Part shown: positions 1-64,000 of the stretch, in pieces | Numbering within the stretch: position 1 is the stretch's first letter | How the letters are laid out: each line of letters starts with the position of its first letter | From: Synechococcus sp. | GTDB lineage: Bacteria > Cyanobacteriota > Cyanobacteriia > PCC-6307 > Cyanobiaceae | DNA: 64,000 bases | Assembly: GCA_047285535.1 (NCBI GenBank) | Contig: JBJBDC010000001.1 | Span: 2,080,136-2,144,135, forward strand | Reading direction: 5' to 3' | Made by a program: the position numbers and the translations under genes | Notes under the pieces: model-generated | The model's input: the letters and a program-made list of their open reading frames with translations, nothing else | Told to the model about the DNA's origin: nothing | The model's database searches: none

Positions 1-121
1 GACGCCCCTCGTCAAGCCGGTCCCTGTAACCCTTGGTCACATGATCAGAAACGGTGCCTCCTTTACTCACTTGATACGGATCCTTATTAGGTGTAGAATG
101 CAGACATCAATCAGATTAGTA

Positions 122-1054
<933 letters not shown>

Positions 1055-1096
1055 GCTGCACAATCGCTTTTCATCGTTGTCCGTTTCTAAATCGCC

Positions 1097-1555
1097 ATGG
1101 CCAAGCGTGTACAAGTGGTACTCAATGAGGACATCCTCAGCCTGGGCCGCAACGGCGATTTAGTGGACGTTGCTCCCGGATACGCCCGCAACTTCCTGCT
1201 TCCCTTTGGCAAGGCTGTTCCAGTCACACCCGCAGTGATGAAGCAGGTCGAACACCGCAGGGCCAAAGAGGCAGAGCGCCAGGCCAAACTCAAGCAAGAT
1301 GCTGTGGCCTTCCGCACCGCTCTGGATACGATCGGACGTTTCACTGTCAAGAAACAGACAGGCGGAGACGACGTTTTATTTGGAACCGTCACCAACGGCG
1401 ATGTCGCCGAAGCCATCGAATCAGCAACGAAGAAAGAAGTGGATCGTCGGGACATCACCGTTCCCGACATTCACCGCACCGGCTCGTACAAGGTGCAGGT
1501 GAAACTCCACAGTGAAGTCACAGCAGAAATCAATCTCGAAGTGGTCAGCTATTAA
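1097..1555 (+). CDS. rplI: 50S ribosomal protein L9
   Basis: [21 protein letters not shown] and LFGTVT motifs; lies directly upstream of dnaB. Confidence 0.98.
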
Positions 1556-1609
1556 TTGACGCCATAGCCCTCTCGGCGAGTCAGAGTGTGATGACCAACT
1601 GCCTTACCT

Positions 1610-3031
1610 ATGGCCATGGTGAGTGTCTCTCAACCTGATCAAAGCGAACAGGATGGTGGGCGACAGCGGAGCTATGGCCAAGAGCGCCAACGCGATCAGC
1701 CTCAGTTCGAGGCCTTACCAGACTCACTTCCGCCCCAAAATTTGGAAGCAGAAGAGGCCGTATTGGGTGGAATTCTGCTCGACCCAGACGCCATTGGCCG
1801 CGTGGCGGACGTGCTTCAACCCGATGCCTTCTATTTAGGAGCGCACAAGGAGATCTATCGCACAGCGGTCATGCTCCACAGCCAGGGCAAACCCACTGAC
1901 CTCACGGCAATGACCGCCTGGCTTGCAGACACTGGCTCCCTCGACAAAGTCGGAGGTAGCAATCGCTTGGTGGAGCTGGTGGAACGCGTGGCCTCCACCG
2001 CTTCCATCGAACAGGTGGCCAGGCTGGTGATGGACAAGTTCCTGAGACGCCAGCTGATTCGCTCGGGCAATGAAGTGATTCAGCTGGGTTTTGACCAGGG
2101 CCTACCGATGGAGCAGGTGCTGGATCAGGCCGAACAGAAAATTTTCGCGATTAGCCAGGAAAAGCCCTCCAAAGGGCTCACTCCCACGGCAGAAATCCTT
2201 ACCAGCACCTTCAACGAGATCGAGAGTCGATCCCTTGGCACGTCCGTGGCTGGCATTCCGGTGAATTTCTATGACCTGGATGCGATGACCCAAGGCCTGC
2301 AGCGCAGTGACCTCATCATTGTGGCCGGCCGACCGGCCATGGGCAAAACCTCGATTGTGCTCAACCTGTCCAAGAACGTGGCTCAATTGCACAACCTTCC
2401 GGTGTGTGTGTTCAGCCTGGAAATGAGTAAAGAACAGCTCACCTACCGATTGCTTTCGATGGAGGTCGGTATAGAAGCAGGGCGTCTGCGCACGGGCCGA
2501 CTTCAACAGGATGAATGGCCCCTTCTAGGCCAAGGCATCAACACCCTTGGCCAATTACCGATCTATATCGATGACAAACCCAACTCCGGCGTACTTGAAA
2601 TGCGATCGCTGTGTCGGCGACTGATGGCCGAGCAAGGCCAAGAACTTGGGCTGGTCGTCATCGATTACCTGCAGCTGATGGAAGGCTCCAGTCCAGACAA
2701 TCGCGTGCAAGAAATCTCTCGCATTACCCGAGGGCTGAAGGGCATGGCCCGAGAGCTGAACGTGCCAGTGATCGCACTGTCGCAGCTCAGTCGGGGCGTG
2801 GAATCACGCACCAACAAGCGCCCAATGCTCAGCGACCTCAGGGAATCAGGCTCGATCGAGCAGGATGCCGATTTAGTTCTGATGATTTACCGCGATGAGT
2901 ATTACAACCCGGAAACTCCTGATCGGGGCATTACGGAAGTGATCGTGACTAAGCATCGCAACGGCCCCGTGGGAACGGTCAAGCTGCTGTTCGAGCCCCA
3001 GTTCACTCGCTTCCGCAACCTGGCCGCATAG
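1610..3031 (+). CDS. dnaB: Replicative DNA helicase DnaB (no intein)
   Basis: PPQNLEAEEAVLG, Walker A GRPAMGKT, VIDYLQLM, SDLRESGSIEQDAD. Confidence 0.98.
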   Translation: MAMVSVSQPDQSEQDGGRQRSYGQERQRDQPQFEALPDSLPPQNLEAEEAVLGGILLDPDAIGRVADVLQPDAFYLGAHKEIYRTAVMLHSQGKPTDLTAMTAWLADTGSLDKVGGSNRLVELVERVASTASIEQVARLVMDKFLRRQLIRSGNEVIQLGFDQGLPMEQVLDQAEQKIFAISQEKPSKGLTPTAEILTSTFNEIESRSLGTSVAGIPVNFYDLDAMTQGLQRSDLIIVAGRPAMGKTSIVLNLSKNVAQLHNLPVCVFSLEMSKEQLTYRLLSMEVGIEAGRLRTGRLQQDEWPLLGQGINTLGQLPIYIDDKPNSGVLEMRSLCRRLMAEQGQELGLVVIDYLQLMEGSSPDNRVQEISRITRGLKGMARELNVPVIALSQLSRGVESRTNKRPMLSDLRESGSIEQDADLVLMIYRDEYYNPETPDRGITEVIVTKHRNGPVGTVKLLFEPQFTRFRNLAA

Positions 3032-3303
3032 AGCCAAACCAATTGAGAATCAGCGCAACCATCAAAGTCGTTCCAAAAAGAAACCATTGAAGGACGAAAT
3101 AGTCGCCATCAATATCACCACATTGCCTGATTCGACAGACAAAAGAATGCATGCATTCAAGCGAAAATGATAAGATTAATAATCCCGACAAGACAACCAA
3201 GCAAAGAACAAGATCACAGCCAAAACAATCAAATGCAAGACTAATGATAGAGAATTAACAAAAATACTCCTCCACAACCATTGCCAAAACTGCTTTCTCT
3301 CAT

Positions 3304-3507
3304 CTAAAGGACCATCTGAACACCGGCAGTCATCCAACGAGCATCAAGCAAGCCCTTAAGCATCGAGGCTATTTTGTATAGGAAAAACAAAGGGAAGACA
3401 CCCAAGACGCATGCAGGAAGGTCGACGCAACCCTTGAATTGGAGCACATAATCATTCGCGAATAAAGTCGAATATTGAAAGGCAAAGGCTATGCCCACGA
3501 CACACAT
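3304..3507 (-). pseudogene. Possible degenerate pilin-like subunit remnant
   Basis: Hydrophobic N-terminus followed by ANDYVLQFKGCVDLPACVL, resembling the F-x-G-x-V...C start of fimbrial-type subunits; the remainder is unconvincing. Confidence 0.25.
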
Positions 3508-3911
3508 CGAATAATCAAGCCAATAAAGATAGAACGAGAGAAACTAAGCTCAACTCAACTGATCAACAAAGTCTATCAATCAAACCAAATCTGCAAGCTT
3601 GAAAGGACTACAGTCGTTTCAATTAGCCCACAGATAGTCAATGGGCACTCAACCAAATAGACACAAAGATCCATCACCTTGTCAAAACTGATTACAATCC
3701 TGGAACCAGGAATGGCTTTTTCGCAACATCACATCCAAGCAAATCCAACAGCCTAGAAGCAAAGCGTAAGGCCAATGAAATAGACAATAGCGACGATAAT
3801 CAAGGCAATATTGCAATAACAAGCGAGCAAAGTATAGGAGAAAGATCCAAGCGAACACAGGCAAGAGGCGCAAAAATATCAGCCAAAACCACTAAATTGA
3901 GTGACTTGCTA

Positions 3912-4160
3912 TCACCGATAACAAGAACTGACGTCCAATATATGATTATTGGGCCTCGATTCCTGCGCAATGTTGCCTTCGGGATCTAAATTCTCCGAAG
4001 GCAAAGCTAGCGCAAGGCCTAAGATGCATTTCGTAACATCAGGACTGGGTACTTCAAGTGGCCCAAACGAAACCTGTGCCTTGTCACCCGAGAAAGCAGG
4101 CGCCAAAGAAAGGCAGATTACAAAAAAACCTGCCGCTAAAAATAGGAGTGCATGCTTAAT
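3912..4160 (-). pseudogene. Possible degenerate secreted/pilin-like gene
   Basis: The open frame reads IKHALLFLAAGFFVICLSLAPAFS/GDKAQVSFGPLEVPSPDVTKCIL: a signal peptide plus a VxFG...C motif, with no ATG and an early stop. 5' limit approximate. Confidence 0.3.
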
Positions 4161-4872
4161 TTCAAATTCCCTAGCACTAAGTCAGCATATCTAATTCAAT
4201 CATCTGTGCAATATATGGCAATAAAAAACGAGATGGACCAGCAACTGGTTCATGCGTACCTAAGCCAGCCACCTACAAGCCAGATCCAGACTCATGAATC
4301 TACAGATGAGACACAAGAATAACCGCCAAGCGAGCTGAATGCATCAATAAATGCTTGATTCGGCCTCTCTGCCGCTGGGTTCTCACACAATCCAAAGACC
4401 AAGCAACAAGCTTTTAAACACTCGCCTCAATATTTCTTGTGCAACATTTTTCTCCGCAAAGAGGTCTTTCAAGATGACAGATAGGATTGATCCAAAGAAT
4501 TTCAAATTATCGGAATCAGTTGCAAAAGAGCTCCCAGGGAAGGGGCGAGGAATGGAAGAGCCTAGGTAAGCCTCAATGCATGAAATAGTCTATCCGCGCA
4601 AAAACAAGATATAAACCAACTACTGATGGATTGATAATCCAAAAAATGTCAGACCTTTGAAATTGTCAAGCCAATTAGCAACAATCTTTTAGAATTAGCC
4701 GTTGATTAGTATATATTAAAATCGAAAATCACTAAAGCCTCGGATCAAACCGTGGTCGACTCAGGATTCTCTCACCTAAGCTTAAGCCAGAGCTCAGAGA
4801 AATCAACCACAAACTTCAGCTATCTTTGAATGAGGAATCAAAGAGGCAACAGCAACACCTTCTTTTATTTAA

Positions 4873-5499
4873 ATGTTGACCATGTTGATCAAGTTCATTA
4901 CCAAAAAGCGCTTAAGCGCAAAAACTGCGAAGGCTTTACCAGTAGCAGCCCTGCTACTTGGCCTTTCAGCCCATAGTCCATTAGCGGAGGCTGCTTCGAG
5001 AACAAAAACTGGAAAAATTAACCCTGGGACAGTCAATACTTTTATTAAGTATAGAGCTCCTAAGCAGGATGTCTCTTGCACTCTTGAGGCATCGGATGGT
5101 CAAATGGCATATTATGCTGCTGACACTGGTCCGGCTTCCTATATCAGCTCAGCAAGAAGAAACGATTTAGGAGTTGCTGTTACTGAGATTGGAAATAACC
5201 CCAGATCAGCGGGCCGATTGATTGCTTATGCCACTGCACCCGCAAATACGTGGCAAGTATCATTTGCAAAACCAACATTAGATCCCAACAATTCAGACGT
5301 ACAATCTCTTAGACTAAAAGTAGGTGGAGCTGTTGTACAAAATTGGACACAAGCTGCTCTAACAACTAGAAATATGAATGTACCTCCGAATCAGCGGACC
5401 AATTTCGCAGTCGACGTAAGGTTTAGAAAAAATAATGGCTTTTTCCCGAAAAGTGTTTACAATGCGAGGGTAGATGTAGAATGCTTAGCTAAACCTTAG
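4873..5499 (+). CDS. Secreted pilin/spore-coat-U-like beta-sandwich protein (copy A)
   Basis: Signal peptide ending AEA; one early Cys (SCTL) and one C-terminal Cys in FPKSVYNARVDVECL; paralog of 5657..6385. Confidence 0.6.
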   Translation: MLTMLIKFITKKRLSAKTAKALPVAALLLGLSAHSPLAEAASRTKTGKINPGTVNTFIKYRAPKQDVSCTLEASDGQMAYYAADTGPASYISSARRNDLGVAVTEIGNNPRSAGRLIAYATAPANTWQVSFAKPTLDPNNSDVQSLRLKVGGAVVQNWTQAALTTRNMNVPPNQRTNFAVDVRFRKNNGFFPKSVYNARVDVECLAKP

Positions 5500-5656
5500 T
5501 CAATTCGCTCCTTGCCGCAAAATATAGCCTTAGCTAACTCAATTTGAACATCGGGAAACGAATACTGAATTCTTTCCCGATATTTTATTAGATAAAGACT
5601 TATTTAGTGCTATAGATTAATGAAAGAGCAAAGGAGCCTAATGCTATATTAGGAAA

Positions 5657-6385
5657 ATGGATTTTCTGAAAAGAGCCAATCTAAAACCAGACATCACGGA
5701 AGTCTTTATACCTCCCAGTAAGCGAACGAATGTTTTCTGGGTTCAAGCCAAAATAGCAACGCTTTCTTTATCGACCTTTGCATTGCTCACTCCAAGCGCC
5801 CATACATTAAGCCTTTACCCTGATCAGCTAAAATCAGCATCTGAGCAGTTCAACGTGGTCAATACGTCAAGCAAAGTTAGAAAGATCACAGTGGCAGAAG
5901 ATCCTGCGAGAAGAATAACCCAGAATGTTGAAACAATAGGGATTACTCAAAATAAGGAACTCAATCAGGCCAAATCTTGTACTCTAGAAACAAAAGATGG
6001 TGAGATGACTTACTACGTTGCAAAATCTGGCAACATTTCATATATAAGCTCAGCAAAAAAAGCAGAAGTAGCTCCCGATGTTGTTGTAATAGGTTTGAAC
6101 TCAATCAAACCAGGTACAGTTATCGTTTCAGCGAATGCTCCTCAAGGTTCGTGGAAGGTGTCTATGGCAGAGCCAACACTATTACCTGATGTTGGTAATC
6201 AAAACCATCTTAGAGTCACAAGGGGTGATTGGGATTCGGACTGGAAAAATAATGTATCACGTGTACCCCAAGTAGCCCCCAATCAAAAGGCAAAATTCAA
6301 TATCAACGTTAGGTTTAAATTGGCTGGTCTTTTCCCTGCAAATGTTTATAGATCAATGGTTCTTGTAGAGTGCTTGGCAGTTTAA
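5657..6385 (+). CDS. Chimeric secreted protein: chaperone-like N-terminus + pilin-like domain (copy B)
   Basis: The first ~80 aa align with 6924..7421; from SCTLETKDGEMTYY to FPANVYRSMVLVECL it aligns with 4873..5499. Confidence 0.65.
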   Translation: MDFLKRANLKPDITEVFIPPSKRTNVFWVQAKIATLSLSTFALLTPSAHTLSLYPDQLKSASEQFNVVNTSSKVRKITVAEDPARRITQNVETIGITQNKELNQAKSCTLETKDGEMTYYVAKSGNISYISSAKKAEVAPDVVVIGLNSIKPGTVIVSANAPQGSWKVSMAEPTLLPDVGNQNHLRVTRGDWDSDWKNNVSRVPQVAPNQKAKFNINVRFKLAGLFPANVYRSMVLVECLAV

Positions 6386-6923
6386 GACAGCTGCAAAACC
6401 ACAAAACCAAAATAATAATGAAAATTGAAAATATTCAAATGATATGACTCCAAATTTTTAGACATATTTGGGATGAAATTGAATGACCATAAATCCCCTG
6501 CTCCAGCAGAGCCCTAGGTTCTAGGGTTTAAGCGCCTTCTCACAGAACCTTCACTGAAAGAACAGATTGCTTAGTCACTCAGCAAGGGACAATAATATAA
6601 TTCTTCTTCCGTCATCTTTCATGTTGAGAGTGCCTTCAACCGTTCCATCCGAGCAAAGGCTCCATACATACCTTGCCAAAAGTCTTGATCAGAACGTGGT
6701 TTAGCAGTGGGAGGAGAAGGACAGAGTCTCAATAAAAATGCTAAGACGATCAGCTTCAAAGCAGGCCTCAGTCGTCACCGAAGGGCATTGCTTTGATCGA
6801 TTTTTAACTACTTTGTTCGATATACGTCGTCCTTGAGCTGCGGTGGTTCATGGCGGGAGCCTTATTCAAACTGAAGTTGCATCACTCTACTTGCAAATAT
6901 CAAGTATCAGCAGGAGGCTATTA

Positions 6924-7421
6924 ATGTTTAATTTAAACCATGAGAAATTTTTAAAGAAGCGCGGCCAGAGACTCAGTCGATTACAAATATTTCAAACATC
7001 GGAAAATTGGCGGAACCCGATCTTAATTCAAGTAAAAATAGCAATATTAACTTTATATGGCCTATCAATCATTCCCACAAGTGCCAACGCGCTGAGCCTT
7101 TCACCTCTCAATTTAGAATCAGCGTATGGACAATTACGAGTAGTCAACACTTCAGACAGACTTAGAAGGATAAAAATGACAGTCTATTCAGCGAAAATAA
7201 CGAATCAAGAGAGCAGTATTATAAGACCAGCATTAAATAAAGCAAGGATGAAAAATGAAGCCGAAATAAGCCCGAGCGTAGTTAGAGTATCTGGTAATTC
7301 CGCAAGATTTGTCAATTATTCAATTAGGAATGCCAAGGAGAATTATTATTTATGCGCTGAAACGTTAGCCAGCGCACAGTACAGGCTAAGAGTTTGTGCC
7401 TTATGGTTTGGGGGCAAATAG
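6924..7421 (+). CDS. Small single-domain PapD-like pilus chaperone-like protein
   Basis: Signal peptide ending ANA, then LSLSP...LRVVNTSD...EISPSVVRVSGNSARFV, the pattern of the PapD N-terminal Ig domain; C-terminal Cys pair (LCAE...RVC). The ORF opens at 6843. Confidence 0.55.
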   Translation: MFNLNHEKFLKKRGQRLSRLQIFQTSENWRNPILIQVKIAILTLYGLSIIPTSANALSLSPLNLESAYGQLRVVNTSDRLRRIKMTVYSAKITNQESSIIRPALNKARMKNEAEISPSVVRVSGNSARFVNYSIRNAKENYYLCAETLASAQYRLRVCALWFGGK

Positions 7422-7699
7422 GTTTATGAAAAAACTGCGCCCTAAGAGCACGCATAGAGCGGCCATCACCACTCTTCATCGAAAATCCCAATTCTGAATG
7501 CTAAAACCCATTATGCACGCCTCATTTTAGCCTAAAAGGTGTTGTAAGCATGTAGACTAACGCCTCAATACAATTGAGTCTTTAATTTGAATGGTGGGTG
7601 CCAAGTATTAAATGTATACTTATCTGTGTATTCAGATCAGTTCTGAGGCATTGAAATCTCAGATTTATACTATACCCTCAAAATTTACTCACAAAAAAA

Positions 7700-8299
7700 A
7701 TGAACCTTTGTCCCTCCAAGCCATGTCCTAAAAAGAGATTATTTTTTAGACGTTGGCGCCACTCAAGAATTTTTTTGATAGCAATCGTAAGTGGTTGCCT
7801 TGGAGACACGATTTCTAGTGCCAATGCCCAAATTTTTCTAAGCCCACAAAGCACTTCCGCTACACGATCAAGCGCTACAATTGATATTGACAATACACGT
7901 TGCTCTTCTTCTGGAGGCAGTGTTCCTTCATTATCATTATCATTTGGCGCGGATCCCTACGCAGTTAATTATTTTAATGATTTTGATCCAGTAAATACCA
8001 CCACTGCAAGCTCACCATTCCTAGGGATGGTCAGCATCAATATTCCCCTTAAAAGGACAAATCAGCATTTTAATTGCAATGAGCTTCATGATCTTGCTGT
8101 AAGGAGGTCAAAACTCGCAAGCTTGCGAGAGATGGTTGATGAACAAATCATTACGGAAGATCAATACACTACAGCAGTGCAAAATCTCTACAAAAATCTA
8201 CTCTATGGCGACGGTGATTCAGCAGATTCAGACAGTCGTATTGAGCAAGCAACCGAGGAATTAAAAATCGAAAGAGATAATGCTCTTAAGATCAACTAA
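7700..8299 (+). CDS. Secreted hypothetical protein with Cys pair and helical (SHOCT-like) C-terminus
   Basis: Signal peptide ending ANA; TRCSSSGG...VSINIPL...FNCNELHDL; KLASLREMVDEQIITEDQY resembles a SHOCT motif. Confidence 0.55.
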   Translation: MNLCPSKPCPKKRLFFRRWRHSRIFLIAIVSGCLGDTISSANAQIFLSPQSTSATRSSATIDIDNTRCSSSGGSVPSLSLSFGADPYAVNYFNDFDPVNTTTASSPFLGMVSINIPLKRTNQHFNCNELHDLAVRRSKLASLREMVDEQIITEDQYTTAVQNLYKNLLYGDGDSADSDSRIEQATEELKIERDNALKIN

Positions 8300-8852
8300 T
8301 TTGTATCCACAAGCGCATAGAACACTTGTTGTTTTTAAATAGCTCCAAAGCAATAAATACATGCACTTTGAAAAATAACCTTTTAAATTATTACAATTTA
8401 GCAAAAGTCCTTGTTTGGGCTGTCTGCTAATTGCCCCTCCCACAAAAACTTCACAGGCATGCCCTTTTTAATAAATCAGATAAAGAAGAAATTACCATCA
8501 AAGCCTTAATTAACCGCAGAGGCTTTTGCCACTTCGCGCAAGAACTGGTTTAGAAAATTTTTATTCCGCTCAGTAAGCAGATTCCGCATAAAACTAACAA
8601 CAGCCGCGCATTGATTTTCGCAATCATAGAGTACAAATGCTATCAACACTGCAATGTTTTCGTGCTCTTTTTCCTCAAAAAACCATCAAAACATAGTATC
8701 AATTGATCAAAACACAATTGCCAATCGACACTCTGTTGGCAAACAAATTCCCTGCTTATTGAACAATCTTATGCAGCAGTAGCTTTCTGCTGGCAGCACG
8801 GCCGTAAACCAATCAATAGCAGCAACTCCATCTGAAGACATACATTAAAAGC

Positions 8853-10790
8853 ATGAATGCGAATGAATGCTTTGATCTGATCGTGGTGGGTGCTGGCCAC
8901 GCCGGCTGTGAAGCGGCCATCACTGCAGCGCGCCTTGGACTGAACACTGCCCTATTCACCCTCAATCTCGATCGGATCGCCTGGCAACCCTGTAACCCGG
9001 CCGTGGGCGGACCAGCCAAAAGCCAACTTGTCCATGAAGTGGATGCTCTCGGTGGCGTGATCGGGCGTCTGGCGGATGCCTGCGCGATCCAAAAAAGGAT
9101 CCTTAACGCCAGCCGTGGCCCTGCGGTATGGGCCCTTCGCGCCCAAACCGACAAGCGTCTGTACTCCCGCCAGATGCTGCACCTGCTGCAACACACCCCG
9201 AACCTGGCCCTCCGTGAAGCCATGGTGACCGGCCTTGAGGTGACTGGAAATCCAGAGGACAATGGGAGTGCTGAAATCCAAGGCATCCGCACCTATTTCG
9301 GTAGCGTCTACAGCGCCAGAGCGGTGATCCTCACTGCTGGCACCTTTCTTGGCGGTCGGATCTGGGTGGGGCATCAATCCATGGCCGCAGGGCGAGCAGG
9401 CGAACAAGCCGCTGAAGGCTTAACCGATGCCTTAAAGCAACTGGGATTTCAAACCAACAGGCTGAAAACCGGCACCCCTGCTCGTGTGGATCGTCGCAGC
9501 ATTGCTCTCGATCAACTTGAAGCACAACCCAGTGATGCTGCCGATCGCTTCTTTTCCTTTGACCCAGCGGCCTGGGCCAGCGGCGAGCAGATGAGCTGCC
9601 ACATCACCCGGACCACAGCCGCCACCCATGAGCTGATCCGTGACAACCTCCACCTCACCGCCATCTACGGCGGTGTGATCAACAGCAAAGGGCCGCGCTA
9701 CTGCCCATCAATCGAAGACAAGATCGTGCGCTTTGCCGATAAAGAATCTCATCAAATCTTTCTGGAGCCAGAAGGGCGAGACACCCCCGAGATTTACGTG
9801 CAAGGTTTTTCAACCGGCCTGCCCGAAACCATTCAGCTTCAGTTGCTACGCACCCTTCCAGGGTTGGAACACTGCGTGATGCTGAGACCAGCCTATTCCG
9901 TTGACTACGACTACCTCCCAGCCACCCAGCTGAAACCTTCGTTGGAAACCAAAAGGGTGCGGGGTCTCTTCAGCGCTGGTCAACTCAATGGCACCACTGG
10001 GTATGAGGAAGCCGCGGCCCAGGGCCTTGTCGCTGGCCTCAACGCCGCCCGCTTGATTGCAGGCCAGGACCCAGTGCATTTCTCTCGGGAGAGCAGCTAC
10101 ATGGGCACGATGATCGACGATCTGGTAAGCCAGGATCTGCGTGAGCCTTACCGGGTGCTGACCAGCCGCAGTGAATACCGCCTGGTCTTACGTGGTGACA
10201 ACGCCGACAGGCGCCTCACCCCTCTCGGGCGCGAGCTTGGACTCATCGACGATCGCCGTTGGCACTTGTTCAACGACAAACTCAAGGCCATGGAGATCGA
10301 GAAACAGCGTCTAGAAACGGTTCGGCTTAAGGTCAGCGATCCAGTCGCACCAGCCATCGAGCGTGAAACTGGAGCGCCGATTAAAGGATCGATCACCCTC
10401 GCCGATCTCCTGCGACGACCCGGCGTACACACTGCTGATCTTGTGCGTCATGGCCTAGCCAATGCAGAGCTAGCTCTGCCGGTCAGAGAGGGTGCCGAAA
10501 TCGACATCAAATACAGCGGCTACCTCCAGCGCCAGCAACAACAGATTGATCAGGTCAAACGCCAGAGTCTGCGCAAATTGCCCTCCAATCTTGATTACGC
10601 CAGCATCGGCACCTTGTCGCGGGAGGCTCGCGAAAAGCTTGCGTCTATTCAACCAACCACGCTGGGTCAGGCCACACACATTCCAGGTGTGAGCCAGGCG
10701 GATCTCACCGCCCTACTGGTTTGGTTAGAGCTGCAACAACGCCGCTCCAAAGTGAGGGAAGACCTCGCCAGCGCCACCAACTCTCGATAG
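8853..10790 (+). CDS. mnmG: tRNA uridine-5-carboxymethylaminomethyl(34) synthesis enzyme MnmG (GidA)
   Basis: [47 protein letters not shown]. Confidence 0.98.
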
Positions 10791-10814
10791 CGTTAACCCA
10801 ATGAAAAGATTGCA

Positions 10815-11525
10815 GTGCCATCTCGCATTCCCACCTCGACGGCGTACTGGAATCTTCGGGCTGAACAGGTATTGGATCGGGTTTTCCACGAGGCTGAGCC
10901 CTCACTGAAAGCTGTCGAGATCCATGTCGATCCGGTCCCAGATCCAGTGGTGAATTCCCTCCCTTCAACACACAACAGCACACCGGCCTGGCAGCAGCTC
11001 ACCCTGATCGGGATCAGCCTCGGTGCCGTGTTGTCCAGTGCCTGGATTGCGCGCAACTGGCATCTCACCCAGCAAACCCTCCACCATGAGCGCCACCTGG
11101 CCTTGATGGAAAAGCTCAAAACCCGCACCATCCCTTCCCCACAACCGCCTCCCCCAGAGGAGGTCAAAACACTGCCCAGCCTTGTACCGCTCACACTTCC
11201 GCTGAGTACGGCCATGGCCCCAGCAACCCATCCGTCTTCATCCCCTCATGCGTTAGCCAGTGATTCGTCATCCACTGATTCGTCAGTGGACGCAGCTTCT
11301 GCTGACAAAGCGCCAAAGCCAGCGAACCATCCTCTGCTGGTCGGTGTGGTCCAGGCGGAAGGAGGTGGATCTGCGATCTTCCAGGTGGATAATCAATCCC
11401 TGTCTGCCAGCCCTGGTGACAGCATCGGCAACTCGGGCTGGTCCTTGCTGAGCATCTCCAGCACTGGTGCAGTCATTGAACGCAACGGTCAACGCCACTC
11501 CCTAGCGGTTGGAGGTGCCTTCTGA
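10815..11525 (+). CDS. Membrane-anchored protein with C-terminal GspC/PilP-like beta domain
   Basis: One TM helix, a Pro/Ser-rich linker, and LVGVV...SAIF...PGDSIGNSGWSLLSI...AVIERNG. Confidence 0.6.
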   Translation: MPSRIPTSTAYWNLRAEQVLDRVFHEAEPSLKAVEIHVDPVPDPVVNSLPSTHNSTPAWQQLTLIGISLGAVLSSAWIARNWHLTQQTLHHERHLALMEKLKTRTIPSPQPPPPEEVKTLPSLVPLTLPLSTAMAPATHPSSSPHALASDSSSTDSSVDAASADKAPKPANHPLLVGVVQAEGGGSAIFQVDNQSLSASPGDSIGNSGWSLLSISSTGAVIERNGQRHSLAVGGAF

Positions 11526-12127
11526 CATCGTCATCAGGGCTGCTGCCCTCTCCCACCTGCCTATGGGAAGCACCTGCGGGAACAGTTGTAGACGGAGACG
11601 ATCCCGGACAACTTCCTGGACCCTGGCGATTGATGCTTCTGGGAGATGGCAGTCCGACCCGTCACTTGCGCCTTCTCACAGGTCATCCAGTGGCCGTGCA
11701 ATTACTAGCCATGGCAGCTGAACCTGAAGAGCAAGCTCTCAAAGGCTGCCCTCGAGAGGTGAGAGAACTCACGCGTCCACTCTTACGCCGCCAGGTTTGG
11801 TTGAGCTGCGGCGGTAAAACCTTGGCATGGGCAGAAAGTTGGTGGAACCAAGACGACGTCAATCAGCACCTTCATGACAGGAACTTACCGATCTGGCTCA
11901 GTCTCACCCAAGGGCGCTCCGAGCTCTTCCGCGAGGTTGATGGATTAGCCCTGGTGAATGAGCCCTGGCTTGAGAAACGGTTTGGTTACTTGGGCCCATT
12001 TTGGAGCCGCCACTACCGTTTTTTCCGCCAAAAACGCGAACTCACAGTGATCCGCGAAGTCTTCAGCCCAGCCTTGGAACAATGGCTAGGGGCCACCCCA
12101 CGCGAACCCCTTCACCTTTCGAGATGA
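11522..12127 (+). CDS. ubiC: Chorismate pyruvate-lyase (DUF98/Ycf21 family), probable CTG start
   Basis: WRLMLLGDGSPTRHL, LRRQVWL, LAWAESWW, WSRHYRFF, IREVFSP. The frame stays open upstream of the ORF-track start to CTG 11522, which is preceded by GGAGGT. Confidence 0.8.
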   Translation: MTSSSGLLPSPTCLWEAPAGTVVDGDDPGQLPGPWRLMLLGDGSPTRHLRLLTGHPVAVQLLAMAAEPEEQALKGCPREVRELTRPLLRRQVWLSCGGKTLAWAESWWNQDDVNQHLHDRNLPIWLSLTQGRSELFREVDGLALVNEPWLEKRFGYLGPFWSRHYRFFRQKRELTVIREVFSPALEQWLGATPREPLHLSR

Positions 12128-12214
12128 AGAAAATCAGAGTTTTGGTCAAGTTCATGCTTGACAACTTGCGGTAAGTCGTGCATTAGAGATCATGCCGCTA
12201 GTTGCGACAGTTTC

Positions 12215-12649
12215 ATGACGACGTCTCAGTGGCTCACTCTGTCCGACCTTGGACGCAGATTCGGCATTTCGACAGGGCATTGCGGCCGTGCTCTTGACAA
12301 ACAGGGTTGGCGAGACCGCAGAGGACTTCCAACGGAAGCAGCCATTGTGGCGGGTGCCGCCCAACAGCAAACCGCTCATCACCTCAGCCCAGCCAGCCGA
12401 TGGAACGTTGAAGTTTGCGCCTCCGTCCTTTCAAACCAGGGGTATCGCCCACTTAGTCGCAGCGAGCACGTCTCCCAGTGGGTTTCCCTGCTGGAAGCCA
12501 TGGAACAAGGCTCCGACTCAATCTCCACGAGCGCCGATCAGATGGCAGAAGAGCTGCCAACTGATCTCGTTGAAGACGTGAACCATCAGCTCATGAATCG
12601 GGGCTGTCGCTTCCAGGTGTCACGTCTGGAAAAGACCAAGTGCGGCTGA
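12215..12649 (+). CDS. Conserved picocyanobacterial hypothetical protein (N-terminal HTH-like)
   Basis: WLTLSDLGRRFGIS...CGRAL; coding-like composition. The ORF opens at 12158. Confidence 0.6.
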   Translation: MTTSQWLTLSDLGRRFGISTGHCGRALDKQGWRDRRGLPTEAAIVAGAAQQQTAHHLSPASRWNVEVCASVLSNQGYRPLSRSEHVSQWVSLLEAMEQGSDSISTSADQMAEELPTDLVEDVNHQLMNRGCRFQVSRLEKTKCG

Positions 12650-13171
12650 TCAGCCCAACCTGAGTGCTTCAGCCTGACGTCGTGCCTTGTCGAGCTGCTC
12701 TTTCAGCAGATCTTCATCGGTATGACTCAGGTTGGTGTGGATCAAACGGGCATGAGGCGCATGGCGACGCAATCGTTCGATCACACGATCGGGCGTGGCT
12801 TCCCTCACCAATAAGGCCAATGCAGCGCTTCCTTCAGGCAGGGTTTCCGCAAGCTCCTTCAAAAAGTTGTCATTGATGCCCATGTCGCTAAGGGATCCCG
12901 AGGCAGCGCCAGCGCCAGCTCCCACAGCAAGACCTAACAAAGGATTGGCAAACACCAAACCGATCAACAGCCCCCAGAAGCTTCCTCCCATAGCTCCAGC
13001 CGCCGTCATGTTGATTGCCTGACGTAAATGAACATGGCCATCAACTCCATGTTCAAGAACCACTGCATCCTCAAGTGCAATCAAATGCTCCTGCTGAATG
13101 GTGACCAACTCGCGTCGAACCTCCTCTGCTTCTTGAGCCTTAGGGAAGCCCACAACAACCAGATTGCTCAT
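12650..13171 (-). CDS. DUF1269 family membrane protein
   Basis: MSNLVVVGF...LEDAVV...GAMGGSFWGLLIG...LSDMGINDNF. Confidence 0.85.
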   Translation of the reverse strand: MSNLVVVGFPKAQEAEEVRRELVTIQQEHLIALEDAVVLEHGVDGHVHLRQAINMTAAGAMGGSFWGLLIGLVFANPLLGLAVGAGAGAASGSLSDMGINDNFLKELAETLPEGSAALALLVREATPDRVIERLRRHAPHARLIHTNLSHTDEDLLKEQLDKARRQAEALRLG

Positions 13172-13235
13172 AATAAAAACCTTGTAGTCGGATGCTGACC
13201 TCTTCTCAAAGGGTAGAGAGAATTGCACGCATTGC

Positions 13236-13730
13236 TTAGCCCCTTCGCCTGCTGGAGCGAGGCAACTGACGCCGGACTGGGTTTCTCATTGCAGCTGAGG
13301 GTTCAGGACTTGACGCAGACACAGGTGGTGTTGCCGAACGGGACCAACGCTCCACTCTGAAGCTGTCATCGTCGGGCCAGCTTTCATCCTCGAGCATGGG
13401 CGACTCTGGAGCCGACACAACGGCCTGACGGCGAGAGATGGCATCAAGAGGACGCTTGCGATTCGACTCAACATGAGACTCGCGCTGCGTTGAGGCCTCA
13501 ACTGGGTCTCGCCAGTCTTCTTCTTCATCCATCAGCCAATCGATCTTGTCACCAACCCAGCGACCAACTTTTTCTAAATCCATGACAGGACGCGCTCCGC
13601 TCGCATTCCGTCGACCCGGCCTCGTACCAGCCACACCATCGACCAGATGGCGACCTGTTTCGATCCACTGATCCAATCGCCGATCGCTGTGATCGTGACT
13701 GCGCTGCCTCGGCTGAAAACGTCCGTCCAT
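13236..13730 (-). CDS. Conserved cyanobacterial hypothetical protein
   Basis: LDQWIETGRHLVDGVAGTRPG, VGRWVGDKIDWL, C-terminal RQLPRSSRRR. Confidence 0.7.
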   Translation of the reverse strand: MDGRFQPRQRSHDHSDRRLDQWIETGRHLVDGVAGTRPGRRNASGARPVMDLEKVGRWVGDKIDWLMDEEEDWRDPVEASTQRESHVESNRKRPLDAISRRQAVVSAPESPMLEDESWPDDDSFRVERWSRSATPPVSASSPEPSAAMRNPVRRQLPRSSRRRG

Positions 13731-13836
13731 GATCTGACCTTAACGACGTCGATGCTGCAGCCGACGCTCTCGTTGCCAACCAATTAAGGCGATTGACACC
13801 CCGCCGGCCTCTAACACCCAAAGAAACAAATCCATC

Positions 13837-14385
13837 TCAATCATGAGCGGGGGCAGGTTGATAGTCGAGCAAGCAACTGACATGCCAGTGACCGTCATGA
13901 TGCCGATCACAACACAACCTGCAAGCCGCCTGCCTTACCCGGCGCCGATAAGGCGAACGACGCCCACAGTTTGGGCAGACGGCGATCCAGCGAGGTGGCC
14001 TCTGAGGAACAGGGAAGCGATGCCGAATGCTCACCTTGAATCTGGTTTGTGCTGCATTGATCGCTTCCATCTGCGCTCGAAAGCAGGGGCCATGACTTTC
14101 GCGTTGACGCAACACCAGATCAATCCAGGCATGAATCATTTCATGGCAAAGGGTGCTTTCGGTGGCGCTGCGAGGCAATGGATCCAGCAATGGCCTTGAC
14201 AGCACAATCTCCCGTCCAAGAGGAGGCGCAACCGCAGGACCACGGCGATACATTCCTGCGGTCGTTCGCATCCGTCCATCACTCCAGCGCACGGCAACCA
14301 AAGGCCCATTGCCCTGTACAAGGCTGCCATCAAAGTGTTCTCGATTAAGCCTGTGAAACAAAGGCAACAGCGGCTCGAGTGGCAT
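13837..14385 (-). CDS. SprT-family Zn metalloprotease
   Basis: TLCHEMIH (HExxH), HGPCF, and a CPNC...CRLC zinc ribbon. Confidence 0.88.
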   Translation of the reverse strand: MPLEPLLPLFHRLNREHFDGSLVQGNGPLVAVRWSDGRMRTTAGMYRRGPAVAPPLGREIVLSRPLLDPLPRSATESTLCHEMIHAWIDLVLRQRESHGPCFRAQMEAINAAQTRFKVSIRHRFPVPQRPPRWIAVCPNCGRRSPYRRRVRQAACRLCCDRHHDGHWHVSCLLDYQPAPAHD

Positions 14386-14474
14386 GAGGACTAAAAAAGA
14401 ACCCAAACAGGACGAAAGTCGGCTCAGTCTGCCTCGGGCCTGCATGCTGTCAGTCAGAATCCGTACTCATTCGG

Positions 14475-17004
<2,530 letters not shown>

Positions 17005-17613
17005 ATCCCCAGACAAACATGCCAACTCCTTTGCAGAATCTCCTGGGGCAGACTCTATGGAGAATGCCATCTGCAAGACCATCTGAATCGAGAGATGCCA
17101 TCTCCCGAGCATGGCCTGATCATCATCTCTCACTGGAAAAATCGAACGACAACCTTGAGGCAAGAAACTTGAAAACGAACGTCACCTCCATCCCAGCCTT
17201 CCAAATCGAATCCCCCTAAGGCCATCAGTGATGACTTCACCTCAAGCCTTTCGCTGGATCAAAACAGAATGCGGGCGCGCAAAATATCTCGATCTTGCTG
17301 CAAAATCAGGATTTGCCGCGAAGCTCCGCCTTTATTGGTTTGTACTAATCGCAGCCCTTCGAGATGCAAACGTACCCAATCCGGACTAGCTCCATCACCA
17401 ATGACTGCCCTATCCAATTCAGCTCCAAACCGAACGAAAATCCAATAATCCACTAAAGACGAAATTCACATCACCCAACGTCCCCTGCTTAAGTCAATCA
17501 ACAACAGCAAATATCACGCCAGAAAGTGATCATCCAATCAAGTTGAAGCCCATAAGAACTTGCCCCTGCCAACCCTCAACAAAACAACCAAATCCATCAT
17601 CTAAAACAAACCA

Positions 17614-18234
17614 TCAAGATTGCATCTTCGTGTCGGCCAGGGCGCGCTGCGCTGCTCGCCCCACCAACCAAACCACAGCAATTGTGGCCAACACACCCAC
17701 CACACGCAGGATCCAAGCTTCTGCGGACGCCTTTCCGGCAAGCACTTCACCAAAGCGCGCCGCATCACCGGCCAAGGCGCCTAAAGCACAAAACAGAACT
17801 GTGCCTGGAAGAATGCCAATGAGGCCAATGCTGTAATCACGCAAGCTCACCTCGCTGAGGCCATAGGCCAAATTCAATAAGGAGAACGGGAACGCTGGAG
17901 AGAGGCGAGTCAGCAGCACAAGTTTGAGACCTTCTCGACTCACAGCCTGCTCAACAGCTTGCAGCTTCGGGAATTGGGTCAACCGTTGACTCGTCCAGCC
18001 CCGCAACCAGAATCGCCCCAGCAGGAAAGCCGCCTCGGCTCCAAGAGAAGCGCCTACAAACACAACCATGGTGCCCAACCAGGTGCCATAGAGCGCTCCG
18101 GCAAGCATCGACGCCCAAACCCCGGGGAGGAGCAACGTCACCCAAATGGCATAAAGCGGAATGAACACCACACCGCCCAATGGCGAGCGAAGCCAAACCG
18201 TCAGTGGCTCGAACCAGGACAGCCCCTCAATCAT
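17614..18234 (-). CDS. TVP38/TMEM64 (DedA/SNARE-associated) membrane protein
   Basis: LLTRLSPAFPFSLLNLAYGL motif. Confidence 0.9.
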   Translation of the reverse strand: MIEGLSWFEPLTVWLRSPLGGVVFIPLYAIWVTLLLPGVWASMLAGALYGTWLGTMVVFVGASLGAEAAFLLGRFWLRGWTSQRLTQFPKLQAVEQAVSREGLKLVLLTRLSPAFPFSLLNLAYGLSEVSLRDYSIGLIGILPGTVLFCALGALAGDAARFGEVLAGKASAEAWILRVVGVLATIAVVWLVGRAAQRALADTKMQS

Positions 18235-18314
18235 TGTTCAACAGCAACCCAAGCGGAATTCCATGGTGACTGTTTTGAGATCCGTGAGGGACATGACGCA
18301 TTTCAGGCTGAATA

Positions 18315-19601
18315 ATGCAGGAGATTGCTTGTCCAAGCGTCGTACCGATGCCTTCCTTCCGCAGTCCTATCGAGGGCCATCGCATAGCAGCCGTTCTGAG
18401 CGCTTTTTTGCTGAGTGGATGTGCCTTGATCGAAGGCGATGGGCCAACAACCATGTTGCGAGTGGTTCAAAGCAGCTATGAAAACGACGACAACTCCTCA
18501 AATCGCTTCCAGGCCGCTGAAACCATTCAAGACTTCAAAGAACAACTGAATCAGTTGCTGCCTGACCTCAAGCTGCATTTTTCAACCATCCCGTCCAAAT
18601 CGCTAATAGCGGACCTAAGAGCTCAGACACAGAGCGGACTCGGCCCAGATCTGGTGGTCACAGACAGCAGTGAGGCCCTTCGACTGCTCGCCCATGGACT
18701 CACCGAACCAATACCTCAAACTCAAGAGAGCTCAGAACTTATCTTTCCATCAGCTTTGAAACGAGTCACCGCAAACGATGGCTCCCTTGCTGGGCAACCC
18801 ATTGGCCAGTACAGACAACTGGCCTGCTACGACAAGCGTCAAATCAAGGATCCTCCTGAAACCCTGGCGGCTCTTTCGGCAGCCAGCCAAAAGGGCAAAA
18901 AATTTGGAATAGCTACCAAAATATTTGATCTGTACTGGAGCGTTGGCAGTTTCAGAGCAGGAGAGGCCTTAGCCGCCACCCTTGAAGGCAAAAAACCCAC
19001 AGCCGCTGCCAGCCAACGTCTTACAAATTGGCTGCGATGGCTCAAGGACTTCAGCTATCAGCAAAATATTCTTTTTTATCGGAATCAGGCAGGCCTTAGG
19101 CAGGGGTTAGTTGAAGGGGATCTGGACTGGATCAGTTGTTGGAGCTCTCAAATACCTCAACTCACACAAGCACTTAAAACCAATCTTGGCATCTATCATC
19201 TGCCCGATGGCGCCTCCGGCAAATCCACTCCAATTACGCGACTACAAGTCTGGTCATTAGGAAAAAATTCAAGCAAAAACCAACGAGAACAAAGCTTGAG
19301 ATTATTGAATTTCATGGTGCAGCCATGGGCCCAGAAAACTTATTCCCTCAGATACAGAACCTTATACCCAGTGAATCCTTCAGCAGCGCAAATCGTAAAC
19401 AGAAAACTGCCAGGATCGATAGACAGAATCAGTGAATCTGAGCTTCAACGTGTTGCCCGTGGAGACGCCATTGTTGCAGCGATCGATCAATATCCTGACC
19501 GCATAGAAGCTCTCCAATCAACACTTAGCAAAGTGATCTTCGGTGGTTTATCACCAAAGGAAGCGACCCTTGAAATCCAAACCAAACTAAAAGAAAAGTA
19601 A
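18315..19601 (+). CDS. Lipoprotein extracellular solute-binding protein (sugar-binding family 1-like), copy 1
   Basis: Lipobox LLSGC, GLGPDLVV, CYDKRQIKDPPETL; stop overlaps the MscS start (TAATG). Confidence 0.8.
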   Translation: MQEIACPSVVPMPSFRSPIEGHRIAAVLSAFLLSGCALIEGDGPTTMLRVVQSSYENDDNSSNRFQAAETIQDFKEQLNQLLPDLKLHFSTIPSKSLIADLRAQTQSGLGPDLVVTDSSEALRLLAHGLTEPIPQTQESSELIFPSALKRVTANDGSLAGQPIGQYRQLACYDKRQIKDPPETLAALSAASQKGKKFGIATKIFDLYWSVGSFRAGEALAATLEGKKPTAAASQRLTNWLRWLKDFSYQQNILFYRNQAGLRQGLVEGDLDWISCWSSQIPQLTQALKTNLGIYHLPDGASGKSTPITRLQVWSLGKNSSKNQREQSLRLLNFMVQPWAQKTYSLRYRTLYPVNPSAAQIVNRKLPGSIDRISESELQRVARGDAIVAAIDQYPDRIEALQSTLSKVIFGGLSPKEATLEIQTKLKEK

Positions 19602-20977
19602 TGACTTTAAACCACCCTATTTTCCTCACCGTGGTCCCAGGAGCAGTTTTCAATGAGCTGCTCAGTTGGGTTGCTTATCTCAACCGAATCACAGTGCTGG
19701 TCCAATTGCTGATCGTAGCCATTGTCATGGTTGCAGAACAGCAAGGTGCGCTGCGTCGTCGAGCGCAGTACCGGTTCATACCCGAATACATCCGGGTATT
19801 AATTGGCCCTCTCATCCTGCTGATCCTCACAGGCGCTTTCGCTTTAGCGGGCTTACCTTGGGGGCTTTTGCGCTACTTCGGCTTACTATGGCTCGGTTGG
19901 ATGTTATTCACGCCCCTAAAAACACTTCTCCTTAGAATCAACCAAAAATTCCCAGTTGAAGAGCTAGAAAGCACTTTTCTGAGACCAGTTTATGTAATTT
20001 TCTCAATCATAACCTTTGTAAGACTCATGGGAAGCTCGGACACACTGTCCAAACTTCCAATCGCAAATTTGTTTGGAGTAGAACTCACCCTCGGAAGAAT
20101 CTACTTTGCAATTATCGCGGTTTATGTGATTATTACAATGGCTTCAAGGCCTGCAACATTTCTAGCCTGGCTGAGCGGGATTCTACTTGGAGTTCGGCCT
20201 CGCAACAGGAGAGGCCTTGAGTTGTTATTTCGATATAGCGTGATCAGCATTGGCATCATTTCGGTTGCCTATTACATTGGGATTAATGGCACAGCATTTA
20301 TTGCAATCGCCGGCGGTCTCTCCGTAGGAATTGGTTTCGGAGTCAAGGAAATCATCTCCAACTTTATTAGCAGCATCTGGCTGTTATTTGAGGGTTCAGT
20401 TCGGCCAGGGGAAATCTTAATGATCAATGGTGACCCCTGCACAGTTCGAAACCTAGGGCTCAGAGCCACCCAACTCAGGAGAGGACGTGACGGGGCCGAG
20501 CTATTAATTCCCAATCAAACCTTCTTCACACAGGAAGCAACATCCTTCACTCAAACCGAAACATCAAGACGCGATAGTGTGTTTGTTGGTGCCGCCTACG
20601 ACCACGACCCGGATCTTATTATTTCGATATTAGAGGACATTGCCAAAGCACACAAGAAGGTTCTCGAGTATCCAAATGTCAAAGCATTCGTAATCGATTT
20701 CGCCGACTCCTCGATCAATTACAAAGTGTCATTTTGGGTCGCCAATCCCCTTGATGCATTTGATGTTTCTAGTGACATACGCAGAACTATTTGGAAGCAA
20801 TTCGAACAGAAAGGAATCACCATTCCTTTCCCGCAACGTCAGGTGTACCCCATGGAATGGCCGCCAAGCCTTCAGCAAAGTCTGCAGTCAACTGGAGGCA
20901 GAGGTGTAGTGCCGCAAAGCGAAGAACCAGAAGCTCCTAGCAGCAGCAAAGAAAACAGTTCCGAGGCCAAGCCCTAA
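19601..20977 (+). CDS. MscS-family mechanosensitive channel, copy 1
   Basis: GGLSVGIGFGVKEIISNF, LFEGSVRPGE, IPNQ, FADSSINY, IPFPQR; extra N-terminal TM helices. Confidence 0.9.
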   Translation: MTLNHPIFLTVVPGAVFNELLSWVAYLNRITVLVQLLIVAIVMVAEQQGALRRRAQYRFIPEYIRVLIGPLILLILTGAFALAGLPWGLLRYFGLLWLGWMLFTPLKTLLLRINQKFPVEELESTFLRPVYVIFSIITFVRLMGSSDTLSKLPIANLFGVELTLGRIYFAIIAVYVIITMASRPATFLAWLSGILLGVRPRNRRGLELLFRYSVISIGIISVAYYIGINGTAFIAIAGGLSVGIGFGVKEIISNFISSIWLLFEGSVRPGEILMINGDPCTVRNLGLRATQLRRGRDGAELLIPNQTFFTQEATSFTQTETSRRDSVFVGAAYDHDPDLIISILEDIAKAHKKVLEYPNVKAFVIDFADSSINYKVSFWVANPLDAFDVSSDIRRTIWKQFEQKGITIPFPQRQVYPMEWPPSLQQSLQSTGGRGVVPQSEEPEAPSSSKENSSEAKP

Positions 20978-21676
20978 GACCAGCATGGGTGTGCTGGCAC
21001 GACCAAGTACAACTTCAGCAGGAACCGTGGTGAGGAATGCAACGGGAATCACCAAAGTGAATAGCCATCGCAGTGGGGCTGGATAAGCCTGTACTGGATA
21101 GCGACCTGAAGCCAATACAGCCCGCAGCACCTCAGTGGCATTCCCCGTTTTGACAAACCAGATGCTTGTAGCCGCGATAAGAAACCACAGTGAATAAAGA
21201 ATCAAACCACCGGCCAGGAGCATCACCAAAACCACGGCGATCAGCACGGGAGAAACAGGAGCACCGACCTGATGGCCACCCCAAGCCACCAACAACAAGC
21301 CGAGGCCTATCTCTGGCAATCCTGCCGGTGCGATGGTGCGCAAGGACAACCAAAACTGGCTGTCGATCGGCTTCAACAAGACAAAATCAAGAGTTCCCTC
21401 CAGCACATGGGTCACGATCGAAGACAAGTTGGGGCGTAAAAAAGTGCTGGCCATGCCATCCAGGACCGTATAAAAACCCTGGACAACTAAAGCTTCATTC
21501 CAGCTCCAGCCACCCAACCCACGGCCGGGCCCAAAAAACAATGACAGTGTGAATAAGCTGCCCAGCAAACTCAATCCAACGGCTAGCAACTCAATCAAAA
21601 CGTTGAGCTGATATTCCAGCTGAGTGGCCATGGCTGTTCCCCAAAACCGCCTGAGGCTTTTGAAATACCTGCCCAT
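20888..21676 (-). CDS. ABC-2 type exporter permease (DUF990-like)
   Basis: GTLDFVLLKPIDSQF, GRYP, RHYTSASS terminus. Confidence 0.9.
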   Translation of the reverse strand: MGRYFKSLRRFWGTAMATQLEYQLNVLIELLAVGLSLLGSLFTLSLFFGPGRGLGGWSWNEALVVQGFYTVLDGMASTFLRPNLSSIVTHVLEGTLDFVLLKPIDSQFWLSLRTIAPAGLPEIGLGLLLVAWGGHQVGAPVSPVLIAVVLVMLLAGGLILYSLWFLIAATSIWFVKTGNATEVLRAVLASGRYPVQAYPAPLRWLFTLVIPVAFLTTVPAEVVLGRASTPMLVLGLGLGTVFFAAARSFWFFALRHYTSASS

Positions 21677-22477
21677 TCAGGCCCCCATCGCGCTGTAACG
21701 CCTCACTCCAGCGCGCCAGAGCAACAGGACGAGCGGCAGGAGCAGCACAATCCAGGCAATCTGAATGGCAAAACCAGACAGCAAATTGACAGGTTGTTCA
21801 GCCAGCACACGTGCTGGAAAATCAATCAAATAAGGAAAAGGAGTCCATTGAGCCAACGTGCGCATCAAGGGCGGAAAAGCCGTGAGAGGAGCAAGTAACC
21901 CAGATAAAAACAGGAAAGGAAGAAATAACAATCGTTCCAGTGCACTGGCTTTCTCGTTCCAAAAGCAAAGAGAGGCAATCAGACTTTGCAAAAGAAAAGC
22001 GATCGAAAAAGCCAGCCAGGTGGCCAGCCAGGCCAGCAAAAAACGGCCGAAGGAAGGAAGCCAGAATGCTTCTGGCTGAATCAGAAAAAAAATCGCGGTG
22101 ATGCCCCCTGCAAAAGGAAGACGGGTGAGCTGCTCTCCGAGATGGCTCGCTACATAACGCCAGAGCGGATGGAGTGGCTGAAGCAGATAAGGAGACAATC
22201 TGCCAGTCAAAGCATCCTCTTCAAAGGCATACACCATCCAGACCACAGAGAACTGGCGAACCAAAAAAGCACTCAAGAAATAACGATCGAGGCCCACCCC
22301 GTCCATCCCCAGAGCGTGACGAGCATCACTGCCATGCCAGAGGCTGAGCATGATGAAAGGAAGAACACCGGACAGTGCCCAAAGCGCAATTTCGGCGCGA
22401 TATTCGAGCATGTGAGCGTATGCCGTTCCCAACAAAGCGCGGAGGATTTGGCGATTGAGTCCAAAAATCCGCATCAA
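21677..22477 (-). CDS. ABC-2 type exporter permease
   Basis: GRLSPYLLQP, LSGLLAPL, RRYSAMGA terminus. Confidence 0.9.
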   Translation of the reverse strand: MMRIFGLNRQILRALLGTAYAHMLEYRAEIALWALSGVLPFIMLSLWHGSDARHALGMDGVGLDRYFLSAFLVRQFSVVWMVYAFEEDALTGRLSPYLLQPLHPLWRYVASHLGEQLTRLPFAGGITAIFFLIQPEAFWLPSFGRFLLAWLATWLAFSIAFLLQSLIASLCFWNEKASALERLLFLPFLFLSGLLAPLTAFPPLMRTLAQWTPFPYLIDFPARVLAEQPVNLLSGFAIQIAWIVLLLPLVLLLWRAGVRRYSAMGA

Positions 22478-23469
22478 AGACTTCCCTGACGAAACAGATC
22501 GCCGATCAGCTGATCAATAGGGGGATCATTCACCTCCAGATCACGCACCGCAAAGCGCTCTAACAGTTCTGCCACCACAGCAGTGAGCTCCTGAGGTTTC
22601 ACACGCAGATTGACCTCCCGGTCGTGAAGACTGTCCAGCCTTCCCAAACCAGCAAAGGCTTGCGCCGGAGCGGGTTCATCAAGTTCAAGGCGCACATGCC
22701 GCTCTGGAGCAAGCCGACTAGCCAAACGATCGAGCGGTCCGTCATGAAACAAATGCCCCTGATGGATCAACAACACGCGTGGGCATAAAGCCGTGATATC
22801 TGCCATGTAATGGCTCGTTAGCAACACAGTCGCACCGGTTCGTCGGTTGTAGTCCGCTAGGAACTCCCGCACTTTGGCCTGCGCATTCACATCTAAACCC
22901 AAGGTGGGTTCGTCCAGAAACAACACCTCAGGTTGATGAAGCAAAGCCGCGAGCAACTCAGCTTTCATCCGTTGACCCAGCGACAATTTGCGCACTGGGC
23001 GAATGAGCTCTTCACCCAGCTCTAATAAATCTGACAACTCAGCAATGCGACGATTCGCGACTCGATCACTGATGCCGTAAACAGCGGCATTCACCCGTAA
23101 CGAATCCATGGGAGGCAAATCCCAAAGCAATTGCTGCTTTTGTCCCATCACCAACGTGATCCGACGCAAGAAATCTGGATGGCGTTGTTGCGGGTGATGG
23201 CCTGCGATGACCACCCGGCCTGCACTGGGGTAAATCAACCCACACAACATTTTCAAGGTGGTGGTTTTCCCGGCGCCATTGGCACCAAGAAATCCAACCA
23301 TCTCCCCAGGTGCAATGGCGAAGGAAACGTCCCGTACCGCGCACACATCGCGATAACGACGCTTCACAAAATGCTGAAGGGTGCCAGCCAGGCCAGGCTG
23401 TTTATCAGCAACCCGATAGATCTTGCTCAGCTGTTCAACCGTGATCAATGAAGGTGAAGGGTTCAGCAA
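22474..23469 (-). CDS. ABC exporter ATP-binding subunit
   Basis: GANGAGKTT, LSLGQRM, FLDEPT. Confidence 0.93.
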   Translation of the reverse strand: MLNPSPSLITVEQLSKIYRVADKQPGLAGTLQHFVKRRYRDVCAVRDVSFAIAPGEMVGFLGANGAGKTTTLKMLCGLIYPSAGRVVIAGHHPQQRHPDFLRRITLVMGQKQQLLWDLPPMDSLRVNAAVYGISDRVANRRIAELSDLLELGEELIRPVRKLSLGQRMKAELLAALLHQPEVLFLDEPTLGLDVNAQAKVREFLADYNRRTGATVLLTSHYMADITALCPRVLLIHQGHLFHDGPLDRLASRLAPERHVRLELDEPAPAQAFAGLGRLDSLHDREVNLRVKPQELTAVVAELLERFAVRDLEVNDPPIDQLIGDLFRQGSL

Positions 23470-23854
23470 TCACACCAGACTCTGAGAGAAGAGTAGAAGC
23501 TGCAAACCTCTAGGAGCAGAATCTCAAGTTGATTCCAGTCAAGATGGAAACCGCACAAATCCACTCAAGGATTGCAAACTGTGCGACATGATGGCGAACA
23601 GAGGTTGCAGCAGAACAATCAAAGAGAACAACAACTTAAGTATCTTTGCTCTCTTGGCGATTCCCAATTGCACCGCAGGACAAACAGAATAAAACCATAG
23701 CCTTTATTCAAGTATTTAAGATAGAGCGGCCAAGATGTATCAATCACGACTCAAATAACGCAGAAAAGATTAATCTTTTCCCAAGATTGACATCAAGAGT
23801 ACTGCACAATTTAGACTCCTAACAATCAAACTACTGAAGCCCCAGTCGATCAAG

Positions 23855-24814
23855 ATGACAAGCCAACTCATCCAGGAAAATCTTCTCAGGTTTATTCACG
23901 AACAAACTGGGAGGAGTGTTATCTACGAGCAGGAGCCCACACCCTTATTAGGCGGAATCGATGCGATGACTTACAAATTTAAACTGAGAGGTATGGAGCC
24001 GATGGTCCTCCGCCTCCTTGGAAGCGACAGAAGTGCGGAGGAAGTCAAACGGTTCCGAATTCATAGCCAAGTTCTCATTGGCGCAAACATCAAAGCTCCA
24101 AAGGTGTACTGGGTCGGCGAGGACAAATCAGTATTGGGAGGGGTTTTTCTAATTATGGAATTCTTCCCCGATCCACTTTTAGCAGAACAGCCAAAGAAAT
24201 TGCAGCTCAAAATCCTTGGGGAATCCCATGCACAGATGCATAATCTCTCAACGGCACAAATCACCAACGAATTAAAAAAAGAAGGGTTAAATGAAAAGGA
24301 TTTCATGGCCCCCATATTTATACCCCTTATTCTAGACTCAGCTCAGAGAGATCATCCTTGGCTAAGCAATATATTCAATTGGCTACAAAACAACCTGCCA
24401 ATCACTTCAGCCCATGCATCAATCAATCACGGCGACTATCATCCCAAAAACATTATGTACGCTTCGGAGGATATTACCGGCATCATTGACTGGAATTTTT
24501 TTATAGGTGATCCAGCATTTGATGTCGGGCACACAATCACGCTCATCATGGACATTGTACCCAATATTAGTGATGACTATACCCATGAAATAGCCTCTCA
24601 AAACAACGAGCAGTATCGAGACGCGTATCAATCAATCAGATCAATTGATGAGAAAGCCGTTAATGCTTGCAGGGTCTCCCAATGCACGGGATATCTTCTA
24701 CATTGCCTCTCAGGGAAGGACGATATCATTGCTACATCTCCTAGAATGCGCAGTAGCCTCACACAGACAATCGAAAACATCACTAACTTGGAAATAGCAT
24801 TTCCTGACCAGTAA
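23855..24814 (+). CDS. APH/choline-kinase-like phosphotransferase
   Basis: HGDYHPKN catalytic loop, IIDW, GDPAFD; lower GC than core genes. Confidence 0.85.
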   Translation: MTSQLIQENLLRFIHEQTGRSVIYEQEPTPLLGGIDAMTYKFKLRGMEPMVLRLLGSDRSAEEVKRFRIHSQVLIGANIKAPKVYWVGEDKSVLGGVFLIMEFFPDPLLAEQPKKLQLKILGESHAQMHNLSTAQITNELKKEGLNEKDFMAPIFIPLILDSAQRDHPWLSNIFNWLQNNLPITSAHASINHGDYHPKNIMYASEDITGIIDWNFFIGDPAFDVGHTITLIMDIVPNISDDYTHEIASQNNEQYRDAYQSIRSIDEKAVNACRVSQCTGYLLHCLSGKDDIIATSPRMRSSLTQTIENITNLEIAFPDQ

Positions 24815-24926
24815 AAAGCAAAATCGCCATACAACAGAACTGCACACTCATGCGATAAACTGAATTTCCGTCCAAAACGATAAGCATCATCAAATTCGAC
24901 TAGCCAATGCTGCAAAAATCCCTGGC

Positions 24927-26180
24927 ATGCCAACAAGAACTGGATTAATCAACACCATCACAATCGCAACAATGATGTTGCCGATGCTACTTTCCAGTTG
25001 CTCATCAGCGAACAAGCCAGCGCATACCCTCTATATCGCCTATTCCATTCCAGACAACGAATTCACACAGTCTTCAAAAGAACGTATAGAAAAGCAAATA
25101 AGCCTTAGAACTCAGCTATTTCTCAGAACAAAACCCAATACGCGTGTGGTCACAGTTGCCTACAAAGACAGTCAATTACAGCATCAGATCAGCGAAGACA
25201 GCCAACTTAATCTTGGACCAGATTTAATACTAACTGTTGATTTCTACCTGAGGGGTCTATATCAAGACTCATTAATAAGTGCTTTTCCCAACAGTACTTT
25301 ATGGGAGCAACAATACAGCGATATCATCAAAAGCCTCTCCACCGTCGACAAAAAGCTTGCCTTCGCTCCCTATGGAATTTATCCGCAAGTGTCCTGTTAC
25401 AACAACAAGACCATAAATCAGCCACCCAAAACAATCCAAGAATTAATGAAGCTTGGTGCCAGCGGCGTTCGCATTGGATTATCAACGCGCACCCATGAGA
25501 TCTTCTGGACGGCTGGATCGACCGGTGCCATCCCAGAAATCAGCTCACTGGTGAACAAGAAAAATCAAAATAAACTACACCCAAAAATCAAAGAATGGAT
25601 CACGTGGCTACGACAAGCGGCTTACTACCAAAACATTTTCTTTTACAGCCAGCAATCTGAACTTATCAATGAATTGGCCGCCAATAATCTTGACTGGATT
25701 AGCTGCCACTCCTCCGATATCGTGAGACTAAGAGAGGAAATGGGAGAACAGCTCAGCATTGCCACCCTTCCAAATGGAGTGCAAACAAAAGCTTTTGCTT
25801 GGCCATTTGTCCTCGGTTATGGCCTAGGCACTGATTCATCCCCAACACAACGGGAGCTCGCACTGAGTTATGTGAAAGCGAATACCAATGCTGTAGGCCA
25901 AAGGCGAGTGATGCTGCGTACAGAAGCTTACCTGCCAGCGAACAAGGCTGTTGACATTCCGAATCAAAGCTCCCAAACACTCAAAGCCAACAACGATTCC
26001 TGGAACGACCAATCACTCAGCTATCTGAAACTGTGGCCCATGGTCATTCAATACCTAGAAACAGAACAGGATCACCTGGCAGTTAATAAAACATTAACCG
26101 AACTCACCAGTGGAACTATCAGCGTTGACGATGCAGTGCAGGCCTTCACCAACTTGAGAAAAAAGACAAATAATGAATAA
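24927..26180 (+). CDS. Lipoprotein extracellular solute-binding protein, copy 2
   Basis: Lipobox LLSSC, LGPDLIL, CYNNKTINQPPKTI, LDWISC; paralog of 18315..19601; overlaps the MscS start by 8 nt. Confidence 0.8.
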   Translation: MPTRTGLINTITIATMMLPMLLSSCSSANKPAHTLYIAYSIPDNEFTQSSKERIEKQISLRTQLFLRTKPNTRVVTVAYKDSQLQHQISEDSQLNLGPDLILTVDFYLRGLYQDSLISAFPNSTLWEQQYSDIIKSLSTVDKKLAFAPYGIYPQVSCYNNKTINQPPKTIQELMKLGASGVRIGLSTRTHEIFWTAGSTGAIPEISSLVNKKNQNKLHPKIKEWITWLRQAAYYQNIFFYSQQSELINELAANNLDWISCHSSDIVRLREEMGEQLSIATLPNGVQTKAFAWPFVLGYGLGTDSSPTQRELALSYVKANTNAVGQRRVMLRTEAYLPANKAVDIPNQSSQTLKANNDSWNDQSLSYLKLWPMVIQYLETEQDHLAVNKTLTELTSGTISVDDAVQAFTNLRKKTNNE

Positions 26181-27471
26181 TCTTCTCTTCGAGGTTTCAT
26201 CCTGGACTGGATACATTGGTCGAGCAGCAGTTAGCTGGCAGTTGATCTTGATTGCCTGCGCACTAATCACTGATGTATTCATTCGCAACAGGCTAGAAGC
26301 AAAAAAAGCGTCACTCATCACATGCCAGGCCGCCGGTCCTCTTGCGCTACTTAGCATCAGCATTGTGCTTGGAATGGCCTCTATTCCCACGGGCATCGCA
26401 ATCCGGTTTGGATTGATTTGGGCAGCATGGAACCTGCTGTTGTGGATCGAACTGAAGCTGATCCAACGCAACCCGAAGGATCAAAGAGCACGCTGGCTCA
26501 GGCGCCTGGCCCGTCCTGCGATTCTTGTTTTTGCAGTGATTTACTTCGTCGACCGACTCAGCAGTCTCTCATCCATTCGTATCATGAATGTGGGCACATT
26601 ACTGGATTCCCAGCTGGCACTGGGCAAACTTTTTTACTCCTTGATCGGCCTCTATCTGATTCTGATTGCCAGCGCACCGATCGCATTCCTTATCTCATGG
26701 ATATCAAAAGAAGGCCTGAAAATCAGCAATCAAAGTCGTCATGCGATTGAAATCATCGTTCGTTATTCAATCATCAGTTTTGGCCTCCTGGCTGTGGCCC
26801 TTCAAGCTGGTTTTAACGCAACAGCATTACTCACCATTTCAGCCGGTTTGTCAGTCGGTCTTGGTTTTGGCGTCAAAGAAATCTTTGCCAATTTCATCAG
26901 CGGAATCTGGTTGTTATTTGAAGGATCGATCCGACCTGGAGAGGTTCTGATGATCAAAGGCGAGCCTTGCCGAGTCAACAAATTAAAACTTCGAGCCACA
27001 CTTCTATCCCGTGAACGGGATGACGCTGAACTGCTCATTCCCAATCAAACCTTTTTCACCCAAGATGCTGAATCATTCACAGCTGGCGAAAACTACAGAC
27101 GAGACGAAGTGGTTGTCGGTGCTGCCTATCACCATGAACCCAAGCAGGTGATGACACTTCTCGAGCAGGTCGCCTGCCAACATCCAAGGGTCCTAGAAAC
27201 TCCTGCTCCCAAGGCATTCGCAATCGATTTTGCAGAGTCGTCGATCAATTACAAACTTAAATACTCTGTCCGCAATCCCCTGGAGGCCCGCTCCGTCAGC
27301 AGTGACTTGCGTCAGGCGATCTGGACTGCGTTTAACAACCATGGGATTGGCATCCCCTTCCCACAACGCCAGGTTTATCCGATGGAGTGGCCACCCAACA
27401 GGCAATCAAGCCTGCACTCGCAGCGAAACCAACTCGATCACTCCTCCGCAAAGCAGCAGGATCTGGATTGA
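26173..27471 (+). CDS. MscS-family mechanosensitive channel, copy 2
   Basis: AGLSVGLGFGVKEIFANF, LFEGSIRPGE, IPNQTFFTQ, IPFPQRQVYPMEWPP. Confidence 0.9.
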   Translation: MNNLLFEVSSWTGYIGRAAVSWQLILIACALITDVFIRNRLEAKKASLITCQAAGPLALLSISIVLGMASIPTGIAIRFGLIWAAWNLLLWIELKLIQRNPKDQRARWLRRLARPAILVFAVIYFVDRLSSLSSIRIMNVGTLLDSQLALGKLFYSLIGLYLILIASAPIAFLISWISKEGLKISNQSRHAIEIIVRYSIISFGLLAVALQAGFNATALLTISAGLSVGLGFGVKEIFANFISGIWLLFEGSIRPGEVLMIKGEPCRVNKLKLRATLLSRERDDAELLIPNQTFFTQDAESFTAGENYRRDEVVVGAAYHHEPKQVMTLLEQVACQHPRVLETPAPKAFAIDFAESSINYKLKYSVRNPLEARSVSSDLRQAIWTAFNNHGIGIPFPQRQVYPMEWPPNRQSSLHSQRNQLDHSSAKQQDLD

Positions 27472-27484
27472 GTCACCCCTCTGA

Positions 27485-30229
27485 TCAAACCAGATCCGCC
27501 AGGCGTTTGCGGGCCAGATCCGCCTGGGCCTGCTTCTCCGCCAGGTTGGCCTGGCATTCCGCCACCACCTCCGGCGGGGCCTTGTCGGCGAAGTTGGGAT
27601 TGCCCAGCCTGCCAGCCAGGCCCTTGATCTCCTTCTCCGCCTTGGCGATGTCTTTCTCAAGGCGACCCTTGAGCGCATCAAGGTCCACCAGGCCTTCGAT
27701 CGGCAGCAGCACCTGCAGCTCACCGCTCACACCTGCGATCGCTTTGGCAACAGGGGAGGATTCAGCCTGCTCCGGAGTCATCACCGCCACCGAATCCGCC
27801 CGAGTCAGAGCTGTGATGTCGGCCATGCCCTGAGTAAGCACAGCCGCCAACTCGCCGCGGCCGGTAACGAAACGGACCGGCACCGATTGGGATGGTTTTA
27901 AACCCGCTACAGCTCGCAAATTACGGACCACTCGGATAGCAGCGATCAACTCAGCAAAGGAAGCTTCCAATCCGTCATCCAAAGAACCCTCTTCGATCGC
28001 GGGCCAAGGCTGAAGCGCAAGAAACGTGGTGTCGCTCTTCGCTGTCACGCTGTGCCAGAGCTCCTCGGTGAGATGAGGCATCAGCGGATGCAGCATCAGG
28101 TGCATCTGGCTGATCACCTTGGCCAGCACCTGCTTGGCCACTCGCTGATCGGCGAGGGCCTCCGCCGAGGGGTTCTCACCGGGATTGAGCCGGCGCTTGC
28201 TCAGCTCCAGATACCAGTCGCAGACGTCATTCCAGGCGAACTCGTAGAGACCCTTGGCCGCTTCACCCAGGCCATAGCTGCTGTAGCGCTCAGCCGTCTC
28301 CCTGTTCACCCGGGCCAAACGGGAGAGAATCCAGCGATCCGCCAGCTGCAATGCAGCGGGGTCGGGATCCCCCAGCTGGACCGGGGTTTCGCCGCCCAGA
28401 TTCATCAACGCGAAACGGGTAGCGTTCCAGAGCTTGTTGGCGAAGTTGCGGGACGCCTCCACCGTGGCGGAGGTGTCCTTCTTGCGGTCGTAGTCCAAGC
28501 GGATGTCCTGACCCGCACCGGCCACCTCCCGCACCAGGGCGAAGCGCAGGGCATCGGTGCCGTAACGGTCGATCAGCAGCAGCGGATCGATGCCGTTGCC
28601 GGCGCTCTTGCTCATCTTGCGGTTCTGCTCATCCCGCACCAGACCATGAATGTAGACGTCCTGGAAAGGCATCTCGCCGGTGAAGGCGCCGGCCATCATC
28701 GTCATCCGGGCCACCCAGAAAAAGATGATGTCAAAGCCCGTCACCAGCGTGCTGGTGGGGTACCAGCGCTGCAGGTCAGCGCTGCCTGCATCGGGCCAAC
28801 CAAGGGTGGAGAAGGGCCAGAGACCGCTGGAGAACCAGGTGTCGAGCACGTCTTCGTCCTGCTCGATCTCAGCCGCCGCGCCGTACTCCGCCTTGGCTTT
28901 CTCCAGGGCTTCGGCTTCGTTGCGGGCCACCACGTAGGGCGTGGTGTCGCTGTACCTGCCACTGGTTTCGCTGACCACAAACCAGGCGGGGATGCGATGG
29001 CCCCACCAGAGCTGGCGGCTGATGCACCAGTCGCGGATATCGGTGAGCCAGTCGCGGTAGACCTTCTCCCAGCGCTCCGGGATGAAAAGGGGATCCTTGT
29101 TATCAAGCGCTTCGCGGCAGCGGGCCGCCAGGGGCTCGGTTTTCACAAACCACTGGGTGGACAGCAGGGGCTCCACCGGCACTTTGCCGCGGTCGGAATA
29201 GGGAACGCTGTGGCGGTAATCCTCCACCTTCACCAGCAGCCCCAGCTCCTCCAGGCCTGCCACCACCGCCTTGCGGGCCTCAAAGCGATCCAACCCCTCG
29301 AACTGGCCGGCCTCATGGTTCATCGTGCCGTTCTTGCGCATCACCGTGATCTGGGGCAGACCGTGGCGCTGGCCGATGGCGAAATCATTGGGGTCGTGGG
29401 CCGGCGTCACCTTGACGCAGCCGGTGCCGAAATCCTTGTCCACATGGTCGTCGGCCACGATCGGAATCTCCCGCCCCACGAACGGCAGCGTGAGGGTCTG
29501 GCCCACCAGATGGGCATAGCGCTCGTCGGTGGGATTCACCGCCACCGCCGTGTCGCCCAGCATCGTTTCGGGCCGGGTGGTGGCCACCTCCAGATGACCT
29601 TCGCCGCTGCTGAGGGGATAACGGAAATGCCAGAGATGGCCGTCCACCTCCTTCATCTCCACCTCCAGATCGCTCACCGCCGAGCCCGAGGCAGGGCACC
29701 AGTTCACCAGGTATTCGCCGCGATAGATCAGCCCCTGCTCATGCAGCCGCACGAAGGCTTCCTTCACCGCCTCACTCAGGCCTTCATCCAGGGTGAAGCG
29801 CTGACGCTTCCAATCCACGGAATAACCCAAGCGCCGCAGCTGGTCCACGATGCGCCCACCGCTCTCGGCCTTCCACTGCCAGGCCCGCTCCAGAAAGGCA
29901 TCGCGGCCGAGGTCATGGCGGGTCTTGCCCTCTTCCTTGAGCTGTTTCTCCAGGATCGTCTGCACCGCGATCGAGGCGTGGTCCGTCCCCGGCAGGCAGA
30001 GCACGTTTTTTCCCGCCAGGCGCTGGTAGCGCACGATCGTGTCGATCAGGGCCGTGTTGAAGGCATGGCCCATGTGCAGGCTGCCGGTCACGTTCGGCGG
30101 CGGGATCACCACCGAGAACGGTTCACCGGGAGCCTTCGGGTCGGGATGAAAGGCCCCCTGGTCCTCCCAGACCTGCTGCCAGCGGGCCTCCGTGCCAACC
30201 GGGTCATAGGTCTTGGCCAGTTCGGGCAC
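27485..30229 (-). CDS. valS: Valine--tRNA ligase
   Basis: [31 protein letters not shown]-terminal coiled coil. Probable GTG start at 30229 (ORF open to 30253). Confidence 0.98.
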
Positions 30230-30320
30230 GGGAGGAACACAGACGCAGGACATATGGTCTCAAAAGACGCCCTGGGGCCGCCCAAACGCGATGATCAAAC
30301 AGCATCAATGCCATTGATCC

Positions 30321-30602
30321 ATGGACCTGCCCTCCAACGATCTGAGCGCTGCGATCCAACAGATGCTTGAAGCCGTTGATCGGAACGATGACCTCAGAAG
30401 AGGATTGAGGATGGCGACAACAGCAGCAGCCGTGAGCGAAGTCGCAGCCCAGGCAGGGGTTCGCATCGAGCCTGCTGCGCTGGTGAAGCACTATGCACAG
30501 CGGCTATGCGATGCGGCCGATACAACCGCAGTTCACAACTTTGATCTGTGCAGTTGGGACACCGGGGAATTGCTTTGGGCGATGAAGCATTGGCAGCCAT
30601 AA
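30321..30602 (+). CDS. Nif11-like domain small protein
   Basis: LEAVDRNDDLRRGLRMATTAAAVSEVAAQAG matches the Nif11-type helical pattern. Confidence 0.6.
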   Translation: MDLPSNDLSAAIQQMLEAVDRNDDLRRGLRMATTAAAVSEVAAQAGVRIEPAALVKHYAQRLCDAADTTAVHNFDLCSWDTGELLWAMKHWQP

Positions 30603-30850
30603 AGAACACAAACCATCGCAGCAAAAACAACAACACCCTTCAATCAGCAAGCAACAATCCCCCCTCAGGCGTAGCCAAACATCCCAAAATCCTTGCAAAC
30701 CAATATCAAGGACAGCTTCTCACTCTTCCTTTCTATCGAAACACTTATCGCCCCTATCAAAAGAACAATAGCTCCTAAATATTGAGCATTAATCACCATT
30801 ATTTGCGCATTCAACCATGGACAAGAAAGTTCAGAGCCAGAGTTTTCGTG

Positions 30851-31498
30851 TCAAGCTGATGAGGCTTGATCTGCCCCCTGAGCCAGTCGATGGAGGTAAT
30901 CAGAGCGTGAGCCCGCATTGATCCAACCCGTTGCAATGGTTTTGCTGAAAATGGAATTCACGCGACCGCGATGGATGTGAGAAGGGCTAGCGGGAAAGAT
31001 CACTAATTTGCCTCTCTCTGCTGATTCGTGATGATTCTGGAAATGAAATTCAGTGCCAGCGTCTTTCACCGAATTGCAATAGAGAATCCAAGCCAACACG
31101 CGATGAACAGGCTCAGTGGCTTCATCGCTGATGGTCCAGTCACAATGCCATTGCTTGAAGCCCTCCCCAGGACCGTAACGCTGCAGGTTGAAAATCGGCA
31201 TCACAAAGAGCTCCTGATCAGGGCAAACAGAACGGAACAGGGGTCTCTCTTGCAGATAGCGGTCCAATCCCGCTGCAACACCGCGCAAGATCACCTCTGA
31301 CAATCCAAAAGCATCAGGATCAGTGCGATCAAGTGCTACCAAACTGATATCAGTAGACACCTTGGCAGGTTCATCAACACCCTCGGGGCCAAACGATACC
31401 CCTGGCCTCTGCAGGTCGGTGCGGCGATCGAAAAAAGCCATGACCCCATCGGCCACAGCTTCAAAACCAGCGTTCGTATAGCGAGCAATCAGATCCAT
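30851..31498 (-). CDS. 2OG-Fe(II) oxygenase
   Basis: NLQRY, WHCD (HxD), LAWILYCN, GTEF, HIHRG, KTIATGW. Confidence 0.88.
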   Translation of the reverse strand: MDLIARYTNAGFEAVADGVMAFFDRRTDLQRPGVSFGPEGVDEPAKVSTDISLVALDRTDPDAFGLSEVILRGVAAGLDRYLQERPLFRSVCPDQELFVMPIFNLQRYGPGEGFKQWHCDWTISDEATEPVHRVLAWILYCNSVKDAGTEFHFQNHHESAERGKLVIFPASPSHIHRGRVNSIFSKTIATGWINAGSRSDYLHRLAQGADQASSA

Positions 31499-31500
31499 CG

Positions 31501-31962
31501 TCAGCAGGATTCAGAACGTTTCCACGGCACCGCAATGACTCCGTCCAGAGCTTTCCATTGCGTGCGATCAGCCGTGACAAGATTCAACAAATCAACCCTC
31601 TCCAGGGCGAGAGCTAGACGTTCAGGCGCCAGGACAGCAGCATCCTGAGGGGCTTGAGACAGCAACAGGACCTGAGACTCAGCTGGGTCAGCCAGAACAA
31701 GCAGTTCAAGATCGTCCAACTCTCGTTCAAAAAAGGTTCGGCGCAACCGCGTGGTGATCTGTTCCCCCAGCGAGTTAGCGAAGTGTTCCAGGCTTTTCGT
31801 CTCTCCTGAGAGCCCGCAATTCAACGCAAGCCAGATCATCAATTTGGCCCAGCTATCAACGGTCCAAAGGGGTTGAAAACTAAGACGGTTCTGACGAATC
31901 AGCTCCAAAAGTGCAAAGTCCACAAGGGTGCCTTGCAGCTGATCAGGATCAGGAAGGCTCAT
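31501..31962 (-). CDS. Conserved picocyanobacterial hypothetical protein
   Basis: SFQPLWTVDSWAKLMIWLALNCG; 2 nt from the oxygenase gene, so probably co-transcribed. Confidence 0.7.
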   Translation of the reverse strand: MSLPDPDQLQGTLVDFALLELIRQNRLSFQPLWTVDSWAKLMIWLALNCGLSGETKSLEHFANSLGEQITTRLRRTFFERELDDLELLVLADPAESQVLLLSQAPQDAAVLAPERLALALERVDLLNLVTADRTQWKALDGVIAVPWKRSESC

Positions 31963-32030
31963 ACCGAACATCTGCTGCAAGACATCTTCCCTCCTGAAGG
32001 TCAAACTGGTAATGACAACGATCGGTGACC

Positions 32031-32288
32031 ATGACCCTGGATCTCAACGATCCCGAACTCGAGTTCTCGGATCTGGTGTATGCCTATCAGAGCTGGGTAA
32101 TGGCAGTCATCAATGATGAGAAGCTCGATGGCGATGACTTGCTATTAACAGACGAAATCGCTGAAGACGCTCTGAATTCAATGCGCTTCTTGCCGGGCGA
32201 AGTCACGAGTGCGATCGAAACCTCTCTCGCTCGTGTTTACGATGTCGACGCTGATGAACTGGCTGAGTTGCTTTTCCCAGAAGACTGA
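32031..32288 (+). CDS. Small acidic conserved hypothetical protein
   Basis: YQSWVMAVINDEKL...AIETSLARVYDVD. Confidence 0.7.
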   Translation: MTLDLNDPELEFSDLVYAYQSWVMAVINDEKLDGDDLLLTDEIAEDALNSMRFLPGEVTSAIETSLARVYDVDADELAELLFPED

Positions 32289-32324
32289 ACTCACCAACCC
32301 ATGAGCAATCGTTAAAGTTGTTCC

Positions 32325-33245
32325 ATGGGTTGGAACCTGAAGGACATCCCGGAGCAACACGGTCGAGTGGCCCTTGTCACCGGTGCCAATAGTGGCCTGG
32401 GGTTTGAAACCACCCGTGCCCTCTTAGGGAAGGGTGCAACTGTACTGATGGCGTGCCGTAGCAAGCGCAAAAGCGAAGCAGCGCGCCGAGAGTTGTTGGA
32501 TCTCGGCACCGCTGGTGTTGACCTGTTGGATCTTGATTTATCCGATCTCAACAGCATTGAACGTTGCGCCAACGTTGTCCATAAGCAGTATGGACGCCTG
32601 GACCTGTTGTTTAACAACGCCGGGCTGATGGCTCCACCACGACAATTAAGTGCTCAAGGGTACGAATTGCAGTTCGCCGTTAATCATCTCGGCCATATGG
32701 CTCTTACCGAGAGATTGCTGCCACTCATGCAGGGACGTCATGATGCCCGGGTTGTCACTGTGTCCTCTGGAGCGCAATACTTCGGCCAAATCAATTGGTC
32801 AGACCTGCAAGGGGAAGAGCGCTATGACCGATGGAGTGCCTATTGCCAAAGCAAATTGGCCAATGTGATGTTTGCAATCGAGCTGAATGAGAGGCTGCAG
32901 AAGCAACAAAGCTCTGTTATTTCCCTCGCTGCCCATCCAGGTCTGGCACGAACCAACCTTCAGCGAGCATCGGTAGCCTCAAACGGTGCATGGCATGAGT
33001 CTCTCGCCTATCGACTCATGAATCCCCTATTCCAAAACGCAGCAATGGGTGCCCTCCCCCAGTTGTATGCAGCCACAGCTAGCAATGTGCAAGGTGGAGA
33101 CCATTTCGGGCCCGGTGGGTTTGCTGCGATGCGCGGTTCACCAAAACGTCAACCTGTGGCCCGCAACGCCCGCGACGAGAATCAGCGGGGACGACTTTGG
33201 GACATCAGCGAAAAGATGATTCAAATGACCATGGCCAGAATCTGA
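32325..33245 (+). CDS. Short-chain dehydrogenase/reductase (retinol-DH/WWOX-like)
   Basis: TGANSGLG, NNAG, YCQSK, AHPG. Confidence 0.92.
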   Translation: MGWNLKDIPEQHGRVALVTGANSGLGFETTRALLGKGATVLMACRSKRKSEAARRELLDLGTAGVDLLDLDLSDLNSIERCANVVHKQYGRLDLLFNNAGLMAPPRQLSAQGYELQFAVNHLGHMALTERLLPLMQGRHDARVVTVSSGAQYFGQINWSDLQGEERYDRWSAYCQSKLANVMFAIELNERLQKQQSSVISLAAHPGLARTNLQRASVASNGAWHESLAYRLMNPLFQNAAMGALPQLYAATASNVQGGDHFGPGGFAAMRGSPKRQPVARNARDENQRGRLWDISEKMIQMTMARI

Positions 33246-33251
33246 ATAGCG

Positions 33252-33650
33252 ATGACGACACAGTCGACAGCAACCCAAAACCGACAGCAACGTCTTCTAG
33301 AAGAATTGCGCAGATGCGGTACCGAAATGAGTGGGCAGCAACTCCATCGTCAACTGGAGAACGGACCGAGCTCGATGGGCCTCGCCACGGTGTATCGAAA
33401 CCTCAGGCATCTCCAGCAGAAGGGGCTTGTCCGCTGCAGACATTTACCAACTGGAGAAGCACTTTATGCACCTGTTGAACATGATCGCCATCACCTCACA
33501 TGTGTTGACTGCGGCAGCACCAGAACCTTGGATCACTGTCCACTTCACGGATTGACAATGTCCAACGCAGAGCAGTCCGACTTCAAGCTGCTGTTCCACA
33601 CACTGGAATTCTTTGGGATCTGCTCAAAATGTCAACAGAAGCACCAATAG
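33252..33650 (+). CDS. zur: Fur-family regulator, Zur type
   Basis: GLATVYRNL, DRHHLTCVDCG, HCP, HTLEFFGICSKC; closely resembles marine Synechococcus Zur as recalled. Confidence 0.8.
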   Translation: MTTQSTATQNRQQRLLEELRRCGTEMSGQQLHRQLENGPSSMGLATVYRNLRHLQQKGLVRCRHLPTGEALYAPVEHDRHHLTCVDCGSTRTLDHCPLHGLTMSNAEQSDFKLLFHTLEFFGICSKCQQKHQ

Positions 33651-34464
33651 ATCGGTCTTAATCTTAGGAAATAAACTCCACATAAGCCTGCGCTGAACTC
33701 CTGTTCAGCATGAAGAAATGCCTACTTCACCAATGGAAGACCAACGTGTTGATAGGGTCAGTCTACAAACAATTTCATCCACAAATTGAGCGGGTTGCAT
33801 TTGCTACATACGGGTGAGCCATCTAGACCCAAGGCTATGGATCATTATTGATATTTAACCTCTGATGTGGATTAACAGTGGTCATGACACAGGAAGGGTG
33901 GCCCCCTGGGTTGGCCTGGTTGGCACAGAGGTTTCTGTTTGAACTCTCTGCTTTCCCTCTAAACGGAGCTGAGCAGTAGGAGGCTCTTTCATCGCTTCAT
34001 CCATCAATGGCTAATCGGTCGTCATGGAGCTTTCCATTGGACAAACCTTGACTGCAAACCCATTGGCTTCCCTCAAGACTGACCACTGAAGCAGAGGTGG
34101 CTGGACTTGTTGTTGAGCTAGAAAACGACCTGAACGATGGAGTGAACATTCGGGTGTTGACGGATGCAAATATCGTGAGGGACTCACCCTGGCCCCAATG
34201 CAACAGGGTAACAATTTTTGCTGAACGCATTGCACAACCTGCTCGTGGCAACTGCCGATCGGTTGACGCCCTTGGGTCCAATCACCTGCACAAAACTAGG
34301 AACAGTTTCAAGGCTCTGTGGTCTTCGAAGCACAAGGCCTATCAATTCTCTCTCTGAACGATCAAAAAAGAAGGTCCTGAAACCGAACCGTGTAAATACG
34401 GCTGCCCCACTTCCGAGATCAGCACGACAGATTTAGACCAATCAGGTCCCACTCGGGCCGATTC

Positions 34465-34698
34465 ATGAACACAACAACACTCCAGACACCAACTGGCCTT
34501 GTCACAAAAAATGGCGAAGGTCACGGCAATGTGTATGCCAAAGAACCCCCCATGGAGTTCGCACCATCAGATGCTGGCTGGGGCTTCCACGAACGTGCAG
34601 AAAAGCTCAATGGACGCATGGCCATGATTGGATTTGTGGCTGCTCTGGCAACTGAACTCATGACCGGTGAGGGATTAATTCGCGCCATTGGACTCTGA
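34465..34698 (+). CDS. hli: High-light inducible protein (Hlip)
   Basis: AEKLNGRMAMIGF chlorophyll-binding helix. Confidence 0.93.
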   Translation: MNTTTLQTPTGLVTKNGEGHGNVYAKEPPMEFAPSDAGWGFHERAEKLNGRMAMIGFVAALATELMTGEGLIRAIGL

Positions 34699-34738
34699 GT
34701 CCGATCAAGACAACTAGCAAATCAACTGGATATGAATC

Positions 34739-34918
34739 ATGAAACTTTTCTCCGCCTTAGCAGCTCTCACCCTGATGAGTTCACCAGCACAGGCAGTCAA
34801 AGGACCTCAGGCCCCAACCCTCCTCCTTGAAAAGCTCTATTACGCAGAAGGTCGCCAACATCCTGAACACCCCGAGCATGGGTCTTTTGCAGGGCTTCGA
34901 TGTGGCGATGAAAACTAA
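34739..34918 (+). CDS. 59-aa secreted small protein with His-rich motif (not in ORF track)
   Basis: Translated by hand: MKLFSALAALTLMSSPAQA/VKGPQAPTLLLEKLYYAEGRQHPEHPEHGSFAGLRCGDEN*; clean Sec signal peptide. Confidence 0.65.
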   Translation: MKLFSALAALTLMSSPAQAVKGPQAPTLLLEKLYYAEGRQHPEHPEHGSFAGLRCGDEN

Positions 34919-35299
34919 AACCATGAATGAAAGCCCCTCTCGGTTTGTCGCCAAACTCGAACGCCTGAAAAAGCACCCATTGCTCTAGGGGCACCATCCT
35001 GGCCTAATCCGAGTTTATGTCTTGCCAAAAACTTGAACCAATTACGACAAATAAACGGCAAGTCCTAAACTTGCCAGAACACCCACACGAATACAGCCTC
35101 AACAATTAGTTCAATCCATCATCAATGCGATCACAATGCATTTAATCACTACTTGAAGCACATGAAGCACTACAGAGCCTCAACGCAAGAGAGCCTTCAC
35201 TTAGCACCTTGACCACCTTAAAGCCCACTGAATATTCACAGCACAGAAAACTGTTCGTCAATACATCTTTCAGACTAATATTGACATCATCATCCAAGA

Positions 35300-35553
35300 A
35301 AGATCGTTCTCTGCATTTGCAATAACAGAACCATCACTGATCGGGTAAGACACACAACAAAGCAACGCCCATAGCGATCTGATCGTCATCCAAAAGCTCT
35401 GATCACCTTGGTCGACCTCACCAGCTGTGACCTTTCCGGACACGTTGAACAAGCCCCGCTCAACAGGAGTACATCAGATCTATTCCCTGTTCTTAAGCAG
35501 CATCAAGAATGGATTGATCATCCGAGCAACTGACCACTGTTCAATGCAGTCAT
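35300..35553 (-). pseudogene. petF: Plant-type [2Fe-2S] ferredoxin pseudogene
   Basis: Reconstructed across frames: SCSDDQSILDAA*EQGIDLMYSC*AG/CSTC/GKVTAGEVDQGDQSF/DDDQIAMGVALLCV/SYPISDGSVIANAENDL; two in-frame stops and about four frameshifts. Confidence 0.88.
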
Positions 35554-35832
35554 AAAGAATGATCCTATTGAATTTGAACTGAACATAAAAACTTCGATCA
35601 ATAGCTTAACCAAGCCCACTTTACAGACGCAAAGAATCAACAATCCCACACTTAATCTTATGCATTACGCACCTGCATGCGAATCATTTTAAAAATTAAT
35701 TGATGGGACAATCACAACAATAAAAATATCGCAAAATCGCCAGTTATGACAAATGCACACATCAACAGGCCCTAAGCAAGCCAAACAACTACTGTCTCAA
35801 CATTGCAACTTATAGATCACCCAGCAGTAAGC

Positions 35833-36033
35833 TCACCCACCCTCAATCTCAAAAGAATACTCAAGCAAGCAGCGAAATAGCTGATCTTTGCTTTCAGCCA
35901 AAAACTGTTGTTCAAGCGGGTCGCCGCCAGACCAATTTCGAAGTGCGTCGCTGGTCGTTTTGTAAGCCAACCGAAGAGCCTCTCGACTCAGCTGGATGGT
36001 GGCAGCGATTTCACCAGAATGATCGGAAGACAT
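35833..36033 (-). CDS. Small hypothetical protein (WxGGDPxEQ family of picocyanobacteria/cyanophages)
   Basis: NWSGGDPLEQQFL...LLEYSF; starts 11 nt after the stop of the NblA-like gene. Confidence 0.6.
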   Translation of the reverse strand: MSSDHSGEIAATIQLSREALRLAYKTTSDALRNWSGGDPLEQQFLAESKDQLFRCLLEYSFEIEGG

Positions 36034-36044
36034 TGAATAACTCG

Positions 36045-36203
36045 TTATTTTTCAGAAATGACTCTTGCTGTAGCAACCTTCTGCATGAAATAAAGGTCTA
36101 GCAGTTGTCCAGCAATCTCCTTGAGTTCCACGATGTCACTCGCTTGCTGGATAGCCCCCTGCAGCCGAAGTTTTTCAAATTGAAAGTGGAGGGGCAAACT
36201 CAT
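36045..36203 (-). CDS. NblA-like phycobilisome degradation adaptor (52 aa, not in ORF track)
   Basis: MSLPLHFQFEKLRLQGAIQQASDIVELKEIAGQLLDLYFMQKVATARVISEK*: helix-loop-helix pattern L-x-L-x-x-QF...I...EL...L...Q like NblA; NtcA promoter upstream. Confidence 0.65.
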   Translation of the reverse strand: MSLPLHFQFEKLRLQGAIQQASDIVELKEIAGQLLDLYFMQKVATARVISEK

Positions 36204-36225
36204 GACCAGAAAGCAGCACTGAGTG

Positions 36226-36267
36226 AATGTAAAGAATAATCAAGATCCATATGGTAGTTATTTCTAC
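36226..36267 (-). promoter_or_regulatory. NtcA-activated promoter (GTA-N8-TAC-N22-TAN3T)
   Basis: Minus strand GTAGAAATAACTAC (36267-36254), a 22-nt spacer, then TACATT (36231-36226), 22 nt before ATG 36203. Confidence 0.8.
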
Positions 36268-36301
36268 CTAAAGTTCATTGCGTACTCCCAAGGCCCGGCT
36301 T

Positions 36302-36315
36302 GTAACCGAAATTAC
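36302..36315. promoter_or_regulatory. Second NtcA box
   Basis: GTAACCGAAATTAC, a perfect GTA-N8-TAC, offset 48 nt from the first box. Confidence 0.6.
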
Positions 36316-36849
36316 TACTCCAGCCCCTCTCCCTCCCCTCGCTGGCCCACTTCCTGGCTCCAAGGAGAGGCTCTGCAAAGCCACCTTTGACTGATCTCCA
36401 TGCATCAAAAGTCTTCGTAGATGGGTCGCTAACCCAGACCACTCCACTCCCAAGCGGAACTCTCTAAAACGATGCAGCCCTAGCCTGTCAAATCCCAGAG
36501 AGCGTGCCTCAACCTGAAGTCAGAGCATGCACAGAGCGCAGGAATCAACACTGACACAACTGAATTAAAGACACGTCTCTTGCCGACGCAACCACGACAA
36601 AGTCCTGATCCCTGATCGCTCTCGAACCAAACCGTTACAACGACCCGAAATGGTTCTAGCGCAAGGATTTTCCGACGACCTGCTTTCACGACCTGGATGG
36701 TTCCCATCCCCAGTCTGAAGCCTCTCAGAACCGATAACCATCCATTTTTGCAGCTGTGGCTTGCCTCAAGGCTGAGCAATGCGACCTAATCACCGCTCCT
36801 CAGCCCGTCACCACTCATCCACGCAGAACCAAAACTAGGGATTGGGTCA

Positions 36850-36975
36850 ATGAAAGACCCCCGGATTCTTTTAGAAAGTTCAGAGGAACCATGTTTCGAG
36901 AGCTGGACCTCAGATTCATCGTTGGTTGATGACAAACCGCTAAGCACCTGGCATCAAGGTGGGTGCTGGTCGTAG
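36850..36975 (+). CDS. Possible 41-aa peptide
   Basis: MKDPRILLESSEEPCFESWTSDSSLVDDKPLSTWHQGGCWS*; supported only by the ORF and its island context. Confidence 0.25.
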   Translation: MKDPRILLESSEEPCFESWTSDSSLVDDKPLSTWHQGGCWS

Positions 36976-37054
36976 ATCGTCATCAATCGCTCAAGATTGC
37001 TCGCGCGACAGCGAACAAGCGAAAAAAACCTCGCTCCCTTCGCAAACGCTGGTA

Positions 37055-37219
37055 TTAATCATGGTGTTGTTTCTCCAGAAGCTCAGCCTTGAGCTCTGCC
37101 TCTTCAGTCTGCTGCTTCAGATCAAGCGCGATGTTGTGCGAAGGCTCATCCATCCTCTGCCTGCCACCATTCATCATCTCGGTGTAAGTGAGAGCCCTGG
37201 GCGTCTTTGACTCGTTCAT
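37055..37219 (-). CDS. Small hypothetical coiled-coil protein
   Basis: MNESKTPRALTYTEMMNGGRQ... followed by an E/K/L-rich helix. Confidence 0.5.
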   Translation of the reverse strand: MNESKTPRALTYTEMMNGGRQRMDEPSHNIALDLKQQTEEAELKAELLEKQHHD

Positions 37220-37560
37220 ATCATTCATTTGACCTTTGGCTCCAACCCCAGCTGCTGCCAAGCCTTGATACACCGCAAGTGCTGCATGGCGACATAAACA
37301 GCCCTCAACATCTTCTCGTCAGCGTTCAGGCTGAAACAGGAATGCATGAGCTACTTCCTCACAATGTTCTCAAACATGGCCAGCAGGTTGTTGCATGCCT
37401 TCAAGTCCAACCAGATCCCACCAACAATATCTAGAAGTTCAGTCCCCTCCTGTCTTCTGACTGTTCCCATCCGAGAGCTGTCTTAAAGAGAAACTGTCTT
37501 GAAGGAAGCCAACAGCCCCACCAGACCTACAGCGCGAAATACTCAGAAATTGGAATGCCG

Positions 37561-37582
37561 GCCCGATGACTCACCATCGGGC
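37561..37582 (-). terminator. Hairpin downstream of tRNA-Val (possible terminator/processing stem)
   Basis: GCCCGATG-ACTCAC-CATCGGGC, an 8-bp stem; no strong U-tract. Confidence 0.35.
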
Positions 37583-37644
37583 AGCTCTTCATGAACGTCA
37601 TGAAGAACGTGCACAATCAAGGCTTTTTGAATGGTGGACTGAAA

Positions 37645-37716
<72 letters not shown>

Positions 37717-37774
37717 TCGATGATGATTCTGCCTGAAGGTGGCAGGCTACGTCCATCATTGTGCATCGACGAAC

Positions 37775-38269
37775 ATGGCTTCCGGCCGGGAGCACGATCA
37801 AGCCACCTGTGCGCTCTCTTTAATTTACGGAGTGATTTGGTGGCCATGGCTGGGCTTCCGTGTTGCTGCTGTCAGCGGACTGGCCTTTTTGTTCGGAGGG
37901 CTGCTGCTTTCCCCTGACCTCGACATCAATTCCAGGCCTTATCAACGCTGGGGTGTACTGCGTTGGCTGTGGTGGCCATACCAACGCCTGATCCGTCATC
38001 GATCTGTGTTGTCCCACAGCCCATTTTTAGGGACTGCCATTCGGATCAGCTATCTCACCTGTTTGGTGATCTCCATCAGCTGGCTGGGAAGTCCTTGGGG
38101 CACACCCACTCCAGAGCGATGGCTGTTCTGGCTGCAACAAGGATGGAACGCATGGTCAAACCTTGTCTCCATTGGCTTAATTGGCATCGAAGCCAGCACT
38201 TGGCTGCATCTGATTCAGGACGGTGACCCGATGCCAAGGCTGTCGTTTAAGCCATGGCTCCGTCGATGA
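37775..38269 (+). CDS. DUF2227 putative metal-binding membrane protein
   Basis: MASGREHD, LSPDLD, WWPYQRLIRHRSVLSH, WLHLIQD. Confidence 0.85.
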   Translation: MASGREHDQATCALSLIYGVIWWPWLGFRVAAVSGLAFLFGGLLLSPDLDINSRPYQRWGVLRWLWWPYQRLIRHRSVLSHSPFLGTAIRISYLTCLVISISWLGSPWGTPTPERWLFWLQQGWNAWSNLVSIGLIGIEASTWLHLIQDGDPMPRLSFKPWLRR

Positions 38270-38396
38270 ATCCAGTCCACGAACGCAGCCTCTAGGACCT
38301 GGCCTGCAACCGCAATTCAAACCGTCTCTTGTAAAGCTGAAGTTCAGCCGAAGGTCCGCCCAGACATAAGACTTCAGAAATCTCGACCCTGCCCCC

Positions 38397-39239
38397 ATGA
38401 GCAAAGCAATGGACGATTTGGTCAAGGTGGTCGCACAACTGCGCGACCCCGATCGTGGTTGTCCTTGGGACCTCAAGCAAACGCATCAAACCCTGGTGCC
38501 TTACGTGCTGGAAGAAGCTCACGAAGTCGCGGACGCCATTCGTCATGGAGATGAGCGACATCTCAAAGAAGAATTAGGTGATCTGCTGCTTCAGGTGGTC
38601 CTGCACGCTCAACTCGCGCAGGAACAAAAGCTCTTCGATCTCGACGCCATCGCTTGTGAAATAAGTGAAAAGTTGATTCGCCGTCATCCTCATGTTTTTG
38701 GCGATGCTGAAGCCTCTGACAGAGAGACTGTGTCCATGAATTGGGAAGCTATCAAAGCAGCCGAGAAGGCCGAACGCGGTGAGACCGCCTTCCAATCAAC
38801 AAGCCCATTAAGCGATCAACTCGCCGACAAAATTCGCGGACAACCAGCCCTAGCTGGAGCCATGATCATCTCGCGCAAAGCCGCCAAAGCTGGCTTTGAG
38901 TGGGACCAGATGGAAGGGGTCTGGGACAAAGTGCAGGAAGAACTCGATGAGCTCAAAGAGGCCATCTCCTCCGGTCATCAGAGTCATGCGCAGGAAGAGC
39001 TCGGCGATCTGTTGTTCACGCTGGTCAATGTGGCTCGCTGGTGTGACATCCAGCCAGAAGAAGGCTTGGCAGGTACGAACCATCGGTTCCTCGACCGCTT
39101 CTCTCGCGTCGAGACTGCTTTGGCAGGACAACTCAAAGGCAGAAGTATCGATGAACTTGAAACGCTGTGGCAGCAAGCCAAATTAGAGATACGTCAGGAA
39201 CAAAATTCGCTCGCTAGATCTCAAAACGAATGTCAGTGA
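38397..39239 (+). CDS. mazG: Nucleoside triphosphate pyrophosphohydrolase MazG
   Basis: GCPWDLKQT, EEAHEV, EELGDLL twice, RRHPHVF. Confidence 0.96.
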   Translation: MSKAMDDLVKVVAQLRDPDRGCPWDLKQTHQTLVPYVLEEAHEVADAIRHGDERHLKEELGDLLLQVVLHAQLAQEQKLFDLDAIACEISEKLIRRHPHVFGDAEASDRETVSMNWEAIKAAEKAERGETAFQSTSPLSDQLADKIRGQPALAGAMIISRKAAKAGFEWDQMEGVWDKVQEELDELKEAISSGHQSHAQEELGDLLFTLVNVARWCDIQPEEGLAGTNHRFLDRFSRVETALAGQLKGRSIDELETLWQQAKLEIRQEQNSLARSQNECQ

Positions 39240-39260
39240 ACAGAGGATTCTGCCCATGGC

Positions 39261-39698
39261 TTAATCATCGTCCACTTGGGGACGCTGTTGGCGATTTCGT
39301 TTCACCTGACTGCGCCGCCCCTTGGCCTCGAGTCGTCGTTGAACAGCTCCTGGCCCAGGTCGTGTAGCCCTGCGCTGGGGGGAAGGAGGTTTCAAGCCCT
39401 CTCGCAACAAGTCGGCAAGCCGAGCCAATGCCGTCTGACGGTTTTGCCACTGAGAGCGCTCCTCGGATGCCACCACTCGCAAGCACCCATCAATCAGTCT
39501 CGATGCCAAGACTTCCTTCAGCCGTTGGCGCCGGAATGGGCCCAGCACGGCCGATCGCTCTAGATCAAACACCAGCTCAACCCTGGAATCAGTGGTGTTA
39601 ACACCCTGACCTCCTGGCCCTGAGGCTCGCGAAAAACGCCATTGCAGCTCCCTAGAAGGGATCACTAGGCGAGCATTCACCGTGAGGTCCTGGGCCAT
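39261..39698 (-). CDS. arfB: Alternative ribosome rescue factor ArfB (YaeJ)
   Basis: RASGPGGQGVN, RSQWQN, basic C-terminal tail. Confidence 0.93.
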   Translation of the reverse strand: MAQDLTVNARLVIPSRELQWRFSRASGPGGQGVNTTDSRVELVFDLERSAVLGPFRRQRLKEVLASRLIDGCLRVVASEERSQWQNRQTALARLADLLREGLKPPSPQRRATRPGPGAVQRRLEAKGRRSQVKRNRQQRPQVDDD

Positions 39699-39958
39699 CG
39701 TTCCAGCTCTCCTTCACTGCATCATGAGTGCATGAATCTTCGAAAGACCCACTGACAGCATGACCCTGGGACCACGGCCACAGAGGCTATCGGTCTCCCT
39801 CATGATCAACGTCTTTGCAGATTGCTTCCTAACTCGCCAAAAGCTGAGCATTGAAGCCCCATTGCCTGATCTCAGTACAACCCAAAAAACACGCTGGATT
39901 CACCCATGGATCCGGTGCTGGTTTTAGCTGGATACAGCGAACGTTCCAGAAACCCGGC

Positions 39959-40822
39959 ATGACCACTGCACCCCAGACCAGTGGCAACTGGATCGATGAA
40001 CACCACAACGGCGTGCGCTATGGCATGGAAGGCGTCGTGATTGTTGACGAGACAAGCTCGTTTCAACGCATCACTGTGATCGATACCCAACGCTATGGGA
40101 AGGGTCTTTTGCTAGACGGCTGCTGGATGACAGCAGAACATCAGGAACGCCACTATCACGAATCGTTGGTTCATCCTGCTCTCTGCTCAGCCGAATCGAT
40201 CGAACGGGTGCTGGTCATCGGCGGCGGTGATGGAGGAACCGCCCGTGAATGCTTACGTCACCAGGGGATCAAGCACCTCGACATGGTGGAGATCGACAGA
40301 CGGGTTGTGGAGCTCAGTCAAGAACATTTGCCTTCAATCGGAGGCGGGTGCTGGAGCGACCCCAGGTTTCATCTCAACATCGGCGATGGCATTGCCTGGG
40401 CCGCTGAGGCCGCAACCGAGTCCTACGACGTTGTACTTGTGGATGGTTCAGACCCAAAAGGCCCTGCTGAAGGGCTGTTCAACAGGACCTTCTTCAATCA
40501 TTGTCGCCGTATTCTCAAGCATGGAGGGGTGTTCGCGACCCAAAGCGAATCACCAGAGGCCTTCCGGAACGTTCATATCGAGATGGTCAAGCTCATTCGA
40601 GAGCTGTTTGGCCACGCTGACCCCCTCTATGGCTGGGTCCCGATGTATCCAAGCGGCTGGTGGAGCTGGACCTTTGCAGCCAAAGATGCACCCCGCTATT
40701 TCAACGTCAAAAACGATCGAGCCTCAGCCGTTGCCGAAGGTTGTGCCATTTGGAGTCCCCGCTGGCAGCAAGGAGCTTTCAACACCACTCCAGCCTTCAT
40801 CGAACGGGAACTGAATCCATGA
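39959..40822 (+). CDS. speE: Polyamine aminopropyltransferase (spermidine synthase)
   Basis: [28 protein letters not shown]. Confidence 0.95.
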
Positions 40823-41700
40823 CGAACGGCAAAGGCCAACTCATCACGCAGAACTTGTTCGACGATGAAGGTGCCGTTTTCATGGGAGCCAGCCGCAATC
40901 CGGACGGATGCAGAGTGGCGATTTTTGGTGTTCCCTACGACGGCACCACCTCATTCCGTCCTGGAACAAGGTTTGGACCCGCCTCAATTCGTGAGCTGAG
41001 CACTGGCCTTGAAACCTACTGCCCACAGCTGGATCTCGACCTCGAAGACATCTCCTATGCGGACATCGGAGCCGTCGACATTCCTTTTGGCGATCCTGAA
41101 CCCGTTGTAGAAACCGTACGGCTCGCAACAAAGACCGTTCTATCCAAAGACATGAAGCCCTTGATGCTCGGCGGTGAGCATTCCGTGAGTTCAGGAGCGG
41201 TGGCTGCTGTGGCAGAGCTCCACCCAGACCTTGTGCTGGTGCAACTCGATGCCCATGCTGACTTAAGGGAGGAATGGCTTGGAGCGCGGCACAGCCATGC
41301 CTGCGCCATGCGTCGCTGCTTAGAGGTGCTACCGAGCCAGCAGCTCATGCAGATTGCAATCCGCAGCGGCACCTGTGATGAATTTAAAGAGCTGCGTCGC
41401 AGTGGCCGACTCATCAGCATGGATGATATGGCTGGTGAATTAGGTGCTTTAAGGGGGCGGCCGATCTATCTCACGGTGGACCTCGACTGGTTTGACCCGG
41501 CAGTCATGCCAGGCACGGGAACACCAGAACCAGGTGGATTTCTTTGGAATGATTTCGCTACCGTCATCAACGAGCTACGCCATCACCGTCTCATGGGCGC
41601 AGACGTCGTGGAACTCGCGCCTCAACTCGATCCCAGCGGGATCAGCAGCGTTCTTGCAGCCAAAGTCACACGAAGCCTTCTGTTATTGATGGCTCAATAG
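40819..41700 (+). CDS. speB: Agmatinase
   Basis: [40 protein letters not shown] overlap with speE. Confidence 0.95.
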
Positions 41701-42277
41701 ACAGAACAGGCATCAAGCGGTGGTAAGCAAAATGAAAATATTGCCCCTTTGAATATGACGATCAGTCGAGATGCCGAAGGCATCGAGTCAAGAGCATCAA
41801 GAGAAAAGGCCCGGTCAGACCAAACCTTTATAAAACCCAATCAAAAAGCAAAAAACTGATGACCCACATAATCCATTCAAAGCAACACTTTGAGGTCTGA
41901 TTCTTGTTCTGAATTCCGCATCGAATCGCAAAAATCCAACTGGCGATCCCCAGGGATCAGGGCTGATTCCTTGAGGTTAAGTTCGGGCAAGGATGGTGGA
42001 CGTGCAGTCCAATGATGGCAAAAAACCTGACCGGCCAACTCTGCATGGACAGAGAGTCGCCGCAAGCGGCACCATCCTGATCCCGTCGAGGAGGGGGGTG
42101 TGCAATGCACGCAGGATTGGCAACTGGATTGAGTCACATCACACCTGGCGAAACGCGAGCTCAGGCTAGGGACGCTTGCAAAAGCGGACCACAAAAACGC
42201 CACAATCTGCTGCTTTGCTTCCAATTCTCAATTCAGAGCCTATGGGTTCATAAGATTTGCGTGCACGTCTCCCGGTC

Positions 42278-43387
42278 ATGGACCTGAACCTCACACCTCT
42301 CTATGACCTCTGTGTCGAGGCCGGAGGCCGAATGGTGTCCTTCGCTGGATGGACTATGCCCGTTCAGTTCTCGGGACTAGTGGCTGAACACAATGCCGTC
42401 CGCAGCGACACGGGCATGTTTGATATTTCCCACATGGGTGTTCTGCGCATTGAAGGCAAGAACCCAAAAGATGCTCTACAAAAACTGGTACCCAGTGATC
42501 TGCACCGAATCGGCCCCGGCCAGGCTTGCTATTCGGTCCTACTCAATGAGCAGGGCGGAATTATTGATGACTTAATCATCTACGACCTGGGGCCCTCGTT
42601 ATTAGAACCAAGCCATGAAGCATTGCTGGTTGTGATCAATGCAGCTTGTGCAGAAACCGACACGGCGTGGATTCGCAAACATATTGAACGCTCTGATCTG
42701 CAGGTCCTCGACGAAAAGAAAAATGGTGTACTGATTGCTCTACAAGGGCCAAAGGCGATCCGTCTTGTGGAGCGGTTAAGTCAAACAGACCTAAGCGAAC
42801 TACCTCGCTTCGGCCATCGCAATCTCAGCCTTGAAGGACTCACCGCTCCGGTCTTCACAGCCCGTACTGGCTACACCGGAGAAGACGGGGTGGAGATGCT
42901 GCTCAACGCGCAAGATGGACGCCAGCTATGGAAGCAATTGATAGAGGAAGGGGTGACTCCCTGCGGTCTAGGTGCCCGAGACACCTTGCGTCTGGAGGCG
43001 GCGATGCATCTCTATGGACAAGACATGAACGCTGAAACCACGCCTTTCGATGCTGGATTGGGGTGGCTTGTGCATTTAGAAATGCCAGCAAACTTCATTG
43101 GCCGCCAAGCGCTCGAGGCATCCGCAGAACAAGGTCCCACTCAGCGCCTGGTGGGGTTAAAGCTTCAGGGTCGTTCAATTGCTCGCCACGATTATCCCGT
43201 TCTCCACGATGGGGTCGCAGTTGGCAGGGTGACTAGCGGCAGCTGGTCTCCAACCCTTGCAGAACCGATTGCTCTCGCCTTCCTTCCTCCAGCCCTGGCC
43301 AAACTCGGCACTGAGATCAGCGTGGAAATTCGCGGAGAGCCAAAACCCGCCACTGTGGTGAGGCGTCCCTTCTACCGTCGTTCCTGA
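42278..43387 (+). CDS. gcvT: Glycine cleavage system aminomethyltransferase T
   Basis: [39 protein letters not shown]. Confidence 0.97.
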
Positions 43388-43434
43388 TCGGGGCACAGGA
43401 TGTGGGAAACTCGCCTCTCTCCAGCGAAACTCCC

Positions 43435-45270
43435 ATGCGCAGCAACGGATGCGGTGACCTGCGCGACACGCACATCGACGAAACCGTTCAGCTCTGCGGC
43501 TGGGTGGATCGCCGCCGCGACCATGGAGGGGTGATCTTTATCGACCTTCGTGACCGCAGCGGCACCGTTCAGATCACCGTGGATCCTGATCTCGGCGCTC
43601 AAGCATTTGCCGTTGCCGAACACTTGCGCAGCGAAACCGTGTTGCAAATTCAAGGCAAAGTCAGAGCGCGTCCGGCGGAGGCCCTGAATGATCGACTGGC
43701 AACCGGTGCTGTGGAGGTCTTAGCAAGCGAGATCAAACTGCTCAATAGCGTTAAAGGCACTCTTCCCTTTCCGGTGTCTGTGCACGATGAAGAAAACACA
43801 CGAGAAGAACTTCGCCTTCGCTACCGCTTTTTAGATCTGCGCCGCAAGCGCATGAACGACAACCTTCGCTTGCGTGCACAAACCATCCAAACAGCACGGC
43901 GTTTCCTCGAAGCAGAGGGATTCATTGAAGTGGAAACTCCAGTGCTGACGCGTTCAACCCCAGAAGGAGCTAGGGATTACATCCTTCCAAGCCGCGTCTG
44001 CGGTGGCGAATGGTTTGCTCTGCCCCAGTCACCACAGTTGTTCAAGCAGCTGCTGATGGTGGGGGGCATCGAGCGGTATTACCAAGTCGCTCGCTGCTTC
44101 CGAGATGAAGATCTGCGTGCGGATCGACAGCCCGAGTTCACCCAACTGGACATGGAGATGAGCTTCATGGACCAAGAACAGATCCTTGAACTCAACGAGC
44201 GTCTCATTGCAACGATATGGAAAACGGTCAAAGGCATTGATCTCCCGCTCCCCTTCCCGCGCCTCACCTGGCATGAGGCAATGGAGCGCTACGGCACAGA
44301 TCGACCCGACACCAGGTATGAGATGGAGCTCACCAACGTGAGCGACATTGTTAAAGACATGGGCTTCAAGGTGTTCAGCGGAGCCGTGAAAACCGGCGGA
44401 TCGGTGAAGTGCATTGCCGTACCTGGAGGCAATGAAGCCATTTCCAATGTGCGCATCAAACCAGGCGGTGACGTGTTCAGCGAAGCCCAAGCCGCAGGCG
44501 CCGGTGGCCTGGCCTTTATCCGTGTGCGAGAAGGCGGCGAGATCGACACGATTGGTGCCATAAAGGACAACCTTTCAGAAGAGCAGAAGCAAACCATGCT
44601 GGAACGCACAGGGGCTCTGCCTGGAACCCTGCTGCTATTTGGTGCTGGCGACACCGACACCGTGAACAAAGCTCTTGATCGCGTGCGCCAATTTCTCGCG
44701 CGCGAGATGGACATGGTGAAGCCCGACAAGGACAACGATCAATGGAATTTTCTTTGGGTGGTCGATTTCCCAATGTTCGAATTCAACAAGGATGAAGATC
44801 GATTCGAAGCGCTGCATCACCCCTTCTGCGCCCCCAACAACTCTGACCTTGGCGACAATGTCGAGCGCTGGCCTGAAACCCTTCCCACAGCACGCGCCCA
44901 GGCTTACGACTTGGTTTTAAATGGTCTTGAACTGGGTGGGGGCTCCCTGAGGATCCATGACTCTGCCCTCCAGAATCAGGTGCTGGATACCATCGGACTG
45001 TCTCCGAACGAGGTCCAAGAGCAATTCGGATTCTTGGTTAATGCGCTTGATCTGGGAGCACCACCGCATGGCGGATTGGCCTTCGGCATCGACCGATTGG
45101 TGATGTTGCTGGCTGGGGAGGACTCAATCCGTGACACGATTGCGTTTCCGAAAACACAGCAGGCACGCTGCCTGATGACCTCTGCACCTTCAGGGGTGTC
45201 TGAGCGTCAACTCGACGAGCTGCACGTCGCGAGCACTTGGGTGGATCCTGTGACAGAAAACACTGACTAA
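43435..45270 (+). CDS. aspS: Aspartate--tRNA ligase
   Basis: [49 protein letters not shown]. Confidence 0.98.
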
Positions 45271-45361
45271 ACAGCACAAAACCCGAACAGAAACCAACGT
45301 TTCTGAACACCAACCGCCTTCGACCGAGAACCTTGGGGGACTTACCTAGCAATCGAGCCTT

Positions 45362-46492
45362 TTGTCCACCAGCTCCCCATCGACGGGATCAGCCCCGATC
45401 CGCTGGAGCGGCGGCAATGACCTCTTGCGTCTTTATCTGCAAGACATCGGTCGGGTGGATCTGCTCACTGCAGAAGAAGAGGTAACCCTGTCGCGCCTCG
45501 TACAGCAATACGAGCGCCTCAAACGTGAAGAACGCCAATTAGCAGCAGAGCATCCTGAAATCGAAAAACTGCAGTACCTGGAGGAACTGCAGCAGAGAGA
45601 GGCCAACCATCTTTCGCACTGGCCAACAAGGCAGGAATGGGCAAAGGCCGCCGAGATGCCTTTACAAGAGCTGAACCGAACACTGAATCAGGGCTACGAG
45701 ACCTGGGCAAATCTCATCACCACCGACAGCCGAGAGCTGCAACAACGTCTACGAAGAGGCCGTAAGGCCCGAGACCGCATGATTCAGGCCAATCTTCGCT
45801 TGGTGGTTGCAGTGGCAAAAAAATACCAACATCGAGGCATGGAACTGCTGGACCTGGTGCAAGAGGGCACTCTTGGCCTTGAAAGAGCGGTCGAAAAATT
45901 TGATTCAACACGAGGGTTTCGGTTCAGTACCTACTCCTACTGGTGGATTCGCCAGGGAATCACACGGGCAATCGCTACACAAAGCCGAACAATCCGGTTG
46001 CCTGTTCACATCACCGAAAAACTCAACCGAATCAAGCGGGTTCAGCAAGAGATCGCCAGCAATGAAGGACGCACCGCTTCGGTGACGGATCTAGCGAGAG
46101 AACTAAGTGTCAGCGAAGACACCGTGCGTCAAACGCTGGCTCGAGTTCCGCGATCAGTCTCGCTGGAAACAAAGGTGGGTCGTGATCAAGACACCCAGCT
46201 TGGAGAGCTGCTGGAAGACGGTCATGCCACACCGGAACAAACCCTGACCCGCGATGCACTTCACGATGACCTCGAACATCTGCTCGAAGAGCTAACCCCG
46301 CGAGAAGCAACAGTGATTCGCTTTCGCTTTGGACTCGAAGACGACACCCCACGCACGCTCGCCCAGATTGGCGAAGACATGAACCTCTCCAGAGAAAGGG
46401 TGCGTCAGATCGAAACCCGTGCCCTCCTAAAACTCAGGCAGCCCCAGCGTCGTTGCAAAGTGCGTGACTATATCCAGACACTGGATTCCTGA
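45362..46492 (+). CDS. Group 2 RpoD-like sigma-70 factor
   Basis: LYLQDIGR, ANLRLVV, FSTYSYWWIRQGI, SRERVRQIE; no region 1.1. Confidence 0.93.
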   Translation: MSTSSPSTGSAPIRWSGGNDLLRLYLQDIGRVDLLTAEEEVTLSRLVQQYERLKREERQLAAEHPEIEKLQYLEELQQREANHLSHWPTRQEWAKAAEMPLQELNRTLNQGYETWANLITTDSRELQQRLRRGRKARDRMIQANLRLVVAVAKKYQHRGMELLDLVQEGTLGLERAVEKFDSTRGFRFSTYSYWWIRQGITRAIATQSRTIRLPVHITEKLNRIKRVQQEIASNEGRTASVTDLARELSVSEDTVRQTLARVPRSVSLETKVGRDQDTQLGELLEDGHATPEQTLTRDALHDDLEHLLEELTPREATVIRFRFGLEDDTPRTLAQIGEDMNLSRERVRQIETRALLKLRQPQRRCKVRDYIQTLDS

Positions 46493-46831
46493 ACCAACAA
46501 ACCGTTCAAAATCATTCAATGCGTGGCTCAAGGCCAAACAGAGTGATGATCATCTCAGACGCAGAACTGGAGAGAATCGCTGCCTGAATCAATCTCCTTG
46601 CCAACACCGACTGACGGCAAAACCCAAGGTTTTGACTGGAACGCGACCTTACCGATGATCATCACGATGCGCCTGATGTTGATGGACTACTCAACCTGCT
46701 GTTCAATGCCCTGAACGTCATGGAAGACAGAGACGGGCTCATGGCGAGGCCCGCGTCAACCACCACGAAAAGCACCACGGATCAGAAGTGATCGCACGGC
46801 TACGGGTTGACGGACTACAGCGGTAAATTGA

Positions 46832-49128
<2,297 letters not shown>

Positions 49129-49477
49129 TTCCCACCGTTCTGCCATGTTGTACCAATGATCTCTGCGGTACAGCAGGGAGAAGGAAGGATCGAAAAACCC
49201 GCGAGGAATGACAACACCAGTTCGCTACTCGAACAGATGAAGCTTTCGATCCTTGCGTCGAAAGCGACCCTATCAACACACAACTCAGATTGATCTTGGC
49301 TTAGTGAGAACGAGAACCTTTCGAATCAACGAACGTGTCCCAGGTCTATAGAAGCCTGGAAAGACTTAATCTGAAACTGACAGAGAGCAGCTCCGCTGTT
49401 CAACGACATGAGTTCGTCATCAACTGCTTCAGCGAGTTGCGGATCAGTCTCGACCTAACTGAATGCATGACTTATAA

Positions 49478-50245
49478 ATGTGGATTATGAATAATTTTCG
49501 GCCAGATATCGAAGCAAAGATCAGTGCTCTTGGCGGCAACACAATCGACCTCCTTAGAAGCACCGGCCTATTGAGGCAATTAATCCGTCGTTTACTCATC
49601 GAGGAAACAACCAAGACTTTCAAGCCGCCGGCGGAACAGATTCAGCAAGCGCTGACCGTCCATTGCCAAAAAGAGCAGCTCAACAACGAAGAAGCTCTGA
49701 AGCACTGGCTAGCAGAGCGCTGTATCACTCGGGACGAATTACAACTGCAAGTCAGTCTTCCAATCAAGCTCAACAAACTGGCCATCGATTCCTTTGGAGC
49801 CAAAGCAGAAGCACAATTTCTACAGCGCAAAGCAGCACTCGATCAGGCGACCTACAGCCTGCTGCGTGTGAAGGATTCAGGACTTGCCCATGAGCTCTAT
49901 CTGCAACTAGAAGCAGGTGAAGCGAATTTTGAACACCTGGCGAGCGAATACAGCGCAGGACCTGAGCAGCGCAGTGGTGGCCGGGTTGGGCCAGCCCCCT
50001 TAATACGCGCCCATCCAAAGTTGAGCCAGCGTTTACGAACAGCCACCCCAGGGGTCGTTCTCGAGCCCGTACTGATTGAAGAATGGTGGGTCGTGGCGAG
50101 ACTGGAGGAGCACATCGAGGCCAGCTTTGATGATCAAATGCACCAACGCATGGCAAGCGAACTTCTTGAGCATTGGCTCCAGACCGAGACCAACGAGCTC
50201 GCCAAAACCATCTCCGCCTGCACGAACTCGCAGGACCGTATCTGA
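49478..50245 (+). CDS. PpiC/parvulin-type peptidyl-prolyl isomerase (T1SS-associated)
   Basis: YSLLRV...ELYLQL...FEHLASEYSAGPE...GGRVGP; TGATG overlap with the transporter. Confidence 0.85.
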   Translation: MWIMNNFRPDIEAKISALGGNTIDLLRSTGLLRQLIRRLLIEETTKTFKPPAEQIQQALTVHCQKEQLNNEEALKHWLAERCITRDELQLQVSLPIKLNKLAIDSFGAKAEAQFLQRKAALDQATYSLLRVKDSGLAHELYLQLEAGEANFEHLASEYSAGPEQRSGGRVGPAPLIRAHPKLSQRLRTATPGVVLEPVLIEEWWVVARLEEHIEASFDDQMHQRMASELLEHWLQTETNELAKTISACTNSQDRI

Positions 50246-53199
50246 TGCCCCCAACTTCTTCACCTTCAAATGGTCTGCAGGCCCTCCAGAGGATCTTCTC
50301 TGAACGTGGGGAACTCCTTCGATACGAGATCGGCCAACGTCTTTGTGAGGGCCAATTTATTCCAGGCCAGGTGTTGTTGATCGAAAGGGGCAGTGCCCGT
50401 CTTCTTGGAGAGCAAGAAGGCCGGCTCAGTACCCTCGCCAAACTAGAGGCAGGTGAATTCATTGGTGCTGCTTCGTTATTAAGAGGAGCACCATGCGAAG
50501 AGGTTAGAGCTGCGTCTGAGCTCGTGGCATACCAACTGAGCGACAACGATTTTCTAGACCTCATCCGAGATAACCCAGCAGCAGCTAGTTGCAGGAGTCA
50601 TTTATGGACAGCTGAGTTAGCAGCACTTCTCAGCACTCTTCTGCATCAAACACCAAAACAAACGCGAACGCTGAACAGCTGGCTCCAAGAACTGATGCCA
50701 CAGGCTCAGCTCCTCGATGCCTCTGACGACACTGCGGTCCAAAACGCCTTCAATACCAATCAGCGTCTCTTCCTCGGCGGAGAACCGGCAGAACCAGGCC
50801 ATGGAGAGATGGGGCAAGAGTTCAGAAACGTCAAGGACATCTCAGCTTTACCAGGAGGACTGCATCAACTGCCGTTGCGGCTGATCGCCCTTCCCGATTC
50901 TGCGATCCAAGAGCTCAATGTAGAGGCAACAGCGGAACTCGTTTGCGCCGAAGTCGTCGGGACCATCCCCCCAGCAGACCAAGCCCCTGACCAAGCCATC
51001 CCTACAGCACCTGTCAGGCCACCAGTCAGTCGCTTTAACAGCAACAGTGTTGAGAACCAGAACTTCTTTGTCAGCGGGGAAGGACCGTTGCAGGAAACCC
51101 TCGCCTGCTTCCAGATGCTGGCCAAGCTGATGAAGTTGCCGTTCCGGCGCGACGCCATTGAAAAGGTGCTGCGCGATCAATTGCGTCGCGGCCAAACCCC
51201 AACCCTTCGCTTATGTGGACAGATAGCAGCAAGCCTTGGCTTGCATGTGTCGGGCGCGACGGTTGCAGCGCGGTTCGGCACCCGCTTACAGACACCAACC
51301 ATGATCCCCTGGCAGGGTGGATTCGCTCTCGCAACGCGAAGTGATGAACGCGGTTTGGTACTGGCATCGCCGAGTCAGGGATTCGTAGATCTTCCAGTCT
51401 CAAAACTCGAGGACGTGTTCCCTGAAGGAATCGAGCTATTACTGCTCGATCGCACAAACACCACTCCTGAACAGAATTTTGGACCGGGCTGGTTCTGGCC
51501 GGCGCTCAAGCGGTATCGCAGCGTGTTGATCCAAGTGCTTGCCGCCAGCTTCGTCGTACAGCTGTTCACACTGGCCAATCCATTACTGATCCAGGTGATC
51601 ATCGACAAGGTGATCAACCAGCGCAGCCTTGACACCCTTCAAGTGCTGGGAATCGCCCTTGTTGCAGTGACCATTCTTGAAGGTGTACTTGGAAGTCTCA
51701 AAACATTCCTCTTCGCCGAAACCACCAACCGCATCGACCAACGTCTAGGAGCAGAAGTCATTGACCACCTTTTACGCCTGCCACTTGGCTATTTCGATAA
51801 GCGCCCCGTTGGAGAACTGGGCTCGAGGATCAGCGAACTCGAAAAGATCCGCAACTTCCTGACGGGTCAGGCCCTCACCACACTTCTTGATGCCGCTTTC
51901 TCGGTGATCTACATCGTTGTGATGCTGTTTTACAGCTGGGTGCTGACACTCATCGCCCTTGCCGTATTGCCGATTCAGGTTGGTCTCACTCTGCTTGGTG
52001 CACCCCTGTTCAGGCGTCAATACCGACAAGCAGCGGAAGCTAACGCCAAAACCCAGAGCCACTTAGTGGAGGTACTGACTGGAATCCAGACCGTCAAGAG
52101 TCAGAACGTGGAAATGGTGAGCCGCTACACGTGGCAGGAGCGCTACGCCGAGTACATCAGCCGCACTTTTGAAAAAACAATCAGCGGAACAGCACTAAGC
52201 CAAACCTCCCAGGTGCTGCAAAAAATCTCTCAGCTCTTGGTGCTGTGGGTCGGGGCAACTCTGGTTCTCTCCGGTGATCTGACCCTGGGACAACTGATCG
52301 CATTCCGAATCATTTCCGGTTATGTCACCCAACCACTACTTCGCCTTTCAACCATCTGGCAAAGCATCCAGGAACTGAAGGTGAGCTTTGAAAGACTCGC
52401 TGATGTGATCGATACACCGCAAGAGTCAAACGAACTCGACAAAGCGAAAGTGCCACTCCCCTCTCTTCAGGGAGACGTGAGCTTCGAAAACCTCACGTTT
52501 GCATTCAGCAAGGGTTCGGCACCGGTTCTCAATAATATCGATTTAAACATCAAGGCTGGAACCTTCGTAGGAATCGTGGGGCAGAGCGGCAGCGGTAAGA
52601 GCACACTGATGAAACTGCTCCCTAGGCTCTATGCCCCTGATGAAGGAAGGATCCTGATCGATGGCTACGACATCGACAAAGTGGAACTGTATTCACTACG
52701 TCGCCAGATTGGTATCGTGCCTCAGGATCCACTGTTGTTCTCAGGCAGCGTAAGCGAAAACATCGCCCTCACCCAGCCTGATGTCTCAAGCGAGACGATC
52801 GTGACAGCCGCCAAGATCGCCTGCGCCCATGACTTCATCATGCAACTACCGAGCGGTTACTCCACACCTGTGGGTGAACGTGGAGCATCACTCAGTGGTG
52901 GACAACGACAACGAATCGCCATTGCCCGAACGCTGCTCGCCAATCCAAAACTTCTAGTGATGGATGAAGCCACCAGCGCGCTGGACTACGAAACTGAGCG
53001 CAAGGTTTGCGACAACTTGATCAATACATTGCAGGACTGCACCGTGTTCTTCATTACGCACCGCCTATCCACCGTGCGCAGAGCCGAGCGGATCGTGGTG
53101 ATGCATCAGGGAGCCCTTGCTGAACAAGGATCACACGATGAATTGATGGAAAAACGCGGCCGATACTTCGCCCTTTACCGACAGCAGGAGGCCAGCTGA
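50245..53199 (+). CDS. Type I secretion ABC transporter (HlyB-like) with cNMP-binding and C39-like domains
   Basis: N-terminal cNMP-like domain, degenerate C39 region, ABC TM domain, GQSGSGKS, LSGGQRQ, MDEATSALD. Confidence 0.92.
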   Translation: MPPTSSPSNGLQALQRIFSERGELLRYEIGQRLCEGQFIPGQVLLIERGSARLLGEQEGRLSTLAKLEAGEFIGAASLLRGAPCEEVRAASELVAYQLSDNDFLDLIRDNPAAASCRSHLWTAELAALLSTLLHQTPKQTRTLNSWLQELMPQAQLLDASDDTAVQNAFNTNQRLFLGGEPAEPGHGEMGQEFRNVKDISALPGGLHQLPLRLIALPDSAIQELNVEATAELVCAEVVGTIPPADQAPDQAIPTAPVRPPVSRFNSNSVENQNFFVSGEGPLQETLACFQMLAKLMKLPFRRDAIEKVLRDQLRRGQTPTLRLCGQIAASLGLHVSGATVAARFGTRLQTPTMIPWQGGFALATRSDERGLVLASPSQGFVDLPVSKLEDVFPEGIELLLLDRTNTTPEQNFGPGWFWPALKRYRSVLIQVLAASFVVQLFTLANPLLIQVIIDKVINQRSLDTLQVLGIALVAVTILEGVLGSLKTFLFAETTNRIDQRLGAEVIDHLLRLPLGYFDKRPVGELGSRISELEKIRNFLTGQALTTLLDAAFSVIYIVVMLFYSWVLTLIALAVLPIQVGLTLLGAPLFRRQYRQAAEANAKTQSHLVEVLTGIQTVKSQNVEMVSRYTWQERYAEYISRTFEKTISGTALSQTSQVLQKISQLLVLWVGATLVLSGDLTLGQLIAFRIISGYVTQPLLRLSTIWQSIQELKVSFERLADVIDTPQESNELDKAKVPLPSLQGDVSFENLTFAFSKGSAPVLNNIDLNIKAGTFVGIVGQSGSGKSTLMKLLPRLYAPDEGRILIDGYDIDKVELYSLRRQIGIVPQDPLLFSGSVSENIALTQPDVSSETIVTAAKIACAHDFIMQLPSGYSTPVGERGASLSGGQRQRIAIARTLLANPKLLVMDEATSALDYETERKVCDNLINTLQDCTVFFITHRLSTVRRAERIVVMHQGALAEQGSHDELMEKRGRYFALYRQQEAS

Positions 53200-53202
53200 A
53201 TC

Positions 53203-54453
53203 ATGACTGACCCAAACAAATATCCTGAGAAGAGCAGCAGCACTAACCCGATTGGGAATCTGATTCGCCAAGCCCAGAACAAGCTCGAAAGCAGCGTCAG
53301 CAGTGCGGATCACAACGAAGGCGTCCTTCAGCAAAGTCAGGTGTGGGTCAAAGCTGTGACCTGGAGCCTGATCGGCACAACCTTATTCGGCATCGCTTGG
53401 CTGGGGATCGCACGCACTGAAGAAGTGGTGGTAGCCACAGGAAAACTCGAACCTGTTGGCAACGTCAAAGAGATACGAATCCCAGCGGGCGCCGTAGTGG
53501 AAGACATCCTGGTCAAAAATGGTGAACAGGTGAGCAAGGACCAAGCTCTGATTCTGCTTGATCAGGAGAGTACAGCCGAACAGCTCAATTCACTCGAACA
53601 AGGTCTCAAGGAGAAAACATCGCAAATCGTCCAGAAACAGGAACAGTTATCCCTCAAAAAACTGGAAAGAGATCGCACCTTCGAACTCAATCGTGAACAA
53701 CTTGCAACTACCCGAGATAATTTGGCACTTGAAAATCAGATTTTAGATCGACTTCAAAGTCTAGCCAAACAGGGAGGCATACCAGACATCCAATACTTGC
53801 AGCAACGAAACAAAGTACATGGCCTAAGAGGAGAATTAACGAAGTTAGAAATTGAAGGCAAGCGCCAGATCAATCAAATCAACCAACAGATTGAACAAAT
53901 CAATGCCGAACTGGCTGGTCTCCGCAGTGAACGTGCTCAGCTCAATGCCAATCTTACTGAAGTGAAAGTAACTAACAAGAATCAGACCCTGCGAGCACCG
54001 GTCAGTGGCATTGTCTTTGATTTGCAGCTGAACAACCCTGGTTACATCTCGCAAGCACAATCGTCTGAAGCCATGTTGAAGATAGTGCCTTTTAACACCC
54101 TGGAAGCCGATGTAGAGATTCCCAGCAACAAAATCGGGTTTGTGCGCACTGGCCAACCAGCTGAAATCAGCATTGATTCTTTCCCCTCCAGTGATTTTGG
54201 AGTGCTGGAAGGAACAGTCATATCGGTGGGCTCGGATGCACTCCCACCAGATCAACAAAAGATGCGTCAGGGCTACTCCTACCCTGCAGCCATCAAACTA
54301 GATAGTCAGCAATTAAAAATAAAAAACGGAACGTCGTTGCCATTGCAAGTAGGCATGTCTCTTACCGCCAATATCAAACTACGAAGCGTTAGCTATTTGC
54401 AATTACTTCTAAACACTTTCCAAAGCAAAACCGACTCGCTGCGAGAACTCTGA
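53203..54453 (+). CDS. HlyD-family membrane fusion protein
   Basis: TM, ATGKLEP, long coiled coil, LRAPVSG, IGFV, LQVGMSLTANIK. Confidence 0.92.
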   Translation: MTDPNKYPEKSSSTNPIGNLIRQAQNKLESSVSSADHNEGVLQQSQVWVKAVTWSLIGTTLFGIAWLGIARTEEVVVATGKLEPVGNVKEIRIPAGAVVEDILVKNGEQVSKDQALILLDQESTAEQLNSLEQGLKEKTSQIVQKQEQLSLKKLERDRTFELNREQLATTRDNLALENQILDRLQSLAKQGGIPDIQYLQQRNKVHGLRGELTKLEIEGKRQINQINQQIEQINAELAGLRSERAQLNANLTEVKVTNKNQTLRAPVSGIVFDLQLNNPGYISQAQSSEAMLKIVPFNTLEADVEIPSNKIGFVRTGQPAEISIDSFPSSDFGVLEGTVISVGSDALPPDQQKMRQGYSYPAAIKLDSQQLKIKNGTSLPLQVGMSLTANIKLRSVSYLQLLLNTFQSKTDSLREL

Positions 54454-54456
54454 AGA

Positions 54457-54978
54457 TCAAAGCGGTAAAGCTTCTTGCTGCTTGGTCTCAGCCTTCCACA
54501 CTCGCCAGCGCAACTCCATCCCGTCGGGTAAATCAACAACAATTGGCCAAGATGCGTTGTAGGGAATGAGATAAGGCTGTTTGCCAAGGGACAAAAAAGA
54601 ACGGCTTATCGATTGATTCGGAGTACAAGCCTTACGCGTGCTCAAGACAATCACCGGCCCCCTAACCTCAAACAAAGCCTTACCAGAGGCCTTAGGGAGC
54701 CGACGCATCGATAGGGACGACCCCGACAAACGCTTGATGTTGCAATCAACATCCACTTCTTTCCCCACGATGAGTTGAATGCGCCAATCGATGGGATTGG
54801 AAGAGATCATGGCATCGTCACTCTTCGGCAGCAGTCCGGAGGGCTGGATCACCCAACGGTTCAAGCCTCCTCTGGGTGCTGGGTATCCACTCAGATCAAG
54901 ACGAGGAATCGCCACAGCAGCATCACTGAGCGCCACGAACAACAGAGGAAGTGCAAACCTCCACAGACCCATCGTCAT
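54457..54978 (-). CDS. Ecotin-family protein
   Basis: Signal peptide, YPAP...RWVI, IQLIVGK...[28 protein letters not shown]. Confidence 0.8.
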
Positions 54979-55004
54979 ACCCAAAGGGCAACAGAATGCC
55001 CAGC

Positions 55005-55685
55005 ATGACCGATTCCACCGCGATTGCCCTGCTCTCGGGCGGGCTTGATTCCGCAACAGCTGCTGCCCTGGCCATGAAATCAGGCTTCCGCGTGATTGGG
55101 TTGTCCTTTGATTACGGCCAGCGTCACCATCGTGAACTCGATGCCGCAGCTGACGTCGCCAAGGCTCTGAATCTCTCGGAGCACCACATCATCCAGGTGA
55201 ATCTTGCGAGTTGGGGAGGTTCCTCTCTGACCGATCACAACCAGGCACTGCCAACAGGAGGCGTGCAGGAGGGTGTGATTCCAAACACGTATGTTCCAGG
55301 GCGAAACACCGTCTTTATTTCGATTGGACTCAGCCTTGCCGAAGCACGAGCAGCTGATCGCTTGGTCCTGGGCGTTAATGCTGTGGACTACTCGGGCTAT
55401 CCCGACTGCCGACCGGATTACTTGAAGGCGTTTCAGGCTTTAGCTGATCTCAGCAGCCGCGCTGGTAGAGAAGGCCATGGTCCAAAGCTGTGGGCACCTT
55501 TGGTGGAGTGGACTAAACAACAAATTGCAGAAGAAGCACTACTGCTGGGTGTTCCGATCGAACGCACCTGGAGTTGCTACAGCGGCGGTAGCGAGCCCTG
55601 TGGGGTGTGCGACAGCTGTCGAATCCGTGATGAGGCTTTGCTCGCCATCGGACGACCAGATCTTTGCAGTCCTGGCTGTCCATGA
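55005..55685 (+). CDS. queC: 7-cyano-7-deazaguanine synthase QueC
   Basis: [36 protein letters not shown]. Alternative ATG at 54996. Confidence 0.96.
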
Positions 55686-57025
55686 ACTCCAATGAAACCA
55701 ACAGCGAAGAGCTGATCCGCAGCGCCCACCCCTGGACCGATCCTCAAGTGGTGGCATCGGCCTTAATTCAGGACCATGGTGAAGCCGGTTTGATCTGGCT
55801 CGATGGTGACGGAAGCGAACTCGGCCGTTGGCTCACCCTGGCCGTTAACCCTCTTGAACAAATCTGTTGCCGAGGTTTACCAGGGGAAAAGGGCGCCACC
55901 AATCCATTCCAAGCTCTAAGGTCGCTGACTCCAGGTCACTGGACAGGCTGGCTGAGTTATGACTCCGCATCCTGGCTGGAACCGAAAAATTCGTGGCGAA
56001 CCGATGCCATGGCGAGTCTCTGGATGGGACGGCATGACCCCGTTCTGCGCTTCGACCTACAACAACAAGAGGTTTGGATTGAAGGAACCGATGCCAAACG
56101 CCATGCCGAAATGGAACGCTGGTTTCTTGGTTTTGATCGGAGCGTGAATGAAACCAATGATCGAGGCCAGCATGCCAAACCCATTCACACATCGTGGGTG
56201 CGCCATAGCGACAGGAATGACTATGCAGCGGGTGTGCAACGAATCCGTGAGCTGATCGCCATTGGTGATCTTTTTCAGGCCAATCTCACCAGCTGCGCAC
56301 ACACCATTTTGCAGCAGCCCATCAGCAATCTGGATCTCTTTCTACGTTTGCGTCAGCGCTGCCCTGCCCCCTTTGCTGGATTGGTCGTTGCCAGTGGTGA
56401 AGCCCACGGAGAAGCGCTTCTATCGACCTCACCGGAACGATTCATGGAAGTATTGCCGAATGGTGCCGTACAAACAAGACCCATCAAGGGAACACGCCCT
56501 CGTGATCCAGACCCACAACGCGATGCTGATCATGCCGCTGAATTGATCTGCAGTGAAAAAGACCGTGCCGAAAACGTGATGATCGTCGACTTGCTCCGCA
56601 ATGACTTAGGCAGGGTCTGCGTACCAGGCAGTATTGAGGTCTCTGAATTAGTCAATCTCGAGAGCTATGCCCAAGTCCATCACCTCACATCGGTCGTCAA
56701 AGGTCAACTCCGAGTCGACAGGAACTGGGTAGACCTTCTGGAAGCGAGCTGGCCAGGAGGTTCCATCAGTGGAGCCCCAAAACTAAGAGCGTGTCAAAGG
56801 CTCCAGGAATTAGAGCCTAAGGGTCGCGGTCCTTACTGTGGCTCCTTGCTGAATATCAATTGGGATGGGCGTTTAGACAGTAATATTCTGATCCGCACCG
56901 TGCTTCGCAAAGGGCAAGAGCTTCGGGTGCATGCAGGCTGTGGAATTGTCGCCGACTCTGATCCTCAAGCGGAAGCCGACGAACTCGATTGGAAACTGCT
57001 GCCACTTTTAGAGGCACTTGAGTGA
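55682..57025 (+). CDS. pabB: Aminodeoxychorismate synthase component I (chorismate-binding)
   Basis: [43 protein letters not shown]. Confidence 0.85.
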
Positions 57026-57870
57026 CCACAACCGAACGACGCAGATCAATTGCTTGGATCAACGGCTGTTGGGGCCATCCAACAGACCTAACGGTTCCGC
57101 TCAGCGACCGCGGCCTCCAACTGGCCGATGGGCTATTTGAAACCATTTTGGTTCATGAGCAAAGGCCGTGTTTACTGGACGCACACCTGCTGCGCTGGAG
57201 GGAGAGTGCTGCACTTTTAGGAATGGCACCGCCACCCCAAAGACCATGGCTGGATTCATTGATTCAGGAAGCCATCCAACGGGTTGGGCTTGCCAAGCAG
57301 GAAGGGGCCCTTCGCTTGAACTGGAGTCGAGGTGATGGATGCAAACGAGGCATCGGACTTGACGAAAACCCACCCACTGCATCACGACACCGCTTTTGGT
57401 TGACGTTACACGTCCATACCCCGACTTTTGAAACCGTACGCACTTGGATCAGTCGCCATGAATACCGGCATGTCTCAAGTTTGCTCAGTCGATGTAAAAC
57501 CCTCTCCTATGGCCAATCGATCCAAGTCCGACGGGAGGCTCAGCAGAGAGGAGGTGACGAAGGTCTGATGCTCAGCAGCAATGGTGCGCTTTGCTGTGGA
57601 AGCACTGCGAATCTTCTTGTACAACGCCATGGCCGATGGCTCACACCCCCCTTAAGCGATGGCTGTTTAGCTGGAGTGATGCGGGCAGAGTCCATCAGAC
57701 GAGGGCTTGTCCATGAGCAATCCCTTTCACCAAAACCTCAACCAGATGACCAATGGTTGTTGATCAATAGCCTTAGCTGCCATCCAATTAGTCACTTGAA
57801 CAATGAGCCACTGAAGATCAACGGAGAAGCCGAGGCTTTTTGGCGATCTCTGCTTCACTCTCATCCTTAG
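57022..57870 (+). CDS. pabC: Class IV aminotransferase (ADC lyase-like)
   Basis: DRGLQLADGLFET, CKTLSY, TPPLSDGCLAGV; follows pabB. Confidence 0.75.
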   Translation: MTTTERRRSIAWINGCWGHPTDLTVPLSDRGLQLADGLFETILVHEQRPCLLDAHLLRWRESAALLGMAPPPQRPWLDSLIQEAIQRVGLAKQEGALRLNWSRGDGCKRGIGLDENPPTASRHRFWLTLHVHTPTFETVRTWISRHEYRHVSSLLSRCKTLSYGQSIQVRREAQQRGGDEGLMLSSNGALCCGSTANLLVQRHGRWLTPPLSDGCLAGVMRAESIRRGLVHEQSLSPKPQPDDQWLLINSLSCHPISHLNNEPLKINGEAEAFWRSLLHSHP

Positions 57871-57912
57871 AAATCATTGTCATTGTGATCACGACAGGAC
57901 GCAATAGGTGAT

Positions 57913-59511
57913 TTGGAATTACGTCGAGATCTAAGCCTCACAAGCCTCACCATGACCGTCGTAACGGGAACTATTGGTTCGGGATGGCTATTGGCATCCT
58001 ATTTCGCCGCCCGCACAGCAGGGCCAGAAAGCCTACCTGCCTGGCTTTTAGGAGGCTTCATTTCTTTCCTGCTAGCGCTGGTCTTTGCTGAGCTCGGCTC
58101 ACTGATCAACAGCTCCGGTGCCCTGGCACAGATTCCCCTCGTAAGCCATGGCCGTTTGTCAGGCTTCATCGGCGGATGGAGTATCTGGATCAGCTATTTA
58201 GGCGTGCCCACGATCGAGCTACTCGCCATGCTCGATTATCTCGACAGCAGCCTCCCCTGGCTCACTCAAGATCGAAGTGGGACTCAAATTCTCAGCGGTG
58301 CAGGTCTTGCTGTCGCGGTCGCATTGATGTTGCTCCTCACCTGGATCAATCTCAACGGAGTCAAAGGTCTGGCCCGCTGGATCAACAGCTTGACGATCTG
58401 GAAGCTTGTAGTCCCCCTTCTGGTAGCCACCGTGCTGATGCTGCTCAGTCAGCACTGGGAAAACCTGTTCATACCGATGACCCTTGGAGACACCATCGCA
58501 ACTGACATCACCAATGGTGAAGGCACGGAACTCATGAATGCTGTGGGCAGCGGGGGGATTCTTTTCTGTCTGCTGGGCTTTCGCACAGCTGTGGACCTCG
58601 CTGGAGAAACCCGCAACCCGCAACGCAATGTGCCCTTAGCCATGGGACTCGGGCTAGGTATCAGTTTGCTGATTTACGTTCTCCTACAACTCTCCTTTTT
58701 GGTGAGCGTGCCTCCGGATGCCCTGCAAAAGGGTTGGAGCCATCTCAACCTCAGCCAACATGGTGGCCCCCTCGCCGCCCTAGCCCTGGGACTGGGTCTC
58801 GGTTGGATGGTGGTTCTCTTGCTAATCGATGCAGCACTCTCCCCAAGTACAACCGCTATGGCCTACTTGGGAGTGTCGGCTCGAGTGAGCTGGATGATGG
58901 GTCGCTGCAAGCTGCTCCCAAAGAACTTCGAACGGGTCAACAGAAATGGTGTTCCCGATATTGCTGTCATCAGCAGCTTGGTGGTGGGCTGTGCCCTGTT
59001 CTTGATCGGACCAGGTTGGCAACAGGTTGTTTCGTTCCTCACTGCAGCACAAATGATCGCTCTAGCCATGGGACCGGCAAGTTTGTTGGCCTTGCGCCGC
59101 CAGCTCCCTAAGGAAAGAAAACACTTTCGTATTCCATGGCCAACGCCAATCAGTTCAATGGCTTTCGTGATGGCCACATGGGCTACAAACTGGTGCGGAC
59201 GCATAGCTCTAGAAGGAGCCGTGATCGCCATCGGAATCCCAAGCTTGTTATTCGCTCTCTACAACTGGCGGAAACAACAACCAATCGAAACCAAAGCAGG
59301 TCTTTGGTGGGGGCTTTATCTCGGATTACTAGTGCTTGACATGGAACTCTTCAGTAGCGGACAGCCCTTACAACTGCCAAATCATTCCCATCTAGCCGTA
59401 TTGGCCGGCATAGCTCTACTGATATTGCCGATAGCGGTCAACAGTGCATTACCCGAGATATCACCCCTAGCACTCACTCACTTAAACAACGAGTTTCAAC
59501 AACCTGACTGA
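57913..59511 (+). CDS. APC-family amino acid permease
   Basis: IGSGWL, FAELGS, LAGETRNPQRNVP, about 14 TM helices. Confidence 0.9.
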   Translation: MELRRDLSLTSLTMTVVTGTIGSGWLLASYFAARTAGPESLPAWLLGGFISFLLALVFAELGSLINSSGALAQIPLVSHGRLSGFIGGWSIWISYLGVPTIELLAMLDYLDSSLPWLTQDRSGTQILSGAGLAVAVALMLLLTWINLNGVKGLARWINSLTIWKLVVPLLVATVLMLLSQHWENLFIPMTLGDTIATDITNGEGTELMNAVGSGGILFCLLGFRTAVDLAGETRNPQRNVPLAMGLGLGISLLIYVLLQLSFLVSVPPDALQKGWSHLNLSQHGGPLAALALGLGLGWMVVLLLIDAALSPSTTAMAYLGVSARVSWMMGRCKLLPKNFERVNRNGVPDIAVISSLVVGCALFLIGPGWQQVVSFLTAAQMIALAMGPASLLALRRQLPKERKHFRIPWPTPISSMAFVMATWATNWCGRIALEGAVIAIGIPSLLFALYNWRKQQPIETKAGLWWGLYLGLLVLDMELFSSGQPLQLPNHSHLAVLAGIALLILPIAVNSALPEISPLALTHLNNEFQQPD

Positions 59512-59990
59512 GTCCAGCTACAGAGTCACTGGCCAAAGACTATTGAATGAAGCAACAACAATCGGCTTAACGTACAAAGCCTCCAGTTAGCAAACCTGCC
59601 TAACTCTGTCCTTGAGCCATCGCATCTCAAGGGATTGATCCCTTCGCAAGCGCTCGAGCAAACAAACATTCTCGAGCGAGCCATCAAACCGCACCCACTC
59701 ATAAGCAATTCATAACTAGCGAGCAACAACCTGAGCCCAAGAGGCAGCCGGATGCGCAATGGGAAACGTCTGCAGAAGCAACAAAGGTCACTAGAAACAG
59801 TCTATTTACGAGCAAAAGGCCAAGGGTCATTCATAACAATGATCCAAAACGACTATTTGATACGCATAAAACAGCAAAGGCTAGGACAACAATGAAGAAT
59901 CAATCAAAAATCATCATTCAACACAAGCTTATAACTTAAGGTAATTCCGGGAGATAATTGAATCTATAAAGATTAATTGCCTCACAGATA

Positions 59991-60431
59991 TTACGCACTA
60001 TACTCAACACCTCGATAAACTTTTTTCAGGCATGAAGTCAAAGTAGATTCAATCTCTAATAAAGCGGCTAGTCGACGAGAGCGCAGAAAGCCACCGGGCC
60101 TAACTGTTGCCCGTGAAACTGGGGATGGATCTACTCCGATCAGCTCAGCAGTCATTCGTGAACGGATAAACCCACCAGGCTGAATTGTTCTTTTTGACCG
60201 ATTACAGGAAGAATAAGGAGAGACTAAACACCCGCGATAAACAAGACGGCAATTAGTATTTGTACTGTTGTCAAGCTGAAGAAGTAGCGCCGTTTTCTTG
60301 GATCGAATAATATTATTTCGTGAATTAATAGAAACTCTTCTACGGTAAACTAATTCAAGAGGAGTTAGGCATTCAACCCTAGATCCTTCCATTTTCTCGT
60401 AAGAATTTCCTCGAAAGACAAGCTGTGACAT
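59991..60431 (-). CDS. Extended DUF4278-like basic protein with internal repeats
   Basis: LVFRGNSY / LVYRRRV / LVYRGCLV / KVYRGVEY motifs and a tandem PGGF(I/L)RSR repeat; AAGGAG SD; riboswitch upstream. Confidence 0.7.
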   Translation of the reverse strand: MSQLVFRGNSYEKMEGSRVECLTPLELVYRRRVSINSRNNIIRSKKTALLLQLDNSTNTNCRLVYRGCLVSPYSSCNRSKRTIQPGGFIRSRMTAELIGVDPSPVSRATVRPGGFLRSRRLAALLEIESTLTSCLKKVYRGVEYSA

Positions 60432-60451
60432 GAATTACGCTCCTTTTCAAA

Positions 60452-60510
60452 TGGGCCCCGGTTCCCTGGCCCTAAAGCAGGTGCGCCCTGACTTAGCAGG
60501 GTGAACGTTT
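60452..60510 (-). ncRNA. Glutamine-II (downstream-peptide) riboswitch
   Basis: Minus strand CGTTCA-CCCTG(ctaagt)CAGGG-CGCA-CCTG(ctt)TAGG-GCCAGGGAACCGGGG, directly upstream of the SD and ATG of a DUF4278-like gene. Confidence 0.75.
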
Positions 60511-60515
60511 GATCA

Positions 60516-60529
60516 GTAACGATAGTTAC
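60516..60529. promoter_or_regulatory. NtcA box overlapping a minus-strand -10 element (repressor position)
   Basis: GTAACGATAGTTAC, a perfect GTA-N8-TAC; minus-strand TATCGT (60524-60519) lies inside it. Confidence 0.75.
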
Positions 60530-60657
60530 ACAATTAAGAATGCCCAAACAACGCAAGGCTCGAAGCTCGGGTGGATACCAAATCCCAAAAAAGTCATATC
60601 TCTACACAAAGAGGCATGATTGCAAAATGTAGAGCGAGGTCTGCCCGATGCTCAACG

Positions 60658-61134
60658 ATGAATCACAGCTGGATCACCAAAAAAAGGCTGGCAAGCCTCA
60701 TCCTGGCCTGTCTGAGCATCACAAGTTGCGCTTCACAGAAGGAGGTACGGGTCAGCTCTGCAACTCCTGGTGACGTGCTTACAGTTGTGGGCGACGACAA
60801 GGTTGTTCTAGTCAGCGCCTTTAAACCGGGCCAGCCAAATGGATTGTTCGATGGCGGAATCAAGGTGATCAGCAATAAGAGACCAACACGGTTTGCTGAA
60901 ATAAATGTTGTCTGCAGCATGCCAGATCTACCTAATTGGCCTCAGTACGACAACATTTACGGACGTTGGTTAAAGAAAGATGAACAGCCTGGACTTGAGG
61001 GCGGGCAAACTGACTGGCAACTTTTGACTTACTTTAGTGGCGATAAAAAGAGCCAAGGGAAGGAAGAAGTTCCACAATGGGCCAACCGGTTAGCACAAAA
61101 CCTATGCAGAAAAGGTGACTTTAGCGACAAATAA
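60658..61134 (+). CDS. Hypothetical lipoprotein
   Basis: KKRLASLILACLSITSC lipoprotein signal; Cys pair. The ORF opens at 60571. Confidence 0.7.
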   Translation: MNHSWITKKRLASLILACLSITSCASQKEVRVSSATPGDVLTVVGDDKVVLVSAFKPGQPNGLFDGGIKVISNKRPTRFAEINVVCSMPDLPNWPQYDNIYGRWLKKDEQPGLEGGQTDWQLLTYFSGDKKSQGKEEVPQWANRLAQNLCRKGDFSDK

Positions 61135-61251
61135 GCCACTACTTGTTCAAAGCTTAGAACCAAATGAAGCAATCAATACGCTGAAAAGATCAGTCGATAA
61201 AAATGTCTCATCTGAGACAACTCGGTACCTAAGAGAAGTCGAAGATCAAAG

Positions 61252-62346
61252 ATGTTCTCTAAAACTCCGCTTGTGGCAAGTACCGGCAGCGTAAGCGCAT
61301 GGGATGAAGCATTGCTCACCGCAATGGTTCAATATCCAGTCCCCGTTATTAAAGGGCCAGAAGATATCCAGACCCAGGTCGACCAAATCTGCACATGCTT
61401 AGCCAACACAAAGGCTGGCTATCCCGACCTAGATCTCATTGTCTTTCCTGAGTACTCAACTCAAGGTCTGAATACCAAGATCTGGACATACGATGAAATG
61501 CTTCTTCGCGTGGATTCGCCTGAGATCGATCGATTCCGTCAAGCATGCAAAGAAAACGACGTATGGGGTGTCTTTTCTCTAATGGAGCGGAATGACGACC
61601 CTAGTCTCCCTCCGTTTAACACAGCAATCATCATCAACTCTGATGGTGAAATTGCTTTGCATTACAGAAAACTGCAACCTTGGGTGCCGATTGAACCCTG
61701 GTCTCCTGGTAATTATGGAATGCCAGTTTGTGACGGTCCTAAAGGTTCAAAATTGGCTGTTTGCATCTGCCATGACGGCATGTTCCCAGAACTAGCGCGC
61801 GAGGCCGCCTACAAAGGTGCCAATGTTTATATCAGGATTTCAGGCTATTCAACGCAAGTCAATGATCAATGGATTTGGACCAACAGGACAAACGCATGGC
61901 AGAATTTAATGTATACAATCTCGGTTAATTTGGCAGGCTACGACAATGTCTTCTACTACTTTGGAGAAGGAACGGTCTGCAATTATGATGGAAATGTGAT
62001 CCAACAAGGTCACAGAAATCCTTGGGAGATTGTTACTGCTGAATTATTCCCACGCCTTGTAGACAAGGCAAGGGAAAACTGGGCTCTCGAAAATAACATC
62101 TTCAACCTTGGATGCAGAGCCTATGTTGGCAAGCCAGGAGGCGAAAAAGAGAATTATCTCACTTGGGTTAAGGATCTTGCCAACGGCGAATACAAACTTC
62201 CTTGGGATGACAAGATCAAAGTTCGAGATGGCTGGAAGTATTACCCAGAAGGCGTCCAATTAGGCCCATTGCCCACAACAGGTAATGGGCATAGTACTCA
62301 GGCTCCTGTGCTAACGGAAGAAGCGCCTGTGATGGCACAAGTCTAA
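61252..62346 (+). CDS. amiF: Formamidase (nitrilase superfamily, AmiF type)
   Basis: [23 protein letters not shown] (E-K-C triad, with the CHD of AmiF), [14 protein letters not shown]. Possible GTG start at 61273. Confidence 0.92.
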
Positions 62347-62371
62347 CCATAGCAACTAAGAATCTTCAATT

Positions 62372-62399
62372 AAGCCCCAGATAACTCTGGGGCTTTTTT
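62372..62399 (+). terminator. Rho-independent terminator after amiF
   Basis: AAGCCCCAGA-TAAC-TCTGGGGCTT followed by TTTT. Confidence 0.88.
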
Positions 62400-62581
62400 A
62401 TGAATAAAGGAAATTCAAGGCAAATAAACCAGTCAAAAACAAAGAGACAATCCTGATGCAATAAATCAGCAGATCAAGCCATGAGACATCAATTAGGAGG
62501 TTGTGTCATTGAATGATTAGCCAATAGAAGACCTTTCAAAGTAAAAAATATAGATAAATTCAAAACAAGAGACTGTGAGTC

Positions 62582-63346
62582 TTAGACAGTCAAGAATTCC
62601 TGGATAACAGCATCAGAAAGATTTGAAGTGGGACCACTAGACACAATTCCTCCACGTTGCATCGCATAATAAAAGCTTGATTGCTTAACGAAATGAAGAT
62701 GTTGTTCAACAAGCAGTACGCTAATGCCAGTCTCTTTGATAATTCTCTGCACAGCTCGTTCAATATCAAGAATGATGGATGGCTGAATTCCTTCGGTAGG
62801 CTCATCCAATAGTAATAATTTTGGTTTCCCTAGCAAGGCGCGTGCAATAGCTAATTGTTGCTGCTGCCCACCACTTAAATCACCACCTTTACGATTTAAG
62901 AACTGCTCGAGAATCGGAAATAGTTCATAGATAAACGGATCTATATGTCGATTTTTACCCATACCACCTGGCAATGCTTCCATACCCAAAAGAAGATTCT
63001 CACGAACAGTTAGGAATGGAATGATGTCTCTACCTTGGGTCACATAACCAATTCCGTGTCGAGCTCTTTGATAGGGAGGTTGAGTTAAAAGCTCATTAGA
63101 TTCATAATAGATCGAGCCAGATCGTTGCTGTAAGAGTCCAATCAAAGTCTTCAGGAAAGTGGTTTTTCCAACACCATTCCTGCCAATCAAACAAACCATT
63201 TCACCCTTGGGTATTTGCAAATCAACATTACGTAAAATATGGCTCTCACCATAATAAACATTGATGCCAGAAGCACGAAGGACAAATTCAGCAGAAGATG
63301 GATGGGCTGTTTGTGGCTGCATAACAGAAGAAGGCATGATTAACAA
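62582..63346 (-). CDS. urtE: Urea/amide ABC transporter ATP-binding subunit UrtE
   Basis: YGESHILR, GRNGVGKTT, LSGGQQQQLAIARAL, LDEPTEGIQPS. Confidence 0.92.
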   Translation of the reverse strand: MLIMPSSVMQPQTAHPSSAEFVLRASGINVYYGESHILRNVDLQIPKGEMVCLIGRNGVGKTTFLKTLIGLLQQRSGSIYYESNELLTQPPYQRARHGIGYVTQGRDIIPFLTVRENLLLGMEALPGGMGKNRHIDPFIYELFPILEQFLNRKGGDLSGGQQQQLAIARALLGKPKLLLLDEPTEGIQPSIILDIERAVQRIIKETGISVLLVEQHLHFVKQSSFYYAMQRGGIVSSGPTSNLSDAVIQEFLTV

Positions 63347-63376
63347 TTAGCAAAGAACAAGCGAGATAAGATCTAA

Positions 63377-64000
63377 CTAATGATCATCAGATTGACCAAG
63401 ATATACCTCAATGACACGCGGGTCACGTTTAACCTCATCCAAAGTTCCTTCGGTTAACTTTTGACCCTGATGCAACACCGTGACAGGTGCGCCAAGATCT
63501 CTAATAAATTCCATATCGTGCTCGATTACAACAACTGTATGCTCTCCAGCCAATGACTTAATGAGTTCAGCAGTTTTTGAAGTCTCATCATCGGTTAAAC
63601 CAGCTACAGGCTCATCCAATAGAATGATGTCAGGAGATTGAGCTACAAGCATCGAAATAGCAAGCCATTGTTTTTGTCCATGAGAGAGGGATCCTGCCTG
63701 AAGCTTGGCATAGGGAGCAAGCCCGACATATTCCATAATTTTAAAAACCTCTTCTCTTACAACAGAGCTGAGAGATTTTGTTAACAACGCCAAAGGTGTT
63801 TTAGTAGGAGAAGCCGTCAACTCAAGATTGCGTTGAACGGACAAATTCTCCCAGACTCTTGGTGTTTGAAATTTACGACCGACTCCCATTCTAGAGATTT
63901 TTTGTTCTGATAATCCGATAATACTTTTGCCTCGTAATTTCACACTACCCTTGGTGGGTTTGACCTTTCCTGTAATGACGTCTAAGAAAGTAGTTTTACC
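63377..64000 (-). CDS. urtD: Urea/amide ABC transporter ATP-binding subunit UrtD (5' end outside window)
   Basis: Frame open to the window edge (GKTTFLDVITGK), GRKFQTP, LSHGQKQWL, DPRVIEVYLG. Confidence 0.92.
   Translation of the reverse strand, partial: GKTTFLDVITGKVKPTKGSVKLRGKSIIGLSEQKISRMGVGRKFQTPRVWENLSVQRNLELTASPTKTPLALLTKSLSSVVREEVFKIMEYVGLAPYAKLQAGSLSHGQKQWLAISMLVAQSPDIILLDEPVAGLTDDETSKTAELIKSLAGEHTVVVIEHDMEFIRDLGAPVTVLHQGQKLTEGTLDEVKRDPRVIEVYLGQSDDH

Follow-up and report, generated by a model that had tools for sequence, protein, structure and literature searches.

In the MalE-Tar, LuxP-LuxQ and ChvE-VirA systems, a free binding protein reports its ligand occupancy to a non-importer membrane protein. 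The partners in these systems are chemoreceptors or sensor kinases and not ion channels. A PBP-type clamshell does control a pore in GluR0 and the eukaryotic glutamate receptors, where it belongs to another binding-protein class and is fused to a pore of the potassium-channel type. The locus described here differs from the GluR0 type in that binding protein and pore are encoded by separate genes and the pore is of the MscS type. It also resembles the ABC sugar importers MalEFGK2, UgpBAEC and GgtABCD, with which it shares the binding-protein fold class, the Pfam family and a predicted lipoprotein anchor. Conversely to those systems, the binding-protein gene at this locus overlaps a channel gene, and no BPD_transp_1 permease or importer ATPase lies beside the pair, either in the stretch analysed or in 43 of 44 related loci.

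MscS-type channels are treated as pure membrane-tension sensors, and MscS and MscL are reported to gate without accessory proteins (PMC13591265). According to the same source, the fused periplasmic domains of MscK and MscM form a ring that takes part in gating, and the bCNG channels, which are mostly cyanobacterial, are MscS-like proteins with a cyclic-nucleotide-binding domain and may have roles beyond emergency release (PMC13591265). The channels at our locus are like MscK and MscM of E. coli in having an MscS core with extra N-terminal membrane helices, and like bCNG channels in pairing an MscS core with a ligand-binding module. The bCNG module is cytoplasmic, C-terminal and fused, whereas the one proposed here would be periplasmic and separate.

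The 64 kb stretch of DNA analysed here (the window) contains two pairs of genes, in each of which a predicted solute-binding lipoprotein is followed by an MscS-type channel (Table 1).

Table 1. Features of the two binding protein-channel pairs in the window.
Feature	Coordinates	Strand	Description
Binding protein A	18315..19601	+	Family-1 (MalE/UgpB-like) solute-binding protein, predicted lipoprotein, 428 aa
TAATG junction	19599..19603	+	TAA 19599-19601 and ATG 19601-19603, one base common to the A genes
Channel A	19601..20977	+	MscS/MscK-like, seven predicted helices, 458 aa
Channel A N-terminal extension, residues 1-205	19601..20215	+	Delimited by AlphaFold2 secondary structure and conserved blocks
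Channel A MscS core and unconserved C-terminal tail	20216..20977	+	Pore helix, beta domain and alpha-beta domain (Pfam)
Binding protein B	24927..26180	+	Diverged paralogue of binding protein A, 417 aa
Channel B	26173..27471	+	Paralogue of channel A, MscS-type, 432 aa

A preliminary description of this DNA had read the gene at 18315 as a solute-binding lipoprotein. This reading holds, as binding protein A matches PF13416 (SBP_bac_8) at 3.9e-27 in a Pfam scan (96.2 bits against a cut-off of 27) and carries the lipobox L-L-S-G-C, with the codon of Cys36 at 18420-18422. Two in-frame translation starts are possible, 18315 and an ATG at 18348, and the lipobox is unaffected either way. The Pfam match and a two-lobe MalE-like fold together place binding protein A among the family-1 solute-binding proteins. 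Its paralogue, binding protein B, is 26% identical to it over the full length (E 2e-41) and has the lipobox L-L-S-S-C25 (Cys25 at 24999-25001). Since no Pfam model matches binding protein B at E<=0.01, its assignment to the family-1 proteins is by homology to A alone. In an alignment of 14 binding proteins (A1), the lipobox Cys and the two preceding Leu are invariant, and the Cys is at least 90% conserved in a wider alignment of 63 (A2). With a signal peptide and a Cys-containing lipobox, both proteins are bacterial lipoproteins by sequence, their lipidation being predicted.

The AlphaFold2 model of binding protein A (pLDDT 85.3, pTM 0.81) found its best PDB folds in MalE (8art, 6.9e-18), GacH (3jzj) and UgpB (4aq4) when searched with Foldseek, with TM-scores of 0.6-0.7 and 12-18% identity. 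Because the fold matches span many binder types at this identity, including binders of maltose, trehalose, glycerol-3-phosphate, sulfoquinovose and beta-glucan, the ligand is not readable from the fold. The top PDB profile match of the binding proteins was 2.9e-10 with partial coverage. A profile of the 63 sequences retrieved 82 matches, all from the same family and the weakest at 7.7e-105, with no others up to 1e-5 among the 8000 candidates scored. A protein-atlas search with the binding protein returned generic binding-protein clusters only, which were mostly cyanobacterial.

This distance from characterised sugar binders, both in the partial profile match and in the 12-18% identity, and the lack of any Pfam binding-protein match in the type B protein would suit a structural cap, in which the binding-protein fold serves as a ligand-independent periplasmic ring or tether. 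Such a cap would be the in-trans counterpart of the MscK/MscM ring, setting curvature, hysteresis or cell-wall coupling and binding no small molecule, and a channel that is MscK-like but has no ring domain also fits it. We nevertheless consider it improbable. The complete two-lobe fold is retained in the high-confidence model, and the residues that are invariant across all binding-protein lineages in alignment A2 include W208, W239, W242, W272, Q168 and D112. Such Trp, Gln and Asp residues are of kinds typical of sugar-binding clefts, judged here by residue type and not by placement in the cleft.

The channels belong by sequence and fold to the MscS family, whose members have a heptameric, tension-gated conductance. 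Channel A scores above all three MscS cut-offs in Pfam (MS_channel_1st 26.2 bits against 23.1, MS_channel_2nd 41.1 against 20.2 and MS_channel_3rd 57.3 against 21). Channel B is 47% identical to channel A (E 7e-132) and exceeds the cut-offs for MS_channel_2nd and MS_channel_3rd, while MS_channel_1st scored 19.0 against 23.1. The core of channel A begins near residue 206, and the roughly 205 residues before it are mostly helical and hydrophobic, so the extra N-terminal membrane helices in the preliminary description were correctly recognised. By sequence, the nearest solved relatives are MscK (7uw5, E 2.1e-27) and MscM (11so, 1.9e-21). MscK 7uw5 is also nearest by fold to the AlphaFold2 monomer of channel A (1.0e-17 over 431 columns), whose matches to MscS structures have TMt values of 0.67-0.70. 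Channel A differs from MscK in having about 7 predicted membrane helices instead of 11 and no fused periplasmic domain, where MscK has about 470 aa. The candidate periplasmic module is here a separate lipoprotein with a solute-binding-protein fold and not the helical bundles of MscK and MscM. Assignment to the MscK equivalog (NCBIfam NF008438) was rejected, the scores of 127.6 and 150.3 bits being below the cut-off of 991 and the matches confined to profile positions 833-1105. The final 90 nt of channel A overlap the 3' end of a convergent ABC-2 gene.

In the AlphaFold2 model, the extension of channel A consists of an amphipathic helix (residues 13-27), four extra membrane helices and a short hairpin (153-163), followed by the core helices. 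Conserved blocks lie at residues 19-35, 86-100, 143-165 and 181-190, and E19, W23, R29, V32, Q35, P70, W97 and P129 are invariant. The positive-inside rule and the topology of the MscS core predict that the conserved parts of this fast-evolving extension are at the periplasmic face. The predicted periplasmic exposure is small: a loop of about 22 residues and a turn of 4, besides about 27 residues at the N-terminus. The extension defines a small family, as a profile of the first 200 residues matched 161 of 1.84 billion representatives at E<=1e-3. Looking up ten clusters yielded few names, among them one Chloroflexota channel and one 'potassium-dependent mechanosensitive channel'.

The two genes of each pair overlap. 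As the preliminary description had stated, the stop codon of binding protein A overlaps the start codon of channel A, the shared base being 19601. In the second pair the overlap is 8 bases long, the ATG of channel B falling inside the 3' end of the binding protein B gene. We compared the window with 44 related loci (45 sources in all), which were all picked via the binding protein and not via the channel and are confined to marine picocyanobacteria. Genome contigs were scanned with family-specific patterns, and the DNA read was that of the window and of at most 6 kb of flanking sequence. Fifty binding-protein genes had at least about 90 readable codons downstream and were testable; four others, whose ends lie no more than 22 nt from that of their contig, were left out. 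An MscS-type channel gene followed on the same strand in all 50, a recurrence that exceeds chance. Stop and start overlapped in 48 of these pairs (39 at -4, 8 at -1 and 1 at -8), and the other two had a 5-nt spacer. We conclude that binding protein and channel form a real, conserved two-gene module.

The pair was found at three genome positions. At one it lies between DedA/VTT and the ABC-2 exporter, at another it has this exporter on one side and valS on the other, and at the third it is flanked by valS and a 2OG-Fe(II) oxygenase. Three pairs occur together in a single genome, represented by the contig of L014 and L042. The pair has evidently been duplicated as a unit, with at least three lineages at the three positions. 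The ligA-to-valS region is syntenic across the loci and the clade is narrow, so part of the conserved adjacency could reflect inherited gene order. Gene order alone, with a shared operon and no functional link between the two proteins, would be compatible with this narrow clade and syntenic region. It is very unlikely to be the whole explanation, given that the pairing is invariable across copies of about 25% identity at three positions, that the overlap is retained in nearly all pairs and that both gene trees contain the same paralogue groups.

Fusion of the two proteins was not seen. No binding-protein relatives of 750-2140 aa were found, which is weak evidence, and the extension matches listed (150 of 161) are all at most 601 aa, with the extension at the N-terminus and no binding protein before it. 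A link between binding protein and channel thus has no gene-fusion support. A fused clamshell-gated channel of the GluR0 type was likewise rejected, as no one-polypeptide form occurs among the matches listed.

We then considered whether the binding protein could belong to an importer. The ABC genes between the two pairs (20888-23469, minus strand) encode the two ABC2_membrane_6 proteins and the DrrA-like ATPase of an ABC-2 exporter. No BPD_transp_1 (MalF/G-type) permease was found among the 57 window ORFs (non-overlapping, at least 90 aa, over 64 kb), which agrees with what had been described for the ABC genes nearby. An ABC-importer operon, in which a BPD_transp_1 permease and an importer ATPase accompany the binding protein, is therefore absent from the window. 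A TRAP or TTT system was not found either, as binding protein A is of the SBP_bac_8 and not the DctP or TctC type and none of the 57 ORFs encodes DctQM or TctAB. Promoter-like (10 against 8.4 expected) and terminator-like (13 against 12.4) signals occurred at chance level, and no Rfam family was found near pair 1 or pair 2.

Only one of 56 flank ORFs, from eight loci, encodes a BPD_transp_1 permease, and it adjoins the pair in WH7803. The 56 were scanned out of 122 flank ORFs; omitted were the pairs and, as redundant, L013, L014, L002 and parts of L012 and L036, and these loci were covered by tblastn for the WH7803 permease alone. Homologues of this permease were present in one of the 45 sources by tblastn, and L008 and L009, close relatives of WH7803, were without it. 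In WH7803, an ABC importer is inserted directly upstream of the pair, and its permease and ATPase precede the binding protein with ATGA overlaps, so the binding protein could serve this importer there. For the window and the other 43 related loci, ORF scans and tblastn rule out an adjacent importer. The preliminary description had held that a functional pairing would be contradicted if the adjacency were not conserved and the homologues sat with permeases; instead, a channel follows in every testable case and the permease is limited to a single source.

A distant importer is a different matter. Under release and recapture, the binding protein would serve a distant CUT1-type importer, for instance of glucosylglycerol, sucrose or trehalose, and would be co-transcribed with a release valve that it does not contact, so that solute lost via the channel is regained. 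The importer-type fold of the binding protein (MalE, UgpB, GacH) suits this explanation, as do the importer permease and ATPase abutting the binding protein in WH7803. A lipid anchor is, moreover, usual in the importer binding proteins of cyanobacteria. A published network model of WH8102 includes GgtC, GgtD and GgtA but gives the binding protein GgtB as missing (PMC2874817), which also speaks for this explanation. The WH7803 importer is, however, of the nitrate/sulfonate type, which normally uses another class of binding protein, and neither the window nor any of the other 43 loci has it. We regard release and recapture as possible but doubtful, also in view of how the two genes have diverged.

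The preliminary description had taken the recurrence at 24927-27471 as a sign that the pairing is functional and had called for a co-phylogeny of the two genes. The second pair is truly paralogous to the first (26% identity for the binding proteins and 47% for the channels), and the gene trees agree. The binding-protein tree (48 rows) and the channel tree recover the same lineages. Groups taken from the binding-protein tree could be placed on the channel tree with the minimum of four label changes, and none of 200 shuffles was as good. Binding protein B falls in group B of the binding-protein tree with four other loci, and support on the channel tree is 100 for group B and 87 for group C.

Across 43 complete pairs, which are not independent of one another, the correlation (r) of binding-protein distance was 0.958 with distances in the channel extension and 0.821 with those in the core, a difference that may arise as two fast regions correlate better than a fast with a slow one. 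The partial correlation between binding protein and extension given the core was 0.872 in these pairs, and the reverse partial was 0.229. Binding-protein divergence thus tracks the extension and not the core, which argues against release and recapture. Nor would a single distant importer lead us to expect two or three binding proteins that have diverged to about 25% identity, each tied to a channel that has diverged equally.

The module is most likely a channel whose binding-protein subunit is a separate protein, a reading to which we give about an even chance and in which the contact, docking, ligand and direction of the effect are all inferred. It is favoured by the strict linkage, the duplication as a unit, the agreement of the trees, the parallel divergence and the lack of an adjacent importer. 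It is further favoured by the gating role of the fused periplasmic ring in MscK and MscM, since channel A has no such domain. Counting against it are the small periplasmic exposure of the channel and the accessory-free gating reported for MscS and MscL (PMC13591265).

As a channel with a separate sensor subunit, the module could work as follows. The channel would be a heptameric pressure-release pore of the MscS/MscK type with small periplasmic loops only, and the overlapping reading frames would yield both proteins in roughly fixed proportion. Located in the outer leaflet of the cytoplasmic membrane, the lipid-anchored binding protein would act as a detachable periplasmic sensor subunit. It may dock on the extension at helix 13-27, turn 84-87, helix 145-151 and hairpin 153-163. 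The open (ligand-free) and closed (ligand-bound) binding protein would then shift the tension threshold of the channel or its closing. The likeliest ligand class would be a sugar-type compatible solute released by the cell, such as glucosylglycerol or sucrose, and sensing its own released solute would give the cell feedback on solute release. Our more specific proposal is tentative: an MscS channel gated by a binding protein may sense the cell's own compatible solute or a periplasmic sugar and so set when the valve opens or shuts.

The least likely reading, which was among the options in the preliminary description, is that the binding protein feeds uptake by passing a solute on to the MscS pore, which would let it into the cell. 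Beyond gene adjacency and the missing permease nothing speaks for it, and we give it hardly any credence. According to two sources, pores of the MscS type are release valves that open under tension, lack selectivity and are not coupled to energy (PMC6753628, PMC13591265). Dilute seawater, moreover, presumably does not offer the gradient down which the solute would have to enter.

The pairing suggests an undescribed type of channel that is regulated by a binding protein. A full-text literature search, conducted mostly outside subscription journals, turned up no description of such a pairing of a binding protein with an MscS-type channel. If the channel is indeed gated by the binding protein, it would be the first of the MscS type to have an obligate accessory subunit, and binding proteins would have a further class of membrane partner besides ABC, TRAP and TTT transporters and sensors or chemoreceptors. 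Paralogous pairs would then be tuned to different ligands. The module is small, with two genes, and is present in cultured strains such as WH7803. Marine Synechococcus are major primary producers of the ocean (PMC6753628). How they retain and release organic osmolytes bears on dissolved organic carbon and on salinity tolerance. With a separate ligand-binding sensor, a mechanical valve would come under chemical control as well, and binding proteins would have a broader range of known roles.

The preliminary description of this region proposed that a gene for a solute-binding lipoprotein overlaps an MscS channel gene, TAA on ATG. This is borne out at pair A, where binding protein A matches SBP_bac_8 and channel A carries three MscS domains. 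As read from the sequence, the binding protein starts with a signal peptide ending in the lipobox L-L-S-G-C36, and its TAA (19599-19601) has one base in common with the channel ATG. The 57 non-overlapping ORFs of the 64-kb window include no BPD_transp_1 permease, and the earlier observation that pair A has no importer permease nearby is therefore confirmed as written; the opposite-strand ABC-2 exporter it mentioned is likewise present. The proposed recurrence of the arrangement also held. Pair B sits 4 kb downstream, and its binding protein, which matched no Pfam domain, is 26% identical to binding protein A over the full length (E 2e-41). Channel B, also homologous to its counterpart, starts 8 bases before the binding-protein gene ends. 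The genes around both pairs are ordinary. Channel A and the ABC-2 membrane gene converge and share 90 nt at their 3' ends (20888-20977), and the channel A tail beyond about residue 420 is unconserved and modeled with low confidence.

Features of the two gene pairs, their neighbors and other parts of the window
Feature	Position	Strand	Description
Low-G+C segment	4001-8300		G+C 0.40-0.41 vs 0.50-0.58 around
ORFs in low-G+C segment	4873-5496, 5657-6382, 6843-7418, 7700-8296		No Pfam match
ligA	14914-17004
DedA/VTT membrane protein	17614-18234	-
Binding protein A	18315-19601	+	428 aa; Pfam SBP_bac_8, 3.9e-27, 96.2 bits vs cut-off 27
Channel A	19601-20977	+	458 aa; three MscS Pfam domains above cut-offs, from about residue 206
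ABC-2 exporter	20888-23469	-
APH-type kinase	23855-24814
Binding protein B	24927-26180		417 aa; lipobox L-L-S-S-C25
Channel B	26173-27471		432 aa; 47% identity to channel A
valS	27485-30253	-
ABC exporter, then HlyD-type adaptor	50173-54450		Exporter of 1008 aa (N-terminal cNMP_binding, ABC_membrane, ABC_tran)
Ecotin gene	54460-55056		Strand opposite to exporter and adaptor genes
ORF	59994-60431	-	146 aa; no Pfam match
Glutamine-II riboswitch aptamer	60450-60510	-	36.9 bits vs gathering score 33; just upstream of the 146-aa ORF

Elsewhere in the window, the low G+C of one segment and its four ORFs without a Pfam match suggest that it may be an acquired island.

We scanned 185,579 species genomes with patterns taken from a 14-sequence alignment, which yielded 44 loci (numbered with the prefix L), 42 of them titled as marine picocyanobacteria. 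The other two, L011 and L041, are MAG contigs titled Salipiger (Roseobacteraceae) and Rhodopirellula; their genes nest within Synechococcus clades, and both contigs have probably been mis-binned from cyanobacteria. L041 and L035 carry identical pairs. The binding protein has a 99%-identical entry on an NCBI contig, and its named relatives all come from Synechococcus. Among the candidates scored, a 63-sequence profile detected no remoter binding-protein relatives, and the pairing results therefore hold for the marine picocyanobacterial clade.

Together with the window, these loci contain 54 binding-protein genes, four of which end at a contig end or within 22 nt of one and were left out of the pairing count. 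Each of the remaining 50 is followed on the same strand by a channel of this type (49 detected by tblastn, and that of L019 from its 93 remaining codons), so that the adjacency noted in the window is conserved throughout. The first in-frame channel start overlaps the binding-protein stop in 48 of the 50 (39 at -4, eight at -1 and one at -8), and a 5-nt spacer separates the two in the others. Two MAG contigs have a broken binding-protein gene upstream of an intact channel gene, either split between two frames (L043:6001-7198) or with a gap of about 200 nt in its match (L041:1588-3045); this may reflect pseudogene formation or faulty assembly.

Several genomes carry two copies of the pair, and a single genome, on the contig to which L014 and L042 belong, carries three. 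The pairs occupy three positions, flanked by the DedA gene and the ABC-2 exporter, by the exporter and valS, or by valS and a 2OG-Fe(II) oxygenase gene. The binding protein and channel have thus been duplicated as a unit. Trees of 48 binding proteins and of their 48 channels came from quick IQ-TREE searches in which SH-aLRT was the only measure of support; L043, L019 and the four contig-end genes were left out. The binding-protein tree comprises group A (38 rows, including the gene at 18315), group B (five, including that at 24927), group C (three) and two long single rows; groups B and C have support of 100 and 87 in the channel tree. Placing the five binding-protein labels on the channel tree took four changes, the minimum possible, which none of 200 shuffles matched, and the co-phylogeny called for in the preliminary description was thereby recovered. 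Group A takes two changes because the long-branched L023 moves. Orthologs should agree simply because they share descent; what is informative here is that every binding-protein paralog kept its own channel paralog. That the adjacency is mere inherited gene order is, in our view, very improbable.

We also compared p-distances across the 43 complete pairs; the mean was 0.61 in the binding protein, against 0.58 over channel residues 10-200 and 0.29 over residues 201-420. Divergence of the binding protein correlated with that of the channel's N-terminal extension (r 0.958; partial r 0.872 given the core) and with that of the core (r 0.821; partial r 0.229 given the extension), although the pairs are non-independent and two fast regions correlate from rate alone, so this is supporting evidence only. 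The pattern fits co-adaptation of the binding protein and the extension.

The channel A monomer model (pLDDT 72.9) has a helix at 13-27, then membrane helices at 30-47, 68-83, 88-113 and 119-142, in agreement with the extra N-terminal helices first described; a helix at 145-151 and a hairpin at 153-163 lead into the three core helices. From the MscS core topology and positive charges at 51-58 and 199-204, we infer that residues 1-27, 84-87 and 143-164 are at the periplasmic face. The conserved extension blocks 19-35, 86-100 and 143-165 map to these segments. Among solved structures, MscK is the closest relative, both by sequence (2.1e-27) and by fold (1.0e-17, 431 aligned columns), followed by MscS and MscM. 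Uptake of solute through the pore of such a channel seems extremely improbable. Assignment of the channel as a true MscK was rejected, as it falls far short of the cut-off of the NCBIfam MscK model and lacks the periplasmic domain of MscK. The extension family is small, with 161 representatives (E<=1e-3) among 1.84 billion proteins; in all 150 carriers listed it is N-terminal, and these have at most 601 aa. A third, shorter MscS gene of the Pfam Msl2-3_C type (about 350 aa) directly follows the type A pair in Synechococcus WH7803 (L007:8625-9686). It has the same position in L008-L014, L016-L018, L020, L021 and L039, and lies beyond the ABC-2 exporter in L001, L002 and L005; tblastn (E<=1e-8) found no copy in the 64-kb window.

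Binding protein A is confidently predicted (pLDDT 85.3, pTM 0.81) and resembles MalE, GacH, UgpB and the trehalose/maltose and sulfoquinovosyl-glycerol binding proteins (TM 0.6-0.7, 12-18% identity). The best solved relative by sequence profile reached 2.9e-10 with partial coverage only. Residues invariant in 63 binding proteins include G110-P111-D112, Q168, C171, W208, W239, W242 and W272, and C275 is nearly so. We regard a purely structural role, as a ligand-independent periplasmic cap, as improbable.

The pair can also sit within an importer operon, which counts against a simple story. In WH7803, two extra genes separate the DedA gene from the binding-protein gene, directly upstream of the pair (L007:2832-5968): a 609-aa duplicated BPD_transp_1 permease and an ABC ATPase with an AAA_assoc_C domain, with ATGA overlaps chaining permease, ATPase and binding-protein genes. 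In NCBIfam the two proteins come closest to nitrate, sulfonate and taurine transporters, with every score under its cut-off. Neither the window nor any of the other 43 loci, including the close relatives L008 and L009, contains a homolog of this cassette, and it is hence an insertion specific to this strain rather than the ancestral arrangement. Alternatively, the binding protein might serve an ABC importer encoded at another site, the operon merely coupling release to recapture. A network paper on WH8102 lists GgtC, GgtD and GgtA but no GgtB (PMC2874817), in line with such an importer, whereas the co-divergence of paralogous pairs speaks against it; we consider it rather unlikely.

Full-text literature searches, largely outside subscription journals, returned no paper on a binding protein paired with an MscS-type channel. 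The consulted passages of a review on the gating of MscS-like channels (September 2026) do not mention a binding-protein partner and state that MscL and MscS require no accessory proteins (PMC13591265). MscK, MscM and bCNG are MscS-like channels with an added sensory module, whereas here the candidate module is a separate binding protein. Beyond the gene-level facts, we infer contact, a ligand and an effect on gating. The most economical reading, to which we give about an even chance, is a two-subunit channel in which a lipid-anchored binding protein would supply the periplasmic module of an MscK-like core in trans and, through its ligand occupancy, would tune gating.
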